IMG/VR virus record: IMGVR_UViG_3300017917_003822
Span: 62,001-126,000 of that record
DNA: 64,000 bases
Reading direction: 5' to 3' (one strand)
In this document: positions 1 through 64,000 of the stretch, piece by piece
Layout of the letters: each line of letters starts with the position of its first letter
Numbering within the stretch: the first letter of the stretch is position 1
Notes under the pieces: generated by a model
Database searches by the model: none
What the model saw: only the letters and a program-made list of their open reading frames with translations
Told to the model about the DNA's origin: nothing
Made by a program: the position numbers and the translations under genes

Positions 1-53
1 TAGAAGAATTTGAGTATACCATTCACAGTCTTTAAAAAAAAGATTAATGGTAA

Positions 54-1904
54 ATGCCAAATGGACCTAGTGCTCAAGAGCAACTTTTAAGACAGAATGT
101 TTCTGATGTAGTAAACAGAAACAGTAATCTCGGATCTAATAATCCATTTAAAGGACCTACTGCTAGGAGTCTCTTCTATGATGCTGGGAGGAGAAATCCA
201 AGCAAATATGGTCAGTTTTTATTCTATGCTTTAGGTAACAATGATAATAACTTTGTTGACGCCTATTATAAATCTGAGAATGCTCAATATAATAGGAAAG
301 TATCCTCTTTAAAATCAAAAAATCCATCTGCCGGATATCTCGTAAGAGAAACAGCAACGCTGGAAGCACTTAGTGCCAATCCCAATGGTATCCTTTCTGG
401 ATTAGTTTCTAATTTCGAAAAAAACATAGTCGGTGGGTTATCCGCACCTTATTATTGGAAGGATTTCTTATACTGTAAGTATTATGGTACAATACCAAAT
501 AACTACATGATAACATTGAGAAGGTTTCCTACACCAGTTTTGGATAATCTCTCGGTTCCGGATTCCATAAAATCTTCGGAATCTTATAGAACCCAGGGAG
601 CGGGAAGACCCGTTGCCCAAGCAGTAACTTGGTTTGGTGGGAATACCGGAAACACTTTAAGTTCTCTTATTGAATTTAGTACTGGACTTGAATGGGCACC
701 AAGATCTCAATCCGATATAATAGAGCAGGAAGCTTTTTCTAAGGGTTTCTTTAATGATCTACCTTTTCAATGGTTTTCTCAGGCAGCTAGAGCAGCTACA
801 GGAACGGATGCACTTAGTAATGGTGCCAATGTTATCGGGGAGTCAGCAGTTATTGGTTTCGATCCAAATAACACATCCATAGAAAATCAAAGGTTTAGAG
901 GTTTAAGAGACAGAGCGAAGGACGGTAGAATGGGTCTTCTTAGTGAATATCAATGGGTTCCTATGGATGTCGTGAAGGACACTCAAGTTAGAACTTCTGG
1001 ACTTAAATTCACTTGGGGTGGACTAAGTATTGTTTTTGAATATGATTTGACCTCGGTCGGTGAGGTCAATACGAAGGCTGCTATGCTGGATATTCTCGGT
1101 AATTTACTTTCTATTGGAACCAATTATGGTAATTTTTTAACTCCCGATGTTCGATATCAATCTAATTTTGCTGGTATTGGTTTCCCTGGTGGTGATGCTG
1201 GACTTGCTCTGTTTTACAAGGACCCTTTGGCATTTTTGCTCTCCTATGGTGAAAAGATAGTTAACCCGAAGGGTGATGCCATCAAATCCGCTCAGGATGC
1301 ACAGATAACTGGACAAATAAATCCATCGGATTCTTCCAGTGGTACTTTTGATACCGAGGTTGCTGATCTAAAAGCACAGCTTTCTAAAATTAGTGAGGAT
1401 GGTATAAGTATAGATAAAATTAAAGATCTAGCTAAAAAATTTCCCGCAGCTTTTGGTAGAATATTACAGGGTGTAGTTACTCCGGATTTTTTAGAAAAAT
1501 ATCAAGCTTCTGCAAGTTTGCTGACTGGTGCTCCCATAGGGGAATGGCATTTGACGATAGGCAATCCTTGTAACCCGATTGCTATGATTGGAAATCTTAT
1601 ATGCGACGATGTTAAAATAACTTTTGGCGACACCTTGGGTCCTGATGATTTTCCAACCACACTTAAAGCAACATTTACCCTTGCGCATGCAAGAGCAAGA
1701 GAAAGAGGTGAGATCGAAAGTATATTCAACCGAGGGGATGGTAGATTGTATCAAACAACACTTAGTACATCTTCGAGTTCTCAATCTTATAGTGCATTTG
1801 CAGATACTGCGGGTAATATTTTAAGCGAGCAAACTAAGGATAATATACTTAATTTCAATTTTTATAAATCTGGATTACCAGATCAACAATCGCCAAATCA
1901 ATAA
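54..1904 (+). CDS. Putative baseplate/tail-tube-associated structural protein
   Basis: 616-aa ORF directly upstream of LysM/gp53-like and hub genes. The C-terminal beta-rich block (WHLTIGNP..MIGNLICDDVKITF..DDFPTTLKATFTL) resembles tube-fold baseplate cap proteins. Function inferred mainly from context. Confidence 0.45.
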   Translation: MPNGPSAQEQLLRQNVSDVVNRNSNLGSNNPFKGPTARSLFYDAGRRNPSKYGQFLFYALGNNDNNFVDAYYKSENAQYNRKVSSLKSKNPSAGYLVRETATLEALSANPNGILSGLVSNFEKNIVGGLSAPYYWKDFLYCKYYGTIPNNYMITLRRFPTPVLDNLSVPDSIKSSESYRTQGAGRPVAQAVTWFGGNTGNTLSSLIEFSTGLEWAPRSQSDIIEQEAFSKGFFNDLPFQWFSQAARAATGTDALSNGANVIGESAVIGFDPNNTSIENQRFRGLRDRAKDGRMGLLSEYQWVPMDVVKDTQVRTSGLKFTWGGLSIVFEYDLTSVGEVNTKAAMLDILGNLLSIGTNYGNFLTPDVRYQSNFAGIGFPGGDAGLALFYKDPLAFLLSYGEKIVNPKGDAIKSAQDAQITGQINPSDSSSGTFDTEVADLKAQLSKISEDGISIDKIKDLAKKFPAAFGRILQGVVTPDFLEKYQASASLLTGAPIGEWHLTIGNPCNPIAMIGNLICDDVKITFGDTLGPDDFPTTLKATFTLAHARARERGEIESIFNRGDGRLYQTTLSTSSSSQSYSAFADTAGNILSEQTKDNILNFNFYKSGLPDQQSPNQ

Positions 1905-1910
1905 TAAAAA

Positions 1911-2504
1911 ATGGGATATTTTAATATAGATACTCTATCGAAAAATAAATCGGTATTTAATCCAAGAACATCTTTGGAATCTACCAGCAGCTATGGTATA
2001 TGGGATCTAACAAAATCTTCAATATCATATAGAAACACGAACGTTGATATAGACACACTTTTCGTGGTCACTGAATATTATCAGATGAGACCCGATTTAA
2101 TAGCTGCAATAAAGCTTGGTGATCACTCCCTTGTTGGTTCCTTATTAAAGATTAATAATATAAGTAACCCCTTTGCTGTAAAAGAAGGAAATATCTTTAC
2201 AATACCGACGTTGGCTACAATTGAGAATACATTTAATAATAAAAAAGCACTTAATCAAGCTCAAGCTTCCTCTAATACAAATACCAATCCAAATCAGGTT
2301 TTTAGAGAGAATCAGGAGCAGAAAAAATTTAAGGTTAGTGAGGGACGCAAGAAATTCCTTGAATCGAAGATTAAAAATCAACCCTCGATGATATTACCAC
2401 CTAATGTTGCTCAACCTAACGATAGATCAATCGCTAAAAAAGATGGCTTCTTGATTTTTGCACCTAATGCGGGTGGGGGTGGATTCAATAGACCAGTAGA
2501 TTAA
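1911..2504 (+). CDS. Baseplate wedge LysM-domain protein (T4 gp53-like)
   Basis: MRPDLIA...LLKINNISNPFAVKEGNIFTIP is the LysM/gp53 signature; located in the baseplate cluster. Confidence 0.7.
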   Translation: MGYFNIDTLSKNKSVFNPRTSLESTSSYGIWDLTKSSISYRNTNVDIDTLFVVTEYYQMRPDLIAAIKLGDHSLVGSLLKINNISNPFAVKEGNIFTIPTLATIENTFNNKKALNQAQASSNTNTNPNQVFRENQEQKKFKVSEGRKKFLESKIKNQPSMILPPNVAQPNDRSIAKKDGFLIFAPNAGGGGFNRPVD

Positions 2505-2508
2505 GATT

Positions 2509-4065
2509 ATGACATCTGACGATATAAAATTTGGCACTCTTGCCCTAAATAACATAAAGCTCGATGAATTAATTAAAGTTGATTCATCAAACGGATCTGA
2601 TGATATTCAGACCAAGAGGAATCTTGGGGCTAACTCAGAATCTGCTACCGGTGTAGTAGCTCCATATATTTCAATAAACGGCTATAATGTTACTAATTAT
2701 TTAATCAATTTTCATCTTGATTTAAATGGATTTCTTCCAACTATTAGATTTTCTTTTAGTGTTGCTGAGACTGTTTTTATATCTGTCAATTACCCTAAGG
2801 ATGGAGATATAGTTTCAGTTTATATGAGATCTCCTGGTGATTTCTATAAGCCATTTAGAATGGATTTTAAAATATTGTCTGTTGATGGTGGACTTTCCAG
2901 CAGGTACTCCGAGAGCGGATCAGATCCGAATGGATCTTATTTTAAATTCATGATAATCGCAGAATGTAACATTCCTGGTCTATATACACCACGAATAAAG
3001 TCATTTAAATCAATGTCATCAAGCGATGCATTATTGGAGGCTTCTCAGGATATAAATTTAGGATTTTCTACCAATGAGAAAAGCACGGAGGATGAAATGA
3101 CCTGGATATGCCCGAATTATTCATATTATGATTTTATTCAGGAAGTTGCTATGAGGGCATATAAGGACGATGAATCTAGTTTTTATGATTGCTGGATCGA
3201 TAGTTATTATAATTTAAACTTTGCCAATCTTGGTAATCAATTTTCTTTCAACGGTGACCCGAAGCAGGAGATAACTGTAATTCCTGGATATACCAATCTG
3301 GGACTAAAAACGGATACGGCAATACCAGGTGCACCTACTGCAGATCCAGTTTCACTTCCTCTAGTTTTAACGAATGCGGTTGGTGCCGGAATAAATCCAT
3401 TTATGATAAATGGTTATACTCTAACATCCAGAGCTGGTAACAATACCAATAATATGGGATACATTACCACGATAGGATTTTATGATGAGACATTAGATTC
3501 AAAGGACGATCCGACTAAAAAATATGTTAAGTACGAGATAGAATCTCTAACAACCGACAATGTTCCGGTTGGCGGAATGCTTCAGAAAGGTAGAGCTAGA
3601 AGCAATGATTATAAAGAGGAAACTAGAAGGGAATGGCTGGGTGTTTTAAATAACGATCCGCAAACTGGAGAGGGAGTACATAAGAACTATTATCATGCAA
3701 AATATCAGAATCTTATAAATATAAACGATGTTACAAAAATGACATTGGAGGTAGAACTGAATGGCTATTTCCCCGGAATCTATAGAGGTCAAGTTATACC
3801 TGTTGTTATTTATGTTTTTGATGGTGGTACTAGACAACAAAACGTAGGTAAAGAAGCAAATAAAAAAACAAACACCGATCAGGTACCTACAAAGGACGAG
3901 TTTCTATCGGGGCTATATGTTATAATAGGTATGGATGTGACCTGGAGCGAAACGTCGGGAGGAATGAGACATATTTTATCATTATCTAAAAGAACTTGGG
4001 TTGCTAACGCTTCCGGTGCTATACCTAAAGCTTTCCCTATATCGGTTCAAAATAGACAATTTTAA
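2509..4065 (+). CDS. Baseplate hub protein (gp27/gpD-like)
   Basis: 518 aa between the gp53-like gene and the spike gene. Ends with LSGLYVIIGMDVTW..MRHILSLSKR, like hub proteins. Confidence 0.55.
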   Translation: MTSDDIKFGTLALNNIKLDELIKVDSSNGSDDIQTKRNLGANSESATGVVAPYISINGYNVTNYLINFHLDLNGFLPTIRFSFSVAETVFISVNYPKDGDIVSVYMRSPGDFYKPFRMDFKILSVDGGLSSRYSESGSDPNGSYFKFMIIAECNIPGLYTPRIKSFKSMSSSDALLEASQDINLGFSTNEKSTEDEMTWICPNYSYYDFIQEVAMRAYKDDESSFYDCWIDSYYNLNFANLGNQFSFNGDPKQEITVIPGYTNLGLKTDTAIPGAPTADPVSLPLVLTNAVGAGINPFMINGYTLTSRAGNNTNNMGYITTIGFYDETLDSKDDPTKKYVKYEIESLTTDNVPVGGMLQKGRARSNDYKEETRREWLGVLNNDPQTGEGVHKNYYHAKYQNLININDVTKMTLEVELNGYFPGIYRGQVIPVVIYVFDGGTRQQNVGKEANKKTNTDQVPTKDEFLSGLYVIIGMDVTWSETSGGMRHILSLSKRTWVANASGAIPKAFPISVQNRQF

Positions 4066-4071
4066 ATGTCG

Positions 4072-4079
4072 GATAAATA
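4072..4079 (+). promoter_or_regulatory. Putative late promoter variant GATAAATA
   Basis: Intergenic, 28 nt before the ATG; a hybrid of GATATATA and the T4 late box TATAAATA. Confidence 0.4.
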
Positions 4080-4099
4080 TAAGAAATAATAAACCTTAA

Positions 4100-6427
4100 A
4101 TGTCATTAGGAGCAACAGATAAGCAGAGGAGTTTATTCCTGAAAGGATTTAAATTATCCAAACAAGGTAACTATGAAGATCCAACATATCTTGGATTTAA
4201 GATAGTTATAGATTTTGGTACACTTCCAATTAGTGCGGATGATGGTCTTCCTCCTAGTCCTCTTTTTAAGGATGATAGCTATTACTATGGATCGACCAAC
4301 AGTTTCTTTGGACAGAATCCATTCGGTCAACCTCAGTATGATTATCTAACACCCTCACTGGATGGTAAGGTTGCTTATTATTCTGCTGCGAGTTATCTAG
4401 AACAGAGGGAGAGTGATTTTCCTTACGGAGGTAAAAGAGCTGACATGCTAAGGCAGTTTAAAATAATGTTTAGCGATCTTCTTTCAAATTCTCCTTGGTT
4501 CATACAATCAATAAACGGTCTGGATAATTTAGCAAAGGTTGCTAGACCTGGGTATCAACCAAATCCCACTGATGGTACATTTAGTCCACAGAGAACAGCT
4601 GGCAAGGTATTGGAATTCAGTACTTTGGAATCTTTAAATTTAAGAATGAGCGCTCTGGCGGATCTTTACAACCAGGCAACTTTCGATTATGATAACATGA
4701 GGGAACTTCTTCCTAGAAACCTTAGAAAATTCACCATGTACATTTTCGTCTCGGAAATTAGAAATTTCTTCAAAACATCCAGACTTATAGGTTCTTCCGC
4801 GGCACTTACAGCGATAGACAATCTATCCACATTATTAGGCTCCGGTAATAATCCAGGTAGTAATTTGGGTGTAGTTGATACCATAATAGGTGGACAACAG
4901 CAAAATTTTAAATCTGGTAATTCAAATATAAACCCAGCGAGTGGTTTTAATTCCTTTGTTGGGAATATACTTAATCAGTCCGGATTAGATAATGATCTTT
5001 CTCTTTTTAAGAATCAGCAGGACCAATCCGGAATAAAACCTATGTTGGTTTTCGAATGTCGAAATTGTGAGTTCGATTTTACTGACAGTACACCGATAGC
5101 ATCTTCCATCAACGTAGGGACTACCGCTGAGCAATCCACACAAAAATTTAAAATACACGTGGGTAAAGTTAGAATGAGAAACCAGTATCCAAATATTAGA
5201 CAAGATGGTAAACCATTAATTCTTGGTGATAGCTGGGATTCCGCTAGATCCTCTGTACAGAAATCCCCAAGGGATACAAATGATATACTTTCTCTTGGAG
5301 GTGAATTATTAACAAACTTTGTGAGCAATTCTCTTAATGATTTAATTAATGAGGGAGTCGCTAGTTTTATACAGCCAAATTTAGCAGGACTTGATAAATT
5401 GGTTCTTGGTAATGCATATAGTTTCAATCCTTCTCAATTAACCGCTGGATTTTCTTTTAATAATGCTCAAAACTTTCTTAATAGCTTAGATGGCGTTAAT
5501 GCCGGATTCAGAGAAACAACTCTACCAAATCCACAGTCAACTGGACTTGGTGGTCCACCTCAGAGAGTTTATCCTCCTCCTGGAGGACCTGATGCTTATG
5601 ATAGAGTTCCTGGACAGGATCTAGGTGTTCCTGATAGAGTTTATGCGGCACCTCAGGGTGATGTTTATAATGGTGTACCAGGACAGGATCTAGGTGTCCC
5701 TGATAGAGTTTATTCACAACCTGATGGTGACGCTTATGCGAATGTACCCGGACAGGATTTAGGAGTCCCTGATAGAGTTTATCCAGCCCCACAAGGAGAT
5801 GCATATGACACAGTACCTGGAGCAGACCTAGGGGTTCCTGACAGGGTTTACCCTCAGCCTTCTGGTGACGCTTATGCGAATGTCCCAGGACAGGATCTCG
5901 GAGTTCCTGATAGGGTATATCCTAATTTTAATGACGATGTTTATTCAGATGTCCCAGGACAGGATCTAGGTGTTCCGGATAGGGTATATCCTAATTTTAA
6001 TGACGACGTTTATTCTAATGTTCCTGGACAGGATCTTGGGGTTCCTGATAGAAATTACCCAGTTTTTAATGAGAGTGTTTATGGAGAAGCTCCTCCTTCT
6101 GGAAGGTTGAGTGAAACCCAAGTTTATCCTGACCCCGATTTCACTCCGGAAGTAAATAATCTGGGAGGTCAGGTTTACCCGGAAAGAAGGGTAGTTAATA
6201 GTTCAGGTGAGCTTAGAGATCCTTCGAATACATTTGAACAGAAACCTACCCCGGTTTATTCCAGACCTAAAGAAACCCCATCTAGGGGCGATATTGGAAA
6301 AGTTTATCCACCAACTAGTGGCGATTTTGTAATCGAAAAACCTATAGATTTAGGAAACCTAAAACCTCCAACAAAATATAACATAAGTAAGGGCGGTTTT
6401 AATACACCCGAAACTGAATTTGAATAA
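4100..6427 (+). CDS. Structural protein with seven 23-aa tandem repeats
   Basis: 775-aa ORF in the baseplate cluster with a globular N-half and a Pro/Asp-rich repeat C-half. Confidence 0.55.
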   Translation: MSLGATDKQRSLFLKGFKLSKQGNYEDPTYLGFKIVIDFGTLPISADDGLPPSPLFKDDSYYYGSTNSFFGQNPFGQPQYDYLTPSLDGKVAYYSAASYLEQRESDFPYGGKRADMLRQFKIMFSDLLSNSPWFIQSINGLDNLAKVARPGYQPNPTDGTFSPQRTAGKVLEFSTLESLNLRMSALADLYNQATFDYDNMRELLPRNLRKFTMYIFVSEIRNFFKTSRLIGSSAALTAIDNLSTLLGSGNNPGSNLGVVDTIIGGQQQNFKSGNSNINPASGFNSFVGNILNQSGLDNDLSLFKNQQDQSGIKPMLVFECRNCEFDFTDSTPIASSINVGTTAEQSTQKFKIHVGKVRMRNQYPNIRQDGKPLILGDSWDSARSSVQKSPRDTNDILSLGGELLTNFVSNSLNDLINEGVASFIQPNLAGLDKLVLGNAYSFNPSQLTAGFSFNNAQNFLNSLDGVNAGFRETTLPNPQSTGLGGPPQRVYPPPGGPDAYDRVPGQDLGVPDRVYAAPQGDVYNGVPGQDLGVPDRVYSQPDGDAYANVPGQDLGVPDRVYPAPQGDAYDTVPGADLGVPDRVYPQPSGDAYANVPGQDLGVPDRVYPNFNDDVYSDVPGQDLGVPDRVYPNFNDDVYSNVPGQDLGVPDRNYPVFNESVYGEAPPSGRLSETQVYPDPDFTPEVNNLGGQVYPERRVVNSSGELRDPSNTFEQKPTPVYSRPKETPSRGDIGKVYPPTSGDFVIEKPIDLGNLKPPTKYNISKGGFNTPETEFE
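5591..6073 (+). repeat. 7 x 69-bp coding tandem repeat (D[AV]YxxVPGQDLGVPDRVYxxxx[GDE])
   Basis: Read directly from the sequence. The units diverge at synonymous positions, and the core VPGQDLGVPDRVY is almost invariant. Confidence 0.95.
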
Positions 6428-6429
6428 TT

Positions 6430-7131
6430 ATGCCAAGTGAAAAGACTTATCTAGGTAGGGTAGTTGATATTAGGGATCCTCTTTATCAGGGTAGAGCTAA
6501 GATTGATGTTTTTGGATTTTTTGATGGTATCCCAGTGGAAGATCTCCCATGGGCGGAGCAGATAGCTGGTTTATCTTTTGGTGGAAATTTTGGTGGTGGT
6601 AATATTACCATACCTCGAGTTGGTGCTATAGTCGCTGTTCATTTCGAGGAGGATAACCATTATAAACTCACATACCACTATCTTAAAGAATTTGATCAGA
6701 CACTTTTAGATGAGTTAAAACAAGAAAATTCTTATGAAGGGACACATTCTCTTATCTCAGATTCAGAAGCTCAGCCAGGGGTACTTAAAATGATTTATAC
6801 AAGAAAGAATGGTCTGGTTTTTCAGCTTGGTGATGCGACAATACAACTAGATACTCAGAATGCTGGAACAGATAAGGAGAAACTTAGAATTAAAATAAAG
6901 ATGAATGAAGACGAGATCCGAATGGAAAAGAGTGGAGGAAAGCAGAAGGTTATAGTGAAATCTGAAAATATAGAGCTTGGCGAGGGAGCTGTTGAAAAAC
7001 TGGTTCTGGGTAATAAATTCCTTCAGCTATTTAATCAACACACCCATCCAACTGGTGTTGGACCATCGGGAGTTCCTATTCAGCCCATGGTGGATAATCA
7101 ACACTTAAGTCAGGTATCTAAAACTAAATAA
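6430..7131 (+). CDS. Baseplate central spike (gp5 OB-fold / gpV type)
   Basis: N-terminal GRVVDIRDPLYQGRAKI..LPWA..IPRVGAIVAVHF OB-fold motif. C-terminal FNQHTHP contains the HxH metal-binding tip motif. Confidence 0.85.
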   Translation: MPSEKTYLGRVVDIRDPLYQGRAKIDVFGFFDGIPVEDLPWAEQIAGLSFGGNFGGGNITIPRVGAIVAVHFEEDNHYKLTYHYLKEFDQTLLDELKQENSYEGTHSLISDSEAQPGVLKMIYTRKNGLVFQLGDATIQLDTQNAGTDKEKLRIKIKMNEDEIRMEKSGGKQKVIVKSENIELGEGAVEKLVLGNKFLQLFNQHTHPTGVGPSGVPIQPMVDNQHLSQVSKTK

Positions 7132-7133
7132 GA

Positions 7134-8831
7134 ATGCCAGCAAATTGGACATCATTTATTAGTAGCGTTAGTGCAAAATTTCAGTCGCAGGGAATAAGAG
7201 ATTCTGACGACCTGGCCGACTTTTTGACTAAACAATATGTTTCTGCCACTGTGGGTAAAGCACAATCACCATTTGGTAACCTTCATCAGAAGGGCAATGA
7301 TTCCATTATGAAATCTGCTTTTTCTAAGGCATTTAAGATGTTAGAGAACGAAAGAGTGCCTTCATTTGAGGATAAATCAGAGGATCCCCAGTATGCTGAT
7401 CTGGAGGAATCTCTTCCAGAAACGGATGCTGAAGGAGCTGCTGCTCAGGTTGAACTTGATTTTAGGGACTGGGCAGAAGCCAATAAAGAAACTATTCCTC
7501 CATTTAGGTATTCACAATTTTTTTCTCAGTTTCCCGGGTTTCCGAGAGACAGAAAACAGGTGGTCAGGGAAATAGCTAGAAAATTAATATTTCAATTTTC
7601 AATCTACCCTGATAGTTCATATATCCAATGGGTATATTCTCTGAGATACGGAAGTTATTCAGATTGGGGAAGAGAAGTTCTTGCCGAAATTGTTAAAATT
7701 ATTAAGCAGGAAACAACAAGTGATTTCAGAGTGGGAGAGGAAGTCCAAGGTTTTGCTAAATTTGAAAATTCGGTTAGATTTACCGGACGTGGATCATCAT
7801 CTAGAATAGCAAGCACTCTAGAAAACACTGACATAGACAACGTTGCTAAATTGCAGAGCGGGAATGTTCTGTTGAGAGGTAAGGTTGTCTCGGTAACTCA
7901 ACCTAAGGGAACAGGTTCACCGACATACAAGATCTCGTATTATGATAAAGTCGCAAAAAAATATTTAGTAAAAGAACTTAGACCCGGATCTATTCAGAAA
8001 AGAATAAGATTTGAAGATTTTGCCAGAACCCTGGAGGATGTAAATATAACAAATAGAATATTCCAGGAACAGAAGATATCTAATCCCAATAAGATACCTG
8101 ATTATATGTCAAGATCTTTTATAATCAAATTCTCATATTCACCGGCCTCCGATAAAAATTTTGTTTATCGAGCTTTTAAGTCTTCAAATTTAAATATACC
8201 AACTTCGGAGATTGATGATATTTTTTCCGCTAGTGATGTTTATTCACTATCGATAATAAATTTACTTTCCGCTAATTTTGGATTTTTTAGTAATAATATA
8301 GCTTCAGCTTTTAATTCGTTTGGTAGCAATTTTAATCTTCTGAATGATGTTAGAAATAGAAAGATTTCTGAATATAATGCAGAGGAAGAAAGGTACAGGA
8401 AACTCAAAATAAGATGGATTGAGGAAATAGCAAACGAAGCTAGAAAGAACGAGGACCCAGATAAGCCGGAAGATCCCTACTATATAATGGCCAAGGGGGT
8501 TATTGATTATTGGAAATCCACACTAGATCAACCGCTGTCACCAAATCCACCAGTTCCCCCAGCTGTAATATTACCTCCACTGGGTGGAAAATATGTTCCG
8601 ATTTATTATGGGAGTCAGGCAAATTTAGCTAATTATCTCAGAAGGGCTTTCAATAGTGGTAAAAGATTTAAAAGTGCACCCGAAATACCAATTGCCAGTA
8701 GAATTGTTGCGACCGCAATAGCTTTCTCTTTTGCTATGCATCTATTGGAGCTTAAATTCATCTATAGAGGTGGTATTCCAACAACGGGAAGCCCAGCTCC
8801 TATGATAGGTTTTGTCCCTCTGGTTTTTTAA
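7134..8831 (+). CDS. Hypothetical baseplate-associated protein
   Basis: 565-aa ORF starting 2 nt after the spike gene; no family recognised. Confidence 0.5.
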   Translation: MPANWTSFISSVSAKFQSQGIRDSDDLADFLTKQYVSATVGKAQSPFGNLHQKGNDSIMKSAFSKAFKMLENERVPSFEDKSEDPQYADLEESLPETDAEGAAAQVELDFRDWAEANKETIPPFRYSQFFSQFPGFPRDRKQVVREIARKLIFQFSIYPDSSYIQWVYSLRYGSYSDWGREVLAEIVKIIKQETTSDFRVGEEVQGFAKFENSVRFTGRGSSSRIASTLENTDIDNVAKLQSGNVLLRGKVVSVTQPKGTGSPTYKISYYDKVAKKYLVKELRPGSIQKRIRFEDFARTLEDVNITNRIFQEQKISNPNKIPDYMSRSFIIKFSYSPASDKNFVYRAFKSSNLNIPTSEIDDIFSASDVYSLSIINLLSANFGFFSNNIASAFNSFGSNFNLLNDVRNRKISEYNAEEERYRKLKIRWIEEIANEARKNEDPDKPEDPYYIMAKGVIDYWKSTLDQPLSPNPPVPPAVILPPLGGKYVPIYYGSQANLANYLRRAFNSGKRFKSAPEIPIASRIVATAIAFSFAMHLLELKFIYRGGIPTTGSPAPMIGFVPLVF

Positions 8832-8866
8832 GAAAAAAACTGACTTTACAAAGGAACTTCAGAGAT

Positions 8867-8874
8867 GATATATA
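8867..8874 (+). promoter_or_regulatory. Putative late promoter GATATATA
   Basis: Recurrent intergenic motif; upstream of the S1-like gene. Confidence 0.55.
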
Positions 8875-8917
8875 GTATAATAAATGAACTTTTAATTACC
8901 TTTAAACTAAAAAAAAT

Positions 8918-10078
8918 ATGAATTCGGATTCTTTCGACAATTTTGACTGGAACCTTACTGATGGACTAACAATTAATAAAAACATCAAAGTTCCTGGAGG
9001 ACATAAAATTTATTGCCACGAGCCATATGCTCAGGAGTTGGCAGAACTTTACTTTAACTCATACGAAGGATTAGATTTCGGATCCAAGGATCTGATTGAT
9101 GGTGCAGTTTATCCTTGTAGAATCGTTAATCTGAAGGAGGATGAGGCATTAGCACAGACTCAGTCAGGTCAAACAATTTATATCGATCTTAAAAAAGAGA
9201 GAAGAGATGCCGAGAGATTTAATTTGATAAATTTAACTTTCCATCCTGGAGAGGAAGTTAATGCTAGAGTTAGAAAATCAAACGGGAACTATATTGGATC
9301 GGTTATCGAATATTATTTACATAGTTTAAGAGCTGAACTTTTTGAACAAATTAAAAAAGAAAGCAGCGCTTATAGAATAAAAATCATTAGCGTTAATAAG
9401 GGAGGATATATTGCTGATCTGTCGGGTATTAAGTGTTTCTTACCTGGATCCCTAGCAGCTGCTAATAAAATCACGGATTTTGAATCATACATTGGCAAGG
9501 AGATGCACGTTATGATAGATGGATACGTGGAGGCTAAGGATATTTTCATTGTTTCTTATAAGAAATACCTTAACAAGATCATGGATTCTAAAATACAGGA
9601 ACTTGATCTTACTAAAAAATACAGAGGTTATGTTACAGGAACTAGTGACTTTGGTGTATTTGTTGAATGGGATAGCGTTTATACTGGACTTATACATAAA
9701 ACAGAATTCCCTGATGATAATTCACTAACCACTCTTTCTCCTGGATCAGAGATTGAGTTTTATGTTAAGGAGATTAAAGATAATAATCGATTGACTTTAA
9801 CTCTAGACAAACCATTAGAGAGAAATGTAATTATCCAGGATATCGAAAACCAGGTAAAGGATGGGACTTGCGAGCCTCTTGATGCTAAGGTTAAACACAG
9901 AAGAAAGAACGGTGCTTTGGTTGAAATTGCTCCTTATGGTATTATGGCTTTAATTCCTCAAGATAGACTTGGTAAAAAAGGAAATAACATAAAAAACGGA
10001 GATGACGTAAGTGTTATTCCTTATGAGGTTGATACAATCTCAGGAAAAATATATGTTGAATTAGTAAATGTCGGATAA
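8918..10078 (+). CDS. Ribosomal protein bS1-like protein (about 4 S1 domains)
   Basis: S1 domain 2-like NKGGYIADLSGIKCFLPGS...YIGKEM and domain 3-like GYVTGTSDFGVFVE...GLIHKTE, with further S1-like segments on either side. Confidence 0.85.
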   Translation: MNSDSFDNFDWNLTDGLTINKNIKVPGGHKIYCHEPYAQELAELYFNSYEGLDFGSKDLIDGAVYPCRIVNLKEDEALAQTQSGQTIYIDLKKERRDAERFNLINLTFHPGEEVNARVRKSNGNYIGSVIEYYLHSLRAELFEQIKKESSAYRIKIISVNKGGYIADLSGIKCFLPGSLAAANKITDFESYIGKEMHVMIDGYVEAKDIFIVSYKKYLNKIMDSKIQELDLTKKYRGYVTGTSDFGVFVEWDSVYTGLIHKTEFPDDNSLTTLSPGSEIEFYVKEIKDNNRLTLTLDKPLERNVIIQDIENQVKDGTCEPLDAKVKHRRKNGALVEIAPYGIMALIPQDRLGKKGNNIKNGDDVSVIPYEVDTISGKIYVELVNVG

Positions 10079-11474
10079 TAGAACACATTTTGATAAGATT
10101 AATGCTCTTGACTCATCAGTAATAGGATTTGAATTTGAATTTTATACTAACCTTTTAAAAGGTCAAGCTGCTGAGTCATTGGCAAAACTTACCAAAAAGA
10201 AAGTTGTTGTTTCCGAAAAATATCACTCAAAAATACCGGTTGATGCTAATAACTTCAAGCTAGAACCAGATTACTCTGGAGGAAGCAAGATGATGGAATT
10301 TATCACCGGTCCGCTTCCGTACAGTGAAGCAATCCCCATATTAATTAAAGTTTTGAATTGGATAGACGAGAATGGCTGGACAACAGACAGATGCGCTTTC
10401 CAATTTTCTGTGAGCTTTGATAAATCAAGAAGAGACGTAAAGGATAAAATAGAAAACCTAGATAAACTTAAATTTGTTTTGGGTCTAGATGAGGGTTTTA
10501 TTTATTCTAGATTTGGTAGCAGGGAAAAAAACGTTTATGCAAAATCGATTAAAAAGGTGGTACCTAGAAATAGATTTTCTATTCTTGAGAACATCCAAAC
10601 TATTGATCCTAAAATGTACAGAGTACCTGAGGACAAATACTATGGTGTAAATTTCACAAAATTACCTCAGGGGTATATAGAATTCAGATATCTTGGTAAC
10701 AGAGACTATCAAAAAAAATCCAAGGAGATAAGGGAAATTATAGACTATGTTATTCTTTATCTGTATGACATTCTGAGCCGTAGAATAAACGGCTATACTA
10801 AGGATGATCTCGCTACCCTTCAGAAGATGATGAATAAATATGCTAAGGTCGTGAGATCTTTTAATAATCCAGACTTCTTCTTTAGAAATTATCCAGATTT
10901 CCATGTTTTCGTGGATCTTAGAGGATGGGACGAAAACATTAAAACATATTTCCCCATCATAAGGGATAAAATATTTGATCTCATCATAGAGGGTAACGTT
11001 ACTTCTTGTTATTTTAATTATGATACCACAACTGGTAGATATCAAGTAAAAGAGGCTAGATTTAGAAATTCTTTCGAAGTGGAAGGTATGGATCTAATTC
11101 TTTGTGATATTAAGAATGCTATTATCAAAAACTGTAACATATACAATTGCGATATAAAGAAATCCTCGATTGAAGATTCCTATATTTTTGCTGGTACTAA
11201 GGTTTACTCATCGAAAGTTAAAGCAACTATTGTAGATTACTCCAATGAATTAAAAGACTGTTTCATAGACTGTCAGGGGAAAAATCTCAACTGCAAAATA
11301 GAAGGTGGGGTTTTAAGAGCCGGTAATATCGGTGAAAACGCTGAAATTAGCAAGGAGACTATGAAGGTTAAAAATACCGACGATCAGAGAATGCTGAGAT
11401 TCGTTACCGATAAAAGATTAAAGGATTTAAATGATAAATACAATAATCCAAGATTCGGTAATATGAATTACTAA
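10068..11474 (+). CDS. Putative amidoligase (COOH-NH2 ligase) with a C-terminal beta-solenoid
   Basis: IGFEFEF, LEPDYS, MEFITGPL, KYYGVN and YIEFR motifs. C-terminal IKNAI/IKNCN/IYNCD/IKKSS/IEDSY pentapeptide-like repeats. Confidence 0.65.
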   Translation: MSDNRTHFDKINALDSSVIGFEFEFYTNLLKGQAAESLAKLTKKKVVVSEKYHSKIPVDANNFKLEPDYSGGSKMMEFITGPLPYSEAIPILIKVLNWIDENGWTTDRCAFQFSVSFDKSRRDVKDKIENLDKLKFVLGLDEGFIYSRFGSREKNVYAKSIKKVVPRNRFSILENIQTIDPKMYRVPEDKYYGVNFTKLPQGYIEFRYLGNRDYQKKSKEIREIIDYVILYLYDILSRRINGYTKDDLATLQKMMNKYAKVVRSFNNPDFFFRNYPDFHVFVDLRGWDENIKTYFPIIRDKIFDLIIEGNVTSCYFNYDTTTGRYQVKEARFRNSFEVEGMDLILCDIKNAIIKNCNIYNCDIKKSSIEDSYIFAGTKVYSSKVKATIVDYSNELKDCFIDCQGKNLNCKIEGGVLRAGNIGENAEISKETMKVKNTDDQRMLRFVTDKRLKDLNDKYNNPRFGNMNY

Positions 11475-11489
11475 AAAAAAACAAAAAGC

Positions 11490-12266
11490 ATGACACAAGA
11501 GGAGTTAATACAAGAAATACAGGATGCACTTTCTTTTAGCTGTGCACTTCCATATAATCTAAATGCCACTGAAACTGAGAGAATTATCAAAAGAGCTAAA
11601 GCTTGGTTTTATGATAATTACCAGTACGCAGTAGAGGAAAGAGTTTTTGTTTTGGCAAACCAACTTTTCCAACATCCCGAGTTTAAGAAAACAAGGCAGA
11701 TTAAGCTCCCTGAATCAATCATAGGGGTTTATGAAGTCAGAGAATTAGGTGGATATGGTATTTCGGGTAATCCTGATAGAGATTTTGGTGATTCTAAATT
11801 GCTTGGGTCAGAGCTTCTTCTTTCTCCCTTTGTCGGTGACAACCTAGTTTACAGAACAGTCATGTATTCATATTTCGATTTAGCTAAAGCATATCTTCTA
11901 AATACATACGCATTCAAATACAACAAGAATACGAAATTTTTAACCATCCTAGGAAGAGACCCGAATAGATCTGGTAAGGGACAATTGGCCCAGGGATTTG
12001 GCGTAGGTGGAGTTGATGTATCAGTAAGATGTCACGTTGCTATATTGGATGAGTACCTATATGATGATGAACTTTTTGTGAGATATTGCATAGCTAAATG
12101 TAAAATAGCTCTTTCTCAGATGCTAAGTGTTTTCACATATAATCTACCCGGAGGTGTACAAGTGAATGCTAGTGAAATAGGAAGCCAGGGGGCAACAGAG
12201 CTTCAGGAAGTAATGGATATGATTAATGGTGAAAATACCCCATCATATTTCCTTCAGTGGAATTAA
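11490..12266 (+). CDS. Neck/head-tail adaptor protein (T4 gp13-like)
   Basis: C-terminal NLPGGVQVNASEI matches the gp13 LPGGVxxNG motif; size fits. Confidence 0.7.
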   Translation: MTQEELIQEIQDALSFSCALPYNLNATETERIIKRAKAWFYDNYQYAVEERVFVLANQLFQHPEFKKTRQIKLPESIIGVYEVRELGGYGISGNPDRDFGDSKLLGSELLLSPFVGDNLVYRTVMYSYFDLAKAYLLNTYAFKYNKNTKFLTILGRDPNRSGKGQLAQGFGVGGVDVSVRCHVAILDEYLYDDELFVRYCIAKCKIALSQMLSVFTYNLPGGVQVNASEIGSQGATELQEVMDMINGENTPSYFLQWN

Positions 12267-12308
12267 AAAATTAACTTATCGACCTCTTTTGACCTCTCTT
12301 TGATTGTG

Positions 12309-12316
12309 GATATATA
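12309..12316 (+). promoter_or_regulatory. Putative late promoter GATATATA
   Basis: 27 nt upstream of the gp25-like ATG. Confidence 0.6.
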
Positions 12317-12335
12317 ATACGAAATAAAAATCCAC

Positions 12336-12707
12336 ATGAGAGAGATTTATAACAGGGATCCATTAGATCCTAACTACAATCCTTATCAATTAGAGACCAC
12401 AGATCCAACAGAGATTTGTATCGGTCAACTTAAAATGCTGCTACTTACTAATAAGGGCGAGGTTTTAGGTGACCCTAAATTTGGACTAAATTTAGAAGAT
12501 TTAATTTTCAACCTCGAACTTTCAGAATCCAGTATAAGAAAAGAACTAGATCTTTCTCTGAGAGTGTATGTCCCTCTTTTTTTAGCACTTGGAGGAACAT
12601 ACGATCTTCAGTTTTATGTCGGTACTCAGAGGGATATTGCAACTCTTGATTTCAGAATACCTGAGGATGGAAAGCTTAGCCCATTGGTTTCACTAAGATT
12701 AACATAA
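12336..12707 (+). CDS. Baseplate wedge subunit (gp25-like)
   Basis: LLLTNKGEVLGDPKFGLNLEDLIF signature. Confidence 0.85.
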   Translation: MREIYNRDPLDPNYNPYQLETTDPTEICIGQLKMLLLTNKGEVLGDPKFGLNLEDLIFNLELSESSIRKELDLSLRVYVPLFLALGGTYDLQFYVGTQRDIATLDFRIPEDGKLSPLVSLRLT

Positions 12708-12716
12708 GTAAAAGAA

Positions 12717-14441
12717 ATGAATATATTTAAGAAAAATAACATCCTTATTAACGGTCTTCTCGGAGATACGTTCAACTTTTTGCAGGCTACCTATAATCAG
12801 ACATCTAATGTCTTTACAGTAGCTTCTGCTTGGGGTCAAATATTATTTGTTCTTCAGAATTTATCACAATTAATTCTTTATTTTATAGAGGATTCGATCA
12901 CTGAATTGAACATGCAGGAAGCAACTAGAGATTACTCAATCCGAAGTTTAGCTAGAATAGCCGGATATGATCCAGGAAGAGCAAATGCAGCACAAGGAGA
13001 AGTTTCTATTTCATGGAATACTAGGGAGGGAGACGTAGGAGGTGGTTCCATCATACTTAGAAACAATAGTCAAATCAGATGTCTTCAGAACGGTAAGGTT
13101 TATTCTTTAATTTTCGGAAGTCCTGAAGTAACTATACCTCTCGTTAGAGGAAACACAATAAGAGTAAAAATAGCACAGGGTACCTTTGAGTCTGCGATAG
13201 TGACCGGAACAGGATTGGCTCTTCAGAGTTTTAATATACCTTCAAGTTCTGGTGCTCTTCTAGACCAGTTTTATGTTGATGTCTATGTTAACGAGGAAAA
13301 ATGGAGAAAATATGATTCACTCTATGATATACCTTTGAATGGGAAAGGATATCTAGTTAAGACTGGAATACAGGAGGGACTTGATATCTATTTTGGAAAC
13401 TCCAATTTTGGAATGGTTCCGCCTAGAGGTTCCAGAATAAGAATAGAATATTTACAGACTGCAGGTGCGGGTGGTAATGCAAATTCAACTAAAGAGACCC
13501 CTTTAACATATAGATTTTCTAGTAACGGTACGGATTTATTTGGAAGAGAGGTTGATGTTAACCTTTATCTGGATATAAAAAATGAAATAGATCCATCATT
13601 CGGAACTAATCCAGAAACGACCAATTTGATTAGGTTGGTTGCACCTAAAACCAGTAGATCTTTCGTTTTTGCTAATGCCGATAATTACGAAGTTTTCTTA
13701 AATAAACTTGGAATATTCTCTCAGATACAGGCTTTTTCGACATTTGATGATGAGTATCTAGACGATGATAATGTCATCTACCTTTATCTAGTTCCTGACA
13801 TTACATTAAATCTTTCCACTAACGAGGATTATTTTAGTGTTCCAGTGGAGGATTTTTTATTGACAGCTCAACAAAAAGCTAGAGTGATTAACCTCATAGA
13901 ACAATCAGGGTCCATGATCGCAACGACGGTTGTTAAGATAGTACAACCAGTTATCGCAAAATATGTTGCTAATGTCGTTCTTGGTATTTTTGAGGGATCT
14001 GATCCTGAAACTATTAAGCAGACAATAAGAAAAAGGATTTCGGAATATATGCTTTCTCTAAAGAGAAGAGACAAGATACCTAAATCCGATTTCATAGCCA
14101 TTATAGAGAGCGTCCCTGGAGTTGATACGGTTTCATTTTTCTTCGTTGGACAGAAGAATGAGGAAAATCAAATAGAGATAAGAAATCTTAGCAATGTTTC
14201 ACAGGCTCAGCTTGACGAGGTTATTGGTATGGATCAATTTGGTGATATTGTTATAGGCAGAAATGAATTGGTTTTACTAAGAGGAGGCTGGACGGATAGA
14301 AATGGAACATTCTACACGGAGTCGATCGTTGAAGGAAAACCTGGACCTCTTAACATAACAATAGCTTCGATAGTCCCTAGAAACTTTAGAAGTGAATTGA
14401 ATGCAGATTTAAAAGCACAGATTATAGCACAGGGATCTTAA
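12717..14441 (+). CDS. Baseplate wedge protein (gp6 / baseplate J-like)
   Basis: ATRDYSIRSLARIAGY, DIYFGNSNFGMVPPRGSRIRIEY...G.GGN and ADNYE motifs; follows gp25. Confidence 0.85.
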   Translation: MNIFKKNNILINGLLGDTFNFLQATYNQTSNVFTVASAWGQILFVLQNLSQLILYFIEDSITELNMQEATRDYSIRSLARIAGYDPGRANAAQGEVSISWNTREGDVGGGSIILRNNSQIRCLQNGKVYSLIFGSPEVTIPLVRGNTIRVKIAQGTFESAIVTGTGLALQSFNIPSSSGALLDQFYVDVYVNEEKWRKYDSLYDIPLNGKGYLVKTGIQEGLDIYFGNSNFGMVPPRGSRIRIEYLQTAGAGGNANSTKETPLTYRFSSNGTDLFGREVDVNLYLDIKNEIDPSFGTNPETTNLIRLVAPKTSRSFVFANADNYEVFLNKLGIFSQIQAFSTFDDEYLDDDNVIYLYLVPDITLNLSTNEDYFSVPVEDFLLTAQQKARVINLIEQSGSMIATTVVKIVQPVIAKYVANVVLGIFEGSDPETIKQTIRKRISEYMLSLKRRDKIPKSDFIAIIESVPGVDTVSFFFVGQKNEENQIEIRNLSNVSQAQLDEVIGMDQFGDIVIGRNELVLLRGGWTDRNGTFYTESIVEGKPGPLNITIASIVPRNFRSELNADLKAQIIAQGS

Positions 14442-14460
14442 AATAAATTGGAACATTAAA

Positions 14461-14991
14461 ATGCAGAGTTATTCACCTTTTTTTCCGGGAGAAAATCAGA
14501 GTATAAGTTATACGGTTAATGGAATAAAACCAAAAACCAACAATACAACTTTTTATAATAATAAGGACTTGTATTCTACCCCCGAGATGGCTCTTGATCG
14601 TTCGTATAATATTGGATGTAGCGGATATCGTGCTGTGATAGCCAATGCAACTGGTTCTTATAAATTTGCTCCATGTTCCACCGTATCTGAATATAAAACA
14701 ATAATGAAACAGATGGGGAAGGTAACGGTTGAGAGGAGATATTATGATTTCGATCCGGGACAAAACATATATGACATAAGGGATAGTATAAATGACAATC
14801 TATACAACGGATTCGATTATCAACACCAGATTTTGAAAAGATCTTTATCCAATGTTATTTATAGAGATCCCGTTAAGGATGGTATACTCAACTACTTTCA
14901 GAGAGTTGTCTATGGATTGGTTGAAACAACAAAGCAAATAAAAAACTTCTTTAACTACACAGTTAAGAAAAATAACAAGAGAGTTTTCTAA
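14461..14991 (+). CDS. Hypothetical baseplate-region protein
   Basis: 176-aa ORF tightly packed between the gp6- and gp7-like genes. Confidence 0.55.
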   Translation: MQSYSPFFPGENQSISYTVNGIKPKTNNTTFYNNKDLYSTPEMALDRSYNIGCSGYRAVIANATGSYKFAPCSTVSEYKTIMKQMGKVTVERRYYDFDPGQNIYDIRDSINDNLYNGFDYQHQILKRSLSNVIYRDPVKDGILNYFQRVVYGLVETTKQIKNFFNYTVKKNNKRVF

Positions 14992-14997
14992 TTTAAA

Positions 14998-17900
14998 ATG
15001 GCAAATATAAAACTTAATTTTTTTGGTAAGGATGGGAATCCTCTAAACTTCGACTATATCGGACCAACCGGACCAACTCCTCTTGATTCCAAATTCACAT
15101 ACATAACATCACCATCCGGAGTTTCGAGTAATGGTGACATTATCTTTAATTTTGGGACTAGCACCTTTATTTGGGAATTGTACCCTAGAGATCTTAATAA
15201 TTTCGATCTGACTGCTTGGTATAATGAGGTTAAGGATTTTATCTCGAAGGGAGCTAATGTTTATGTTAATGGCGAAGTTGCAGGACAGCAGAATTTTAAG
15301 TTTAAGATTCAAAGCGTTGCAAAGAACCCTTCTGGGGATTTTATCATCAATGGTCAAAGTGATAATTACGAGGGTCAAAATATAATAAGTCCAAATAATC
15401 AAATCTATTTCACAACGACTTATGAAAATAGGCCAGGTGGTTATTTTAAGGGTAATATCTATTTCGATCCAGTTTCTGCGGGTCTTTATGAGAATGAACA
15501 AATTTTCGTTGTTCAGGAGTTTGAAACTGCTAGCGGCTATCAATATGGATTGCCTCACACTGGGGCAACAGGTTCAACTGGATCACCCAGATGGAGAACC
15601 AGATGGTACAATGATAATTATGGGGAAACCGATGTAACTGACATTATTTTTACTTATGCCATAGAAGATCAACTTGAAGGCGGTGATGGTGAACCTCTAA
15701 TAGTTAATTATCCCAATATGGTACTTCCTGTTGATATTAATTCGGGTGATTATTACCAGAATGGTTTCATACACACAAATCTTGTTAATTCCGAGGCTTT
15801 AGCTATAAATGTTGCTTTAAATGCTTCTGAGGATGCTGAAAACATATATGAGAGAAAGTTAATAGTAGAGGATATTACTACAGGTACACCAGAGAAAATT
15901 ATAGAAATAGATTTCTACGGTCAAATTATAGGTGAGGATGAGAGATTTAAGGTTTTATTAGAGAATCTTGGGCGTGCATTTTATAAGAGCGATTCGGTGA
16001 TCCTAAGAGACCATGATCCGGATGAACCTAGTCCGAACTTTCTTGAGATTAATGAAAAAAGGAAGGAGCTATTAGTAACGGGCGAGGAGATATTTCCCTA
16101 TATAGGTAGTTATAAGGGTTTAATTAATGCTCTTAAATTTTTCGGGTATCAGGATCTTAGAATTAAGGAATATTGGCTAAATTTAAATTATAAAAATCTA
16201 AAATTAGAATCACCTGTACAACAAAATCAATCTTTTCTTAATGCAATAAAATCCCAACAGTCTAAAGGTTATTCATTGAGCTATCAGATTGGTGATATTC
16301 TAGATAACGAGAATAGTGGAAAGTATAGGCTGACCCAGACATATGGACCCGATAAAAACGGTAACTATGTTCTAAATGTCACATCGGAGGATTCATTAAT
16401 CCCAAGCAGAACATATAAGAAAACTGCTCTCTTTGGTTTATACTATGATTTAAATAAAGTTACAGATGATACCGATGCTTTCGGGTATCCGGTTGTTAAT
16501 GACGCTTTTAAATTTACTCAAGAGGAGGTTTTAATTAAGATTTTTGCACTGAAGGAGAGATTAAAGAGAGACTATCTTCCGTTAAATGCAAGAATTATAG
16601 ATATTACCGGAGAAGGTGTTTATTTCACTATCTACAACACCAAGTCATGGACGGATGTTATGGAAAGGTCTGATATAAACTCTGGATTTTATTTTGATTT
16701 TGCACCGAATCCAGATTTTGGATTTTTGGAAGATCTTAGAAATTTCTCAACTAGACCACTGCCATCAGGAATCCAGACACCAAGTTTATATAGCAACTCA
16801 TATCAAACTGAAGTTAATTTTATAGGTGGGACCGGGAGTGCTATAGGATTCAATGGAAATTTCCCCGGTGGAATGACAGGACCAAATCCAACTATATTTG
16901 TAAATTCCGGTAACACGTATCAATTTAATGTTGTTGATAGTGGAAATTTTGGCTATGATTTTTATTTAACAACTGATCCTCTTTTGACTCAGATTGATCC
17001 TTTGGGAGTTATGAACAATGGAGCAACTGGTGGAAATTCGATCACGTGGTACGTTAACCCTGAACAGACGTCCCCGGTTTATTATTATTCCAGTAATAAT
17101 CCTTCATTATTAAATGGAGTCATTACTGTTCTACCTGCTAAATTATCGGATCTTGGTAATATAGTGGATCCATTATCAAATCAGCAGATTTACACCAAGG
17201 AGCAGAATGATTCTATGATGGCAGCAATAGAAAATTTCTATGAACTTAAACAGAATGGAAAAATTCTTGAGCTAGGTGACGATGATTTCGATCCTACTGC
17301 ATATATTGATCCTGTTACAGGTTCTCAGTATCAGCTTCCTTTGGGGATGCCAGTCATACTGGAGCTTGTTCTAGATGTTTGGGAATGGAATGAACTTAAT
17401 ATTAACTGGAACGCCTTAACTATACCAACCTATAAAGTTGGTGACGTTGTACAAGTTAGACAGCTTGATAATTTTTTCTATGGTGTGTTTGGAACTGTTA
17501 CATCAGCAAGTTATTCCACTGGTGAATATACTGTTTTATTAGATCCCCCTTATAATGTACCTCAGAATTTTGCAGAAGCGGATCTTCTCTCATCTATACA
17601 GACCTATAATTTGTTAACATGGGAAAATATAGATTTTTCGAATTCTGTTGAGATCGAGTGGATTGTTAACAAGACGACGACACAATCTGGATCACCTTAT
17701 AATTTTGAATTTAGAGGTCCAATAGCGAGCTTTTATAGGCTTGCACACTTCTTACCCTACACTGGAGAATATAAGGTCATATGCAACATATATGATGCAT
17801 TTAACGCAAAAACTACTGTAATTAAAGATCGAGTTATTAGAGTTGAACCTAAAACGATCGATATTGATTCATGGACCAGATACAGAGAAGCCGAAAGATA

Positions 17901-19917
17901 CCTTTGGGACAATGTTGATAGAGGATGGGATTCATATAACGGAATCTGGGAATATCCAGCTGAGGGTGAAACCATTGAGATTGTTGAAAAATCAATACCT
18001 AGCGAAATCCTAGACTTTGCTACATACGGAAATAAATCGGAGGAGGGACAGAGTCTCTTTGTAAAATCTCCGACTGATCCGATTGGAGCTACTGGAGAAT
18101 TCTCTTTTACCCAATCAATTACTCAAATTTCTGAAGTTTATTCACTGGAAATATTTCCTGGACAATATGGATATGTTAATATCTCCACCGCATCACCTCA
18201 TGGTCTTGTTGATGGTGATGAGGTAACTATATCGGGATCAATTCCTCAACTTAATGGAAGATGGGTTGTTGGTGTTACTGGATCACTTACGACATTTAAA
18301 ATTCCGACTGCTTTTGATCTTTCCTGGAGTGGGATAAATTTAGAAACCTCACCAGTTAACCGATACGTTGCGGATCCTTTAATCTATCCAAATCAAAGGT
18401 TTACTGGAGCTGGTAACGTAACTGTTTTTGTTGGAGGAAGACCGATAGGAACAGCGGAAACTGGTGATACACTTTATAACACAGCTAACGCTATAACATC
18501 GGCTATAAATTCATTACAAACTTATCCTGATTATTTTGCTTCTTGCTTAGATCCTTCATCAGATCCAGTGAAGATATTAATTTCTGCACCTGATGATCTT
18601 GGTTCCGATCAAAATGGGGTTTCTTTTGATGTTGAAGTTTCAGGATCACTAAGTTTAGTTTCTTTATCTCCGTCCTTAACTGGTGGAGTTAGTCCAACCG
18701 AAACATATGTTTACTGGTCGGAGAATGATCCCGTACAACCTAACGAGAATCTTAAATACTGGGGAACGAAGAGACTCAACTGGGAGGTTTTCACAGATAG
18801 CACATGGGAAGATGCTTATGCACATAGCTGGTTTGATTTCGAATTTAACAACGATTGGCTGGGTGGATATGAGCTTCATACTATATTACCTGGTGATTAT
18901 GTTAAGATTAGCACCGCTAATTCGACATATCCATTTCCCGTTGGCGTAACTTTTTCAAGCGGACTGAGTGGTTTAACGTTACAGGAAGTTGCTGACCAGC
19001 TTAATAACTCCAATGAGCCACATATCACTAATTTTTATTATCGACCAATGCCTAGTGAATCGGGTTCTTTGAGTGCTATAGCTGCTCCAATAAACTTGGA
19101 TATAACTAATAATTTCCTGATTAATAGTAACTTCCAACCACCTCCATCATTAAATGGTGGAAGTCAGTTATTGATTGCCCAATTTGGATATACTGGAGGT
19201 ACACCTATTACAACAACAACATCGACGTCGACAACAACAACATCGACAACAACAACATCGACAACATCGACAACAACAACGACCACTATAGCTCCAACAA
19301 CGACGTCAACAACATCGACAACAACTATAGCTCCGACAACGACAACAACAACTGTCGATCCTTGTTTACTTGCAGGTACAGCTAGTATGGTTTATCCTAC
19401 TACAACGACAACAACATCGACATCGACAACAACGACAACAACAACGCCTATAATACTTTGTCAATGTTACACTCTGACTTGTACCCCTGATCCATTCCCT
19501 GCTCCGTACGTCGGATCTACCACTTTCCAATATGTTGACTGTTCCGGTGATACTCAAACAGTTTTCGTTAATGATGGATCACCAATAGACGTATGTGCTC
19601 AGGAAAATAGTGTCATAAGAATCGGAGGGGATCCTGGAACCATTGACATAAGCCCGTTTGATTGTTGCGATACCTCTCTTTACTTAGCATACAGATCGGT
19701 CTCGTCGGATCCGTCTGATGCTTGTGGTTTTATAACCAGCGAAGTATGCTATGTACAAGGATCTTATACCAGGGTATTTAATGATGCCGGAGGAACTTCA
19801 CCGTTCGTAGGAGGGAATGCATATTGGAAAGTCTCCAGAGCAATTGATTCGTATAGTGTCAGTATGCTAATAGACAACTTTGGATATCCGGTAGGTCTGT
19901 CATCACTTTGTTTTTAA
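14998..19917 (+). CDS. Large baseplate wedge protein (gp7/tail-I-like) with accessory domains and C-terminal poly-Thr and Cys-rich regions
   Basis: IFPYIGSYKGLINALKFFGY..IKEYW tail-I/gp7-like motif. Also cupredoxin-like, SH3/KOW-like and PKD-like segments, then Thr tracts. Confidence 0.6.
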   Translation: MANIKLNFFGKDGNPLNFDYIGPTGPTPLDSKFTYITSPSGVSSNGDIIFNFGTSTFIWELYPRDLNNFDLTAWYNEVKDFISKGANVYVNGEVAGQQNFKFKIQSVAKNPSGDFIINGQSDNYEGQNIISPNNQIYFTTTYENRPGGYFKGNIYFDPVSAGLYENEQIFVVQEFETASGYQYGLPHTGATGSTGSPRWRTRWYNDNYGETDVTDIIFTYAIEDQLEGGDGEPLIVNYPNMVLPVDINSGDYYQNGFIHTNLVNSEALAINVALNASEDAENIYERKLIVEDITTGTPEKIIEIDFYGQIIGEDERFKVLLENLGRAFYKSDSVILRDHDPDEPSPNFLEINEKRKELLVTGEEIFPYIGSYKGLINALKFFGYQDLRIKEYWLNLNYKNLKLESPVQQNQSFLNAIKSQQSKGYSLSYQIGDILDNENSGKYRLTQTYGPDKNGNYVLNVTSEDSLIPSRTYKKTALFGLYYDLNKVTDDTDAFGYPVVNDAFKFTQEEVLIKIFALKERLKRDYLPLNARIIDITGEGVYFTIYNTKSWTDVMERSDINSGFYFDFAPNPDFGFLEDLRNFSTRPLPSGIQTPSLYSNSYQTEVNFIGGTGSAIGFNGNFPGGMTGPNPTIFVNSGNTYQFNVVDSGNFGYDFYLTTDPLLTQIDPLGVMNNGATGGNSITWYVNPEQTSPVYYYSSNNPSLLNGVITVLPAKLSDLGNIVDPLSNQQIYTKEQNDSMMAAIENFYELKQNGKILELGDDDFDPTAYIDPVTGSQYQLPLGMPVILELVLDVWEWNELNINWNALTIPTYKVGDVVQVRQLDNFFYGVFGTVTSASYSTGEYTVLLDPPYNVPQNFAEADLLSSIQTYNLLTWENIDFSNSVEIEWIVNKTTTQSGSPYNFEFRGPIASFYRLAHFLPYTGEYKVICNIYDAFNAKTTVIKDRVIRVEPKTIDIDSWTRYREAERYLWDNVDRGWDSYNGIWEYPAEGETIEIVEKSIPSEILDFATYGNKSEEGQSLFVKSPTDPIGATGEFSFTQSITQISEVYSLEIFPGQYGYVNISTASPHGLVDGDEVTISGSIPQLNGRWVVGVTGSLTTFKIPTAFDLSWSGINLETSPVNRYVADPLIYPNQRFTGAGNVTVFVGGRPIGTAETGDTLYNTANAITSAINSLQTYPDYFASCLDPSSDPVKILISAPDDLGSDQNGVSFDVEVSGSLSLVSLSPSLTGGVSPTETYVYWSENDPVQPNENLKYWGTKRLNWEVFTDSTWEDAYAHSWFDFEFNNDWLGGYELHTILPGDYVKISTANSTYPFPVGVTFSSGLSGLTLQEVADQLNNSNEPHITNFYYRPMPSESGSLSAIAAPINLDITNNFLINSNFQPPPSLNGGSQLLIAQFGYTGGTPITTTTSTSTTTTSTTTTSTTSTTTTTTIAPTTTSTTSTTTIAPTTTTTTVDPCLLAGTASMVYPTTTTTTSTSTTTTTTTPIILCQCYTLTCTPDPFPAPYVGSTTFQYVDCSGDTQTVFVNDGSPIDVCAQENSVIRIGGDPGTIDISPFDCCDTSLYLAYRSVSSDPSDACGFITSEVCYVQGSYTRVFNDAGGTSPFVGGNAYWKVSRAIDSYSVSMLIDNFGYPVGLSSLCF
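19210..19446 (+). repeat. Mucin-like poly-Thr/Ser tracts (ACA/ACG/TCG-rich)
   Basis: Encodes TTTTSTSTTTTSTTTTSTTSTTTTTTIAPTTT... and TTTTTTSTSTTTTTTT. Confidence 0.95.
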
Positions 19918-19960
19918 ATGGAATGAATATATAAAAATAGTAATATAAAAGAACAATATA

Positions 19961-20575
19961 ATGGCATCAGCACTCATAACATTAACAACCGCAGGGACTG
20001 GAACTGGACCATTCGACCTTTATTCTAATATTGGTGGATATGCTTCACCCTTCGAATCTGGGGTTGATAAATCATCTCTTGTTTCTGGGTACGTTTCAAA
20101 TTTGGTTCCAAATGGAACAACTGTAATTAGAGTCCAGTCAACAAGTTTACAGTGCACAAATTATGTTGATATCTCGGTAACTGGTATAACCACAACCACA
20201 ACCACCACAACCACAACGGCAGCTCCCACAAATTCAAGCCTAAAAAATAATAGCGGCACATCAATAAGTGGAACTTTTGTTTTTTCCGTTAAAATAGGAT
20301 CTGGTAGTTTTAGTACTTTCTTTTCAGTGTCTACGACAATTGCACCCGGGGCTACTTATAACTTTTTCCAGTCATATTATCCAGGTTCATTCCAAACTAC
20401 CGGTAACACGTTCAGAGTCCAAGTTTTCTCATCTAGTGGAATAACTTCTTCGAATTATATACAGATGTTTGCTGGATCTACTAGTAATATAGGATTCTTT
20501 AGTGGAACGAATCCTGCTACAGCTGAAACTTTTTCTTCTGGTAACCAATTTGCAATTAACATACAATATTATTAA
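19961..20575 (+). CDS. Small virion-associated protein with a poly-Thr linker
   Basis: 204 aa: two beta-rich domains joined by a T10 tract at 20189-20218. Confidence 0.6.
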   Translation: MASALITLTTAGTGTGPFDLYSNIGGYASPFESGVDKSSLVSGYVSNLVPNGTTVIRVQSTSLQCTNYVDISVTGITTTTTTTTTTAAPTNSSLKNNSGTSISGTFVFSVKIGSGSFSTFFSVSTTIAPGATYNFFQSYYPGSFQTTGNTFRVQVFSSSGITSSNYIQMFAGSTSNIGFFSGTNPATAETFSSGNQFAINIQYY

Positions 20576-20580
20576 TAAAC

Positions 20581-20608
20581 GAAACAGTTACCTTATTTCG
20601 ACTATAAT
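20581..20608 (+). promoter_or_regulatory. Putative early/middle promoter GAAAC-N17-TATAAT
   Basis: Upstream of the glycosyltransferase; the same spacing recurs at 52331 and 60859. Confidence 0.45.
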
Positions 20609-20628
20609 TAATATCTAAAAGAGATATT

Positions 20629-21594
20629 ATGATAAACAAAAAAATGACATTTATCTGTGCACAACCAGACGTGCCTTATTTTCATTGGCAGGTGGAGGTT
20701 CTGATTCATAACTTCATGAAAAATGGGATAAATCCCAACTGGATTGAGATTCTATTTGCTTATGATGAGACTATATCAAATGAAGGTTTATCGTTGGCTA
20801 GAAAATATCCTTTTGTTAGGTTTTTTTTCTATAAAAAAACTCCATGTGATAATTATGGGTATATCCCAATTCTGAGACCAGATATTTTGGAACAACATTT
20901 TATTAAATATCCCCAACTTTCGAGTGAGTTTATTTTCTATCACGACTCGGATATAATCTTCAGAGAACTCCCGGATTTTAATTCATTGCTTAATGATGAT
21001 ATTTGGTATCTTAGTGATACGGTTTCTTATATTGGCTCAGAGTACATAAAAAGTAAATCCGATAAGATTTTAACGGACATGTGCAACATCGCTGGAATAT
21101 CTAGAGATTTAGTTGAGCAGAATAACAAAAACTCGGGAGGAGCTCAGTATCTTATGAAGAATATAGATCATCTTTTTTGGAGAGATGTAAAATTCGTTTC
21201 TCTTGATCTTTATAAATATATGCTTGATGCCGAAATCGAGGAGAGAAAAACACTAACTGAAGATCAGTTAAAAACATACAACCCGATCCAGAAATGGTGC
21301 GCAGATATGTGGGGGGTTTTGTGGTGTGGTCTAAAAAGAGGAAACGAGATCAGATTATCTGATGAACTTGGATTTAGTTGGGGAAGTAGCTGGGGTACAC
21401 ATGAGTGGCAAAAGCATAAAATAATGCATAATGCTGGTGTTTCGGACAACTGTAACGGGAAATGTTTTCATAAGGCGGAGTTTATGAATAAATCCCCCTG
21501 GGATCATGATTTTTCTACAATAGATCCGAATAGTAACAGCTACAACTACATTCAGGCTATTTTATATGCTAAAGAAATGAGATCAAAGCTCTAG
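20629..21594 (+). CDS. GT-A glycosyltransferase, GT95/GT96-like (peptidyl O-glycosyltransferase family)
   Basis: DxD motif FYHDSDIIFR. The blocks PYFHWQVEVLIHNF, YIPILRP and KWCADMW parallel the YFDWQ, YxxxNKP and WxxEM blocks of plant SGT1/HPAT (recognised by eye). Confidence 0.7.
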   Translation: MINKKMTFICAQPDVPYFHWQVEVLIHNFMKNGINPNWIEILFAYDETISNEGLSLARKYPFVRFFFYKKTPCDNYGYIPILRPDILEQHFIKYPQLSSEFIFYHDSDIIFRELPDFNSLLNDDIWYLSDTVSYIGSEYIKSKSDKILTDMCNIAGISRDLVEQNNKNSGGAQYLMKNIDHLFWRDVKFVSLDLYKYMLDAEIEERKTLTEDQLKTYNPIQKWCADMWGVLWCGLKRGNEIRLSDELGFSWGSSWGTHEWQKHKIMHNAGVSDNCNGKCFHKAEFMNKSPWDHDFSTIDPNSNSYNYIQAILYAKEMRSKL

Positions 21595-21615
21595 TTTCAA
21601 GCGCTGATTATTAGT

Positions 21616-21623
21616 GATATATA
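21616..21623 (+). promoter_or_regulatory. Putative late promoter GATATATA
   Basis: 31 nt upstream of the PKD gene. Confidence 0.6.
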
Positions 21624-21646
21624 GTGCAAGCAATCATTAATATAAA

Positions 21647-23455
21647 ATGGCAGATATTCAGATAGGTGTAAATCAAGGCGACACCGTTTATTATTTCGAT
21701 CAGAGCGTTGGTTCTGTGGTTTCTAGAGATTGGTTTTTTCCTGGCGGAACTCCAACCGGTGCATCTTCTTTCGGACCAGCGATCCAATATAATAGCGTTA
21801 ATTCAGTCGGATATAATGCTTCTCTGCTTGTTACAGATGCCGCTGGAGTAACTGCTGGAATAACTAAACCTAATATCATCGTCGTTTTTCCGGAGTCCCC
21901 TAATCCGTCCATCTCAGTAACACCTTCTACACTTACCATGGGTATTAATGTAAATTATAGCGTGGTTGGATCGACAGGAACGGGGTTTGTTTCGTATTCT
22001 TGGAATATCCCAGGTCTCGGAGCAACATCGGGACCTTTGCTCTCTTCGGTTTTACAACAGTATAATGATTGGTTTACTCTAACTGGTACATATAGCGGCT
22101 TACCTGGAGCTTCCTATGTTGCCCCAGTTACATTAACAGTTACAACCACTGTGGGAAACACATTTAACGTTAATACAAACGCAACATATTTTAAATATGG
22201 TCCGATTGAGGAGATAAATTATAACGACTCATCATTTCCTTATGGTGTCAGCGGACCCTATTATCTACCAACGTTGATTGGTCCCAATTCTGGAACAATT
22301 GGCCTCGGAGGAAGCAATCCTGTTATAAAAATAGATCAGAGTTATGGTGCTACAGCTTGGAATAATTCTTATTTTCATTCAACAACAGAGAATTGTTACT
22401 TTTGGCCAAATAACGAGGATTTAAATTCGAGTGGATATCTTACTGGCACATTTACCCCGATACAATTTAAGACTATATTTTCAGGTACTGTTCTAAGTTT
22501 AGCTGGGGCTTCTTACACCTCAGATCCTGCTATAAATTCTGGTAATTATATAAAACCTGGATTTATTAGCACCAATTTGAATGACACCTTTTATATAACA
22601 GATTATCCTGCTGGAGGAATCTTAAACCAAGCAACCACTGGAGGTAGAGATTGGAGCGATGATGCTATACGATCCTATTTATCTAACACATACTACCTTT
22701 CTAACTCATCAAAATATATAGAAAATTCTGGATTTGTTTCAAAAGATGTTCCTAGATCAGATTTGGCAACGGTTGCTGACTATCTGAATGGTGGGTATAA
22801 TTTAAACGGCGGATACGGAACAAATAGTCATGGACCCTGTATACCAACTTCATATTTTTTTGAAACTGTTAAATCCGCACCAGGTTTAACTGTGGATGCA
22901 ACAGTAACGGTTCTTTGTGAAAATTCTGGGTCTAATTACTCCTATAATGTTGTTTTATCTTCACCTGGAGGTACCGGTAACAGTCCAGATAAATATCTAA
23001 CGACAGTACAAAGCAACTCTAACGGGAAGGGAATAGCTCAGATCCTTAATGAAGCAACAGCTCTAATTGGTTCGACTAATAAGCTTTCTGATTTCATTAT
23101 TTTCGAAGCTGCTAAAGAATATTGCTGTTATCAGGGTGGTGGAGATTCCTCAAATCCTCAATATGATGCACAGAGCTTCAACGGTCTACGTATATCAGTA
23201 ACCAATCCGATAGTTTCAAATACTGGAACATCTCTAGATTCTGGTGGAAGTATAACTGGGTTGAGTCTAACCTGGGGTCCTAACTGGATATCATCAATAC
23301 AGGGTAGTGGATTCTTCCTGTTTGATGTAAAATTAGCTAGTAGCCCAGGATCTTCGACAACGATGATATCCTGGTTGGGAGTAAAGGAAACTATGCGGAT
23401 AGATTACAATGATCCGACCAGATATTTTAGAGGGTGGAAAATTGGTGGAATATAA
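21647..23455 (+). CDS. PKD/Ig-domain virion protein
   Basis: N-terminal GDTVYYFDQSVGSVVSRDWFFPGGTP PKD-type motif and a second Ig-like segment; Gly/Ser/Thr rich. Confidence 0.6.
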   Translation: MADIQIGVNQGDTVYYFDQSVGSVVSRDWFFPGGTPTGASSFGPAIQYNSVNSVGYNASLLVTDAAGVTAGITKPNIIVVFPESPNPSISVTPSTLTMGINVNYSVVGSTGTGFVSYSWNIPGLGATSGPLLSSVLQQYNDWFTLTGTYSGLPGASYVAPVTLTVTTTVGNTFNVNTNATYFKYGPIEEINYNDSSFPYGVSGPYYLPTLIGPNSGTIGLGGSNPVIKIDQSYGATAWNNSYFHSTTENCYFWPNNEDLNSSGYLTGTFTPIQFKTIFSGTVLSLAGASYTSDPAINSGNYIKPGFISTNLNDTFYITDYPAGGILNQATTGGRDWSDDAIRSYLSNTYYLSNSSKYIENSGFVSKDVPRSDLATVADYLNGGYNLNGGYGTNSHGPCIPTSYFFETVKSAPGLTVDATVTVLCENSGSNYSYNVVLSSPGGTGNSPDKYLTTVQSNSNGKGIAQILNEATALIGSTNKLSDFIIFEAAKEYCCYQGGGDSSNPQYDAQSFNGLRISVTNPIVSNTGTSLDSGGSITGLSLTWGPNWISSIQGSGFFLFDVKLASSPGSSTTMISWLGVKETMRIDYNDPTRYFRGWKIGGI

Positions 23456-23482
23456 TATAAAAACAAGAAAAATTGATCTAAG

Positions 23483-26400
23483 ATGGCAAACACTTATTTA
23501 ATAATGAATCAGATAGACACCGACCACGAGTTCTTTGTTTGGGGTTCTGGTCAGGACTTAAGAAGATTCAATGGAAGTGGATGGGATTATTATAATTATC
23601 AGAATTCTGCTGTTCCTAGTGGAGCACCATATTTTTTGGATACCCGATGTATTTCAATCGATCCGGAGGATAAAGTTTGGGTTGGATGTGCTCAAGGACC
23701 AACAGCTGGATTAAATGAGGTTGCCGTTTTTTATATTGATAGCGACGATGTTTCGGTTGGTGAGAGCTGGAATTTTTCTGATCTTGGGGTCTTTGATGTT
23801 CCTCAGGAAATCTCACATGTTTATGCTTGTCCGTTTGGTGATGATATACTGGCATTCTCTACCCCATTAAATGGATTTGGTGGAACTGGTGCAACTTCAT
23901 CGTACACCGAATTTAAGGGGGTTACTGGTGGTAGGTTATTTTATTATCTTATTGAAACTGATCAATGGAAAGAAACAGCTCCTGGCTACACCTGGCCTCA
24001 CATATATGACATAAAAGCTAAAGGATATGAAGGGAAGGATTATTTCTATTATGTTGCTACAGATGAAGGATTACTCACAATACCACAAGGAACTCTTGAT
24101 ACGATAGATCTAAATGGTGTTAAAATATTAAAGCAGGCTCGTTTCTATAATACAAAAACCAGCGGTATATTATCTGATAGAGTTTTGTCATTAGATCTTG
24201 ATGAGGATGGTAATTTATGGATAGGTACTGACAAGGGCCTCTCATTTTTTAATGGTGTAGAATTTTGGAATTATCCAACATCATCCGGACCAATAACCAA
24301 AGTTAAATCTAGACCTAATGGACATGTTTTCTATGCATCAGGAGACGGTGAGTTATACCAGGGAACTGGACTTTGGCATTTTAATGGGGTCAATCACACC
24401 CAATATACATCATCAAATTCCAATTTAAATAATAATAATGTTTTAGATATAAAACTGGTTGAACACAACATAACTCAGAGTGGACTTACTGTTTATGAAA
24501 ATGGATTATGGGTTCTGTGTTATAATGACTTGGTTTCTTTTAATTATGATCAACCTCACGTTTACGGTTCTTCCAAATATGAGGGTGCTACAGGTTGGAA
24601 TTTCACATATTTCTCAGCTACGGGTGCAACCAGTGCACCTCTTCCGAAGGTTGACAAATACACTTGGAAATATCCTGAATGGAGAGTTTATCAGGACGAC
24701 TATTTACAGTATAAATTTCCTGGATTAGATCCGCGAAACCTTTTTCTCACAACAAAACTTTCTGATATAGCAAATGGGGAAGCTGGAAATCAACCATACT
24801 GGGATAATTGGCCAATTCCATCCTATGATGATGGGATTTCCATACAGAGTATATCATCACCAAAATGGGTTAGTGAAATAACAATTACGCAGAATCAAAC
24901 AAACCCAACCTATTTCGGGTTTATTGAAATAACCTCATCCACCTCCATCAGAACTGCACTTGGATTAAAGTATTATATTGGTGGTTACATTAAGGGAAAT
25001 GTTACTGTTAATTTTGGTAATTATAATAATAATGATGCTGCTACATTAATTAACATCAATCCAACCATAGGTGGATCAGTTACTAGCACCTCTGTTTCAG
25101 GATTATCTTCGCTAGATTTCGGTGAAATGGGATTTGTTGTTTCCTATAATGAAGCAGGAAATGTCGATTCAATTCTACCTTTTAGAGGTTATCAGACAAG
25201 GGTTCAGGATCTAGCCGCTTCGGAGGATGGTGAATATTTGGTTGCTTCGGGTATCTTTGATAGATTCATAGAAAATGGACCATATGTTTGGGATTCACTG
25301 GAAAGTGAAAATTACACATATCGAACCGGTCCAACTGGTGCACCTGCGGGGGTTACTACAAATAATGTTAATGGTTTAACCAGTGGTGCATATTCTTGGA
25401 TATACGGATCAACAGGATCAGCAATAATAAACACTAAATGGACTTATCTTCCGGGTAATCTTGGACAATCAAGCGGAAATGTCGATTTTGGTTTCGATTC
25501 AGCCTCAACCTGGGAGGAATTGAATGCAGTTTATCTAAATTATAATGATACCTTTTCAGTTTCACAGACACTCAATAATATAGTTTCATCAAACTCCATT
25601 AGCTTGAGTAGCGGAGCATCGTCGGTTCTATATCGTGTTGATTATATAGAGAATTTACCTAATGCGCCAAAAGGTGTTAAGTTGGGTGTAAGCTATAGTT
25701 ATCAATATCCTGGTTCTACTGGTGCATTTTCTTTTTCGAATGGAAATTCAATAGATGTTATTGTTTATGATTCGTCTAATAGCACATATCCCCTGGTGAG
25801 AGAAGTTTCTAGCGTTACTAATTATTGGGACAACTTTGACATTGATACCAAGTCAGTTTTCGTTGCTAAAATTGGAAGGGATTTAGGTAACACGATATCC
25901 TTTACTGATTTAGGTCTAACTGGAGGTTTTTCTTATGATGTTGCTAAATCATATAGAGGACTAGCTTTTAGACATTTTCCTAGTAAATATGAGCTTGATT
26001 CTAATTATCCTAATTATAAATCAACCAAGCTGGACGTAACTAGATATTCAATAAATCTTTCGCTGGAATCCAATCCGACTTTTTCTCTTTTGTCGAATAC
26101 AGCGGATCTCTCAACTTTAAAGAATAAATGGAATAGAACGAATGACTATTTTTCTACATCCGATGAAATATTGGGAAGCACACAGGAAATATCACAGAAT
26201 TGGAACTATGATTCAGTGTTGGGGTACATCAGAATGTCTTCGGAGGATTTGGCTTTATTCTCAACTAAAACATCCGAGAGCATCTATCCGGGGGTTGGAT
26301 CGACCGGTTCGAATAGAATGATATCTGATATAAAATCACTTACAAATAACAACACCTCACTAATAACGGGAGTTTCTGATCAGAATTTTAATTTTGGTGG

Positions 26401-27559
26401 CATTGGAGTTACCGGGGTTTCTTCAACATATACTCCATATTATATAATTTTGGATAAAGACGGGAACGGTGTAACTGGAGGTTTTATAAATGGAGCGACA
26501 GGTCAATATTTATATCCAAAAACATCTAAGGATTCCTCTACATACTATGTAACCTCCATATTTGGTGCTTCTGGAAGCTATTTTGGCGATTTCTATGATG
26601 CTGGTGCTACTGGAACGACTTCGTCTCATTTTTTAACTGCTAGAATAACTGAGCAGGGTGTGCCACTTTCGATAGATTCATTCAGTTCGTCTGTTGCATA
26701 CTCCGATATTTCACTAGTTGAATCTAGCAACTTAAGTACCGATCAATATTTCGTTTCGTACAGAGAAATCGGAGCAACATCAGATAATTTATATTTAGTT
26801 AAAACAAACAAAAATGATAAGATTACGGATTCCGAATCATTATCAGTAACCGGAACAAATCCATATACTGGAAATTTTGGTTTAGTGGTTAATACAGACC
26901 AGATTAACAACATAATGATTAGTGGTTTCAATTACGGTGTTACTGGATATGGTTATTATGAATATGGATCGACCTCAGGTTCTTTCATTTTGAGTGAACA
27001 GTATGTACCAGAACTAGGTATTAATTTGGGTAATATTATATCCCGCCCTGGATCTGGTGCTTGGACTTGGTGCGACGTTCATTCAACGGATAAAGGAATG
27101 AGCATTCCTTTAATGTCAACCGTTATTTTCAGTAACTATGCCTCAAATATCTATGGTAAGCAGAATAATAAGTGGATACTTAGCGATTCTGGAACTGGTA
27201 ACGAGCTATTAAACGTTATGGGTACACCATATTTTATTTATACTTTTACCTCACCTGGGAATTATACGATTTACAATAGTGTAGAGGATTCTTTTGGTAA
27301 CGTTTATGCTACTACGAGACCTGGGTATATTGAGGTTGTTAATCATAAAGTAAAAAGACCCGATGATAGAAACCCTGATGAAGTTGATTCATTTGATTAC
27401 GGACAACCTGAACCTTTCTATGGAAGGGACTATCAGGCTCAAAAACTTGCCAAGGATCTTATCATCGAGCAAGAAAAAATATTTAAATCTGGTATACAAC
27501 CTTTTGGTAGTCAGGTTAATATACCAGATAATCCAGACGCTACTTTCAGAAGCGAATAA
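23483..27559 (+). CDS. Beta-propeller (Reg_prop-like) plus PKD virion or receptor-binding protein
   Basis: ILSDRVLSLDLDEDGNLWIGTDKGLSFFNG propeller blade; C-terminal YTFTSPGNYTIYNSVEDSFGN PKD motif. Confidence 0.65.
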   Translation: MANTYLIMNQIDTDHEFFVWGSGQDLRRFNGSGWDYYNYQNSAVPSGAPYFLDTRCISIDPEDKVWVGCAQGPTAGLNEVAVFYIDSDDVSVGESWNFSDLGVFDVPQEISHVYACPFGDDILAFSTPLNGFGGTGATSSYTEFKGVTGGRLFYYLIETDQWKETAPGYTWPHIYDIKAKGYEGKDYFYYVATDEGLLTIPQGTLDTIDLNGVKILKQARFYNTKTSGILSDRVLSLDLDEDGNLWIGTDKGLSFFNGVEFWNYPTSSGPITKVKSRPNGHVFYASGDGELYQGTGLWHFNGVNHTQYTSSNSNLNNNNVLDIKLVEHNITQSGLTVYENGLWVLCYNDLVSFNYDQPHVYGSSKYEGATGWNFTYFSATGATSAPLPKVDKYTWKYPEWRVYQDDYLQYKFPGLDPRNLFLTTKLSDIANGEAGNQPYWDNWPIPSYDDGISIQSISSPKWVSEITITQNQTNPTYFGFIEITSSTSIRTALGLKYYIGGYIKGNVTVNFGNYNNNDAATLININPTIGGSVTSTSVSGLSSLDFGEMGFVVSYNEAGNVDSILPFRGYQTRVQDLAASEDGEYLVASGIFDRFIENGPYVWDSLESENYTYRTGPTGAPAGVTTNNVNGLTSGAYSWIYGSTGSAIINTKWTYLPGNLGQSSGNVDFGFDSASTWEELNAVYLNYNDTFSVSQTLNNIVSSNSISLSSGASSVLYRVDYIENLPNAPKGVKLGVSYSYQYPGSTGAFSFSNGNSIDVIVYDSSNSTYPLVREVSSVTNYWDNFDIDTKSVFVAKIGRDLGNTISFTDLGLTGGFSYDVAKSYRGLAFRHFPSKYELDSNYPNYKSTKLDVTRYSINLSLESNPTFSLLSNTADLSTLKNKWNRTNDYFSTSDEILGSTQEISQNWNYDSVLGYIRMSSEDLALFSTKTSESIYPGVGSTGSNRMISDIKSLTNNNTSLITGVSDQNFNFGGIGVTGVSSTYTPYYIILDKDGNGVTGGFINGATGQYLYPKTSKDSSTYYVTSIFGASGSYFGDFYDAGATGTTSSHFLTARITEQGVPLSIDSFSSSVAYSDISLVESSNLSTDQYFVSYREIGATSDNLYLVKTNKNDKITDSESLSVTGTNPYTGNFGLVVNTDQINNIMISGFNYGVTGYGYYEYGSTSGSFILSEQYVPELGINLGNIISRPGSGAWTWCDVHSTDKGMSIPLMSTVIFSNYASNIYGKQNNKWILSDSGTGNELLNVMGTPYFIYTFTSPGNYTIYNSVEDSFGNVYATTRPGYIEVVNHKVKRPDDRNPDEVDSFDYGQPEPFYGRDYQAQKLAKDLIIEQEKIFKSGIQPFGSQVNIPDNPDATFRSE

Positions 27560-27560
27560 T

Positions 27561-28316
27561 TTATTTAGTATTATTTTTTTCCTCCCACTCATCGAAGACT
27601 TCCTCGATGAGTTTTACTATAGGATCCCTGACTATATCATCATTGGAAAAATACATTGTCCCTATTCCGTCCTTATTTTCAAAGAGCTTAATAACTAGAT
27701 CGAGCGATGATAATTTGGGATTTTTCATATCTATTTGTTTAGTGTCGCCCGTTATGATCATTTTAGAATCCGTACCTATCCTGGTCATAGTGGATCTCAT
27801 GTTTTTCTGAGTTATGTTTTGAGCTTCGTCAACTATTATTATTGAGTTGTCTATCGACCTTCCTCTGATGTATGCGAGAGGTAAAATCTGGATGATACCC
27901 TGATCCAACATAATTTGAGTTAGGCTCTCTCCAATTATTTTATGAAAGTTGTCGAGAAATGAAATCATAAACGGAAACATTTTTTCCTTGAGATCCCCCT
28001 TTAAAAATCCAACCTCTTCTCCCTCCAGCACAGTTACACTCTTAACCAAGAGGATTTTTTTAAATCTTGGGTCCGACTTTAGAAGTTTCAAAGCCTGAGC
28101 ACATGCTAGATAGGTTTTCCCTGTTCCCGCTGGCCCTGATGTAATCGTTATTTTGTTTTCGTTTATGAGATTACTAAGCTTTTTCTGGTTTGTATTCTTG
28201 AATTTGTAATCTATTCTCAGTTTCTGTAAATCAAAATTCTGATTGTTTGCTGTTTGGCATGTAGTAAAATCGGATGTTTCCTTGTCATTGGATTTCTTAG
28301 TTTTGCTTCTTGTCAT
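27561..28316 (-). CDS. phoH: PhoH-family ATPase
   Basis: GPAGTGKTYLA Walker A, LAYIRGRSI, IIVDEAQN, GDTKQID and DIVRD motifs. Confidence 0.95.
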   Translation of the reverse strand: MTRSKTKKSNDKETSDFTTCQTANNQNFDLQKLRIDYKFKNTNQKKLSNLINENKITITSGPAGTGKTYLACAQALKLLKSDPRFKKILLVKSVTVLEGEEVGFLKGDLKEKMFPFMISFLDNFHKIIGESLTQIMLDQGIIQILPLAYIRGRSIDNSIIIVDEAQNITQKNMRSTMTRIGTDSKMIITGDTKQIDMKNPKLSSLDLVIKLFENKDGIGTMYFSNDDIVRDPIVKLIEEVFDEWEEKNNTK

Positions 28317-28488
28317 TTTCTAGTTTTTTTGTTAGAACGCAGATTGGGTACAACCTGGAAGATTTTTTTTTCGATTCAATAAAAAATTTGATTTTTTCGG
28401 TTTTTAGATGGGAATAAATACCGGTTTTTACAGTTAAAGATATATCCTTAAAGGCTTTTTTAGAAGTCTGTGTTTTTTGTCCCGTCAT
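28297..28488 (-). CDS. Small basic hypothetical protein (uncertain)
   Basis: 63-aa ORF from an internal ATG; fills the gap upstream of phoH and overlaps its start. Confidence 0.3.
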   Translation of the reverse strand: MTGQKTQTSKKAFKDISLTVKTGIYSHLKTEKIKFFIESKKKSSRLYPICVLTKKLENDKKQN

Positions 28489-28511
28489 ATTTAAGTGTTG
28501 TCTGTGACAAT

Positions 28512-28519
28512 GATATATA
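28512..28519 (+). promoter_or_regulatory. Putative late promoter GATATATA
   Basis: Positioned to restart + strand transcription after the inverted phoH. Confidence 0.6.
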
Positions 28520-28550
28520 TTTCGCTCTAAAAAACAAATAAAAGAAAAAA

Positions 28551-29456
28551 ATGGCAACTGTAAACATTAATGAAATCTTAGGTTCCGATTCAGTATCGGG
28601 ATCCAGAGTAACCATAAATTCCAATTTTCTTGTTCTTCAGAACTGGATTAATGGTTACGTAAACGTATTTGGAATTGACACCGTAAATGGTATACTTGAT
28701 CTTTCATCAGCTTCGACTGGTAGGGTTCAGGCAAAAATTGGTAGATTTGATTCGATTTCTCTTCCTTCCACAGGAACAGCAACCGCATCTATCAATTCAG
28801 CTGGTAACGCATCATTTGCAAGTGTTCAAACAACAACATTCACAGCATCAGGAGCTGTGGTAGCTTCATCGACCGTTACTTTCGGTTCGGCTTCAGTCTT
28901 TACATCAAATGGTACTGCAACATTCAACGGATCTTTAACAGCAAACTCGTCTCTGAATCTAGGTGCACAAGGTCATATAGTAAGTCAAAATACTACCTAT
29001 CGATCTGGCGCTACAGCAGGAACCGCGTTTCCTTCTAATGCAGCCGGAGGAGGTGGGGTTTATTCTTCTGTTAATTCACCTTATGCAATCACTGGATTGG
29101 AAGACGTTATTTACGCAGAATGTGGACCTACTGGATTCTATATGAAAGTGGTTGATGGAACATCACCAGTTGGTGGAACCTTACCTGCAATTCCGCAGGG
29201 AACAAGAATTACAATAGTGAACACATCAGGAACCACTGGTTATATTCATACAGGTGTTACTGGATCAACTTCATATTACACCGGATTTAACACGAATGCT
29301 TCATATGGAGGATTTGATGCCGGGGGTTTAGTTGTAACATCAGGAAAAGCATATAGATCTTCCGTTGTTCTTCAATGGGAACCTAGAGTTGGACAAGGTC
29401 AGGCTACACAAAATGGATCTTGGGTGGTATTAGGTTCTACAAACATAACAGTATAA
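28551..29456 (+). CDS. Short tail fibre / baseplate-attached protein
   Basis: N-terminal SDSVSGSRVTINSNF (gp9/gp10-like anchor motif) followed by a Ser/Thr/Ala-rich beta-helix-like region. Confidence 0.55.
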   Translation: MATVNINEILGSDSVSGSRVTINSNFLVLQNWINGYVNVFGIDTVNGILDLSSASTGRVQAKIGRFDSISLPSTGTATASINSAGNASFASVQTTTFTASGAVVASSTVTFGSASVFTSNGTATFNGSLTANSSLNLGAQGHIVSQNTTYRSGATAGTAFPSNAAGGGGVYSSVNSPYAITGLEDVIYAECGPTGFYMKVVDGTSPVGGTLPAIPQGTRITIVNTSGTTGYIHTGVTGSTSYYTGFNTNASYGGFDAGGLVVTSGKAYRSSVVLQWEPRVGQGQATQNGSWVVLGSTNITV

Positions 29457-29475
29457 TAAAATAATATAGGAATCA

Positions 29476-31674
29476 ATGGCAAAAACACCATTTATAAGGC
29501 CTTTACAAGTTCAGGGTGGTACATTCTACACCTTTAGTTCGTCTGCGGAGGATCTTTCGTTCACTTTCAATAACTCGGTTAATAAATTTAGATTTTCTAA
29601 ATTTGCACTGTTAAATATACCCAACATAGATAATAGCTCCAATGCAGAGACCAATTACATTAGATTAAATGGTCCTGATAGTGCATTCCTAGATTGGGCA
29701 AATAGTACAGGTTTAATTATAACTGGTAACGGGAACATTGATTTTTCACAGAGTTTCCAAAGTTATTGTTTAAATTTGGAATCCACGATAACAGGGACTG
29801 ATGAATATGACTCTACGTTGAAACAAAATGTATCGGAAAGAGTTTTCTTTAAATGGTTAAGAGAAATTGGTGCTATTAGATTTAGAGCAGCTGATTCTGA
29901 TGAGGTTGTTTCTTCATTAGATCAAAACACGGTTACTGTTATTGACGGTCTTCCTGTTACACAGAAAAGATATGTCGAGGGTGACTCAACTCCGGGTACA
30001 ACGGGATCTTATGGACTTACCGGGGGTACATATAATAGAGTGGTACAGTATATTGGGAATCTTGATATAGTAAACTCCGTAAAAAATTCAACAAACACAT
30101 ATTCGGAGGTCTATGTTTATGTTCCAACTAAGGACGGTAACACACCAACGGTTCTTTTCAGGAATGTTGTTGATAGAAACTATTATCCAGATTATCAATG
30201 GAGCAACGATCCAGCAAATCCACTTAATGATGAATACCTATTTGGTAGAAATTATGACGAGACAAATCCTAGCGGGTTAACAAATTTAGCCATTTTTGAT
30301 GATGATGTACTAGGCTCTCCAACTTCCAGCTATATTGATACTGGGGTTACTGCTGCTTCTGTTCCTGGTAATTGGTATTCTCCAAGAGACACCGCGAATA
30401 CATATTTTACCGATTCTTCCTTTGTGGATCCTTCAAATTATATTATCACCAAAACTGATAATTCTAACAGTTTGACTTATGTTAGAAGTAAACTTGATTC
30501 GATAGGGATTGATTTCAATCCTAACTCATATCAGGGAATCATATCAGATCCAAATATATCAACGATAGAGGAATTCAATGCCACCGCAGATGCCTCAGAT
30601 TTTGAGTTTAACGCAGTTTTAATTTATTATGATGTGTATGATCCTGCAGTACCTACCGATGTGGCTACGAACTTATATGGAGTTTTATTCTTAGATGACG
30701 TTAACTCTGAGAGCGGAGATGTTTTCATACCTAGATTACAGAAATATAGACCTAATCCTGTTACCAAATTAAATGGTAACTCATACGGATTCAAGATAAA
30801 CTTAAAGTTTGATACTGACGTTGATCAGACCGGAGTGGAGCAAGCAATAAATGACTATTCCCCATTTTCACTTTCGATGTTCATGGATGCCATGAATGTT
30901 TTACAGGATGCCGCATCAACTTTAAATAATGCTAGTGTCGATTTCATAAATTTGAGTAATAGAGTTACGAATATTGAAAATATTACTCTATCATCACAAA
31001 CCGCTGCGAATCTTGAAAGAAGAATAGAGGGACTAGAACAAACATTAGCTGCTAATCAGGCTCTGTTTAATAACACCAGTTCTATAATGGAATTAATCAA
31101 TCAGAATTACGATCTGGTAAGAGCTATTATAAACAATCAGACTAGTGTGGAGGTTTCATACAATCTGGATTTATTTAAACAGGGATTGGGTATAAATCTT
31201 GACAGAAGCACTCCTAATGAGGTGACAGTCAACACCACAAACCAGGATTTTAATATAGGATCTGATTTAGGCAAGGGTACACTTACTCAAAACGGATCTA
31301 ATGAGATAACATTAATTAATTTCTCGAATTATTTTAAGCATGTAAATAATGGTAATCCTTTAACTTTAACCGGGGATCTTACCATAAGAATAAATGACAA
31401 TCCGGTAAACTGGAAGAATGGACAAAGATTCAGATTATCCTTTGGTGATATAGTCTATCCTGGAAATTATTTTATAAATATATTGACAAACTCACAGGGT
31501 AAATACCCTCTGGCTAATCCAAGCACAATTAGCTATTCTACAAGCATTATAACCCTAGACGAGTCTATGTTCGCTTCTCAGGATTATAGACCTGTAATAG
31601 ATATAGTTTGTATCGATTCGGAGAATCTAAGATTCCAAGTTGATATGATAGGAAAAAGCTTAACCAACAACTAA
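29476..31674 (+). CDS. Large structural protein with a coiled-coil segment
   Basis: 732 aa within the structural operon; LERRIEGLEQTL heptads. Confidence 0.5.
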   Translation: MAKTPFIRPLQVQGGTFYTFSSSAEDLSFTFNNSVNKFRFSKFALLNIPNIDNSSNAETNYIRLNGPDSAFLDWANSTGLIITGNGNIDFSQSFQSYCLNLESTITGTDEYDSTLKQNVSERVFFKWLREIGAIRFRAADSDEVVSSLDQNTVTVIDGLPVTQKRYVEGDSTPGTTGSYGLTGGTYNRVVQYIGNLDIVNSVKNSTNTYSEVYVYVPTKDGNTPTVLFRNVVDRNYYPDYQWSNDPANPLNDEYLFGRNYDETNPSGLTNLAIFDDDVLGSPTSSYIDTGVTAASVPGNWYSPRDTANTYFTDSSFVDPSNYIITKTDNSNSLTYVRSKLDSIGIDFNPNSYQGIISDPNISTIEEFNATADASDFEFNAVLIYYDVYDPAVPTDVATNLYGVLFLDDVNSESGDVFIPRLQKYRPNPVTKLNGNSYGFKINLKFDTDVDQTGVEQAINDYSPFSLSMFMDAMNVLQDAASTLNNASVDFINLSNRVTNIENITLSSQTAANLERRIEGLEQTLAANQALFNNTSSIMELINQNYDLVRAIINNQTSVEVSYNLDLFKQGLGINLDRSTPNEVTVNTTNQDFNIGSDLGKGTLTQNGSNEITLINFSNYFKHVNNGNPLTLTGDLTIRINDNPVNWKNGQRFRLSFGDIVYPGNYFINILTNSQGKYPLANPSTISYSTSIITLDESMFASQDYRPVIDIVCIDSENLRFQVDMIGKSLTNN

Positions 31675-31695
31675 TAAAACAAATAACCAAAAGAA

Positions 31696-34600
31696 ATGGC
31701 AGGAACACAAAATACAATAAGTTCTTTAGTAGCACAGTTTTTAAGACTTCAAAAAAACTCCCTTGAGATCATCAATGGTTTAAATGAGGTTGCTGTTTCT
31801 ACCAACAACACGGTAAGTATAGAAGTTCTGGACGAACAAGGATTACCTAAGAATGCAAACGTACCTTCATATGGGTATCTAAGTGGTGAAATACAGAGAC
31901 TTGATAATAATATAAAATCCCTGGCAGGGATTGGTGATTCTTCAGCAACCGTAAGAAATCCCGATGGTACTTACTCTCAGGTATTCAAATATCAAACTCT
32001 AAAGGAGCCACCTAGATTAACTAATCTATCAGTTCCTAGCACATTTGGTGTTAAGGATAACTGGTTCTTTGAGAGTTTTCTTAGTCCACTTCTTTATGTT
32101 AATATAAACGTTACAGGTCAAATTGCAGACTCTGATGATAGAATTGTGGTTAAGAGAATTATAGCAAACACTCAGACAGAGGAACAAAAATCCTATTTTG
32201 ATCAGCAGCTTAAGGGTAGAAATGATTTATCATACGAACAATTTATACAGGCACTTGGTGATAATGGTATTGGTTATTTTGTGGATGAATCTATAGAGCA
32301 ATTGCCGTTAAGAACAATAAGATACATTGGAGGATTCGGGGTTCTTAGTTATTATGACGACACCGTATCTTTAACTGACCAAAACGGAGCAACAATACAG
32401 GAAGTTAGAAGAAACTATAAGTTAGATAAATTGACTTATACAGACACTCTTACGAACGTAGTAGACGGTAAGAGCTTGGATGTCGGAGATAAGGTAGCAA
32501 CTCAAGATGGTAGTTTATATCAGATAACATCAATAGATAGAGACCAAGCTTCAATCCAGGCTAAAAGAGTATCTGGATATCAACCAATTCAAATAGGTGC
32601 AAATTCCTTAACAATATCATCAACCGACTTCGGCCCAAGATATGTCCAAGTTAATGTCGGATACGACGAGAGACAGGGGATTTTCTTTAAAACAATAGAC
32701 GATAATTTTAACATCGTAAGTGCCGTATGGTCAACGAGTATAATCTTTTGGAGTAATGAACTTACTACGAAAAATTCCGATGGTGAAATAGTTACTTTGG
32801 AAAACTATTACTTAACTCAGGTTTCTGATTTAGGTAAGGTATTTTTGGGCACAGCCAAGGAAAATAAAATTCCTGCCATACAGGGACTTTTACCCGACGC
32901 TCCTTTATTAACTGAGGAAAGCTTCAAGGTAGTACAAATAAATAGACAAGTAACACAATCCACTTCGATTAAAGTTGTTGAAGATAAGCTCAACATTAAA
33001 ACAACTTTAAAGAGTGAGATTGACGCTCTAGATGAAGCTATAAGTGAAGCTCAACTTCAACTTAATACAGGTTTATCTAGATCTGATGCATATTCAGGAG
33101 GACGTAACCAGTTCATTTTAAGTCCTGATGCCTCTTTTGGAACATCGGAGGGTGGATCTGGCTTTAATACAAGAATCAGAGATTATGTTATTGATAGCCC
33201 ATTAACAGCTCCAAGGGGTGTTAATATAGCTTCAATCAGAGCAAATCTTAATAGTCTTATTGACGAGAGAACAAAGAAAGCCCAGCTTTATGCTTCATTG
33301 GTTGACGAGGTTACCACACTGGTTCAGGACGTACCTCAAATAGTAACTCCACCAAAATATAGAGTTAGAGGATTTTGGCCAATCCCAGCACCGAAGGTCG
33401 ATCCTTCAACCGGTCCTCAGCAAGTAATCCAGTTTTCTGTTAGATATAGATATTTGTCTGATAGCGGAGCAGCACAACCATCAGATCAGATAGAATTCGT
33501 TGATAATGACGGTTTAAAGAAAAACGCAGCATTTTCCAACTGGACCGAATATAAGACGGATATTAGAAAGAAAGTATATGATGAAAGCAGAGGAATTTAC
33601 GTTTGGGCCGATGAGATAACATCGGATTCTGACGTTCAAAATATAAATCAGCTTGATATTGCTATAACTAAGGGCGAAAGATTGGAGATACAGGTGGCTT
33701 CTATTTCTGAAGCTGGATGGCCAGATAACCCACTAACATCAGACTATTCTCAATCTGTTACTATATCTTTCCCTGATGATCTTAGTGTTGAGGGAATCTC
33801 AACAACATTGAGACAAAATAATGAAGATGCAGCTGTTGTTAAGGTTCAAAGAAATCTTGATGCACAAGGATTACCTAGCCATCTTTCTCAGCAATTTACT
33901 TCTGGTGATAGAACTTATTATCACGACGCAACAGGAATTGCCAGTGGATTCTACAATAGCGCTGGTGCTGTTATAAATTTATTTGATAAATTAACTGAGC
34001 TCCAAAATCAAATATCGATGTTGTCATCTCAGATAACTACAGCTAAAGGTGTTCTTGAAATTTATTTGGTTGATTCGAGTAATAATAAGATTAAAGTTTC
34101 TAGAGGATCTACAGTTAAAATAACTGCAGGCTTCTATAGCGATATATTCTCAGATCCCCTTGCTTCCGATGCTGGTAAAATAGCTTCATTTACTTACAAT
34201 ATTCAGTTGTTTAATTCTAAGGCATCAGCGGTTGAGCTTGCTTCTGTTATTCCTGGTGGTTTAACTCTTAGAGCTCCGTCAACAATAGCTCCTCAAAATT
34301 ATCCGGTTGGATATGATGATAATTTAAGATATGGTGACTGCCCTATTTCAATAACATCTTTAGTTTTGGCTGATAGCTCCATTATTAATAATGCATATTA
34401 TAGACAGGCTCCTCCATTTGCTTCAGCAAATTCATATTCTCAGTACATTTACCCTAGATACAGAAGCGTTGGTTACGATCAGCAGCTATATACCGGTAAT
34501 AACTTAGGATCCAGCTTTTCTACTAATTTTAGTGCTTCATATGCTTATGATGGTGGTTTAAATACGGTTAATTTTGGACAGTCTGGGGTATACCCTCAGA

Positions 34601-35361
34601 ATGGTACGATTATGATTCCTTATGACCCAGCTTCAACCCCATCTACAGTTTCTGGTGCTACTGGATCTAATATTTGGAACGGAACATTCTCTGGGGTTAC
34701 TGGAGGTACACCTAATGGTGGTGGGGTAATCTCCGAATTTTGTATCGACAAGAGACACCCGCATCTAGCTTCAGTAGGAAACTCATCATCATTCGTTGAT
34801 TATGCTGATATGGTTAAACCTTATGCTGCATCAAACAAAGTTTATCCGCCATTTAGACACACTCAAACTTTCTGGGGAGATACAACTCTTGATTATTATT
34901 GGGTACAACAATCTTACAGAACTCCAATAACGTTTGCAACTGGTGCAACTGCATCTAGAGACGATAGGATGTATCCTGATAAGTTAGGATTCACCGCAAA
35001 TGACGAATTCTTAATAGGTAAGTATTCATGTGGTTCCTACTTATATTTAGGTCCTCCTTCAGCATCTTCTCTTCAGGTACAGGGTACAACATCACTTTCA
35101 ACAAAAACGTTAAATGATGGAGAGTCAAATGCAATAAACGTTCCATTAATTTTCCAATTTAGAGCGGTCGATAAAGCTGGATACATTGGTGGCTGGAGAA
35201 AATCAGGAAACCTTACGAACATAACATATTCCAAAAAAATAGGGGTGGATGTACAGGTTCAGAATGAGGATTCATTCTCGTTTGATGTTCAGGTAGCTGG
35301 ATCTTACAAAAATGATACATTAGTTGCACCTAACTTCGACAGCGGTCTTAGTACGGTTTAA
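31696..35361 (+). CDS. Large structural protein (baseplate/tail)
   Basis: 1221 aa with coiled-coil segments and an FN3-like part (SNWTEY; QVASISEAGWP). Confidence 0.5.
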   Translation: MAGTQNTISSLVAQFLRLQKNSLEIINGLNEVAVSTNNTVSIEVLDEQGLPKNANVPSYGYLSGEIQRLDNNIKSLAGIGDSSATVRNPDGTYSQVFKYQTLKEPPRLTNLSVPSTFGVKDNWFFESFLSPLLYVNINVTGQIADSDDRIVVKRIIANTQTEEQKSYFDQQLKGRNDLSYEQFIQALGDNGIGYFVDESIEQLPLRTIRYIGGFGVLSYYDDTVSLTDQNGATIQEVRRNYKLDKLTYTDTLTNVVDGKSLDVGDKVATQDGSLYQITSIDRDQASIQAKRVSGYQPIQIGANSLTISSTDFGPRYVQVNVGYDERQGIFFKTIDDNFNIVSAVWSTSIIFWSNELTTKNSDGEIVTLENYYLTQVSDLGKVFLGTAKENKIPAIQGLLPDAPLLTEESFKVVQINRQVTQSTSIKVVEDKLNIKTTLKSEIDALDEAISEAQLQLNTGLSRSDAYSGGRNQFILSPDASFGTSEGGSGFNTRIRDYVIDSPLTAPRGVNIASIRANLNSLIDERTKKAQLYASLVDEVTTLVQDVPQIVTPPKYRVRGFWPIPAPKVDPSTGPQQVIQFSVRYRYLSDSGAAQPSDQIEFVDNDGLKKNAAFSNWTEYKTDIRKKVYDESRGIYVWADEITSDSDVQNINQLDIAITKGERLEIQVASISEAGWPDNPLTSDYSQSVTISFPDDLSVEGISTTLRQNNEDAAVVKVQRNLDAQGLPSHLSQQFTSGDRTYYHDATGIASGFYNSAGAVINLFDKLTELQNQISMLSSQITTAKGVLEIYLVDSSNNKIKVSRGSTVKITAGFYSDIFSDPLASDAGKIASFTYNIQLFNSKASAVELASVIPGGLTLRAPSTIAPQNYPVGYDDNLRYGDCPISITSLVLADSSIINNAYYRQAPPFASANSYSQYIYPRYRSVGYDQQLYTGNNLGSSFSTNFSASYAYDGGLNTVNFGQSGVYPQNGTIMIPYDPASTPSTVSGATGSNIWNGTFSGVTGGTPNGGGVISEFCIDKRHPHLASVGNSSSFVDYADMVKPYAASNKVYPPFRHTQTFWGDTTLDYYWVQQSYRTPITFATGATASRDDRMYPDKLGFTANDEFLIGKYSCGSYLYLGPPSASSLQVQGTTSLSTKTLNDGESNAINVPLIFQFRAVDKAGYIGGWRKSGNLTNITYSKKIGVDVQVQNEDSFSFDVQVAGSYKNDTLVAPNFDSGLSTV

Positions 35362-35391
35362 TTTTATTAATAAATTTTAAGAATTTAATAT

Positions 35392-38300
35392 ATGTCCGGA
35401 GCAAAGCTTTTTGATTATAATTCATCCTTCGCCGTTATAAGAACAAATCCCAAGCTAACTGGGAATTTGAAAATAACGGTGGAATCCAATAACAGAGTTA
35501 GTTTTAATTCTCTTAGTGTTAACTCAACGCTTAGTAATGATAGATTTAAGAATTTTAATATTACTGGAGAGAATAGTTTTGCTTTGGATGTTTTTAATTT
35601 TTTTGATAAAGGAACAACTCCAGCTTCAGCGATATTTCAGGTTGGTGAGTTCACCAGGGGATCTAGAGAACCTGCAAAGCAATTTGGCGAGCAGTATGAC
35701 TTTTTTTATGCTAGCGGTGCATCTGCCTTAGCCGATAAAAATTACTCTGAGTCTTTTAGCTACTTTGCCCCTCTATGGATAAAGAATGAAATTCCCGATT
35801 ATTTTGTTATATTCAAGGTTCCTGGTGCTGTTAGTTATCCATACTCCACCAATCAAACAACAATTTCAAGCTCGTTAAAGTACAAGCTAGTTCAAAACTA
35901 CGACAGTCCTGAGGTTTTTAAAATCACGTACGGAAGAGACCCATCAGGAAATGATGTTGTTTATTCTGCCGGTGATATTTTTACTGGATCTAGTAACTAT
36001 AATTCCTACACGATTCTTTCTGGTAGTGGTATAGTCGTTCTTTTCGATGAATTGGCAAATTTACCTCTGGTAAATGACGTAGAATCACTTTTTAATAGCA
36101 AGATAATTCCGAATCTTTCTGTCGTAAAAACATTTGATATAGGAGAAAATAGTAAAATTGGAAAATATATCAGATCTATATTTAATGATAAGCAGTTTTC
36201 CAAATCACCAATGGAAGTTAGCTGGGGACCTAATTCCTATACATATTTTAACGGAGTTTCAGTTTCCGATGGTATATTTACCAAGAAGGGAGAGATCTTA
36301 ACTTCATATTATACCAGCGATTCTTCCGATAAGATGATGGATTTTGAGTCATATATGACTTCCGGATTTTCTAGAAATAATATAATATGTCCAAATCTTC
36401 TGAATCTTGAGTTCCTATTCGATGATCCTGATTCTGATATGTACACCATTAACAGATACATGGGATTCTATGTTTCTAAAAATGACATGGCCTCATTTAG
36501 ATTAAATGGTAATTTTTTCTATGAATATAGAAATCTGGAGGGTAATAACGATTCACCAAAACCATCAAGAAACTCTTTTGGTTATTATTATGATAATAAC
36601 AGCTACGGTGTAACTGCATCTACAGGAGTTAGACTTTTTTATGAAGAAGCAACAGGATTTCTTCCTGGTTCTAATGATGTTAATTTATTAAACCCACATA
36701 AATTATTTTATATCACTGACAAGGAAAATAATTTTTATACACTTAAGAGGGATGAGGGTTATTTGGTACCAGGTGGAAATTCACCGGCATATTCATATGG
36801 TCCTTTTAACAGTACAACCGGAGAATTTTCAGCAACTGGATCGACTGGTGCTACAATGGGATCCTTTGTGATACAAGATAATTTTGTAGATCTTCTATCT
36901 TTCACCGGTACTGATGTTAAAATAGCCACAGTTCCTGGAGTTCTTGCTAGCGAAGCTGGTAAAGCTTACTGCGATGTTGAGTTTCTTAAACCTTATGATT
37001 TAAATAAGCCTTTAACTTTTAAAATATATTGGCCAAATGGTAGAAGAACGGAGGGATCTAGAAAATATGACATTGTCCAATCAGAGGATCTTTCCGCTAT
37101 TTTAGTATGGGTTGCAGGATCTTATTATTCAACCGGATCCACCTTCTATTTTAATGCTTCGGCTGGTACTACTGAACAGATTGCTACTGGACTATCAAGT
37201 CTATTTGATATCGTGAATCCAACTACATGGGAAAGCGGATCCAATTTAAATACATCTATCATAAGATTGAAGGATTCGGGAACCTATGGAAACGAAGCTT
37301 ATTCCATAAGTGTTTTTGATGACTATGATTCGTTTACTTCTAGATACAGGGGAAATTGGTCAAATACAAGTGCATATGCTTCCGGTGATATTGTCCTTTA
37401 TAATGATATCTATTATTTGACAAACACCAACATAAGTTCACCCTCACCAGGTTCTTTTAATAACAACCCATCAATTTCTGGATGGAGTAGATACTCGACC
37501 TTTTCCAATTCTGGTTACATTAAAATAAACGGTATAGATGCATCACAAATAACTAGTAATGTACATTTTAATGGCGGAACTAGAACTAAAGATACTAGAG
37601 TTACCTTTCCTATTGAATATGATGGATTCGTTAAGCCTGGAAGTTTTATAAAAACGACCGAAGGATATTCTATCATAACATCGGTTACAAGATATGTGGA
37701 TTCACCTCAGAGGGATTCAGTTACCAATAAGATAACCGGATTTAATAATTTTAGCTATACTAAGGTTGCTAACATAGCAGATTATATACCGAATGACCTC
37801 TCTAGAAGAAACACCCTAACATATCCAAGAATAGAATTGGGGTCTGATCGTTCTTTTAATGTTTATGGAACACCTAAATTAAATGCTGGAGTTTTCACAT
37901 TTTTTGATACCAAAGAATTTGATTTCGATTTTTGGTCTTCCAATTATGGATACACCCCAACCCCGGAAACCTATAAATACTTTCAGCTTGAAGTTGGTGC
38001 AAGTGGATCAATTTCGCCCGGAATACCATATCTGGTAAAACAAGGGCAAGCAAATTACAATGGTTCCTTATATATTGAAGGTTCCATATTTTATGGTGTA
38101 ACCGGATCTAGCTTTTTTACTGATGCTAGTCCAAACTTATACAAGGAACTTGTTGTTTTTCCTGCACAGTATTCGGATATTTCTTATGATCCTATATTAA
38201 CGAATTACGGAAACCAAATAGGTTACAATGGTGATTTAAATGCATTTAATGGATTCATTGGAATTCAGAGTTTAGATCCACAGCCTATCCCGGCTTCAGC

Positions 38301-40908
38301 TTCTAAAACTCAAATATTCGAGAGGGGTAAACTCGAAACTGAATATGAATATCTGGAGGAGAATTACACCCCAGAAAGAGCTAATGTTTCCAGAATAGTT
38401 CCTTTTATCAATAAGTGGGTTTATACTTCTGGAACTGATGCTAGAGGTAATTCATACAGGCTAAATCTTAGTCCAGCTTTTACTCCGACAAATTTTTCAC
38501 CTAGTATTGATAAGAATATACCCGATTCTAGATATATTACCCATGAGTGGTTCTTATTAGAGGAACCGCCCAGACAGTTCCCTGTCAATGAAATGCAAAA
38601 TCAGAACAGTTATCTTGCGGGTAAGATAGATCTCGACAAAGCAAGAAGTGCTGATCCTGCAGATTCACTTTATTTATCATCATATTTTACTGTTGAACCC
38701 CAGGATTATGCATCGGAATATGTTGATCCGAAAGCATATACCAAGGAGTTATTCACGCCTCTGACATATAATAAATCTAATGGATATTATGAAACTCTTT
38801 TTAGAGGAGTAAAAGTCTATCTAAAGAAAAGATCAAATCTTTCTAATTCGGTTGCGGATTCACTTGACAAATATATTCCACAATACAGAGGATATGAAGA
38901 TTATAAATTTGCTGCAATATTAAGGGCCGTACCTGAGGATGATTCAATTATACAGGATCCGGTAAGTTACGAGGTTATAGAAAATTCCCAACAAAAGTTT
39001 GTTCTTTTTGTTTGTAATGTTCTTATGAGGGATTATAAATCTCTTCCTCTTGGATATACCGGAGGAACAGGAGGAACCCCACAATTGGACTATACTCTTT
39101 TATATTCGTTAAGTAACAAAGAAAGCCTAAAATCTACACTGATCACGGGGGAAAGACTCTATGATATTGCTGACATTAAACTAAGTTCGGCTCTGGATCT
39201 ATCATTATCTTCGGGAAGTATAGTTAATACCACAATAAGTCCTGGTATCATAAATTACATACCTAGCGCAACATACGATACCGACTTGAGAGAGGAAATT
39301 CACACATTCTTTGTGGAAAATTCTGTTGGTGCAACTGCGGGACCAGATCCTACAGGAAGAGGAAGTTTTATTGTTCCTGGTATAGCTGGTAGTCCAACTT
39401 ATCCTTGGCCGATAGGTGTCGGTCCAAATTATATTGAATTTGGAAGAGTAGCAACGGGATCTGCTTCCTACATATTTAATATACCTTTTTCTGCTGCCGA
39501 TCCGGTGACGGTTCCGGTTGGACCTTCTTCCGTTTATCGAAATAATCCAGTTTTTCAAATTCAGGGAGGAGAAAGTTACTATGATTCGATATTGCAGAGG
39601 ACTTCTGTTGCTGACATTGCTAGAAGAGTTAATTCAAGCTCAACATACATTAGATATCGAACTTATGTTTGGGATCCAATTAACTCAGTTACTGTTGAAA
39701 GAAATAATGATTTTGAGCTTTATATAGAAAAACCAACAAGACTAGTTAAAACAAGAGGGACTAGAACTTCTAAGTTTTATGGCGGACCACAAACAATAGG
39801 AGAATCTACGCCAACCGGATATATTATGCAATCCAATCAAAATCTACCGTCCACACTTCTGAGATATTCGGGTGGATATGAGCCTATATTTAGAAAAGTG
39901 GTTCATTTTGATAATGATAAATCCGATAAGATTTACGGATACAATCAGATGGATCTGTCCTTTAGAAATTGTAATTTTGCACCAAATAAATATTATTTTG
40001 GGGTATCTAGAAACCTACAATTTACTAAAGTTTCACTGGACAATAATATTCTCTCGTTGAGTCAAAATTTACCTGAAGGACCAGTTTATCCTCTTGTTGG
40101 TCAGTCACCAATATGGAAGAAGGATTTTAATTTATTCTCTTCATCTTGGGATCCTGGATATTATCAGCAATTTACGGGTGCAGAAACTTATGTTGATGTA
40201 GCAGGTACTAGATCAATGAAGGAATTTAAATCTTTCTTTGGTTCTAAAATAATGAAAACCCCTGACCCTGTACAGTTTAATAATTACATAACATTACAGA
40301 TTTCTAGAACAACCGGTTCTTCCGATGTTGCTTCTGTAAATGAAATGATAAATTCTTATTTGGCTCCGATACAGTCAATAACCCCTTCAAACTCGTCTTC
40401 CGGTATAGGTAGTGTTGGACCATATCTTTCTGGAGTTGATTATAATAAGTTGGATCTATCTATATTCCCTGATGCTGAGTTAATTTGGCAATATTTTCCA
40501 GAGACTAATTCAATTAGGGGTATAATAAGACTTGATAGAATGTTAAGGAGATATCTTCTTAATTCAGGTATAAAACAGACTTTTATAGACAATATCATAT
40601 CTGATTTTGGTGTTGGTGATCCGGATTCCATAAACGATGATGTAAATGCTTATATTGATTTAAACGTTTCCCCGTTATATCAGGGTAATATATTTGATAT
40701 GTACGTCAAGAAGTCGTCTGAACCTCTGAACCAAAATTACATGGTTAGAGGGGACATAGCAAATTCCGAAAAATATAAGCTGGAATTTTTCAATGAACCA
40801 AACTATAAATTAACAAAAAATAGGGATTTAATTTACGATTTTGAGTATAATCTAGAAACAAATTATAACTACTCATTATTATTTAATCTTGGAATAACTA
40901 AAATATAA
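35392..40908 (+). CDS. Very large structural protein with a CBM5/12-like module
   Basis: 1838 aa; WSNTSAYASGDIVLYNDIYY...W near 37350-37490 is a chitin-binding type 3 signature. Confidence 0.55.
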   Translation: MSGAKLFDYNSSFAVIRTNPKLTGNLKITVESNNRVSFNSLSVNSTLSNDRFKNFNITGENSFALDVFNFFDKGTTPASAIFQVGEFTRGSREPAKQFGEQYDFFYASGASALADKNYSESFSYFAPLWIKNEIPDYFVIFKVPGAVSYPYSTNQTTISSSLKYKLVQNYDSPEVFKITYGRDPSGNDVVYSAGDIFTGSSNYNSYTILSGSGIVVLFDELANLPLVNDVESLFNSKIIPNLSVVKTFDIGENSKIGKYIRSIFNDKQFSKSPMEVSWGPNSYTYFNGVSVSDGIFTKKGEILTSYYTSDSSDKMMDFESYMTSGFSRNNIICPNLLNLEFLFDDPDSDMYTINRYMGFYVSKNDMASFRLNGNFFYEYRNLEGNNDSPKPSRNSFGYYYDNNSYGVTASTGVRLFYEEATGFLPGSNDVNLLNPHKLFYITDKENNFYTLKRDEGYLVPGGNSPAYSYGPFNSTTGEFSATGSTGATMGSFVIQDNFVDLLSFTGTDVKIATVPGVLASEAGKAYCDVEFLKPYDLNKPLTFKIYWPNGRRTEGSRKYDIVQSEDLSAILVWVAGSYYSTGSTFYFNASAGTTEQIATGLSSLFDIVNPTTWESGSNLNTSIIRLKDSGTYGNEAYSISVFDDYDSFTSRYRGNWSNTSAYASGDIVLYNDIYYLTNTNISSPSPGSFNNNPSISGWSRYSTFSNSGYIKINGIDASQITSNVHFNGGTRTKDTRVTFPIEYDGFVKPGSFIKTTEGYSIITSVTRYVDSPQRDSVTNKITGFNNFSYTKVANIADYIPNDLSRRNTLTYPRIELGSDRSFNVYGTPKLNAGVFTFFDTKEFDFDFWSSNYGYTPTPETYKYFQLEVGASGSISPGIPYLVKQGQANYNGSLYIEGSIFYGVTGSSFFTDASPNLYKELVVFPAQYSDISYDPILTNYGNQIGYNGDLNAFNGFIGIQSLDPQPIPASASKTQIFERGKLETEYEYLEENYTPERANVSRIVPFINKWVYTSGTDARGNSYRLNLSPAFTPTNFSPSIDKNIPDSRYITHEWFLLEEPPRQFPVNEMQNQNSYLAGKIDLDKARSADPADSLYLSSYFTVEPQDYASEYVDPKAYTKELFTPLTYNKSNGYYETLFRGVKVYLKKRSNLSNSVADSLDKYIPQYRGYEDYKFAAILRAVPEDDSIIQDPVSYEVIENSQQKFVLFVCNVLMRDYKSLPLGYTGGTGGTPQLDYTLLYSLSNKESLKSTLITGERLYDIADIKLSSALDLSLSSGSIVNTTISPGIINYIPSATYDTDLREEIHTFFVENSVGATAGPDPTGRGSFIVPGIAGSPTYPWPIGVGPNYIEFGRVATGSASYIFNIPFSAADPVTVPVGPSSVYRNNPVFQIQGGESYYDSILQRTSVADIARRVNSSSTYIRYRTYVWDPINSVTVERNNDFELYIEKPTRLVKTRGTRTSKFYGGPQTIGESTPTGYIMQSNQNLPSTLLRYSGGYEPIFRKVVHFDNDKSDKIYGYNQMDLSFRNCNFAPNKYYFGVSRNLQFTKVSLDNNILSLSQNLPEGPVYPLVGQSPIWKKDFNLFSSSWDPGYYQQFTGAETYVDVAGTRSMKEFKSFFGSKIMKTPDPVQFNNYITLQISRTTGSSDVASVNEMINSYLAPIQSITPSNSSSGIGSVGPYLSGVDYNKLDLSIFPDAELIWQYFPETNSIRGIIRLDRMLRRYLLNSGIKQTFIDNIISDFGVGDPDSINDDVNAYIDLNVSPLYQGNIFDMYVKKSSEPLNQNYMVRGDIANSEKYKLEFFNEPNYKLTKNRDLIYDFEYNLETNYNYSLLFNLGITKI

Positions 40909-40911
40909 AAT

Positions 40912-42450
40912 ATGCCTGTTACTAATATACAATCTTTAAATTATGGTGACTCACAATCACAGATCATCGACAAAATAAACTACAATTTTGACGAGATTGT
41001 CGAGGCTCATGGGGGAACTCAGGGTATTACCGGACCTACCGGGGATGTTGGACCTATTGGTTCGAGAGGTCCCATCGGATTTACAGGAGGTACCGGGGTT
41101 AGAGGTACTAGATGGTTTGTTGACTTAGTCCAGCCATCGGGAACTTTTAACACTGTTTCAGAGGGTGACTTTTGGATAGACGCCAGTGACGGAAGAATTT
41201 TTATTTTTACCGAATCTGGATGGACAAACACTGGATATACATTAGCTTCAGGAGGTAATATATTTAAACAGGAGGACTCATATTTCTCATCGGGTGGAAC
41301 CGGATCAGCTATTCTTTTTGACCAGATACTACCTCAGAATTATCTCATGATTATAGCTGACAAAGTACCAGAGTCGGGCGTACTGAATGAAAATTTGTCT
41401 AAATTTGTAATTTCCACAGATACCACTGTTAACGATTCACCGGTATTGGAGTTCTCCAAGAGTAATGTTGAATCTGGGGATATCTCTGATTACTCTCAGC
41501 ACCCTATCTTCAGATGGAAAAATTTCGACCCATTAAATAATTCTCTGGTTTTAGAAATACCCGGCGGATCTTTCGTAATAGGTTCCTCTGGAGGATTCCA
41601 ATCAACATTTGACTTTTTAACGGTACAGACACCATCAGCAACTTCCATTTCTTATGGTGCAACTTCAGGATCTGGTATATTTTCTACGGGAGGGTTTGAA
41701 TTAAATACCAGCGGACAATTTAAATTTAGAAGTTCTTTTTTTAATGTCACTGGTGGATCTGGTTATATTTCCGCGCCTGTTAATTTAACGGCAAGTCTTA
41801 CCCCGACAACCCCCTCAATCTTCACTTTTAGTGGTGGAACTGCAGGTTTCAGAACTTCAAGATCCGGTGACAGTTTTAATACGTTGTCAAACTCCGTTTA
41901 TGCTCTTTCGTTAGAATCATCTTCCGATCGTGAATTTTTCATAAACACAAAGGGAAAAATAAGAACAAAAAAAGCGGAGACCTCGATTTCCTATGCATCG
42001 ACTACACCTGGAGCTACCAGTACAGTATCGTCTAATTTGGTTAACTGGTACCTTATTTCAAGAACTTCTACTCCTGTGGCATCCTCAGTTTTACAATCAG
42101 GTAACACCATAGTCATAAATCCGGTTATACCAACCAGCAGCTATGTTGGTATTGGAGTTTATAGTGCAGCTGATTACTCTTGGGGAACGACTGGTGGACT
42201 TGAACCTGGTCAATCCATAGATATTAATGTCCACTATAGTCCAAACACAACTCAAAGGGGTTTTAGTGAGGGCTTCCGTTATATTGGTAAAGGAGCAACC
42301 AGTGGGGACGTATCAAATGTAATCACTTTACCTTTCGCAGCAACTAACGTGGACTTCACTTTAGCTAGAGGAGTTACATCCAGTAATATGACCGTTTTTT
42401 ATAGAGCTTATGGTTCTACTGGTGGATCTGGTGGATCTTTTGTTGTCTGA
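40912..42450 (+). CDS. Collagen-containing tail fibre, paralogue 1
   Basis: GDSQSQIIDKINYNF anchor, (GXY)10, then GDFWID. Confidence 0.75.
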   Translation: MPVTNIQSLNYGDSQSQIIDKINYNFDEIVEAHGGTQGITGPTGDVGPIGSRGPIGFTGGTGVRGTRWFVDLVQPSGTFNTVSEGDFWIDASDGRIFIFTESGWTNTGYTLASGGNIFKQEDSYFSSGGTGSAILFDQILPQNYLMIIADKVPESGVLNENLSKFVISTDTTVNDSPVLEFSKSNVESGDISDYSQHPIFRWKNFDPLNNSLVLEIPGGSFVIGSSGGFQSTFDFLTVQTPSATSISYGATSGSGIFSTGGFELNTSGQFKFRSSFFNVTGGSGYISAPVNLTASLTPTTPSIFTFSGGTAGFRTSRSGDSFNTLSNSVYALSLESSSDREFFINTKGKIRTKKAETSISYASTTPGATSTVSSNLVNWYLISRTSTPVASSVLQSGNTIVINPVIPTSSYVGIGVYSAADYSWGTTGGLEPGQSIDINVHYSPNTTQRGFSEGFRYIGKGATSGDVSNVITLPFAATNVDFTLARGVTSSNMTVFYRAYGSTGGSGGSFVV

Positions 42451-42456
42451 TATATA
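42449..42456 (+). promoter_or_regulatory. Putative late promoter GATATATA
   Basis: Overlaps the TGA stop of fibre 1; 33 nt before fibre 2. Confidence 0.55.
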
Positions 42457-42481
42457 CAATAATTATTCCACTTAATCTCAA

Positions 42482-44167
42482 ATGGCAGAATTAAAATTAC
42501 TAAGAATAGAGGAGGGTGACTCTCAGAAGACTTTAACAGATAAGGTAAATGTAAACTTTGCCAATCTGATAATCTTTGATGGTGGTCCCTATGGTAGAAT
42601 TGGAGAAAAAGGTCCAGAGGGAGCTAAAGGTGCCACCGGGCCGATTGGATCGTATGGAGATCGAGGGGTTCGTGGTACAATTTGGACTGTGGGTCCCTGC
42701 CAGCCAAGCCCAACAGGATCTATAGTCGGTGATTTTTGGTTGAATACAGATAATTCAAATTATGTTTATCGTTTCGGATCGGATAGAAATTGGTCACAAT
42801 ACGGTTTTAATTTAAAATCTGAGGATCTTTTCAGGGTATACGGACCACTTTTGAACTCAGCTGGTACCACTAATAAATACGGTTATTTTCTATCATCCAA
42901 TACTCCGATAGATTATACTGTTGTTATTACCGATAATCCATCTATGGATAGCGGAACTGAATTTTCACCAAACCCAATATTCAATCCACAATATTCAAAG
43001 TTTGTTATATCCGTGGACGGAACAAATCCTAATAAAAACATATTAGAATTCACAAAATCTGATTATGATGATACCTCGTTCACTGAAGGAACTCCTAGAT
43101 TTTATTGGAATCAGGGTCCTACTGCAGACAGAGGAAATTATGGGTTATCCTTCAAAAATTATGACCGGACAAATTTTAGCCTACCTAATTCAACTCTGAG
43201 ATTCGAGTCAACTTCGTCATCTATATCCCTTGATTCAGTCGGATTCAATCTTTATCTAAATAGTCAACAGTTATTTACTGTTAATTCATCAGGTGAAATT
43301 TATTTTGATTTCAATAACGGTACTGCTCTGTTTTCAACAAGAAATATATCATATAGCCCAAGTGGGTTTAATTTAACTACTGGATTAAATGTTTATTCAG
43401 AGTCAAGTGATCAAAATCCTCCACTGCATCTTATATCAGGATCTGCTGGAACCGGAAATTTAAGATACCTTTATAACTCGACGCCAAGTAATTCAGCATT
43501 TTTATTTAGAGTAGTTCAGGGAACAGGTACGTTATTTTCCACCTTTGGTGCGGGATATACTTTCATGGATAAGAGGGTTAATTCTATACAATCCCCACAA
43601 AATTTAACCCAAACTGCTTCAGGAACATATGGGTCAACTACCGTAAATTGGACAGCAGTTATACCATCCATAGCTGTAAATACAACGTCGGGTGATTATT
43701 TTTATGCAAATAATGGATCTGATTTTGTTATTGAAAGATCACCATCAGCTTCTCCCGGTGACAGAGGCATCTGTATATGGACTCCAGCAACAGGTGGAAC
43801 CGTTGGCTTTAACGGAGGATGGTTAAATTTGGTGGAGGATCAAGAGGCTATCACATTTAGAGTACATAGCACAAATCCGGGATCAACAGCAGATTGTTTT
43901 AGATATCTTGGATTGAATACGAGCCAATCCCCAAATATTATACCATCAACGTTTAATTCTGGTGTAAATGAGGCAGTTGCAATTTTACCTGCTGGTGAAT
44001 ATGCTTCCACTGCCGAATTTACGGTTGTTAACGTAAGGGGTGCAACTGGAGGTGCCGGTGGAACAGGAGGAACTCGAAGATGGTACAAAGTATTTTATTC
44101 TGCGTGGGGCGGTAATTTATCAAATACCTATTGTGGGGTTTTAACAACAAGTAATTCAATAGCTTAA
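42482..44167 (+). CDS. Collagen-containing tail fibre, paralogue 2
   Basis: GDSQKTLTDKVNVNF anchor, (GXY)10, then GDFWLN. Confidence 0.75.
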   Translation: MAELKLLRIEEGDSQKTLTDKVNVNFANLIIFDGGPYGRIGEKGPEGAKGATGPIGSYGDRGVRGTIWTVGPCQPSPTGSIVGDFWLNTDNSNYVYRFGSDRNWSQYGFNLKSEDLFRVYGPLLNSAGTTNKYGYFLSSNTPIDYTVVITDNPSMDSGTEFSPNPIFNPQYSKFVISVDGTNPNKNILEFTKSDYDDTSFTEGTPRFYWNQGPTADRGNYGLSFKNYDRTNFSLPNSTLRFESTSSSISLDSVGFNLYLNSQQLFTVNSSGEIYFDFNNGTALFSTRNISYSPSGFNLTTGLNVYSESSDQNPPLHLISGSAGTGNLRYLYNSTPSNSAFLFRVVQGTGTLFSTFGAGYTFMDKRVNSIQSPQNLTQTASGTYGSTTVNWTAVIPSIAVNTTSGDYFYANNGSDFVIERSPSASPGDRGICIWTPATGGTVGFNGGWLNLVEDQEAITFRVHSTNPGSTADCFRYLGLNTSQSPNIIPSTFNSGVNEAVAILPAGEYASTAEFTVVNVRGATGGAGGTGGTRRWYKVFYSAWGGNLSNTYCGVLTTSNSIA

Positions 44168-44168
44168 T

Positions 44169-46343
44169 ATGCATTTCAATACTAAATACATTTTTCAGGG
44201 TGACGATAGAGGTGAAATCGCCAGCAAGATCAATTACAACTTTGATCAGATAATTTCATTTGCTGTTGGTCCTGATGGACATATTGGCCCAAGAGGAGCT
44301 ACTGGATTATATGGTCCTGCAGGATTTAAGGGATTAACAGGAGCTACTGGAGCGAGAGGAACGATGATATTTAAACAACCAACTCAACCTCTTCCTTCTG
44401 AAACACAGGAATATGACATTTGGGTGGATAATTCTTCAGGTGAGGGTGACGTGAATGTTTTAGGAGCTACCGGAACTTGGAATTATTCAGGTTATTCTTT
44501 TTTTAGTTCCTCGTATTTTTCAACCTATTCTTGGATACTTGGACCAGCTGGATCCACTGATAAATATGTTGTTGGTATTAAAGATATAGCAAATGCTCCT
44601 ATCACTAATCTGGTTATAAGCGACGGTAACCCAACATCATCAGTTTCAAATCCAAATAATTCTAAGGTTCTTGTTGCCACGCAAGATCAGACGTCAACAC
44701 CAATATTTACTCTATCTAAAACTGGAGCTATTTCTTCTGGAGTACCTTCTTTTTATTGGGAGTCTACTGGATCCAATCGTAATCTTGTTTATAGGTCAAC
44801 GGGTGATCTTGAGATAATATCTCAGTTGAGGATGTCTATAGATTCAGGCCTGGCAAGAACTCTTTTATTTGGTAATAATGTTAATATAACAGCCTCGAGT
44901 TTTACTGTGGGTGGATCTGGTGATTTCCAACTAGCAGCAAACACAACTGTTGGTAGTGGTGGTATATTTAATGTACAGTCTCAAAATTTACTGATCGCCT
45001 CCTCATATTTCACTAGTGCTGATCCTTTGACTATATACGCAGCATCAGGAAATTATGTTCTCAATGATGTCCCAGTTTCTGCTGGATTAAACTCCGGTAT
45101 AACAATATCAACAACATCCACGGCAAATGATAGTTTTTCGATAAATGATCTAACTGGAAATCCGATTTTATCGGGTAAACCATTTGGATCGGTTGATAGC
45201 GGGAAACACTCACAAACAATATTTGGCTCAACCGGTGGATTTACCGGAGGTACCGCCGGTCCATTTTCATACCATGTAAGAAGGGCTTCTCAAGTTACTA
45301 AAAGCACGGTTACAGTTCTATCAGCTGCTCGATATCTTTCAACCACAGCAGGGACAGATACCCTAAATAACGTTTTCGATCTAACAGATCTGTCTCTTTG
45401 GAATTCAAATGTTATAGTCGTTACACCTACATTGTATACGAATAGCGGACAAGCTGGGGTTTATTTGAGAATACCAGCATCATATTTGAATTCATTAGAG
45501 CCAGTTTATAATACGGGTCGAACCAATATTTATAGAATTCTTTTAAACTCACTAGATTCTAGTTTATCTGCTAGGTTTATTAATGGTTTTGTTTTCAGTT
45601 ACACCAATTACGGTTCAGGAGGACTAACTTCAACGTCGATTTTAAATTACTTTAATTTACCAACTCCGATTTCTATTAATAGTTATTGCCAGTATATCGA
45701 TCTCCATTGGCTAGGAATATCAAACTCTTCCAATCTTAATCCGAGACTTTTCTATAAAGCATGTAACGGTGTCGGTGGATATTTAGAATTAACCAACTTA
45801 AATAGTATAGGATCGGAACAACCTATTACATCCGGGTCATCTCCAACCTCTGGTACAGGAAGCCCGAGTTTTGACGACGGTAGCTTCATTTCAAGTGGTG
45901 GTGGATCGTTTTTCAATCCATTCTGTCCAACTCCAGATATGTTAATTTATTTAGGTGATGGTAATTGGATTGCTGCTGGGGAGCTTAATATCGGAGATAT
46001 AGTATATACGCTTCATGAGCAAACTAACCAGTGGGATTATTATAAAGTTTCTTCAGTTGACAGAGCCACTCAGCCTGTTATCTCTGCAATTATTGGGGGC
46101 AAAGAAATTAAGGTATCAGAGCACCATAGATTCCTCACTGTTGATAATGAGTATGTTTCCATTAACGACCTTCAGATTGGTTCCGAACTTAGAACGATCG
46201 ACGGTTCAGTTAAATTAGAATCTAAAACAAATATAGGAGAGACTGAAGTTGTTAAAATAGAAATTGAAAATGCACATACGTATGTTCTGGAGGGTGTAAT
46301 CTCACACAACGTAAAAATAAGTCAGTTTATAGCAGCACCATAA
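44169..46343 (+). CDS. Collagen-containing tail fibre, paralogue 3, with a C-terminal Hint domain
   Basis: GDDRGEIASKINYNF anchor, (GXY)10, then YDIWVD; C-terminal CPTPDM...SHN. Confidence 0.75.
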   Translation: MHFNTKYIFQGDDRGEIASKINYNFDQIISFAVGPDGHIGPRGATGLYGPAGFKGLTGATGARGTMIFKQPTQPLPSETQEYDIWVDNSSGEGDVNVLGATGTWNYSGYSFFSSSYFSTYSWILGPAGSTDKYVVGIKDIANAPITNLVISDGNPTSSVSNPNNSKVLVATQDQTSTPIFTLSKTGAISSGVPSFYWESTGSNRNLVYRSTGDLEIISQLRMSIDSGLARTLLFGNNVNITASSFTVGGSGDFQLAANTTVGSGGIFNVQSQNLLIASSYFTSADPLTIYAASGNYVLNDVPVSAGLNSGITISTTSTANDSFSINDLTGNPILSGKPFGSVDSGKHSQTIFGSTGGFTGGTAGPFSYHVRRASQVTKSTVTVLSAARYLSTTAGTDTLNNVFDLTDLSLWNSNVIVVTPTLYTNSGQAGVYLRIPASYLNSLEPVYNTGRTNIYRILLNSLDSSLSARFINGFVFSYTNYGSGGLTSTSILNYFNLPTPISINSYCQYIDLHWLGISNSSNLNPRLFYKACNGVGGYLELTNLNSIGSEQPITSGSSPTSGTGSPSFDDGSFISSGGGSFFNPFCPTPDMLIYLGDGNWIAAGELNIGDIVYTLHEQTNQWDYYKVSSVDRATQPVISAIIGGKEIKVSEHHRFLTVDNEYVSINDLQIGSELRTIDGSVKLESKTNIGETEVVKIEIENAHTYVLEGVISHNVKISQFIAAP
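45924..46310 (+). other. Hint / bacterial intein-like (BIL) domain, 129 aa
   Basis: Cys1 (CPTPDM), block B-like VSEHHRF, block F/G VVKIEIENAHTYVLEGVISHN; the +1 residue is Val. Confidence 0.9.
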
Positions 46344-46364
46344 AAAATTAAAATATATATAACT

Positions 46365-46628
46365 ATGATAAATCTAACAAAAAAAGAACAGGAAAGCATG
46401 CTTAATCTATCTAAGGAATTTGTAAGCATACATCAAGAGATTCTCCAGGTTGAGAAAACTATTAAGGAGATGGAAGACAGATCATGTGAATTGATATCCC
46501 AACTCGAGAGATGCAGAGAAAACGAGAGTGATTTTATCTGCAAATTAGAAAAAAAATACGGAATCGGATCTCTAGATCCTATCAATCTCGTATGGAAAAA
46601 AGAAACAGTAAATAATGAAGTACATTAA
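46365..46628 (+). CDS. Small coiled-coil protein
   Basis: 87 aa with a heptad pattern and a KYGIGSLDP end; overlaps the next gene. Confidence 0.55.
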   Translation: MINLTKKEQESMLNLSKEFVSIHQEILQVEKTIKEMEDRSCELISQLERCRENESDFICKLEKKYGIGSLDPINLVWKKETVNNEVH

Positions 46629-47463
46629 CAAAGAAAATTTAGGTAAGATATCGGGTTTATTAGGAAATAGATTTTTTCTAATTGCAGTAATTGTTGTTTT
46701 AATAATGCTCTCGTTAAAACAGTGTGGTGATGTCGATCATGCTAAAGCTGAAGCATTAAGAGAACATAATAACTATTTGGCATCTCTTGATTCGGTTAGA
46801 GTTATAAAGAATGAGCTTGGAGAGCTTATCGTGGAAAAATCGGCATATCAACTTAAGGTTTCTGAATTAAGCAATGAACAAAAAGATCTGATAAAAAGAC
46901 TCGACTTAAACACGAACGGGAGAGGAACAACACCAAAGACCGTTATCCAGACAGTTTCAGAATATAATGAAACTATAACAAACATAAAATCGGAGGTTGT
47001 TAAGGACCCAAATGGTTCTGAAGCAATAACATTCAATCATGAACCAACTTTACCAGGAAAAAATAAATTAAAAATATCAGGAAAGGTACCATACGATCTT
47101 AATTTACTGAGGGATCCTGCAGATTCTACTAAATATATAGCTTCAGTTAATCCACTAGGTACAACTTTAACCATAGAGCAGAATATTGATATCGTTACTG
47201 GTCTTTATCAAGATCCCAAATCTAAAAGAATAATGACTAGGGTAAGTACAACCTATCCAAATTTAACTTTTAGCGAAGTTAATTCTTTTGATATTACTGA
47301 TAATCCGGAAGCTAGAAAAGCTTTAAAAGCAGCTAGAAAGGAATTTGGTCTTGGAGTAAGCGTAGGTTATGGTTTAATAGGAAACTCAAATAGCATGAGC
47401 ACCGGTGTTTTTGTTGGACTTGGTCTCCACTATACACCAAAATTTTTACAATTCGGAAAATAA
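46615..47463 (+). CDS. Membrane-anchored coiled-coil protein, possible spanin
   Basis: N-terminal transmembrane segment FFLIAVIVVLIMLSL followed by KQC, a coiled coil, and a C-terminal amphipathic beta-hairpin FGLGVSVGYG..VFVGLGLHY. Confidence 0.45.
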   Translation: MKYINKENLGKISGLLGNRFFLIAVIVVLIMLSLKQCGDVDHAKAEALREHNNYLASLDSVRVIKNELGELIVEKSAYQLKVSELSNEQKDLIKRLDLNTNGRGTTPKTVIQTVSEYNETITNIKSEVVKDPNGSEAITFNHEPTLPGKNKLKISGKVPYDLNLLRDPADSTKYIASVNPLGTTLTIEQNIDIVTGLYQDPKSKRIMTRVSTTYPNLTFSEVNSFDITDNPEARKALKAARKEFGLGVSVGYGLIGNSNSMSTGVFVGLGLHYTPKFLQFGK

Positions 47464-47472
47464 AATATAAAA

Positions 47473-50205
47473 ATGGCATTTACTACTACATCCAAATTTG
47501 TACAGATTACTCCATACCTTTTGATGGAGTATATGTATGCTGATGAACCAACACCGGAAACACACTTTGTTAATAGTGGAGGGGTTACCGTGGGGTATAA
47601 TAAATTGATAAATGGATATAGAAGTAATACAGTCCAAATTTTCAATAGAAATTCCGATTATCCCACTACACATAATACAACCGAGAATAACGTGGTTAGA
47701 ATAGGTGAGTCATCTTTTGTGACACTTGATTCCAATCTGATAGTTCCATTTAATGATTACTCTGATGAGCTAACTGATACTATAAACTTACCAATAGTTT
47801 TTCCGTCTAATTTGCTGGTTGTTTATGATACTGTTAGATATCACATAAGAGCTGGATATAATCTAAACAATCTTGATGGCTTGATTTTAACTGTCGAGTA
47901 TCAAGATCAAAATTTAGAATACGTTACAGCTTCTCAAATTCTATTAAAGAAAGGAACTGAGCAAGAGTACAATTTAAATCCAAATCCAGTTACGATCGGA
48001 GCAAATATCTATGATAAGTACTTTGAGATAAAGCTTCCTAACTTGAAGGATATGAACGATAAGTATTTAGCTGCTTCGTCCGCTTTTAAACCAGAAACAC
48101 TTGCTTCGTTAATTAGTTCGAGTGGAAATGGATTTATTTACGGATCCCCACTAAGAGTAACTGCTTGGCAGGTTCAAAATACTGTAGATTTTAACGGCTA
48201 CGAGAGATATAATTGTGCCGAAATAGCTACACTTTCTCTAGAGCAGGAGGATCCTTTTTCTAATATAGGTGCTACCATCAAGGAATCCGACAGGGGTCAA
48301 TTTTTTGAATATTATGCAACTGATAACGAGGGATTTATAGAGGATTTTATACTTTTTCAAAATTCGATAGGAAATGGGTATTATATAAGTCACCAGATAG
48401 AAGTACTAGAACAAATAGGGGCAGCTCTTATACAAACCTCAGGTTTCCAGTCTATACAAACGACTGCATACGATCTTCCTAATTACTATAGACCTATTGT
48501 TAGAAACGCAGCTGTTGCTGCTAGTTTTACCCTTAGATACACGATGTCTCTGATTAATAGCGTTAATCAAAGTCGAATAATTAGAATATCTACATACAGC
48601 TCGGTTAACCCTAGTCAGTGGGGAACTAATATAACTCCGATACAGCTAAGTACATTCCCGCAAGTTCAGAAGATCTATAACAGAGTTTATTCACAACCTG
48701 GTATTACTGTTGGCGGCGGAACAACAGTAGCACCTAAGGAAATTGTTAAATACACGAACGTTTTTATTAATCAAAATTATGTTACGTCCACAGTAAATAA
48801 TTTGACATTTACTGATAATAGTCTGAATATAAATTCAGGAGCTGAACAAACAACGGCTTTTGGAACCGGAAAAATGAACATCACAATTTCACCATTCGAC
48901 AATTACTACAAGTTTAAATTTATTAAAAGTGGTCCTTCAGCAGATCCAGTTCCGATTGATTTAAGTGCTTCTGGTAATTTTAATATCTCCTTTGTTGATA
49001 ATGTTGGTAACAAAATACAGGTTCCCGCACTGGAGGATAGAAATCTAGCAAATCCATCAACTGGAGAATTAGCTTTTAAACTTGATGAATCCATTTCAAC
49101 CAAGGTTCTTCAGCTAAGCGACAGAAGATTTTTTATTACAAACGGAACATCCATAAATAATGCTCAATCCGGAGTTGCTGCAAAAGAGGTGGTTTCAGTT
49201 GATGCAGGTGTTACTGATAATGTGGTTGAAAAGAGAATTGAATCTGTCATCGCAAATAGAAGAAATGAAGCTATGGCTATCAGCGGAGCCAATAACTATA
49301 TAAATATTCCAGCATCCAATATACTTACACCAGTAAATAATGCTAATTCTGTCATGTATTGGGGGTATTGGAAAAAACCAGGAGAGGATGATATTATTGT
49401 TGGTGCTACAGCAGCAGCTCCAGTTATAACTCCGACTAGTGGTGTTGGTGTTGTTGGAGCTGTAGAGGAACCTGCTCCTGTTCCTATAATTAAAAATGTA
49501 AAACCGAGAACTTCGGGTTCTGGTAAATTCTTGATTGGTTCCGCAACTGCGAACACCACTGAGACATTAACTGGAAGTGCATTGATATCAGCTCTAAGTG
49601 CTGAAATTGCTGGATATAAAGCTACTGGATGGCAGGATCAGACCATTATAAATTACTTCATGGTTCCTGGTAAAGCTGGATATATTAAATATCCTGGACT
49701 AACCAAACAACAGTTTATCCAGGCAGCTACTGGTATATTAGCACCGGCGACTCTAACTAGATTTGGTAGAACAAATAATGGCGGTGGCGGATGTCCAACT
49801 CCAGATATGAGGATCTTAACATCAGATGGTGATTATATTAAGGCTGGTGATATTAAAGTAGGAACTAGTGTTCATACGGTCCATGAAAAAACTGGAGAAT
49901 TTGGTGACTATAGAGTTTCTTATGTGGGTAGAATGATCCAGCCTATATTAAGAGTCAGCATAGATGGAAAATCTATAACAGTTTCAGATTCCCATAAATT
50001 TTTAACTGAGAATGGTGAATATGTTACAATCTCTAACATAACTGAGGGCACTTTAATTAAAACCATTAACGGATTAGCAAAACTTGAAAGTAAGCAGAGA
50101 ATAGGTGAGGGAGAGGTTATTAAAATAGAGGTTGAAAATGCACACACTTACGTTCTGGAGGGAGTTATCTCACATAACATTAAAGCTGCTTCCTTAGTAG
50201 AATAA
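47473..50205 (+). CDS. Large structural protein with a C-terminal Hint domain
   Basis: 910 aa; ends NNGGGG-CPTPDM...VISHN-IKAASLVE. Confidence 0.65.
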   Translation: MAFTTTSKFVQITPYLLMEYMYADEPTPETHFVNSGGVTVGYNKLINGYRSNTVQIFNRNSDYPTTHNTTENNVVRIGESSFVTLDSNLIVPFNDYSDELTDTINLPIVFPSNLLVVYDTVRYHIRAGYNLNNLDGLILTVEYQDQNLEYVTASQILLKKGTEQEYNLNPNPVTIGANIYDKYFEIKLPNLKDMNDKYLAASSAFKPETLASLISSSGNGFIYGSPLRVTAWQVQNTVDFNGYERYNCAEIATLSLEQEDPFSNIGATIKESDRGQFFEYYATDNEGFIEDFILFQNSIGNGYYISHQIEVLEQIGAALIQTSGFQSIQTTAYDLPNYYRPIVRNAAVAASFTLRYTMSLINSVNQSRIIRISTYSSVNPSQWGTNITPIQLSTFPQVQKIYNRVYSQPGITVGGGTTVAPKEIVKYTNVFINQNYVTSTVNNLTFTDNSLNINSGAEQTTAFGTGKMNITISPFDNYYKFKFIKSGPSADPVPIDLSASGNFNISFVDNVGNKIQVPALEDRNLANPSTGELAFKLDESISTKVLQLSDRRFFITNGTSINNAQSGVAAKEVVSVDAGVTDNVVEKRIESVIANRRNEAMAISGANNYINIPASNILTPVNNANSVMYWGYWKKPGEDDIIVGATAAAPVITPTSGVGVVGAVEEPAPVPIIKNVKPRTSGSGKFLIGSATANTTETLTGSALISALSAEIAGYKATGWQDQTIINYFMVPGKAGYIKYPGLTKQQFIQAATGILAPATLTRFGRTNNGGGGCPTPDMRILTSDGDYIKAGDIKVGTSVHTVHEKTGEFGDYRVSYVGRMIQPILRVSIDGKSITVSDSHKFLTENGEYVTISNITEGTLIKTINGLAKLESKQRIGEGEVIKIEVENAHTYVLEGVISHNIKAASLVE
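49792..50178 (+). other. Hint / BIL domain, 129 aa
   Basis: Cys1, VSDSHKF block B, VIKIEVENAHTYVLEGVISHN; the +1 residue is Ile. Confidence 0.9.
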
Positions 50206-50219
50206 AAAAATAATTTTAG

Positions 50220-50768
50220 ATGATACTCAATCCTAAATCAAGTAGTTTTTATTTCGTTTTTCCGAAGGGATTTTTCCCTGAGATTGTTGTTGATAAATAT
50301 TTGCCATATTTAAAAAAGCAGCCAATACCTTTTGACAACGTTGCAAATTATATGAATAGCACCATCAGATCTATTGGATTCCCATCCATGACCATAGATT
50401 CAGTTGAGCAAATAAGACCATTAGGAAAAAGAATAAATTATAAAAGTGGTACACCAATTCAGGATCTTTTTAGTAAAGATTTTGCGATCCAATTTAAGTT
50501 GGTTGATGGCTTTATTAATTACTTCATAATGTTGGATACGATTATACATTTCATGGACTTTCAGAATCCCGGTCTTTTCCTTCAGAACTTACCACTTAGA
50601 ATTATGGATAATGAAGGTAACATAATAACCTCAGTTACTTTTAAGGAGGTTACTTTAACCTCTTTTTCTGAACTTGAGTTAGCTTATACTTCCAATTCGC
50701 CTCAACCGGCATCATTTACTGTAGGGTTTAAATGTAACTACCTAGATATAGTTTTGGAAGCTAAATAA
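50220..50768 (+). CDS. Tail tube-fold protein (gp3 tail terminator / gp19-like)
   Basis: 182 aa; the pattern LRIMDNEGN..VTFKEVTLTSFSELELAY..FTVGFKCNY is typical of the gp3/gp19 fold. Confidence 0.6.
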   Translation: MILNPKSSSFYFVFPKGFFPEIVVDKYLPYLKKQPIPFDNVANYMNSTIRSIGFPSMTIDSVEQIRPLGKRINYKSGTPIQDLFSKDFAIQFKLVDGFINYFIMLDTIIHFMDFQNPGLFLQNLPLRIMDNEGNIITSVTFKEVTLTSFSELELAYTSNSPQPASFTVGFKCNYLDIVLEAK

Positions 50769-50776
50769 GATATATA
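50769..50776 (+). promoter_or_regulatory. Putative late promoter GATATATA
   Basis: 27 nt upstream of the ORF at 50796. Confidence 0.6.
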
Positions 50777-50795
50777 ATCTAAATAAAATAGTAAC

Positions 50796-51026
50796 ATGAA
50801 AAAATTTACAGACCTAAAACAATTAAATGAAATGAAATACGGTCAGCCACTTTATAGTGAAAAAGACCACATGAAAAACCTTTTGATCGCTGCATCAGGT
50901 AATGATCAGAGAGTTTTAAATGACATCGTGAATTGTTTAACCGATGCACAGATGAAGCAGTGCTATGATAAGCTTTCTAAAGCTTATGGTTACACTGGTA
51001 GTGTGGGCCAAAAAGTATCAGCATAA
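50796..51026 (+). CDS. Small protein with a capsid-targeting-like N-terminus
   Basis: Starts MKKFTDLKQLNE; preceded by GATATATA. Confidence 0.55.
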   Translation: MKKFTDLKQLNEMKYGQPLYSEKDHMKNLLIAASGNDQRVLNDIVNCLTDAQMKQCYDKLSKAYGYTGSVGQKVSA

Positions 51027-51056
51027 ATAAAGTCTAACCATTTAATCTAATTTTTA

Positions 51057-51764
51057 ATGAATTTAGTCGGCATAGACTTTTCTATAAACTCACCAGCATT
51101 TTGTTGTTTAAAGGATGGTAAATACACTTGGGGCTCTGTGACAAGATCTGATAGATCTTCGGAATCACTTTTGAAAAATTCAAAAAAACCATACTTTATA
51201 TTGGAACAAGATGACAATTTTGTTCTAAAGTTCGTAGATAAAAAAGATTTACCCGATGACTATTCGGGAAGGGAGAGAGCTAAAATTGGTTACTTCCTTG
51301 AAATAGTTAATGCTCTTTGGGATTCTATAATTGAAGTGATGGGGCACGATCCGTTCCATGTTGCCATGGAGGGTTTAAGCTTCTCGTCAAATGGAAATGC
51401 ACTTATTGATATTTCGATGGCAACTGGACTACTTAGGGAAAGAATAATTTCCGAGGTGGGTTCAGATTCTTTTCATGTATTTTCTCCAACCACCATTAAA
51501 AAATATGCGGTAAAGGGAAATGCAAAAAAGGATGAATTGTATCATGCTCTTTATAATTTTAAAGAAGATGAAACAAATTTGGAACATTTTGGTAAAATAT
51601 TAGAAACAAACAAAGAGGAGTGGATTACCCCAAGTAAGGTGGTAAATAAACCGATCGATGATATTGTGGACGCAACTTGGATTAATTTATATTTAAAGAA
51701 AGAATTAGGAGAATTTTATGGAATTAAAGGAAATCTTGAAGGAACATCTAAATCAGGCCTCTGA
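51057..51764 (+). CDS. RuvC-like (RNase H fold) nuclease / Holliday junction resolvase
   Basis: LVGIDFSINSPA, VAMEGLSF, SPTTIKK...GNAKK and DDIVDA motifs. Confidence 0.8.
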   Translation: MNLVGIDFSINSPAFCCLKDGKYTWGSVTRSDRSSESLLKNSKKPYFILEQDDNFVLKFVDKKDLPDDYSGRERAKIGYFLEIVNALWDSIIEVMGHDPFHVAMEGLSFSSNGNALIDISMATGLLRERIISEVGSDSFHVFSPTTIKKYAVKGNAKKDELYHALYNFKEDETNLEHFGKILETNKEEWITPSKVVNKPIDDIVDATWINLYLKKELGEFYGIKGNLEGTSKSGL

Positions 51765-52320
51765 CATTTTAAATGACTTCATTAACAACGACGAGTATCT
51801 AAGCTCGGTAGAGGAGGCTGCTCAGACTATAATCACAGCACTACAAAACGGTAATAAAATAATATCAGCAGGTAATGGCGGATCTATGTGTGACGCTATG
51901 CACTTTGCGGAAGAACTATCTGGCAGATGGAGGGAAGACAGAAAACCTCTGGCTGCCATTTCTGTATCAGATCCCTCCCATATAACTTGCGTTGGTAACG
52001 ATTACGGATTTGACCAGATTTTTTCCAGATATCTAGATGCTGTTGGGAACGAAGGTGATGTATTTTTTGGTATAACGACCTCAGGTAATTCTAATAATAT
52101 CACCCGAGCGCTGGTTACTGCCAAGCGTAAAGGTATGAGAACTGTCATACTCACATCAGACAGGCCTGAGAGCGACGTACGATTAAAATTTAATCATCTT
52201 ATTGATAATACCATACTAACACCAAGAAACAAATATGCGGACCGTACGCAAGAACTACATATCAAAATAATACATTCCCTGATTGATATGATAGAGCGAA
52301 AATTGGGATTGAAAAATTAA
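51718..52320 (+). CDS. gmhA: Phosphoheptose (sedoheptulose-7-phosphate) isomerase
   Basis: GNGGSMCDAMHFAEEL, SHITCVGNDYGF, TSGNS and ADRTQELHIKIIH. The catalytic His/Glu/Gln/His set is present. Confidence 0.93.
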   Translation: MELKEILKEHLNQASDILNDFINNDEYLSSVEEAAQTIITALQNGNKIISAGNGGSMCDAMHFAEELSGRWREDRKPLAAISVSDPSHITCVGNDYGFDQIFSRYLDAVGNEGDVFFGITTSGNSNNITRALVTAKRKGMRTVILTSDRPESDVRLKFNHLIDNTILTPRNKYADRTQELHIKIIHSLIDMIERKLGLKN

Positions 52321-52330
52321 AGTTAAAAAA

Positions 52331-52357
52331 GAAACAAAAAGAAAACAAAAAGTAAAA
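52331..52357 (+). promoter_or_regulatory. Putative early/middle promoter GAAAC-N17-TAAAA
   Basis: Upstream of the gp32-like gene; one mismatch to the other copies. Confidence 0.35.
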
Positions 52358-52380
52358 ATTAAAATTAAAAAAACAAAAAC

Positions 52381-53352
52381 ATGAGTAATTTAGACATCTT
52401 TAATCTAGACGCAGAAGCTTTCGTAACGAAAACAGCACAACAAGGCGAAAAAGACCTTGAATTTTACAAACCATATCCTGAAGATGGGAAGGATGGAGTT
52501 TACAAATCTTTAATCAGATTCGTACCGAATCCGGTAGATCCAGCTAAATCTAAAGTCCACAAATACTACGTGTATTTGAATGATCCGGTTAGCGGAAATG
52601 GATTTTCAGTAGACTGTCCGTCCACTGTAGGTAAGAAATCGGTTTTAAAGGATTTATTCTGGAAACTTAAGAATTCACATTCTGCAGCAGATCAGGAATT
52701 ATCTAAGAAATTTTCCAGAAAAGAGGATTTCTATTCATTAATTCAAGTTGTACAGGACAAGAACAAGCCTGAACTTGAAGGAAAAATTATGATCTTCAAA
52801 TTTGGTAAGAAAATAAATGACATGATCGAGGCACAATTACAGCCAGAATATGGTGACCCATGTAATCCTTTTGATCTTTTCGAAGGTAGAGAATTTGCAG
52901 TAAGCGTTAGAAAAGTTGGTGAGTGGAACAACTATGATCTTTGTTCATTCGTAGGTGAAAAGACTCCAATTAAAGTTAATGGGGTTCCTATGAAAAAGAC
53001 TCAGGAGGATATGAAAACGGTTCTTGATTATCTGAATGAGGGTCCTAAAAACCTAACAAGTTTCGACTATAAGGATTGGGATGATGAAATGACTGATAAA
53101 GTTATGAATGTAATCAGAAACACAGTTCCTGAACAAAGAGTGATCAATGAAATCATGGGTGGTGTGGCTTCTTCTAAATCAGCTCCATCTCCAGTAGCAA
53201 AGGAAACTTCTTCATCTGATATCTATAACGAGGTTTCTAATACTAAGGTTTCTGGACATACTGAAAGAGTAGAATCTCCAGTACAACAAGCTCCTAGTTC
53301 TTCTTCAACAAGTTCTCCGAATTCATTAGAGGATTTGTACGCTGATCTTTAA
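52381..53352 (+). CDS. Single-stranded DNA-binding protein (T4 gp32-like)
   Basis: LIRFVP, EGKIMIFKFGKKINDMI, NPFDLFEG, WNNYD and an acidic tail LEDLYADL. Confidence 0.9.
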   Translation: MSNLDIFNLDAEAFVTKTAQQGEKDLEFYKPYPEDGKDGVYKSLIRFVPNPVDPAKSKVHKYYVYLNDPVSGNGFSVDCPSTVGKKSVLKDLFWKLKNSHSAADQELSKKFSRKEDFYSLIQVVQDKNKPELEGKIMIFKFGKKINDMIEAQLQPEYGDPCNPFDLFEGREFAVSVRKVGEWNNYDLCSFVGEKTPIKVNGVPMKKTQEDMKTVLDYLNEGPKNLTSFDYKDWDDEMTDKVMNVIRNTVPEQRVINEIMGGVASSKSAPSPVAKETSSSDIYNEVSNTKVSGHTERVESPVQQAPSSSSTSSPNSLEDLYADL

Positions 53353-53369
53353 TAGATAATAAACTTAAT

Positions 53370-53402
53370 GGGGCGGTTCCTTAAGAAGGACTGCCCCTTT
53401 TT
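53370..53402 (+). terminator. Rho-independent terminator after the gp32-like gene
   Basis: GC-rich stem GGGGCGGTTCC...GGACTGCCCC followed by TTTTT. Confidence 0.8.
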
Positions 53403-53408
53403 ATTAAT

Positions 53409-54473
53409 ATGGAACTAGAAAAAATAGAGGATACAATAAGAACAATTCTTTCAAGAGAATTTAGCGATAATCCAGCTAAGCAAATCATATACAAAGCTGG
53501 GAATAGACTAAACTTCTCGTGTCCATATTGTGGGGATTCTCATGACGCTAGGAAGAAGAGAGGAAATTTCTACCTTGATACTCTGGGTTATAAGTGCTAT
53601 AATGGCGGATGTGGAATATTCAAGGATGTAATCACTTTTTTTAAGGATTTTTCCGTTTATGCCAAATTGAATGGAGACGAAAGAACCGAGATTAGAGGAA
53701 TCCTGGACGAGGGCAGAAATAAAAGGAGAAGCTCTTATGGAAAAATTGATATTAGCTATTTTTTTGATAATGACATAAGCGATGTTTTAATTGATAGATC
53801 CCAATTAATGGAAAAGCTTGGCCTGAGGGAAGTATACGGGTCTTCTATCCAGAGATATATCACCAGAAGAAACCAAAAATTGGATAAGAAATTTGCCTGG
53901 GATCCTAAGAGGGAAAAATTATTTCTGTTTAATCTAACTCCCGATGATAAAATATTGGGATTGCAGGTTAGAAATATGAATTCAATAAAGGGTTCCATGA
54001 AATATCTTACATACAAGCTTAGTGGTATATACGAGAAGCTTTTAAATGTGACAGATCCGCAACTACTGGAAAAAGCAAAATCGGTCGATCCAATATCGCA
54101 TGTTTTTGGTATAGGATCTTTGGATTTTTCCTCTGATATAACAGTATTTGAGGGTCCTATGGATTCTTGGTTTTGGAATAATTCCGTTGGGTTATGTTCT
54201 CTTGAAAATAAGTTCCCATTCGACGTGGATAATGTTAGATATTGGTATGATTGGGATAAGTCGGGGATAGAGAAATCAATGGATCTTTTAAGTAGAGGTG
54301 AAACGGTTTTCAATTGGGGTAAGTTTCTGGAAGAGAATGGAATATCAAAGAATAGGAAATGGGATTTAAATGATCTGGTGGTTCATTTGAGATCAACCGG
54401 AAAAAAGATTAAGAGATTGGATAATTATTTCACTAACGATGTACTCGACCTTAGATATTTTATTAACGAATAA
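53409..54473 (+). CDS. DNA primase (T4 gp61-like)
   Basis: Zn finger NFSCPYCGDS...YKCYNGGC; TOPRIM motifs VFEGPMDS, YDWD and DLND. Confidence 0.9.
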   Translation: MELEKIEDTIRTILSREFSDNPAKQIIYKAGNRLNFSCPYCGDSHDARKKRGNFYLDTLGYKCYNGGCGIFKDVITFFKDFSVYAKLNGDERTEIRGILDEGRNKRRSSYGKIDISYFFDNDISDVLIDRSQLMEKLGLREVYGSSIQRYITRRNQKLDKKFAWDPKREKLFLFNLTPDDKILGLQVRNMNSIKGSMKYLTYKLSGIYEKLLNVTDPQLLEKAKSVDPISHVFGIGSLDFSSDITVFEGPMDSWFWNNSVGLCSLENKFPFDVDNVRYWYDWDKSGIEKSMDLLSRGETVFNWGKFLEENGISKNRKWDLNDLVVHLRSTGKKIKRLDNYFTNDVLDLRYFINE

Positions 54474-54480
54474 GAGAGAA

Positions 54481-54717
54481 ATGGAATCCGATTTAATGAA
54501 CGAGTGGGAATCTGAATTGGAAAAGTTGGGAAAACCTAAACTTAAATTTCCTTTGAAGGTCATAGAGTCAGATCTGGATAAGATTGATTTAAATTTCAAG
54601 GACCCCTCAGTATCGGAACCAAGGAAAAAAGAGATCAAAAATCCACAGGAGGTTAAAGTTGTAGATCTCGCAAAGAAAAGAAACACTAATAAAAAAGATA
54701 AAACAAAACTATTTTAA
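54481..54717 (+). CDS. Hypothetical charged protein
   Basis: Likely starts at ATG 54481, just after the primase stop; abuts the next gene. Confidence 0.55.
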   Translation: MESDLMNEWESELEKLGKPKLKFPLKVIESDLDKIDLNFKDPSVSEPRKKEIKNPQEVKVVDLAKKRNTNKKDKTKLF

Positions 54718-55164
54718 ATGTCAACAGGAGAAAGAGCAGATTTTAATAAGATATTCGAACAAGAAAGATTCGAATGGAAGGAGAAGATACAGACACTATC
54801 ACTCCAGATGAAAGATATAAAAACATTGGCTAAAGCTCAGGTTGATCTTTTTAGTCAGCGTCAGGTTCTTTTGGAGTACAGTTATAAACTTGCTTCGATT
54901 ATATCCAAATTAAGCTCTAAATACAGATCGGAAAAAGCTAAGAAGCTTAAGGATTATTCGGAGAATAATGATGTTAGATACGGATCCAATGAGAAAACAG
55001 TTTTAATTGAGGGTGACTTAACCGAGATATCCGAGAAGATAGAATTGGTAGAAAGTCATAGAAAATTCATAGATCAGACTATACAAACTGTCGACCATAT
55101 GCTATATGGGGTGAAAAGTAGAATAGCATTAGAGGATTATTTAAGAGGATCCACAGTAAAATAA
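54718..55164 (+). CDS. Recombination mediator (UvsY-like)
   Basis: 148-aa helical protein directly upstream of UvsW, as in T4-like phages. Confidence 0.6.
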   Translation: MSTGERADFNKIFEQERFEWKEKIQTLSLQMKDIKTLAKAQVDLFSQRQVLLEYSYKLASIISKLSSKYRSEKAKKLKDYSENNDVRYGSNEKTVLIEGDLTEISEKIELVESHRKFIDQTIQTVDHMLYGVKSRIALEDYLRGSTVK

Positions 55165-55176
55165 ATATGTAATTAG

Positions 55177-56727
55177 ATGTTAAAATTTCAAGTTTCCGAA
55201 GATCAGCAGTGGATGATTTTGGTAGAATCTCCGGATGAGGTTGAGAAAAAACAAATTGATATTTCTCTAACTAAAAAAATCCACAACTTTTATTTTCATC
55301 CTCTCGTAAAAAAGAAGATATGGGATGGAAGTATCTGCTTTATAGAGAAGAAGGGTGGATTTTGGAAAGTTCCAATAGGTCTTTGGAGAGAGCTATTACA
55401 GATAGGGGAAGAGTACAACATAGAAATAGAAATAGTTGGCCTGGATAAGATAATTCTAAAAAGTCCAACTCTGGAGGAGTTTACTGAGTGGGTCAACGAT
55501 TTTTTTAAGGACGGTATTCTGGGTGATCCTAATAAAAAACCTAGAGATTATCAAATAGAAACAGCATGGAAGTTGATAAAGTATCGATATTCTGTTTCTG
55601 AAGTTGCAACATCTTCAGGTAAGACCTTAATCTCATTTATGATATTTGCATATTTGAAATCTAAGGGTCTCATAAGAAAATTTTTGATGATTGTACCCAA
55701 TACAAACTTAGTTTTCCAGGGCAGTGAGGATTTTATAGATTATGGACTGGATAGCCTGGGTGTTAAAATACAACAAATTGGAGGGGGAAGTAAGCTAAGA
55801 GATGGATGTGATATTATTATGGGTACCTTCCAGTCTCTTGTAAAACAAGGACCTGAATTTTTTGAGGAGATAGATTGTGTTTTCGTCGATGAGGCACACC
55901 ACACCAACAGCATGTCGATTAAAAAAATAGTTGCTCAGTGTATGCACTCCAAATGGAGATTTGGTTTAACTGGAACTCTGACTAAAAGAGGAACTGCTGA
56001 TTATTTAACAGTTCAGCAATTTCTTGGACCTCTAGTTGTTGAAATCCCGCCAAGTTTCCTTTTCGATAACAACTATGCAACTCCTGTTTCGATAAAGGTT
56101 GTTATAATGGATTGGTTGGAACCTGAATATAAGGAGAAGCTAGCAGAACTAAAACAAAACAACAAAGGCTCTGATAATAAGATAGAGGGTAACGAATTTT
56201 ATAACATAGAGAGAAAACTTGTTATCGAAAGCAAAAAAAGACTAAATTACGTTGTTGATTTTATAAATAAAACATCCAAGAATTCACTGGTTCTTTTCCA
56301 GTCAGTTAAGGATGAATACGGAAAGCAAATATGGAATTCATTAAGAGAAAAAAGCTCAGACAAGGAAGTTTTTTATGTTGACGGTGACACATCGGAAGCT
56401 CTGAGAGAGGAATATAAAACAAGGATGTCTAGTGGATCAAACAAAATACTTATAGCAACATACGGTACATTTTCTACCGGTATATCCATAAACAATCTGC
56501 ATAATATTTTTCTTGTTGAATCTTATAAGAGTGAAGTCCTAATTAAACAGAGTCTTGGTAGAGGTATGCGTAAAATGGACGGAAAGGAAAGGGTAAATGT
56601 AATAGATTTTGTTGATGACTTTAGTACGAAGGGATATCAAAATTATCTGATGCAACATGGTGATGCAAGAATACAGATCTATAGAAAGGAGTGTTTTGAT
56701 TATAAGATATTTAATGTCAAACTTTAA
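55177..56727 (+). CDS. uvsW: SF2 DNA helicase (UvsW-like)
   Basis: PRDYQ, ATSSGKT, VDEAH, FGLTGT, ATYGTFSTGI and QSLGRGMR motifs. Confidence 0.92.
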   Translation: MLKFQVSEDQQWMILVESPDEVEKKQIDISLTKKIHNFYFHPLVKKKIWDGSICFIEKKGGFWKVPIGLWRELLQIGEEYNIEIEIVGLDKIILKSPTLEEFTEWVNDFFKDGILGDPNKKPRDYQIETAWKLIKYRYSVSEVATSSGKTLISFMIFAYLKSKGLIRKFLMIVPNTNLVFQGSEDFIDYGLDSLGVKIQQIGGGSKLRDGCDIIMGTFQSLVKQGPEFFEEIDCVFVDEAHHTNSMSIKKIVAQCMHSKWRFGLTGTLTKRGTADYLTVQQFLGPLVVEIPPSFLFDNNYATPVSIKVVIMDWLEPEYKEKLAELKQNNKGSDNKIEGNEFYNIERKLVIESKKRLNYVVDFINKTSKNSLVLFQSVKDEYGKQIWNSLREKSSDKEVFYVDGDTSEALREEYKTRMSSGSNKILIATYGTFSTGISINNLHNIFLVESYKSEVLIKQSLGRGMRKMDGKERVNVIDFVDDFSTKGYQNYLMQHGDARIQIYRKECFDYKIFNVKL

Positions 56728-56737
56728 TTTTAATAAG

Positions 56738-56745
56738 GATATATA
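56738..56745 (+). promoter_or_regulatory. Putative late promoter GATATATA
   Basis: 26 nt upstream of the cassette of capsid-targeted proteins. Confidence 0.6.
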
Positions 56746-56763
56746 GAAAAATATGTTTTTATT

Positions 56764-57291
56764 ATGAATATTAAATCTTTCGATGATTTTATAGCCGAAA
56801 ATGAAGTTTATGGTGCTACAGGAAAAACTAAGTTCAGTTCATGGCTTAGAAACGTGAATGCCAGAGTTAAAGACTCGATGGGTGATTCATACTATTCTAG
56901 ATATTACGACGATCATAATGATCCTCATAAGACATCCAAAACTTTGGCTCAACTAATACCTGGAGCTATCCGACTTGTTACTGGTGCTGCTGCGGCAGTT
57001 TCTGATTTTTTCTTTAAAGGAGATAATAAAGAAAGCTTTTCTAAATTATCACGAGAAGATCTAAAATTAAGAAAAAAGGAAGTTGTTGATAAATGGGAGA
57101 GTGAAAATTTGGCATCGAAGAAAGTAACTGAGGAAGATGCTGAAAGATTCTATAAATCTGGAATATTGAGAGGTAAAAAATATTTCGGTAATGAGTATAA
57201 CCCAGCAAATCCTAAGAATAAGGACGAGGAAATGTATACCGATTATATTAATGATGTGATGGAGAGATACCACAAAAAATTAAAATCGTAA
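56764..57291 (+). CDS. Hypothetical protein with a capsid-targeting-like N-terminus
   Basis: Starts MNIKSFDDFIAENE; preceded by GATATATA. Confidence 0.6.
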   Translation: MNIKSFDDFIAENEVYGATGKTKFSSWLRNVNARVKDSMGDSYYSRYYDDHNDPHKTSKTLAQLIPGAIRLVTGAAAAVSDFFFKGDNKESFSKLSREDLKLRKKEVVDKWESENLASKKVTEEDAERFYKSGILRGKKYFGNEYNPANPKNKDEEMYTDYINDVMERYHKKLKS

Positions 57292-58226
57292 TGAATTTCG
57301 GTAAGGCTTTAAGATTTTCTGAATTTGTTCAATTGAATGAGGGTGGGGCTGCTATAAAAAGTTCTAGAAGAATCCGCGAAGACGAATTTCCGGGTACTCT
57401 TGACAACATAAAACAAAATCTTTTCCCTATTCTATCTATAGATCCGGTCAAACAAAACGATCAATATATCATAATAGGAAGCATAGGTAAAAAGAAAAAT
57501 CCGGATGATACTTCAGGGGATCTTGATTTGGGTTATGATAGTTCATGGTTTTCCAGAACCCATAATATCCCAGTAAAGGAGTCATCGTCATTTGTTTATA
57601 ATTTACTCTCTGAAAAGTTACCGGAGGTTCTTGGATTTAATCCCGAGATCAATTTTATGAAGGGATTAAATATAGTTAGTGTTGGTTGGCCTATTAAGGG
57701 GGATGTTAATAATGGGATAGTACAGTTAGATCTTATTCCAATATCAAGTATGGATTGGGCGGAGTTCATATATTATTCACCCAATTATAAAATAGGGGAA
57801 AGTAAATATAAATCTGCTCATAGAAACTGGCTTTTAGCTGCTATATTGGCATCAAGGAAAGAAATAATAGGCAATGATGATAATGGTGAAATTATGGACT
57901 ATAACTCTCCTGTATTGATTCTAAGTGATGGGTTATTTTGGCACACCAAATCTTATCGTGGAAAATTAAAAGATAGGCTTAAAAATCCAAAAAAAGTAGA
58001 GGGTAGCGAGAGATTTATTACTAGAGATCCACAGGAATTTATCGATTTTGCACTAGGAACTGGTTACAGTTTGAATGACGTCAAAACTTTTGAATCTCTA
58101 TTAAATATTATAAATTCTCCGGATTTTGAATTGAAAGAAAAATTACCAGAGATTAAGAGTAAATTTATAGAGTATCTAACTAGAGCTAATTTGGAGATAC
58201 CGGCCGAAATAAATCAAATACCTTAA
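57291..58226 (+). CDS. Pol-beta-superfamily nucleotidyltransferase
   Basis: IGSIGKK...SGDLDLG (GS..DxD) plus a third Asp in VQLDLI; N-terminal RFSEFVQLNE-GG. Confidence 0.7.
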   Translation: MNFGKALRFSEFVQLNEGGAAIKSSRRIREDEFPGTLDNIKQNLFPILSIDPVKQNDQYIIIGSIGKKKNPDDTSGDLDLGYDSSWFSRTHNIPVKESSSFVYNLLSEKLPEVLGFNPEINFMKGLNIVSVGWPIKGDVNNGIVQLDLIPISSMDWAEFIYYSPNYKIGESKYKSAHRNWLLAAILASRKEIIGNDDNGEIMDYNSPVLILSDGLFWHTKSYRGKLKDRLKNPKKVEGSERFITRDPQEFIDFALGTGYSLNDVKTFESLLNIINSPDFELKEKLPEIKSKFIEYLTRANLEIPAEINQIP

Positions 58227-58252
58227 AGTATAAAACAGTAAAGAATTTAGAC

Positions 58253-60313
58253 ATGTCAGGAATAAGTCATCTATATGATATCTATAATAAGAAGGGTAAA
58301 GAGTTTATTGATAATCTCTTCAATTCTTATGTGACCGTTAATGAAAAAATGGACGGATCAGCCTTTGTTTTCGAAAGAGATTTAGAAACTGGTAGATTTA
58401 TCTTTTATAAAAGGGACCAAAGAAACCCAATTACGTTGGTGGATAGGACCTTAATGAAATACTATGAAATTCCTATTCAGTACATAGAATCTTTACCTCC
58501 TCATATTATAAAGGAGATCCCGAGAGGTTGGAAATTTGGATTAGAGTATTTTGCAAATTTAAAGCCTGTTGAGATAGCATATGATAGATTACCAAAAAAT
58601 AATCTGATCTTATCTTACGTTCATCCAAAAGACGAGAACGGAAAACAAACAACGATACAAAACAAGGAAAAACTGGACACTTGGGCAGATTTGATTGGTG
58701 TGGAAAGACCTCCGATAGTTTTTCAGGGGTATCTTTCGGACGAACAGAAAGACAAGATTTTAGACTTTTTAAGAACCCCTTTTGATCAACTTGTCACAGA
58801 ATACAGAACAAAAAGTTTTGTTAGGTACATTATAGGTGTTCTGAACCCAGAAGCCAAGAATAGTGCTTTAAATAAAGATCTGGATAAACCCATTGAGGGA
58901 ATAGTATTTAGATTTGGTGAGGAGAATAACGAATCTGAGCCTATTCTTTCTAAAATGGTCGATCCGGTCTTTACTGAAATGGCTAAGGAAAAGTACAAGA
59001 AGAAAACTGAGGAAAAACCTAGTGATTTCTTGGGGATAACCATACTGGATGTGATGAATTTTATACTGGAGAGAGGAGTGGAAAGCTTCAATATCAGTGG
59101 AGACAGCGACGATGAGAGATACATCTCGTTTATATCTGACGTATTTTCAAAATTCCTAGATGAGTATGGGTACAAATATAAGGGTGCTGACTTTCAGGAA
59201 CCTGAATATCTTAAAAAGGATGAATTTAGATTAAATAGACCACTAATAAAAGACAAGAGAGTCCTTAGTTATCTTGAATCTGACGATTCCTACGAATCTT
59301 TGTTTAAGTTAATATTAAATTCCTTCAGAAAAATTAAAAAAAGAGCTGGTGGAATAATAACATCAGGAATAATAGATCAGTTTAATTTACTGGTTAAAGA
59401 TATACAGGGAGCAGTTTCTAGTAAATCTACACCAAAAATACAGGAATCACAGGTTCCTTCATTTCTGGACTTTAAGAAAAATAATCTCTCACTTAGAAAT
59501 ATTGACTATACAACATCAGAGAGTGAGGAATCTGATAAATCTGGTGATGAATTTGATCATTTCTATTCATATAACGAATTTATCTCTGCCTTAGAAACTC
59601 TTGACACTCAGGAAAAACCGAGCGAGATAGTGACGGAGGTCGAGGAGAATTTGGAAGAAAATAAAAAAAGTGAACTTCAGCCTGTTAATCTTCTCGTTGG
59701 TAGATTCCAGCCCTTCCATAACGGTCACCTCAAGATGATTAAAAAGATGGAGGAGGAAAATGAACTTCCTAGCATTATAGCGGTAGTCCATCCGGGTCAT
59801 AATAAATCTGGCAAAACACCATTTGACGTGGATCTAGTTTCTAAATATATGGAGACACTTGTTAGAGATAACCCAGGAAAGATATTGGGATATTTTATTG
59901 TCAATCGAGGGTTGCTTGGTGTAATATACGGAAAGGCCAAAGAACTTGGATACCTTGTTAAAGCTATTGCTGCTGGGGATGATCGTGTTGACGATTATAA
60001 TAAACAAGTGGAATATCTTAAAAAAGCTGGTGGCGATTTTCCGGAGGACATTAAAATAATCCAAACACAAAGATCAGGTAGCGGAACTGATGTGAGAGAT
60101 AAAATCGAAAGTGAAGATTTTGTTGCTTTTAAAAAAATGGTTCCCCCTGCTATATCCTCGTTTTATGAACAGCTGGTTTCTGCACAGAAGGGAAGAAGCA
60201 TCAAGGAATCCTCTGAGACTATCTATTACCTAAATGAATTCGGTGACGAGAAAACTCTGGAAGAAGTTCAGAACGAAATAAAAGAAAAAGAAATTAAAAA
60301 TAAGGAAGAATAA
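58253..60313 (+). CDS. Fusion of an ATP-dependent ligase-type NTase and a HIGH-motif cytidylyltransferase/NMNAT-like domain
   Basis: N-terminal motifs I (NEKMDGS), III (GLEYF), IV (IEGIVF) and V (SKMVD). C-terminal VGRFQPFHNGH...AGDDR...SGTDVR. Confidence 0.75.
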   Translation: MSGISHLYDIYNKKGKEFIDNLFNSYVTVNEKMDGSAFVFERDLETGRFIFYKRDQRNPITLVDRTLMKYYEIPIQYIESLPPHIIKEIPRGWKFGLEYFANLKPVEIAYDRLPKNNLILSYVHPKDENGKQTTIQNKEKLDTWADLIGVERPPIVFQGYLSDEQKDKILDFLRTPFDQLVTEYRTKSFVRYIIGVLNPEAKNSALNKDLDKPIEGIVFRFGEENNESEPILSKMVDPVFTEMAKEKYKKKTEEKPSDFLGITILDVMNFILERGVESFNISGDSDDERYISFISDVFSKFLDEYGYKYKGADFQEPEYLKKDEFRLNRPLIKDKRVLSYLESDDSYESLFKLILNSFRKIKKRAGGIITSGIIDQFNLLVKDIQGAVSSKSTPKIQESQVPSFLDFKKNNLSLRNIDYTTSESEESDKSGDEFDHFYSYNEFISALETLDTQEKPSEIVTEVEENLEENKKSELQPVNLLVGRFQPFHNGHLKMIKKMEEENELPSIIAVVHPGHNKSGKTPFDVDLVSKYMETLVRDNPGKILGYFIVNRGLLGVIYGKAKELGYLVKAIAAGDDRVDDYNKQVEYLKKAGGDFPEDIKIIQTQRSGSGTDVRDKIESEDFVAFKKMVPPAISSFYEQLVSAQKGRSIKESSETIYYLNEFGDEKTLEEVQNEIKEKEIKNKEE

Positions 60314-60314
60314 G

Positions 60315-60857
60315 ATGGAAAAAATTATAACATTTGGACAATTCATAAATAACATGAATGAATCAGATGGTTTTGGTACTTCACCCTTTCTGCTAGAAAA
60401 AGTTAGTGACATATATCATTACTTTTTTAATCTGGATCAGGAAAAATCTGAGGATCAAATGGGATATCACTTAATTATAGGAAAATATTCAGACCAGGAA
60501 GTCATAGAAGGTCCAAAAAATTCATACTGTGTACTAACTATAAACCAGATTTCGCCTGAAGTTATAGATGATATAGCAGTTAAAAAAGAGGACGTTCCGC
60601 AAACTAACAAGGAAAAATTTAAGATGGGCGGAAATGATATATCTAGACTTATGGAATATGTTTTCAAATGTGTTACTAACTATCTGGAAGCAAATCCCAA
60701 GGTTACTAGAATATATGATGAAATGCAGGAAAATCTAGTTTTAGAGGGTAAAGGTGAATATATCGAGTATATGAAATCCATCGCAATTTCACAACTTGGT
60801 GGGAATTGGTCGATCCAACAGGGGGCATCCAAAATTTCAGTAATAATTAGCAGATAA
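60315..60857 (+). CDS. Hypothetical protein with a capsid-targeting-like N-terminus
   Basis: Starts MEKIITFGQFINNMNES. Confidence 0.6.
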   Translation: MEKIITFGQFINNMNESDGFGTSPFLLEKVSDIYHYFFNLDQEKSEDQMGYHLIIGKYSDQEVIEGPKNSYCVLTINQISPEVIDDIAVKKEDVPQTNKEKFKMGGNDISRLMEYVFKCVTNYLEANPKVTRIYDEMQENLVLEGKGEYIEYMKSIAISQLGGNWSIQQGASKISVIISR

Positions 60858-60858
60858 C

Positions 60859-60888
60859 GAAACAAATTAAGAATACTAAGTATAAATA
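60859..60888 (+). promoter_or_regulatory. Putative early/middle promoter GAAAC-N17-TATAAATA
   Basis: Upstream of the Hc1 gene; also contains the T4 late box TATAAATA. Confidence 0.45.
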
Positions 60889-60910
60889 TTAAATTTTAAA
60901 AAAGATCAAA

Positions 60911-61090
60911 ATGGAAAAATTTGAACAAATCAAGGCTCTTATCGAGCAAACTCAAGGAGACGTTGAAAAATTCTTCAACAAAGGAAACGGAACAGCTGGT
61001 ACTAGAGTTAGACAAGCTATGCAGGAATTAAAAAAACTTGCTCAGGATCTTAGAATTGAGGTGCAAGATGCTAAAAACAACAAAGCTTAA
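60911..61090 (+). CDS. Histone H1-like protein (Hc1 family), 59 aa, absent from the ORF track
   Basis: Translates to MEKFEQIKALIEQTQGDVEKFFNKGNGTAGTRVRQAMQELKKLAQDLRIEVQDAKNNKA, with the KGNxxAGTRxR signature. Confidence 0.85.
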   Translation: MEKFEQIKALIEQTQGDVEKFFNKGNGTAGTRVRQAMQELKKLAQDLRIEVQDAKNNKA

Positions 61091-61114
61091 TTATTAACAT
61101 TTAAAAAAATTAAA

Positions 61115-61348
61115 ATGGCATATTATCTTGTAAAAGTTAATTTTGAATCTGGTGACGTTAATAAAGCCGGTGATCCAATTTACAAAAAATCCGAATTCCT
61201 AGTTGCTGCTGAATCTGTAATCGAATGTGAAAGAAAAGTAGCAGAATACATGGACGGAACGGTTGGAGGATTTGAAACATTTCAAATCTCCAAAACAAAA
61301 ATAGAATCAGTCATTTATGACAAAGAAAAGTACGAAGATATCATCTAA
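61115..61348 (+). CDS. DUF4494-like protein
   Basis: The pattern YYLVKVNFE..G..KKSEFLVAAESVIECERKVAEYM..FET..ISKTKI matches a Bacteroidota family. Confidence 0.65.
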   Translation: MAYYLVKVNFESGDVNKAGDPIYKKSEFLVAAESVIECERKVAEYMDGTVGGFETFQISKTKIESVIYDKEKYEDII

Positions 61349-61580
61349 AAATCCATCCGAAACCAGTTCGTATGTTCCCCCGCAATCACCAATTGCTATT
61401 CAGCCTGGTGATACTGGATTTACGACAGTGGGAAAGGCATATAATAGGTTCATTTGGACATTTAGCGACTGGAAAGATAGAAAAAAGAAGATAATAAATC
61501 CCGATACCAATTGGGATCTAAATTCGAAACCCATGACTGATAACGAATGGGAAAAAAAGAAAAAGGACTTATATTTATAA
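61317..61580 (+). CDS. Hypothetical protein
   Basis: 87-aa ORF that overlaps the previous gene and ends inside a terminator. Confidence 0.5.
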   Translation: MTKKSTKISSKNPSETSSYVPPQSPIAIQPGDTGFTTVGKAYNRFIWTFSDWKDRKKKIINPDTNWDLNSKPMTDNEWEKKKKDLYL

Positions 61581-61591
61581 GTCCTTTTTTT
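61560..61591 (+). terminator. Intrinsic terminator, possibly bidirectional
   Basis: Perfect inverted repeat AAAAAGGACTTAT-attt-ATAAGTCCTTTTT with a T run. Confidence 0.8.
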
Positions 61592-61594
61592 ATT

Positions 61595-61602
61595 GATATA
61601 TA
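61595..61602 (+). promoter_or_regulatory. Putative late promoter GATATATA
   Basis: Immediately after a terminator and upstream of the DUF3008 and collagen fibre genes. Confidence 0.65.
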
Positions 61603-61631
61603 GCTTGAACCCAAAAATAATTTAAAATAAT

Positions 61632-62000
61632 ATGCCAGCAGTAAGTACAGCACAACAAGCATTAATGGGACAAGCTTATGCTATCAAGATAGGTTCTATG
61701 AAACCTTCGGACTTAAACCCAAAATATAGAAAAGAAATATTAGCACTCGCTGATAAAATGACCAAGAAGGAATTAGAAGCTTTTGCGTCAACGAAACACA
61801 AGGGTCTTCCACACCACGTGGAGGAGTCTAATTTGAATGTTTCTCTGGAACCAATTAGTTCTGAAAATATCCCCCAATTTAACCCGAAGGGACCAGGAAA
61901 AATAGTTCCATTTTTAGACCCAGATTCCAAACAAAAAGTCAAAGGAAAAAGAAATCTCCAGAACCTTAAGGATTATAGAGATTGGATAGCAAATAAATAA
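61632..62000 (+). CDS. DUF3008-like protein
   Basis: MPAVSTAQQ...MTKKELEAFASTKHKGLPHHV signature. Confidence 0.7.
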   Translation: MPAVSTAQQALMGQAYAIKIGSMKPSDLNPKYRKEILALADKMTKKELEAFASTKHKGLPHHVEESNLNVSLEPISSENIPQFNPKGPGKIVPFLDPDSKQKVKGKRNLQNLKDYRDWIANK

Positions 62001-62020
62001 AAGCCGACTTAGAATAGTAT

Positions 62021-64000
62021 ATGGCTCAATTTCCAATCAATCCCCGAATAGGGCAAGCTTTTCTAGCAGATTCCAAAATATATGTTTGGAGTGGAACTCA
62101 GTGGGTTGCGGCACAGGTTGGAGGGACAGGAGACGGATCATCAGGAACCTCTGGAACTAGTGGAGTTGATGGAAATTTTTATGGATCCTCTGGAACCTCT
62201 GGAACCTCCGGGGTTAATGGATCCAGTGGAACAAGTGGTACACCGGGATCTTCTGGAATATCAGGATCTTTCGGAACAAGTGGATCTAGTGGAACATCAG
62301 GATCTACCGGAAGTCCAGGATCTTCTGGGTCTAGTGGATCTTCTGGTGCTAATGGTTCGTCTGGAACATCAGGAATTAATGGATCCAGTGGAACAAGTGG
62401 CTCGAATGGATCATCAGGAACTTCTGGATCTAGTGGAAGCAGCGGAACTTCAGGCACTAGAGGATCTAGTGGAACTTCGGGTTCTTCGGGAACATCTGGT
62501 GCTAATGGTTCTTCAGGAACATCTGGATCTAATGGATCTTCGGGTGTCAGTGGAATTAATGGTATAGATGGAACTTCTGGATCTAGTGGAACTTCAGGTA
62601 CTAGAGGATCTAGTGGAACTTCTGGTTCTTCAGGAACATCTGGTGCTAATGGTTCTTCAGGAACCTCTGGTGCTAACGGTTCATCGGGTTCATCGGGAGT
62701 TAGTGGAATTAATGGTGTTGATGGAACCTCAGGATCTAGTGGAAGTAGCGGAACTTCAGGTACTGGCGGATCGAGTGGATCTTCGGGTTCTTCCGGAACA
62801 TCTGGCTCTAATGGTTCTTCAGGAACATCTGGTGCTAATGGTTCATCGGGATCTTCGGGTGTCAGTGGAATTAATGGTGTTGATGGAACTTCAGGATCTA
62901 GCGGTACTTCTGGTGTTAATGGCTCTAGTGGAACATCCGGTTCATCAGGATCGTCAGGAACCAGTGGAATCACCGGATCGTCGGGATCTAGTGGATCTTC
63001 GGGTGTCAGTGGAATTAATGGTGTTGATGGAACTTCAGGATCTAGCGGTACTTCTGGTGTTAATGGATCTAGTGGTACTTCGGGATCTGGTGGATCGAGT
63101 GGAACTTCAGGATCTGGTGGATCTAGTGGAACTTCGGGATCTAGAGGATCTTCAGGAACCAGTGGGACAAGTGGATCCTCAGGGTCTAGTGGAGATTCTG
63201 GCTCTAGTGGAACATCCGGTTCATCAGGATCGTCAGGAACCAGTGGAATCACTGGATCGTCGGGATCTAGTGGATCGTCGGGTGTCAGTGGAGTTAATGG
63301 TGTTGATGGAACCTCAGGATCTAGTGGTACCTCTGGTGTTAATGGATCTAGTGGTACTTCGGGATCTGGTGGATCGAGTGGAACTTCAGGATCTAGAGGA
63401 TCTTCGGGAACCAGTGGAACCAGTGGATCTTCAGGATCTAGTGGAGCTTCTGGATCTAGTGGTACCTCCGGTTCTAGTGGTTTATCAGGATCTAGTGGAA
63501 CTTCGGGATCTAGAGGATCTTCGGGAACCAGTGGAACCAGTGGATCTTCAGGATCTAGTGGATCTTCAGGAGTCAGCGGGGTTAACGGTGTTGATGGTTC
63601 TTCCGGATCCAGTGGAACATCCGGAAGTAACGGAACTCCGGGTTCTTCAGGTTCTTCAGGTTCTTCAGGTTCTTCAGGTTCTTCAGGTTCTTCAGGAACT
63701 TCGGGATCTAGAGGATCCAGTGGAACATCTGGTATAAACGGTTCTTCCGGCTCTTCGGGAACGTCAGGGTCCAGTGGAACATCAGGGACAAGAGGAACTA
63801 GCGGAACATCTGGTATAAGTGGAAACGACGCATCTAATTCAGGGAGATGGGAATATTCAAATTCGATTGCACCGACCAATCCAGGCACCAGCAGATTCTG
63901 TACAAATAGTTCTTCTCTAGGATCTGTTAATGTATTAAGTATTAGTATTTACGACATAAACTCGGTGGATTACACTAAATGGTTTCAAGCATCTGACACA
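62021..64000 (+). CDS. Gly-Ser/Thr collagen-like fibre protein, truncated by the window end and absent from the ORF track
   Basis: ATG at 62021 (MAQFPINPRIGQAF..YVWSGTQW) with an open frame to 64000; a long Gly-X-Y region, then a non-repetitive domain (GRWEY..). Confidence 0.85.
   Translation, partial: MAQFPINPRIGQAFLADSKIYVWSGTQWVAAQVGGTGDGSSGTSGTSGVDGNFYGSSGTSGTSGVNGSSGTSGTPGSSGISGSFGTSGSSGTSGSTGSPGSSGSSGSSGANGSSGTSGINGSSGTSGSNGSSGTSGSSGSSGTSGTRGSSGTSGSSGTSGANGSSGTSGSNGSSGVSGINGIDGTSGSSGTSGTRGSSGTSGSSGTSGANGSSGTSGANGSSGSSGVSGINGVDGTSGSSGSSGTSGTGGSSGSSGSSGTSGSNGSSGTSGANGSSGSSGVSGINGVDGTSGSSGTSGVNGSSGTSGSSGSSGTSGITGSSGSSGSSGVSGINGVDGTSGSSGTSGVNGSSGTSGSGGSSGTSGSGGSSGTSGSRGSSGTSGTSGSSGSSGDSGSSGTSGSSGSSGTSGITGSSGSSGSSGVSGVNGVDGTSGSSGTSGVNGSSGTSGSGGSSGTSGSRGSSGTSGTSGSSGSSGASGSSGTSGSSGLSGSSGTSGSRGSSGTSGTSGSSGSSGSSGVSGVNGVDGSSGSSGTSGSNGTPGSSGSSGSSGSSGSSGSSGTSGSRGSSGTSGINGSSGSSGTSGSSGTSGTRGTSGTSGISGNDASNSGRWEYSNSIAPTNPGTSRFCTNSSSLGSVNVLSISIYDINSVDYTKWFQASDT
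62183..63829 (+). repeat. About 183 Gly-X-Y triplets (GSS/GTS/GVS/GIN/GVD), including (GGTTCTTCA)6 at 63641-63694 and larger internal duplications
   Basis: Visible directly; 1647 nt equals 183 x 9 nt. Confidence 0.92.

What the first reader, a model, noticed from the sequence alone, without database searches (positions are those of the whole stretch)
56738..60857. Late-expressed, capsid-targeted nucleotidyltransferase cassette (Pol-beta NTase plus ligase-NTase/HIGH-NTase fusion)
Seen: four tightly coupled genes follow a GATATATA motif. Three begin with [K/R/T]-F-x-[D/E/Q]-F-x(2-4)-NE (KSFDDFIAENE, RFSEFVQLNE, TFGQFINNMNE). The 686-aa fusion has similar internal segments (IQES..SFLDF, SYNEFISALE) in the linker between its two enzyme domains. 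Established: T4 internal proteins carry a short N-terminal capsid-targeting sequence that the prohead protease removes after Glu. Inference: three nucleotide-transfer activities are packaged, proteolytically separated and injected with the DNA. Plausible roles are RNA repair, NAD/nucleotide restoration or protein nucleotidylation to counter host defence.
Basis: partly seen in the sequence, partly recalled or inferred. Interest (0 to 1): 0.7.

Follow-up and report, generated by a model that had tools for sequence, protein, structure and literature searches.

The report
Capsid-tagged nucleotidyltransferase genes, jumbo phage
A 270-kb T4-related phage from a pond metagenome has a late-promoter operon of nucleotide-transfer enzymes whose short N-terminal tags closely resemble the peptide T4 uses to load proteins into its head, so these enzymes are probably packaged and injected with the DNA, though this has not been shown by experiment.

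Summary
Four coupled genes (A 56764-57291, B 57291-58226, C 58253-60313, D 60315-60857) follow a GATATATA box. A, B and D start with an aromatic-x-x-aromatic ... [LIVM]-x-E leader.

GATATATA is the most enriched upstream 8-mer in the genome. It precedes head and tail genes, and a gp55-like late sigma factor is encoded. The genome also encodes a T4 gp21-type prohead protease and a gp23-type capsid protein.

The leader matches the experimentally mapped determinants of the T4 capsid-targeting sequence (MKTYQEFIAE). It is conserved at the amino-acid level, not the nucleotide level, in 54 distinct versions. It is missing from Lak and Atu_ph07 orthologues, which begin exactly at the predicted cut.

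B has a Pol-beta nucleotidyltransferase fold with intact carboxylates. C joins an RNA-ligase-like domain (sub-threshold evidence, KxDG conserved) to a HIGH nucleotidyltransferase. Its linker holds a conserved internal copy of the leader, and stand-alone homologues of the HIGH domain carry that leader at their N-terminus.

Ligase-like, HIGH and Pol-beta domains recur fused or adjacent in distant relatives. Packaging, cleavage, timing and substrates remain inferred.

About 26-35 other genes carry the tag, including an adenylate kinase and an ATP-grasp enzyme. This is a new variant of a known mechanism.

The parts
56738..56745 (+). GATATATA promoter-like box, 18 nt upstream of the A start codon. 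Candidate T4-style late promoter.
   Evidence: Most enriched upstream 8-mer in the genome. It precedes the portal, protease, post-capsid head genes and tail genes. It is present 15-20 nt upstream of 50 of 54 distinct A-like genes in relatives. A gp55-like sigma factor is encoded.
56764..57291 (+). Gene A, 175 aa, no known fold. Leader is residues 1-12/14 (56764-56805): MNIKSFDDFIAE|NE.
   Evidence: ORF. No Pfam, PHROG or NCBIfam hit. Atlas gives no lead. The leader is conserved in relatives while the body is variable, 147-197 aa.
57291..58226 (+). Gene B, 311 aa, Pol-beta-superfamily nucleotidyltransferase. Leader is residues 1-17 (57291-57341), ending LNE|GG. The G63-S64...D77-x-D79 signature lies at 57477-57527 and the third Asp (D147) at 57729-57731.
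   Evidence: Alignment A1: F9, F12, E17, G18, G19, G63, S64, D77, D79 and D147 are invariant. In the model the leader is disordered. Fold matches. Leaderless orthologues begin at GG.
58253..59437 (+). Gene C, N-terminal half (residues 1-395): RNA-ligase-like covalent nucleotidyltransferase domain plus a helical region. Motif I NEKMDGS lies at 58340-58360.
   Evidence: Pfam RNA_ligase below threshold (21-24 bits; 10 of 13 family members hit, best E 2e-5). Atlas neighbours are mostly PF09414. K32, E98, E215-G216 and K234 are invariant in close homologues. The structure model is not usable here.
59438..59668 (+). Gene C linker (residues 396-472) with two conserved leader-like motifs: IQES..SFLDF (59438-59473) and FYSYNEFISALE|T (59561-59596).
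   Evidence: Both motifs are conserved in all relatives. Stand-alone HIGH-NTase homologues carry the same kind of leader at their N-terminus.
59669..60313 (+). Gene C, C-terminal half (residues 473-686): HIGH-motif nucleotidyltransferase. GRFQPFHNGH lies at 59699-59728, and an SGTxVR motif is present.
   Evidence: Pfam CTP_transf_like above threshold. phmmer to archaeal NMNAT, E 3e-4. Confident model region with Foldseek matches to PPAT, NMNAT and NaMNAT, TM 0.6-0.7, E 6e-6.
60315..60857 (+). Gene D, 180 aa, no known fold. Leader is residues 1-16 (60315-60362), ending MNE|SDGFGT.
   Evidence: ORF. Only a weak DUF6272 hit. Atlas gives no lead. The leader and E|[SGA]DGFGT are conserved. Distant relatives use GTG starts and have their own GATATATA.
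60911..61589 (+). Rest of the probable transcription unit: Hc1 histone-like gene (60911-61090), DUF4494-like gene (61115-61348), an 87-aa ORF (61317-61580) and a terminator-like palindrome (61560-61589).
   Evidence: Pfam. No terminator-like site between A and D; palindrome found. The next GATATATA is at 61595.
54718..56727 (+). Context: UvsY-like gene (54718-55164) and UvsW-like helicase (55177-56727). These replication/recombination genes have no GATATATA and no leader. They anchor the conserved position of the module.
   Evidence: Synteny.

Best explanation
The cassette is a late-transcribed operon of a T4-related jumbo phage, and its products are addressed to the inside of the head by T4-type capsid-targeting propeptides.

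Shown here: gene order; a conserved promoter-like GATATATA box shared with virion genes; a gp55-like sigma factor; a gp21-type prohead protease fused to a scaffold-like tail; a gp23-type capsid protein; 12-17-residue leaders on A, B and D of the form aromatic-x-x-aromatic, spacer, [LIVM]-x-E followed by a small residue; the Pol-beta NTase fold of B; the HIGH NTase fold of the C-terminal half of C; and conserved catalytic motifs.

Inferred mechanism:
1. The leaders bind the scaffolding core of the prohead.
2. The protease cuts after the Glu and frees the mature enzymes inside the head.
3. C enters through its internal leader-like element and may be cut into a ligase-like half and a HIGH-NTase half.
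4. The enzymes leave with the DNA and act before any phage gene is expressed.

Most likely job (weakest step): a nucleic-acid end-healing and sealing set. The Pol-beta enzyme would add nucleotides to damaged 3' ends. The ligase-like domain would seal. The HIGH enzyme would make or regenerate an adenylylated cofactor or substrate. Together they would blunt host RNA-cutting or nucleotide/NAD-depleting defences.
For: T4-type head machinery is present.
- Peptidase_S77 / phrog_207 protease.
- Gp23-family capsid protein, alignable end to end with T4 gp23.
- gp55-like sigma factor.

The leader matches the T4 CTS.
- T4 IPII and IPIII start MKTYQEFIAE|A and IPI starts MKTFKEF....
- In T4, targeting depends on residues 4 and 7 (Y, F) and processing on residues 8 and 10 (I, E). 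gp21 cuts after L/I-X-E (PMC9026906).
- In 54 distinct nucleotide versions of the B leader, both aromatics are F or Y, P3 is L/I/V/M (14 different codons), P1 is always E (GAA 34, GAG 20) and P1'-P2' are always GG (all four codons).

The tag is a separable add-on.
- The Atu_ph07 orthologue starts MGGRAF and the Lak-B5 orthologue starts MSGMAIKG. Both begin at the residue after E17.
- The leader is disordered in the AF2 model.

The tag is linked to head and late genes.
- Genes just downstream of the capsid gene carry it, and the capsid protein has ...SLNE|SAG.
- Tagged genes are enriched for GATATATA.

The internal motif of C equals the N-terminal leader of stand-alone HIGH-NTase homologues (for example MKHIKLFEQFINE..., MKKFISFKEFLNE...).

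The module is coherent across lineages.
- In distant T4-like contigs, tagged ligase-like, tagged HIGH-NTase and B-like genes sit together downstream of UvsW.
- B-like folds are fused to CTP_transf_like domains in other phages.
- Ligase-HIGH fusions form large virus clusters.

The enzymes look active. G-S...D-x-D plus a third Asp in B, NEK[MI]DGS and GRFQPFHxGH in C are conserved in 80 loci.

Precedent. Pol-beta NTases work beside RNA ligases in RNA repair in jumbo phages (PMC7824862; PMC12776372). Head-packaged enzymes are predicted to be widespread in myoviruses (PMC9503650).
Against: - There are no virion proteomics, no cultured member and no time-resolved expression data. RNA-library contigs over the cassette are sparse and say nothing about timing.
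- C has no N-terminal leader. An internal CTS has no tested precedent, and its end (A-L-E) differs from the [LIM]-[NS]-E seen elsewhere.
- About 26-35 genes carry the tag, including an adenylate kinase and a RimK-like ATP-grasp enzyme. That is many more cargo types than in T4 and could point to another use of the motif.
- The offset from Met1 and the spacer to the Glu vary, unlike the fixed 10-residue T4 CTS.
- The complex prediction of protease plus leader gave no answer.
- The ligase fold is not confirmed by structure. One relative has Lys-to-Asn in motif I.
- B is not a Pfam RlaP member. The phage also has two untagged RNA-ligase-family genes, one beside a phosphatase and a kinase. RNA repair may therefore already be covered elsewhere.
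Confidence: 0.55

Rival explanations
1. The enzymes are tagged and packaged, but they act on DNA. B would be a minimal family-X-like gap-filling or terminal transferase and the ligase-like domain would seal DNA. Together they would repair nicks, gaps or ends of the phage genome in the head or just after injection.
Confidence: 0.2
2. The leader is a real peptide element but not a capsid address. It could recruit late proteins to another assembly, or act as an inhibitory propeptide removed by another protease. The cassette would then work in the cytoplasm late in infection.
For: The tag sits on about 10% of genes, including metabolic-looking enzymes: adenylate kinase and an ATP-grasp enzyme. There is no direct evidence of packaging. 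The complex prediction gave no answer.
Against: The leader matches the functional determinants of the T4 CTS, and a gp21-type protease is present. Tagged genes cluster immediately after the capsid gene. The invariant Glu followed by small residues fits the gp21 cleavage rule.
Confidence: 0.17
3. The main role is cofactor or nucleotide restoration. The HIGH domain would be an NMN adenylyltransferase rebuilding NAD+ against NAD-depleting defences, with the tagged adenylate kinase supporting adenine-nucleotide balance. The ligase-like and Pol-beta enzymes would be accessory.
For: The best sequence matches of the HIGH domain are archaeal NMNATs. Phage NAD salvage with HIGH NTases is known in jumbo phages (PMC7824862). 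An adenylate kinase carries the same tag.
Against: NMNAT family scores are far below the curated cut-offs (33 against 127 bits). The fold matches PPAT as well as NMNAT. No NMN-forming partner was seen in the cassette. The constant partnership with ligase-like and Pol-beta domains is not explained.
Confidence: 0.15
4. The shared N-terminus is an mRNA or translation-initiation feature of late genes and has no function as a peptide.
For: It co-occurs with the GATATATA box. The codons are AT-rich.
Against: Conservation is at the amino-acid level, with free synonymous variation: all Leu, Gly and Glu codons are used and F/Y are interchanged. The distance from the start codon varies and some relatives use GTG starts. 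An internal copy is conserved in C. Orthologues lacking it start exactly after the Glu.
Confidence: 0.03

Closest known systems
T4 internal proteins IPI, IPII, IPIII and Alt with their capsid-targeting sequence, processed by prohead protease gp21
   Same: A short N-terminal propeptide with two aromatics three residues apart, then L/I-x-E and a small residue. A gp21-family protease and a gp23-family capsid protein are present. The cargo proteins are unrelated to each other and share only the tag. Tagged genes are clustered and variable.
   Different: The host lineage is distant (relatives of Lak, LR756500 and Tenacibaculum phages). The offset and spacer are variable. About 26-35 genes are tagged, against a handful in T4. 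The cargo is nucleotide-handling enzymes rather than small basic proteins or an ADP-ribosyltransferase. One cargo has the motif inside a two-domain fusion. Nothing has been shown experimentally.
Ejection and inner-body proteins of phiKZ, 201phi2-1 and SPN3US, cleaved after S/A-x-E by a gp21-related protease
   Same: Large phages that load many different proteins, enzymes included, into the head and trim them after Glu. Propeptides are proposed to act as addresses (PMC5694885).
   Different: Those propeptides are mostly longer than 100 residues and the cleavage rule differs. This phage is not phiKZ-like: it has UvsW, UvsY, gp32 and a T4-type gp23.
RlaP (PF10127) Pol-beta NTase working with RNA ligases in RNA repair
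   Same: A Pol-beta-superfamily NTase gene sits beside an RNA-ligase-family gene in a jumbo phage. The proposed logic is to add lost nucleotides and then seal.
   Different: B does not match the RlaP model, and the genome has no RlaP hit. Here a HIGH NTase is an obligatory third partner, and the proteins carry capsid-type leaders.
Archaeal-type NMN adenylyltransferase, PPAT and other HIGH nucleotidyltransferases
   Same: Rossmann-like fold, HxGH motif (GRFQPFHNGH) and a C-terminal SxxxxR-type motif. TM 0.6-0.7.
   Different: Scores are far below every equivalog cut-off, so the substrate is unknown. The domain is fused to a ligase-like domain or tagged with a leader, which cellular enzymes are not.
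Minimal family X polymerase with ligase (ASFV PolX with its ligase)
   Same: A small palm-plus-thumb Pol-beta-type enzyme is encoded next to a ligase-type enzyme in a large DNA virus. B aligns over the whole of AsfvPolX.

Membership tests
T4-type capsid-targeting propeptide (CTS) | N-terminal position; two aromatic or hydrophobic determinants spaced as T4 residues 4 and 7 | tested here: met
   A, B and D and about 23 other N-termini have [FYW]-x-x-[FYW] within the first 5-16 residues. This holds in 54 of 54 distinct B leaders. T4 sequences verified; determinants from PMC9026906.
T4-type capsid-targeting propeptide (CTS) | Ends in a gp21 site, L/I-x-E, followed by the mature protein | tested here: met
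   In B, P3 is L/I/V/M and P1 is E without exception, followed by GG. D has M/L/I/V-x-E|[SGA]DGFGT. A has I-A-E. Leaderless orthologues begin at P1'.
T4-type capsid-targeting propeptide (CTS) | A gp21-family prohead protease and scaffold are encoded by the same phage | tested here: met
   PF03420 at 30.5 bits, over the cut-off. phrog_207 at E 4e-37, with a roughly 450-residue scaffold-like extension. The same fused layout is annotated in phage PTm1.
T4-type capsid-targeting propeptide (CTS) | The protein is found in virions with the propeptide removed, and the tag is sufficient to load a foreign protein | not testable with these tools
   There is no cultured member and no proteome. The complex prediction gave no answer.
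Pol-beta nucleotidyltransferase superfamily (gene B) | hG[GS]-x9-13-Dh[DE]h signature plus a third carboxylate on a neighbouring strand | tested here: met
   IGSIGKKKNPxDTSGDLD, with G63, S64, D77, D79 and D147 invariant in 25 sequences.
Pol-beta nucleotidyltransferase superfamily (gene B) | Palm fold shared with Pol beta, CCA-adding enzymes and similar | tested here: met
RlaP, PF10127 (gene B) | Match to the family model | tested here: not met
   No match in the whole genome at E up to 10. No Pfam hit for B at E up to 0.1.
Covalent nucleotidyltransferases: RNA ligase family PF09414 (C, residues 1-250) | Match to the family model over the curated threshold | tested here: not met
   21-24 bits against a cut-off of 27. 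10 of 13 family members hit below threshold. No similarity to T4 Rnl2 by BLASTP. No PDB hit with a profile.
Covalent nucleotidyltransferases: RNA ligase family PF09414 (C, residues 1-250) | Motif I KxDG lysine and motifs III, IV and V | tested here: met
   NEK[MI]DGS is present in all 80 loci that have C. E98, E215-G216 and K234 are invariant among close homologues. The motif assignment is by inspection. The LR756500 homologue has N for K and DS for EG.
Covalent nucleotidyltransferases: RNA ligase family PF09414 (C, residues 1-250) | Adenylyltransferase fold | tested here: inconclusive
   The AF2 model has pLDDT under 50 over residues 1-472. Atlas language-model neighbours (score 0.95) are mostly RNA_ligase clusters.
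HIGH nucleotidyltransferases, PF01467 (C, residues 473-648) | Family model over threshold, HxGH motif and Rossmann-like fold | tested here: met
   26.9 bits against a cut-off of 21. GRFQPFHxGH is conserved in all relatives. Fold matches at probability 1.00, TM by target 0.6-0.7.
NMN adenylyltransferase (specific enzyme) | Equivalog-level score or substrate-binding residues | tested here: not met
   33 against 127 bits for PRK01153 and 25 against 181 bits for TIGR01527. PPAT matches equally well by fold.
T4-type late promoter | A single AT-rich -10-like box upstream of virion genes, and a gp55-type sigma factor | tested here: met
   GATATATA enrichment and its positions before head and tail genes. 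gp55-like ORF at E 4.5e-6. The box differs from T4's TATAAATA.
T4-type late promoter | Transcription starts there, late in infection | not testable with these tools
   Only sparse contigs from one environmental RNA library are available.

The most novel reading that the evidence does not exclude
An abundant, uncultured clade of T4-related jumbo phages (pond, lake, wastewater, soil and salt-marsh metagenomes) uses a portable T4-like capsid-targeting tag on about a tenth of its genes. With it, the phage would load and inject a whole enzymatic toolkit: a three-domain ligase-like / HIGH-NTase / Pol-beta-NTase module, an adenylate kinase, an ATP-grasp enzyme and more. The tag is gained, lost and even buried inside fusion proteins, so the injected proteome of such phages could be read directly from sequence.
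Probability: 0.4. Interest if true: 0.75.

Novelty: new variant of a known kind. Interest (0 to 1): 0.62.

Why it matters
If the tag works as in T4, the set of proteins a phage injects with its DNA could be predicted from sequence in a large uncultured phage group. That set includes the first weapons used against host defence.

It would also show that whole nucleotide-transfer enzymes are pre-loaded cargo, not only small inhibitors or ADP-ribosyltransferases.

The repeated fusion and adjacency of ligase-like, HIGH and Pol-beta domains defines a three-enzyme module of unknown chemistry that can be tested biochemically. The short tag could also serve as a packaging handle for engineering non-E. 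coli phages.

Tried and rejected
Attempts that led nowhere:
- Complex prediction of the protease-scaffold protein with B residues 1-45 gave no answer. It is not evidence either way.
- The AF2 model of full-length C was unusable for residues 1-472 because the alignment was shallow.
- Profile searches of B and of the C N-domain against PDB sequences found nothing meaningful.
- BLASTP of the C N-domain against T4 Rnl2 found no similarity.
- blastn of the cassette against phage records found no match.
- Atlas searches for A and D gave only unnamed virus clusters at chance-level scores.
- Environmental RNA-library contigs were too sparse to map a transcription start or timing.
- The PTm1 virion-proteome paper is not in the library, and the PTm1 record carries no proteomic flags.

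Readings rejected:
- C's own N-terminus (…VTVNE|K) as a leader. The NE-K is ligase motif I and the segment is conserved in stand-alone homologues.
- B as an RlaP member.
- The leader as an mRNA feature.
- The ORFs listed at 62082-63888 on both strands as real genes. They are shadows of a collagen-like gene.

Full report
WHAT THE WINDOW IS

The window is bases 62001-126000 of a single 270,629-bp virus contig, 36% G+C and estimated 99% complete. The phage is T4-related.
- It has a gp23-family major capsid protein that aligns end to end with T4 gp23, and a gp24-like paralogue.
- It has a gp21-family prohead protease fused to a long scaffold-like tail.
- It has UvsY-like and UvsW-like genes just upstream of the finding and a gp55-like sigma factor.

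By capsid protein its nearest records are an unannotated 462-kb 'huge phage' (LR756500, 46%) and the Prevotella Lak megaphages (about 40%). Jumbo phages of Tenacibaculum, Flavobacterium, Chryseobacterium and Sphingomonas follow. Near-identical DNA occurs in pond, lake, wastewater, soil and salt-marsh metagenomes.

THE OBSERVATION

The four ORFs are as described: A 56764-57291, B 57291-58226, C 58253-60313 and D 60315-60857. They are joined by a 1-nt overlap, a 26-nt gap and a 1-nt gap. GATATATA sits at 56738-56745, 18 nt before A. All quoted peptide strings are present.

It has 5 matches in the whole crude proteome and 4 of them are at N-termini, against 0.5 expected.

No terminator-like site interrupts A-D. 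A strong palindrome at 61560-61589 probably ends a unit that also contains an Hc1 histone-like gene and two small genes.

THE PROMOTER BOX

GATATATA is the most enriched 8-mer in the 80 nt upstream of genes. Of 48 copies on both strands, 40 lie there.

It precedes a large gene just upstream of the protease that is probably the portal, the protease, the genes after the capsid gene, several large genes in the window that are probably tail genes, and many tagged genes. It does not precede UvsY or UvsW. The usual distance to the start codon is 15-30 nt.

Across relatives, 50 of 54 distinct A-like genes keep the box at 15-20 nt. In distant relatives D has its own copy.

With a gp55-like sigma factor present, the simplest reading is a T4-style late promoter with a different consensus. 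Timing itself is not shown. One environmental RNA library gave only eight short contigs over the region.

THE LEADER

T4 IPIII and IPII begin MKTYQEFIAE|A and IPI begins MKTFKEF.... According to the review PMC9026906:
- the first 10 residues of IPIII suffice for head targeting;
- targeting depends mainly on residues 4 and 7;
- processing depends on residues 8 and 10;
- gp21 cuts after L/I-X-E.

The leaders here have the same architecture. B homologues are numerous (361 hits), and F9, F12, E17, G18 and G19 are invariant in them.

I compared 54 distinct nucleotide versions of the B leader from 80 IMG/VR loci.
- Both aromatics are F or Y.
- P3 is L/I/V/M, encoded by 14 different codons.
- P1 is always Glu, with both codons used.
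- P1'-P2' are always Gly-Gly, with all four codons used.

So selection acts on the peptide, not the RNA.

The leader is disordered in the AF2 model of B. The B orthologues of Agrobacterium phage Atu_ph07 and Lak-B5 lack it and start exactly at the residue after E17. A more distant homologue keeps only MNKIFE|GG. The leader is therefore a separable add-on that ends at a gp21-type site.

D behaves the same way: a variable spacer, then E|[SGA]DGFGT, with GTG starts in distant relatives. So does the otherwise variable A.

THE TAG IS GENOME-WIDE

A strict regex finds 26 tagged N-termini against 7 expected. By eye about 35 qualify.

They include the three genes right after the capsid gene and others in the head region. 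A run of small genes at the right end of the genome also carries the tag, which recalls the variable internal-protein loci of T-even phages. Two clear enzymes are tagged: an adenylate kinase (PF00406, E 4e-39) and a RimK-like ATP-grasp protein (E 8e-34). Tagged genes are enriched for an upstream GATATATA (odds ratio 7.7, p = 2e-5).

A DNA pattern for [FY]-x-[DE]-F-h-x-E was run on six genomes.

| Genome | Matches | Reversed-pattern control |
|---|---|---|
| This genome | 10 | 1 |
| LR756500 | 27 | 8 |
| Lak-B5 | 8 | 5 |
| PTm1 | 4 | 1 |
| T4 (positive control) | 5 | 1 |

The T4 matches include the two known CTS genes, ipII and ipIII. Lak-B5 shows no real excess, which agrees with its untagged B orthologue.

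The capsid protein has candidate sites (IIE-18, LNE-43) upstream of the position that aligns with the T4 gp23 cut. This is only a prediction.

GENE B

There is no Pfam, PHROG, NCBIfam or PDB-sequence hit. The sequence does carry the Pol-beta superfamily signature (G63-S64, D77-x-D79, D147, all invariant).

The AF2 model has mean pLDDT 74.8.
- Every one of the top 50 Foldseek PDB matches is a Pol-beta-superfamily enzyme: class I CCA-adding enzyme, Pol lambda/beta/mu, TdT and CD-NTases. E is 0.04-0.1.
- An AFDB cluster named as a polymerase nucleotidyl transferase domain protein matches at E 3e-12, TM 0.63/0.67.
- ESM-Atlas neighbours (TM 0.57-0.83) include NTP_transf_2 proteins. Notably, they also include virus clusters in which a B-like fold is joined to a CTP_transf_like (HIGH) domain, some also flagged DNA_pol_B_palm.

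B is not a member of RlaP, the Pol-beta family known to accompany RNA ligases. The genome has no PF10127 match.

GENE C

The C-terminal half (residues 473-648) is a HIGH nucleotidyltransferase.
- Pfam CTP_transf_like is above threshold.
- phmmer matches archaeal NMNAT at E 3e-4, including the SGTxVR motif.
- The model region is confident, and PPAT, NMNAT and NaMNAT match at TM 0.6-0.7.

Substrate cannot be assigned, because NMNAT equivalog scores are far below cut-off.

The N-terminal half is ligase-like on weaker grounds.
- Pfam RNA_ligase scores 21-24 bits against a cut-off of 27, but it does so in 10 of 13 family members and in a stand-alone homologue.
- NEK[MI]DGS is conserved in every relative.
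- By inspection, E98, E215-G216 and K234 are plausible motifs III, IV and V, and they are invariant among close homologues.
- Language-model neighbours at score 0.95 are mostly RNA_ligase clusters.

The structure model failed for this half. The LR756500 homologue has Asn for the motif I lysine.

C has no N-terminal leader. The linker, however, has two motifs conserved in all relatives: [IV]-N/Q-E-S...S-F-x-[DE]-F, and F-Y-S-Y-N-E-F-I-S-x-L-E|T.

An exhaustive search with the C-terminal part found many stand-alone HIGH-NTase homologues. Their N-termini are the same kind of leader placed directly before GRFQPFHxGH, for example MKHIKLFEQFINE, MKKFISFKEFLNE and MKNLPTFDQFLIE. Others start directly at the domain. 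The homologues in cultured Xanthomonas and Stenotrophomonas phages are of the untagged kind. The internal motif of C is therefore best read as the leader of a once or elsewhere separate HIGH-NTase gene, now at a domain junction.

THE MODULE

The order UvsY, UvsW, A, B, C, D, Hc1 is kept in relatives down to 48% B identity. Sometimes an extra untagged 141-150-aa gene lies between B and C.

More distant T4-like contigs show the same parts downstream of UvsW:
- one or more small tagged proteins;
- a tagged 421-437-aa protein with an EKxDG motif;
- a tagged HIGH NTase;
- either a B homologue or a stand-alone homologue of C's N-domain.

Atlas clusters add further links: ligase-HIGH fusions (683 and 619 aa) and Pol-beta-HIGH fusions. 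The three enzyme domains are thus tied together by fusion or adjacency in several combinations. This argues for one pathway.

The genome also has two untagged RNA_ligase-family genes. One is a strong match (E 1e-29). The other lies next to a metallophosphatase-like gene and a P-loop kinase-like gene, an assignment I made from N-terminal motifs by eye. The tagged module is therefore an addition to a conventional RNA-repair set, not the phage's only one.

MECHANISM AND CONFIDENCE

Shown:
- anatomy of the cassette and conservation of its catalytic motifs;
- a peptide-level conserved leader ending in a gp21-type site, and its modular presence;
- T4-type head machinery;
- a promoter box shared with virion genes.

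Inferred:
- late transcription;
- binding of the leaders to the scaffold core and cutting after Glu;
- residence in the head and ejection with the DNA;
- entry of C through its internal motif, and its possible split.

I put about 0.55-0.6 on the packaging model. The biochemical role is the weakest part. My preferred reading is an end-healing and sealing set for RNA, by analogy with Pol-beta NTase plus RNA ligase repair in jumbo phages (PMC7824862; PMC12776372). Alternatives are DNA-end repair by a PolX-like enzyme and a ligase, or NAD/nucleotide restoration.

The large number of tagged genes, including an adenylate kinase, is the main caution against equating the tag with head loading.

COMPARISON WITH WHAT IS KNOWN, AND NOVELTY

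Already known:
- CTS-directed loading and gp21 trimming in T4.
- The idea that T4-like phages use the CTS to load diverse proteins (PMC9026906).
- The prediction that myoviruses package ARTs, Macro, NADAR and Nudix enzymes (PMC9503650).

Not found in the papers I searched:
- a T4-type tag in this distant, uncultured jumbo-phage clade;
- its scale;
- its presence on Pol-beta, HIGH and ligase-like enzymes;
- the internal copy in a fusion protein;
- the recurring three-domain module.

I rate it a new variant of a known kind.

Noticed in passing
G000:C1:138700-139320 (L092) and G000:C1:150676-152133 (L093), outside the window: An adenylate kinase (PF00406, E 4e-39) and a RimK-like ATP-grasp enzyme (PF08443, E 8e-34) carry the same N-terminal leader (…SFSGFLNE|R…, …NFFSFLNE|A…). 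The tag therefore marks several ATP-using enzymes, not only this cassette.
   Followed up: partly
G000:C1:262348-270386 (L099), minus strand, right end of the genome: A run of small genes (92-272 aa), almost all starting with the leader (for example MKKISSFEEFINE, MKHIELYENFLNE, MIRILNFNSFINE). It resembles the variable internal-protein loci of T-even phages.
   Followed up: partly
window 62021-64000 (continues to genome 126984): The real gene here is a 987-aa collagen-like protein with G-x-y repeats (GSSGTSG...) that runs off the window end. The long ORFs listed on both strands at 62082-63888, including a Pro-every-third-residue ORF on the minus strand, are shadow frames of it. G+C rises to 48% here.
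   Followed up: yes
genome 191148, 219444, 220777(-), 225557, 227143, 263383(-), 263945: In several genes GATATATA lies only 4-5 nt before the ATG. If it is a -10-like box, these mRNAs would be leaderless or nearly so.
   Followed up: no
G000:C1:46011-47960 (L090); compare PTm1 ORF-300 in L110: The prohead protease domain (about residues 20-230) is fused to a roughly 400-residue coiled-coil-like extension. PTm1 annotates the same layout as 'prohead core scaffolding protein and protease'. Protease and scaffold appear to be one polypeptide in this lineage.
   Followed up: partly
L005 (LR756500.1) 4704-5969 and 6001-7962: The closest relative has a tagged 421-aa EKLDG protein immediately upstream of its C homologue. 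That C homologue has Asn in place of the motif I lysine and DS in place of EG in motif IV. This may be an inactivated copy backed up by a paralogue.
   Followed up: partly
window 60911-61090 and 61115-61348: A 59-aa Hc1 histone-H1-like protein (PF07432, E 5e-24) and a DUF4494-like protein follow D in the same probable transcription unit, and this is conserved in relatives. Hc1 could be a DNA-condensing head protein. Neither carries the leader.
   Followed up: no
genome 128664-130553 (window 66664, outside the window): A 629-aa ORF begins like an Hsp70/DnaK chaperone (MAKVIGIDLGTTNS...). This is unusual cargo for a phage. It was judged by eye only.
   Followed up: no
T4 record NC_000866: 19101-19121(-), 126116-126136(+), 154965-154985(+): The CTS-like DNA pattern also hits three further places in T4 besides ipII and ipIII (FKEFIKE, YKDFLNE, FHEFFDE). 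I did not check whether they lie at N-termini of known head proteins.
   Followed up: no

What the first reader, a model, noticed from the sequence alone, without database searches (positions are those of the whole stretch)
62021..64000. Unlisted giant, almost proline-free Gly-Ser-Ser/Gly-Thr-Ser collagen-like fibre
Seen: about 183 apparently uninterrupted Gly-X-Y triplets dominated by Ser/Thr, built from nested duplications (a block of about 70 nt repeated near 62850 and 62993, and a 9-bp unit repeated 6 times). Established: Ser-rich, Pro-poor triplets make weak triple helices, and Thr glycosylation is known to stabilise an invertebrate cuticle collagen. Inference: either a fibre of roughly 150 nm that needs O-glycosylation (linking it to the GT finding) or a polyglycine-II bundle. 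Its length is probably variable through recombination.
Basis: partly seen in the sequence, partly recalled or inferred. Interest (0 to 1): 0.6.

Follow-up and report, generated by a model that had tools for sequence, protein, structure and literature searches.

The report
Serine-rich collagen-like phage fibre protein
The repeat is real and is the stalk of a 987-residue fibre protein of a 270-kb jumbo phage. It is a collagen-like stalk with almost no proline that ends in a self-cleaving folding domain, a type common in environmental phages but never studied biophysically.

Summary
There are 183 uninterrupted Gly-X-Y triplets (window 62183-63829), with only 3 Pro and GSS/GTS dominant. There is an exact 74-nt repeat at 62849 and 62993, and (GGTTCTTCA)x6 at 63641-63694.

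The ORF runs past the window end to virtual coordinate 64984 (987 aa). After the long run come an unnamed 120-aa beta-rich domain, a second run of 35 triplets, a short tip, and a Peptidase_S74 intramolecular-chaperone domain with its Ser893/Lys898 dyad.

The genome is a 99%-complete jumbo myophage record. Its capsid is closest to Lak, Tenacibaculum and PAU-type phages.

A syntenic ortholog keeps both termini at about 80% identity. It has 126+119 triplets instead of 183+35, and an unrelated middle domain. Stalk length and the middle module are therefore variable between relatives.

Pro-free GSS/GTS collagen plus S74 is widespread in metagenomic phage proteins.

The glycosyltransferase link is not supported. 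No GT was found in the window, none lies within 13 kb, and none lies beside five relatives. A polyglycine-II bundle is unlikely.

Verdict: a new member of a known kind, of moderate interest.

The parts
62021..64000 (+). First 660 codons of a 987-codon fibre gene. The ORF continues past the window end to virtual coordinate 64984 (L001:4021-6984; protein P0001).
   Evidence: Pfam Collagen 2.6e-92 and Peptidase_S74 4e-17. PHROG tail-fibre families.
62021..62134 (+). N-terminal 38-aa non-collagen segment (MAQFPINPRIGQAFLADSKIYVWSGTQWV...), presumed virion-attachment end.
   Evidence: About 78% identical in the syntenic ortholog on L009. Only weak tblastn matches (E about 0.3) to the N-termini of annotated tail-fibre proteins of Erwinia jumbo phages and cyanophages.
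62135..62182 (+). Five Gly-X-Y triplets followed by a single extra residue (Tyr54). This is the only phase break before the long run.
   Evidence: The same GNFY break is present in the L009 ortholog.
62183..63829 (+). 183 uninterrupted Gly-X-Y triplets (aa 55-603). 75 GSS, 51 GTS, 3 Pro. Predicted length about 157 nm if triple-helical.
62849..62922 (+). First copy of the exact 74-nt repeat. It encodes the recurring GVSGINGVDG motif region.
   Evidence: second copy 144 nt away. The motif recurs 7 times here and 7 times in the ortholog.
62993..63066 (+). Second copy of the exact 74-nt repeat.
62894..63451 (+). Tandem duplication of a 279-nt unit (62894-63172 and 63173-63451), 87% identical.
63641..63694 (+). 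Six exact tandem copies of GGTTCTTCA, giving (Gly-Ser-Ser)x6.
63830..64000 (+). Start of the 120-aa globular beta-rich domain (aa 604-723; continues to virtual 64189 = L001:5830-6189) that interrupts the collagen stalk. Beyond the window follow a second collagen run of 35 triplets (aa 724-828, L001:6190-6504), a tip segment (aa 829-892, L001:6505-6696), and the S74 chaperone domain (aa 893-987, L001:6697-6981).
   Evidence: AlphaFold model pLDDT 92, pTM 0.85. No Pfam match, no PDB sequence match and no clear PDB fold match. 100 cluster representatives at E<=1e-3, 66 of them with collagen runs. Predicted-structure matches at TM about 0.8 in viral collagen-repeat proteins.

Best explanation
The gene encodes the subunit of a long, thin fibre of a jumbo myophage.

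Shown: the domain order is a 38-aa N-terminal segment, then 5+183 Gly-X-Y triplets, then a 120-aa beta-rich domain, then 35 triplets, then a 64-aa tip, then a Peptidase_S74 domain with its Ser893/Lys898 dyad.

Inferred from what is established for S74 domains in endosialidase, T5 pb1 and S16 gp37 fibres: three chains are brought into register by the C-terminal S74 domain. The collagen-like stalk then zips up from the C-terminal end towards the N-terminal end, much as a procollagen C-propeptide nucleates a triple helix. The chaperone then cuts itself off at Ser893, leaving a mature chain of about 79 kDa.

The result would be a trimeric rod about 190-200 nm long. The N-terminal end would be anchored on the virion. 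A three-lobed node would sit about 160 nm out, with a small distal tip beyond it. The collagen part serves as a cheap, length-adjustable spacer that extends the reach of the binding modules.

The near-perfect DNA repeats let the stalk length change by slippage or recombination in steps of whole triplets. The middle domain is exchangeable.

Stability without proline is inferred to come from several sources: sheer length, C-terminal registration, hydration through Ser/Thr hydroxyls, and a cool aquatic habitat. It is not inferred to come from an obligatory modification.
For: Architecture.

S74 domain: 62.7-68.5 bits against a cut-off of 22. The SDERLK motif aligns with SDRRIK of the S16 gp37 distal tail fibre (6f45) and SDERLK of the phage GP4 tail fibre (8jov). 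Ser893 and Lys898 were located. This is the only S74 protein in the genome.

Virus identity: an IMG/VR virus record, 99% complete, with a Gp23-type capsid and no NCLDV capsid. The capsid is closest to huge and jumbo phages: LR756500 at 46%, Lak at 40%, then Tenacibaculum, Chryseobacterium, Flavobacterium and PAU phages.

Fibre class: PHROG tail-fibre families match. The C-terminus matches annotated tail-fibre or baseplate proteins of S-SRM01, HTVC008M and ACG-2014f at 38-50%.

Relatives: 1721 proteins reach E<=1e-3. Most of the 120 listed are GSS/GTS-rich and Pro-free, many carry S74, and their uninterrupted runs span 11-136 triplets.

Ortholog: on syntenic L009 the neighbours are 54-96% identical, most of them 76-96%. 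The ortholog has the same termini, 126+119 triplets, and an unrelated middle domain.

Structural context in a relative: P0094 lies after Gp23 and gp13 and before a pectate-lyase-like gene.

Recent repeat activity: exact 74-nt and 54-nt repeats.
Against: The gene is not in an obvious tail or baseplate module here. It lies between an RNA-ligase/NMNAT fusion with small DUF genes on one side and Hsp20/Hsp70 on the other. The attachment site is therefore unknown.

PHROG tail-fibre scores are largely driven by the low-complexity collagen part.

The composition has 1.6% Pro and 4.3% charged residues in X/Y. It lacks both stabilising strategies documented for bacterial collagens (PMC8968730), so an unmodified helix may be marginal.

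No expression or virion data are available.
Confidence: 0.72

Rival explanations
1. One reading: the Ser/Thr-rich helix is too weak on its own and needs O-glycosylation by a phage glycosyltransferase to fold or persist.
For: 77% of X/Y residues are Ser or Thr, with almost no Pro or charge. The genome has two GT2-family genes, at C1:140133 and C1:204451, and a SIS-domain sugar isomerase at window 51718-52317. BclA glycosylation is an established precedent (PMC8968730). The Riftia cuticle collagen precedent rests on my own knowledge.
Against: No GT is detectable in the window. The nearest lies 13 kb downstream. No GT lies within 10 kb of five related fibre genes. Thr is in X (57) and hardly ever in Y (3), whereas the known stabilising glycosylation is on Y-position Thr. 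Phage GT2 genes have many other possible substrates.
Confidence: 0.12
2. It is the same molecule but not a tail fibre. It is a head- or neck-attached fibre (a whisker or decoration) that aids dispersal or first contact, like the 50-100 nm head-fibre-like appendages of Tenacibaculum phages PTm1 and PTm5.
For: The capsid protein groups with the Tenacibaculum jumbo phages. Their head appendages are described in PMC10537231, citing Kawato 2020. The gene lies outside the run of large structural ORFs and short-collagen fibre genes at window 14998-50205. In relative P0094 the gene follows the neck protein gp13. SPP1 gp12 is a collagen-like capsid binder (PMC7602432).
Against: S74-terminated proteins characterised so far are tail fibres or tailspikes (PHROG names). 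No collagen/S74 match to a Tenacibaculum phage appeared among the listed tblastn hits.
Confidence: 0.25
3. A polyglycine-II bundle or sandwich, as in snow-flea antifreeze protein or the gp38 adhesin of phage S16, rather than a collagen triple helix.
For: Gly-rich tripeptide periodicity with small side chains. PGII sandwiches exist in T-even adhesins (own knowledge). S16 gp37, which carries that adhesin, is the best PDB sequence match to the C-terminus.
Against: Gly is exactly one in three for 549 residues with no turn-forming breaks. Bulky V, I, R, N and D residues occupy X and Y. The Pfam Collagen profile scores 303 bits. The C-terminal domain is a trimerising chaperone. PGII bundles, from my own knowledge, use short helices, more Gly and connecting loops.
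Confidence: 0.03
4. The repeat is an unstructured Gly/Ser linker (an entropic tether), not a helix at all.
For: Low complexity and very low Pro and charge content. The helix was not verified here.
Against: A disordered linker has no need to keep Gly phase. Here the phase is kept for 183 triplets, and also in the ortholog's runs of 126 and 119 triplets, and all repeat units are multiples of 9 nt. The same strict phase holds across dozens of relatives.
Confidence: 0.08

Closest known systems
Phage tail fibres and tailspikes with a C-terminal intramolecular chaperone (Peptidase_S74): K1F endosialidase, T5 pb1, S16 gp37 (PDB 6f45), phage GP4 tail fibre (8jov)
   Same: A C-terminal S74 domain with the SDxRxK Ser/Lys motif, placed at the end of a trimeric fibre.
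   Different: The shaft here is collagen-like, not a triple beta-helix or coiled coil. Only about 64 residues lie between the last triplet and the cleavage site.
Collagen-like putative tail fibres of T4-like cyanophages (P-SSM2 orf028; S-CAM7 and S-H34 collagen-repeat proteins)
   Same: Long Gly-X-Y runs with Ser/Thr in X and Y in a large myophage. They were proposed as tail fibres in 2005 (PMC1079782). They share the predicted fold of the middle domain.
   Different: A different phage lineage (Lak/PTm1/PAU-like capsid). The uninterrupted run here (183) is longer than any in the 120 relatives sampled, whose maximum is 136.
Bacterial collagen-like proteins (Scl1/2, BclA) and prophage collagens of E. 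coli O157
   Same: Hydroxyproline-free Gly-X-Y stalk registered by a non-collagen trimerisation domain. Length polymorphism arises through repeats.
   Different: Those have about 19-31% Pro in X and 31-48% Thr in Y, or many charged residues (PMC8968730). This one has 1.6% Pro, Ser in Y (75%) and Thr in X. Its registration domain is a self-cleaving S74 domain, not a C1q-like or coiled-coil domain.
Giant-virus collagen-repeat proteins (Marseillevirus LCMAC102, Indivirus, Klosneuvirus; Mimivirus collagens)
   Same: The same predicted 120-aa domain embedded in collagen repeats (TM 0.77-0.83).
   Different: There is no Lys in the repeats, so the Mimivirus-type hydroxylysine glycosylation cannot apply. 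The host is bacterial.

Membership tests
Collagen triple-helix repeat (PF01391) | Gly at every third residue over long uninterrupted runs | tested here: met
   Runs of 183 and 35 triplets.
Collagen triple-helix repeat (PF01391) | Profile score above Pfam's gathering threshold | tested here: met
   303 bits against 27.2.
Collagen triple-helix repeat (PF01391) | Three chains form a staggered triple helix | not testable with these tools
This needs CD, EM or a trimer prediction.
Collagen triple-helix repeat (PF01391) | High imino-acid content in X/Y (typical of animal collagens and many bacterial ones, but not strictly defining) | tested here: not met
   7 Pro among 446 X/Y residues, which is 1.6%.
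Peptidase_S74 intramolecular chaperone domain | Profile match above threshold at the extreme C-terminus | tested here: met
   aa 893-950, 62.7 bits against 22; 68.5 bits in the genome scan.
Peptidase_S74 intramolecular chaperone domain | Catalytic Ser and Lys five residues apart (S-D-x-R-x-K) | tested here: met
   S893-D-E-R-L-K898, aligned with the same motif in 6f45 and 8jov.
Peptidase_S74 intramolecular chaperone domain | Autoproteolytic release after trimer folding | not testable with these tools
   Needs expression of wild type and S893A followed by SDS-PAGE or MS.
Phage tail fibre | Similarity to annotated tail-fibre families | tested here: met
   phrog_6320, 5073, 8745, 5668 and 33119. 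tblastn matches to annotated tail-fibre or baseplate proteins. The collagen part inflates the scores.
Phage tail fibre | Gene sits in the tail or baseplate module | tested here: inconclusive
   Here it is flanked by RNA-ligase/NMNAT, DUF4494, DUF3008 and Hsp20/Hsp70. Relative P0094 is next to gp13 and a pectate-lyase-like gene.
Phage tail fibre | Present in virions, attached to the tail | not testable with these tools
   There is no isolate. This needs proteomics or EM.
Glycosylated collagen-like fibres (BclA or Riftia type) | Thr in the Y position as the glycan acceptor | tested here: not met
   Thr occurs 57 times in X and 3 times in Y of the long run.
Glycosylated collagen-like fibres (BclA or Riftia type) | Dedicated glycosyltransferase genes linked to the fibre gene | tested here: not met
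   No GT in the window. The nearest GT2 is 13 kb away. None lies beside five relatives.
Polyglycine-II bundle proteins | Short PGII helices joined by turns, with Gly well above one third | tested here: not met
   Gly is exactly one third, with no breaks in 549 residues and bulky X/Y residues.

The most novel reading that the evidence does not exclude
Pro-free, charge-poor GSS/GTS repeats may be a distinct and so far uncharacterised way of building a stable collagen triple helix. It would rely on Ser/Thr hydration and on periodic hydrophobic GVSG(I/V)NG(V/I)DG clamps, registered by a self-cleaving S74 propeptide. It would be punctuated by an unnamed 120-aa domain family with no solved relative, shared by phage and giant-virus collagens and acting as an exchangeable ligand-binding node in the middle of the stalk.
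Probability: 0.3. Interest if true: 0.55.

Novelty: new member of a known kind. Interest (0 to 1): 0.38.

Why it matters
Collagen stability rules come from Pro/Hyp-rich animal sequences and a few Pro-, Thr- or charge-rich bacterial ones. This protein and its hundreds of metagenomic relatives show that phages routinely build stalks over 100 nm long from Gly-Ser-Ser and Gly-Thr-Ser alone. If these fold unmodified, they extend the known sequence space of the triple helix and offer very simple, hydrophilic designer-collagen scaffolds.

The pairing with an S74 domain gives a compact, testable analogue of procollagen C-propeptide-driven folding.

The comparison with the ortholog shows fibre length and a mid-stalk domain being swapped between otherwise similar jumbo phages. 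That is relevant to how such phages tune reach and host recognition.

Tried and rejected
- Megablast of the upstream 4.7 kb against isolate phages gave no match.
- An exact-sequence lookup of P0001 in the contig collection found nothing on record.
- A word search with the middle domain alone scored nothing. The exhaustive search then found 100 cluster representatives.
- PDB sequence and fold searches for the middle domain gave nothing convincing: no sequence hit, Foldseek best E 0.011 and VIA best Z 5.9, which is within the noise range the tool itself states.
- The NCLDV capsid search was negative but uninformative, because its controls were silent. Virus type rests on the Gp23 hits.
There is therefore no verdict on trimerisation.
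- Contigs of four runs were laid on the gene. The unique flanks and the middle domain are present at 99% identity or more. The repeat is shattered into 100-150-nt unitigs, and the many 'joints' have short sides (20-38 nt) and may come from other collagen genes. I rejected them as evidence for length polymorphism. The zero depth over L001:6600-7500 is unexplained, and the tool warns that holes prove nothing.
- The promoter and terminator scan around the gene found nothing useful.
- Matches of the N-terminal 38 aa to annotated tail fibres are only E about 0.3 and are treated as a hint.
- I first assumed a marine origin from the cyanophage and pelagiphage C-terminal hits. The run search points mainly to pond, freshwater and wastewater samples, so I dropped that assumption.
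Full report
**Observation.** The ORF that begins at ATG 62021 is open to the end of the window. The window is bases 62001-126000 of a single 270,629-bp contig with 36% GC. In that contig the frame continues to a stop at virtual window coordinate 64984. The product is 987 aa (P0001; L001:4021-6984).

Counting Gly at every third residue gives three runs. There are five triplets, then a one-residue break (Tyr54), then exactly 183 uninterrupted triplets (aa 55-603, window 62183-63829). A second run of 35 triplets (aa 724-828) lies beyond the window.

In the long run the X position is S89, T57, V17, I11, A6. The Y position is S137, N21, R7, D7. GSS occurs 75 times and GTS 51 times. There are three Pro, all in Y, and 15 charged residues.

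- an exact 74-nt repeat at 62849 and 62993;
- a 279-nt unit duplicated in tandem at 87% identity;
- GGTTCTTCA six times exactly at 63641-63694.

The long open frames on the other strand and in the other plus frames are the expected by-product of a triplet repeat. Only the reported frame has domain matches and a conserved ortholog.

**What the whole protein is.** Pfam finds Collagen (303 bits) and, at aa 893-950, Peptidase_S74, the intramolecular chaperone of endosialidases and other phage fibres (62.7 bits, cut-off 22). S74 occurs only once in the genome.

The C-terminal 159 residues match two solved tail-fibre chains by sequence. These are the distal long-tail-fibre subunit of phage S16 (6f45) and the tail fibre of phage GP4 (8jov). 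The alignment places this protein's S893-D-E-R-L-K898 on their SDRRIK and SDERLK motifs.

The domain order is therefore:
- a 38-aa N-terminal segment;
- a collagen run of 5+183 triplets;
- a 120-aa globular domain (aa 604-723);
- a collagen run of 35 triplets;
- a 64-aa tip;
- the S74 domain.

At 0.286 nm per residue the collagen parts would measure 4 + 157 + 30 nm.

**The virus.** The record is classed as a virus and is 99% complete. It has Gp23-family capsid matches and no NCLDV capsid match, although that search had silent controls. The capsid protein is closest to an uncultured 462-kb phage (46%) and the Lak megaphages (about 40%). Next come jumbo phages of Tenacibaculum, Chryseobacterium, Flavobacterium and Sphingomonas PAU. 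This is a jumbo myophage, probably of a Bacteroidota host.

Near-identical DNA occurs in 20 public runs from 15 studies. These are mostly pond, freshwater, aquatic and wastewater samples.

**Relatives.** A search with residues 600-987 found 1721 proteins at E<=1e-3. Most of the 120 listed carry Collagen, many also carry S74, and their Gly-X-Y regions are overwhelmingly GSS/GTS with 0-3% Pro. Uninterrupted runs range from 11 to 136 triplets, so the 183 here is the longest in the sample. PHROGs files the protein with tail-fibre families. The composition is thus a class property, not a peculiarity of this gene. Sullivan et al. noted Gly-X-Y repeats rich in Pro, Ser or Thr in cyanophage P-SSM2 and proposed tail fibres in 2005 (PMC1079782).

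**An ortholog shows what varies.** Contig L009 (IMG/VR) is syntenic with this locus. Its flanking genes are 54-96% identical in protein, most of them 76-96%. Its fibre gene has the same N-terminus (about 78%) and C-terminus (82%). It carries 126+119 triplets instead of 183+35. Its 122-aa middle domain shows no detectable relation to the one here (hhalign probability 0.4%).

Stalk length and the middle module are therefore the variable parts, and the two ends are conserved. Within-population polymorphism could not be tested. Only assembled contigs were available, and they break into 100-150-nt pieces inside the repeat.

**The middle domain.** It has no Pfam match and no PDB sequence match. An exhaustive search found 100 cluster representatives at E<=1e-3. 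Of these, 66 also carry at least 8 Gly-X-Y triplets. The domain usually abuts a collagen run directly on one or both sides, and some proteins have up to six copies in my domain parse, or eight matched stretches.

With a 21-sequence alignment AlphaFold gives a confident model: pLDDT 92, pTM 0.85, seven strands and one helix. Nothing in the PDB matches clearly (Foldseek best E 0.011; VIA best Z 5.9, inside the tool's stated noise range).

Predicted viral structures match at TM about 0.8. Nearly all are 'collagen triple helix repeat' proteins. They come from uncultured tailed phages, Synechococcus phages S-CAM7 and S-H34, and giant viruses (Marseillevirus LCMAC102, Indivirus, Klosneuvirus). One ESM-Atlas cluster combines the domain with Collagen and the T4 gp9/10 N-terminal domain.

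It is a recurrent, unnamed, collagen-embedded module. Its exchange between close relatives is what one expects of a binding module, but that is inference.

**Mechanism.** Established work on S74 domains shows that they trimerise, drive folding of the fibre upstream, and then cleave themselves off at the conserved Ser (Schwarzer 2007 and Schulz 2010, the latter listed among the references seen). By inference, the same happens here. The collagen stalk would zip from the C-terminal registration point. Cleavage at Ser893 would leave a chain of about 79 kDa. This step is not shown.

**Glycosylation.** I scanned the window ORFs of 120 aa or more against Pfam and found no glycosyltransferase. The GT2 matches in the genome lie at C1:140133 (13 kb downstream, outside the window), at C1:204451, and weakly at C1:4709. 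Five related fibre genes have no GT within 10 kb.

Thr is almost entirely in X, whereas the documented stabilising glycosylation acts on Y-position Thr. The bacterial collagen composition and BclA are covered in PMC8968730. The Riftia case rests on my own knowledge. There is no Lys in the repeats, so the Mimivirus-type route is excluded. Glycosylation remains possible but has no specific support.

**Other rivals.** A polyglycine-II bundle does not fit an unbroken one-in-three Gly phase with V, I, R, N and D in X/Y. A disordered linker would not need to conserve phase across 183 triplets, across the ortholog, and across dozens of relatives.

Whether the fibre sits on the tail or on the head or neck is open. 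The gene lies outside the block of giant structural ORFs and short-collagen fibre genes at window 14998-50205. The related Tenacibaculum phages carry head-fibre-like appendages (PMC10537231). On the other side, a relative's gene lies between gp13 and a tailspike-like gene, and all characterised S74 proteins are tail fibres or spikes.

**Limits.** There was no trimer prediction. There were no raw reads, no expression data and no virion data.

**Verdict.** The feature is real and correctly described. It belongs to a known but experimentally neglected kind: phage collagen-like fibres with an S74 chaperone. It is an extreme member in run length. The glycosyltransferase link and the polyglycine-II alternative are not supported.

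Noticed in passing
window 40912-46343 (three tandem genes of 512, 561 and 724 aa): Each has a non-collagen N-terminal segment of about 33 aa followed by a short Pro-containing collagen run of 8-11 triplets. After the run comes a GDFW..D...W-type motif that resembles the N-terminus of the big fibre. They sit directly after ORFs of 1221 and 1838 aa, so this is probably the real tail-fibre or baseplate cluster.
   Followed up: partly
window 45801-46340 (C-terminus of the 724-aa protein): Sub-threshold Hint/intein-like matches: Intein_splicing E 7e-5 and PT-HINT E 9e-4, both below the gathering scores. The sequence ends in an ...AHTYVLEGVISHN block. This may be a second kind of self-processing C-terminus on a fibre protein.
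   Followed up: partly
window 62021 to virtual 64984 and L009:7277-10510: The motif GVSG(I/V)NG(V/I)DG puts three consecutive hydrophobic residues in X positions. It recurs 7 times in this protein and 7 times in the ortholog, at spacings of about 48-96 residues within the long run. The full three-triplet motif is absent from the other 120 relatives; a shorter two-triplet form appears in seven of them. Its function is unknown; clamp, hinge or binding site are possibilities.
   Followed up: partly
L001:8216-10553 (virtual window 66216-68553): The phage encodes Hsp20 and a full-length Hsp70/DnaK (861 bits), starting about 1.2 kb downstream of the fibre gene's stop. The L009 relative shows the same arrangement. 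These could be folding helpers for large structural proteins.
   Followed up: no
L001:13102-14508 (virtual window 71102-72508): A family-B DNA polymerase ORF of only 468 aa covers the exonuclease domain and the start of the polymerase domain. This suggests a split or interrupted polB, as is annotated for the related phage MA9V-1.
   Followed up: no
window 58253-60313: A 686-aa fusion of an RNA-ligase-like N-terminal domain with a cytidylyltransferase/NMNAT-like HIGH-motif domain. It is 85% identical in L009.
   Followed up: no
G000:C1:4101-4373: A 2OG-Fe(II) oxygenase of the prolyl-4-hydroxylase-like family (PF13640, 53 bits). All seven Pro in the big fibre's collagen runs are in the Y position, which from my own knowledge is the P4H substrate position. 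The three short-collagen proteins are Pro-rich. This is a possible hydroxylation link and was not tested.
   Followed up: no
L001:3001-7500 in public runs: Near-identical copies of this locus occur in 20 runs from 15 studies spanning pond, freshwater, lake, wastewater, soil, salt-marsh and marine labels. Runs X2 and X3, from different studies, share most of their single-base differences. That is an unusually wide distribution for one phage genotype.
   Followed up: partly
window 51718-52317: A SIS_2-domain protein (phosphoheptose-isomerase-like, E 1e-20) lies next to a gp32-like ssDNA-binding protein. It is the only sugar-metabolism gene detected in the window.
   Followed up: no
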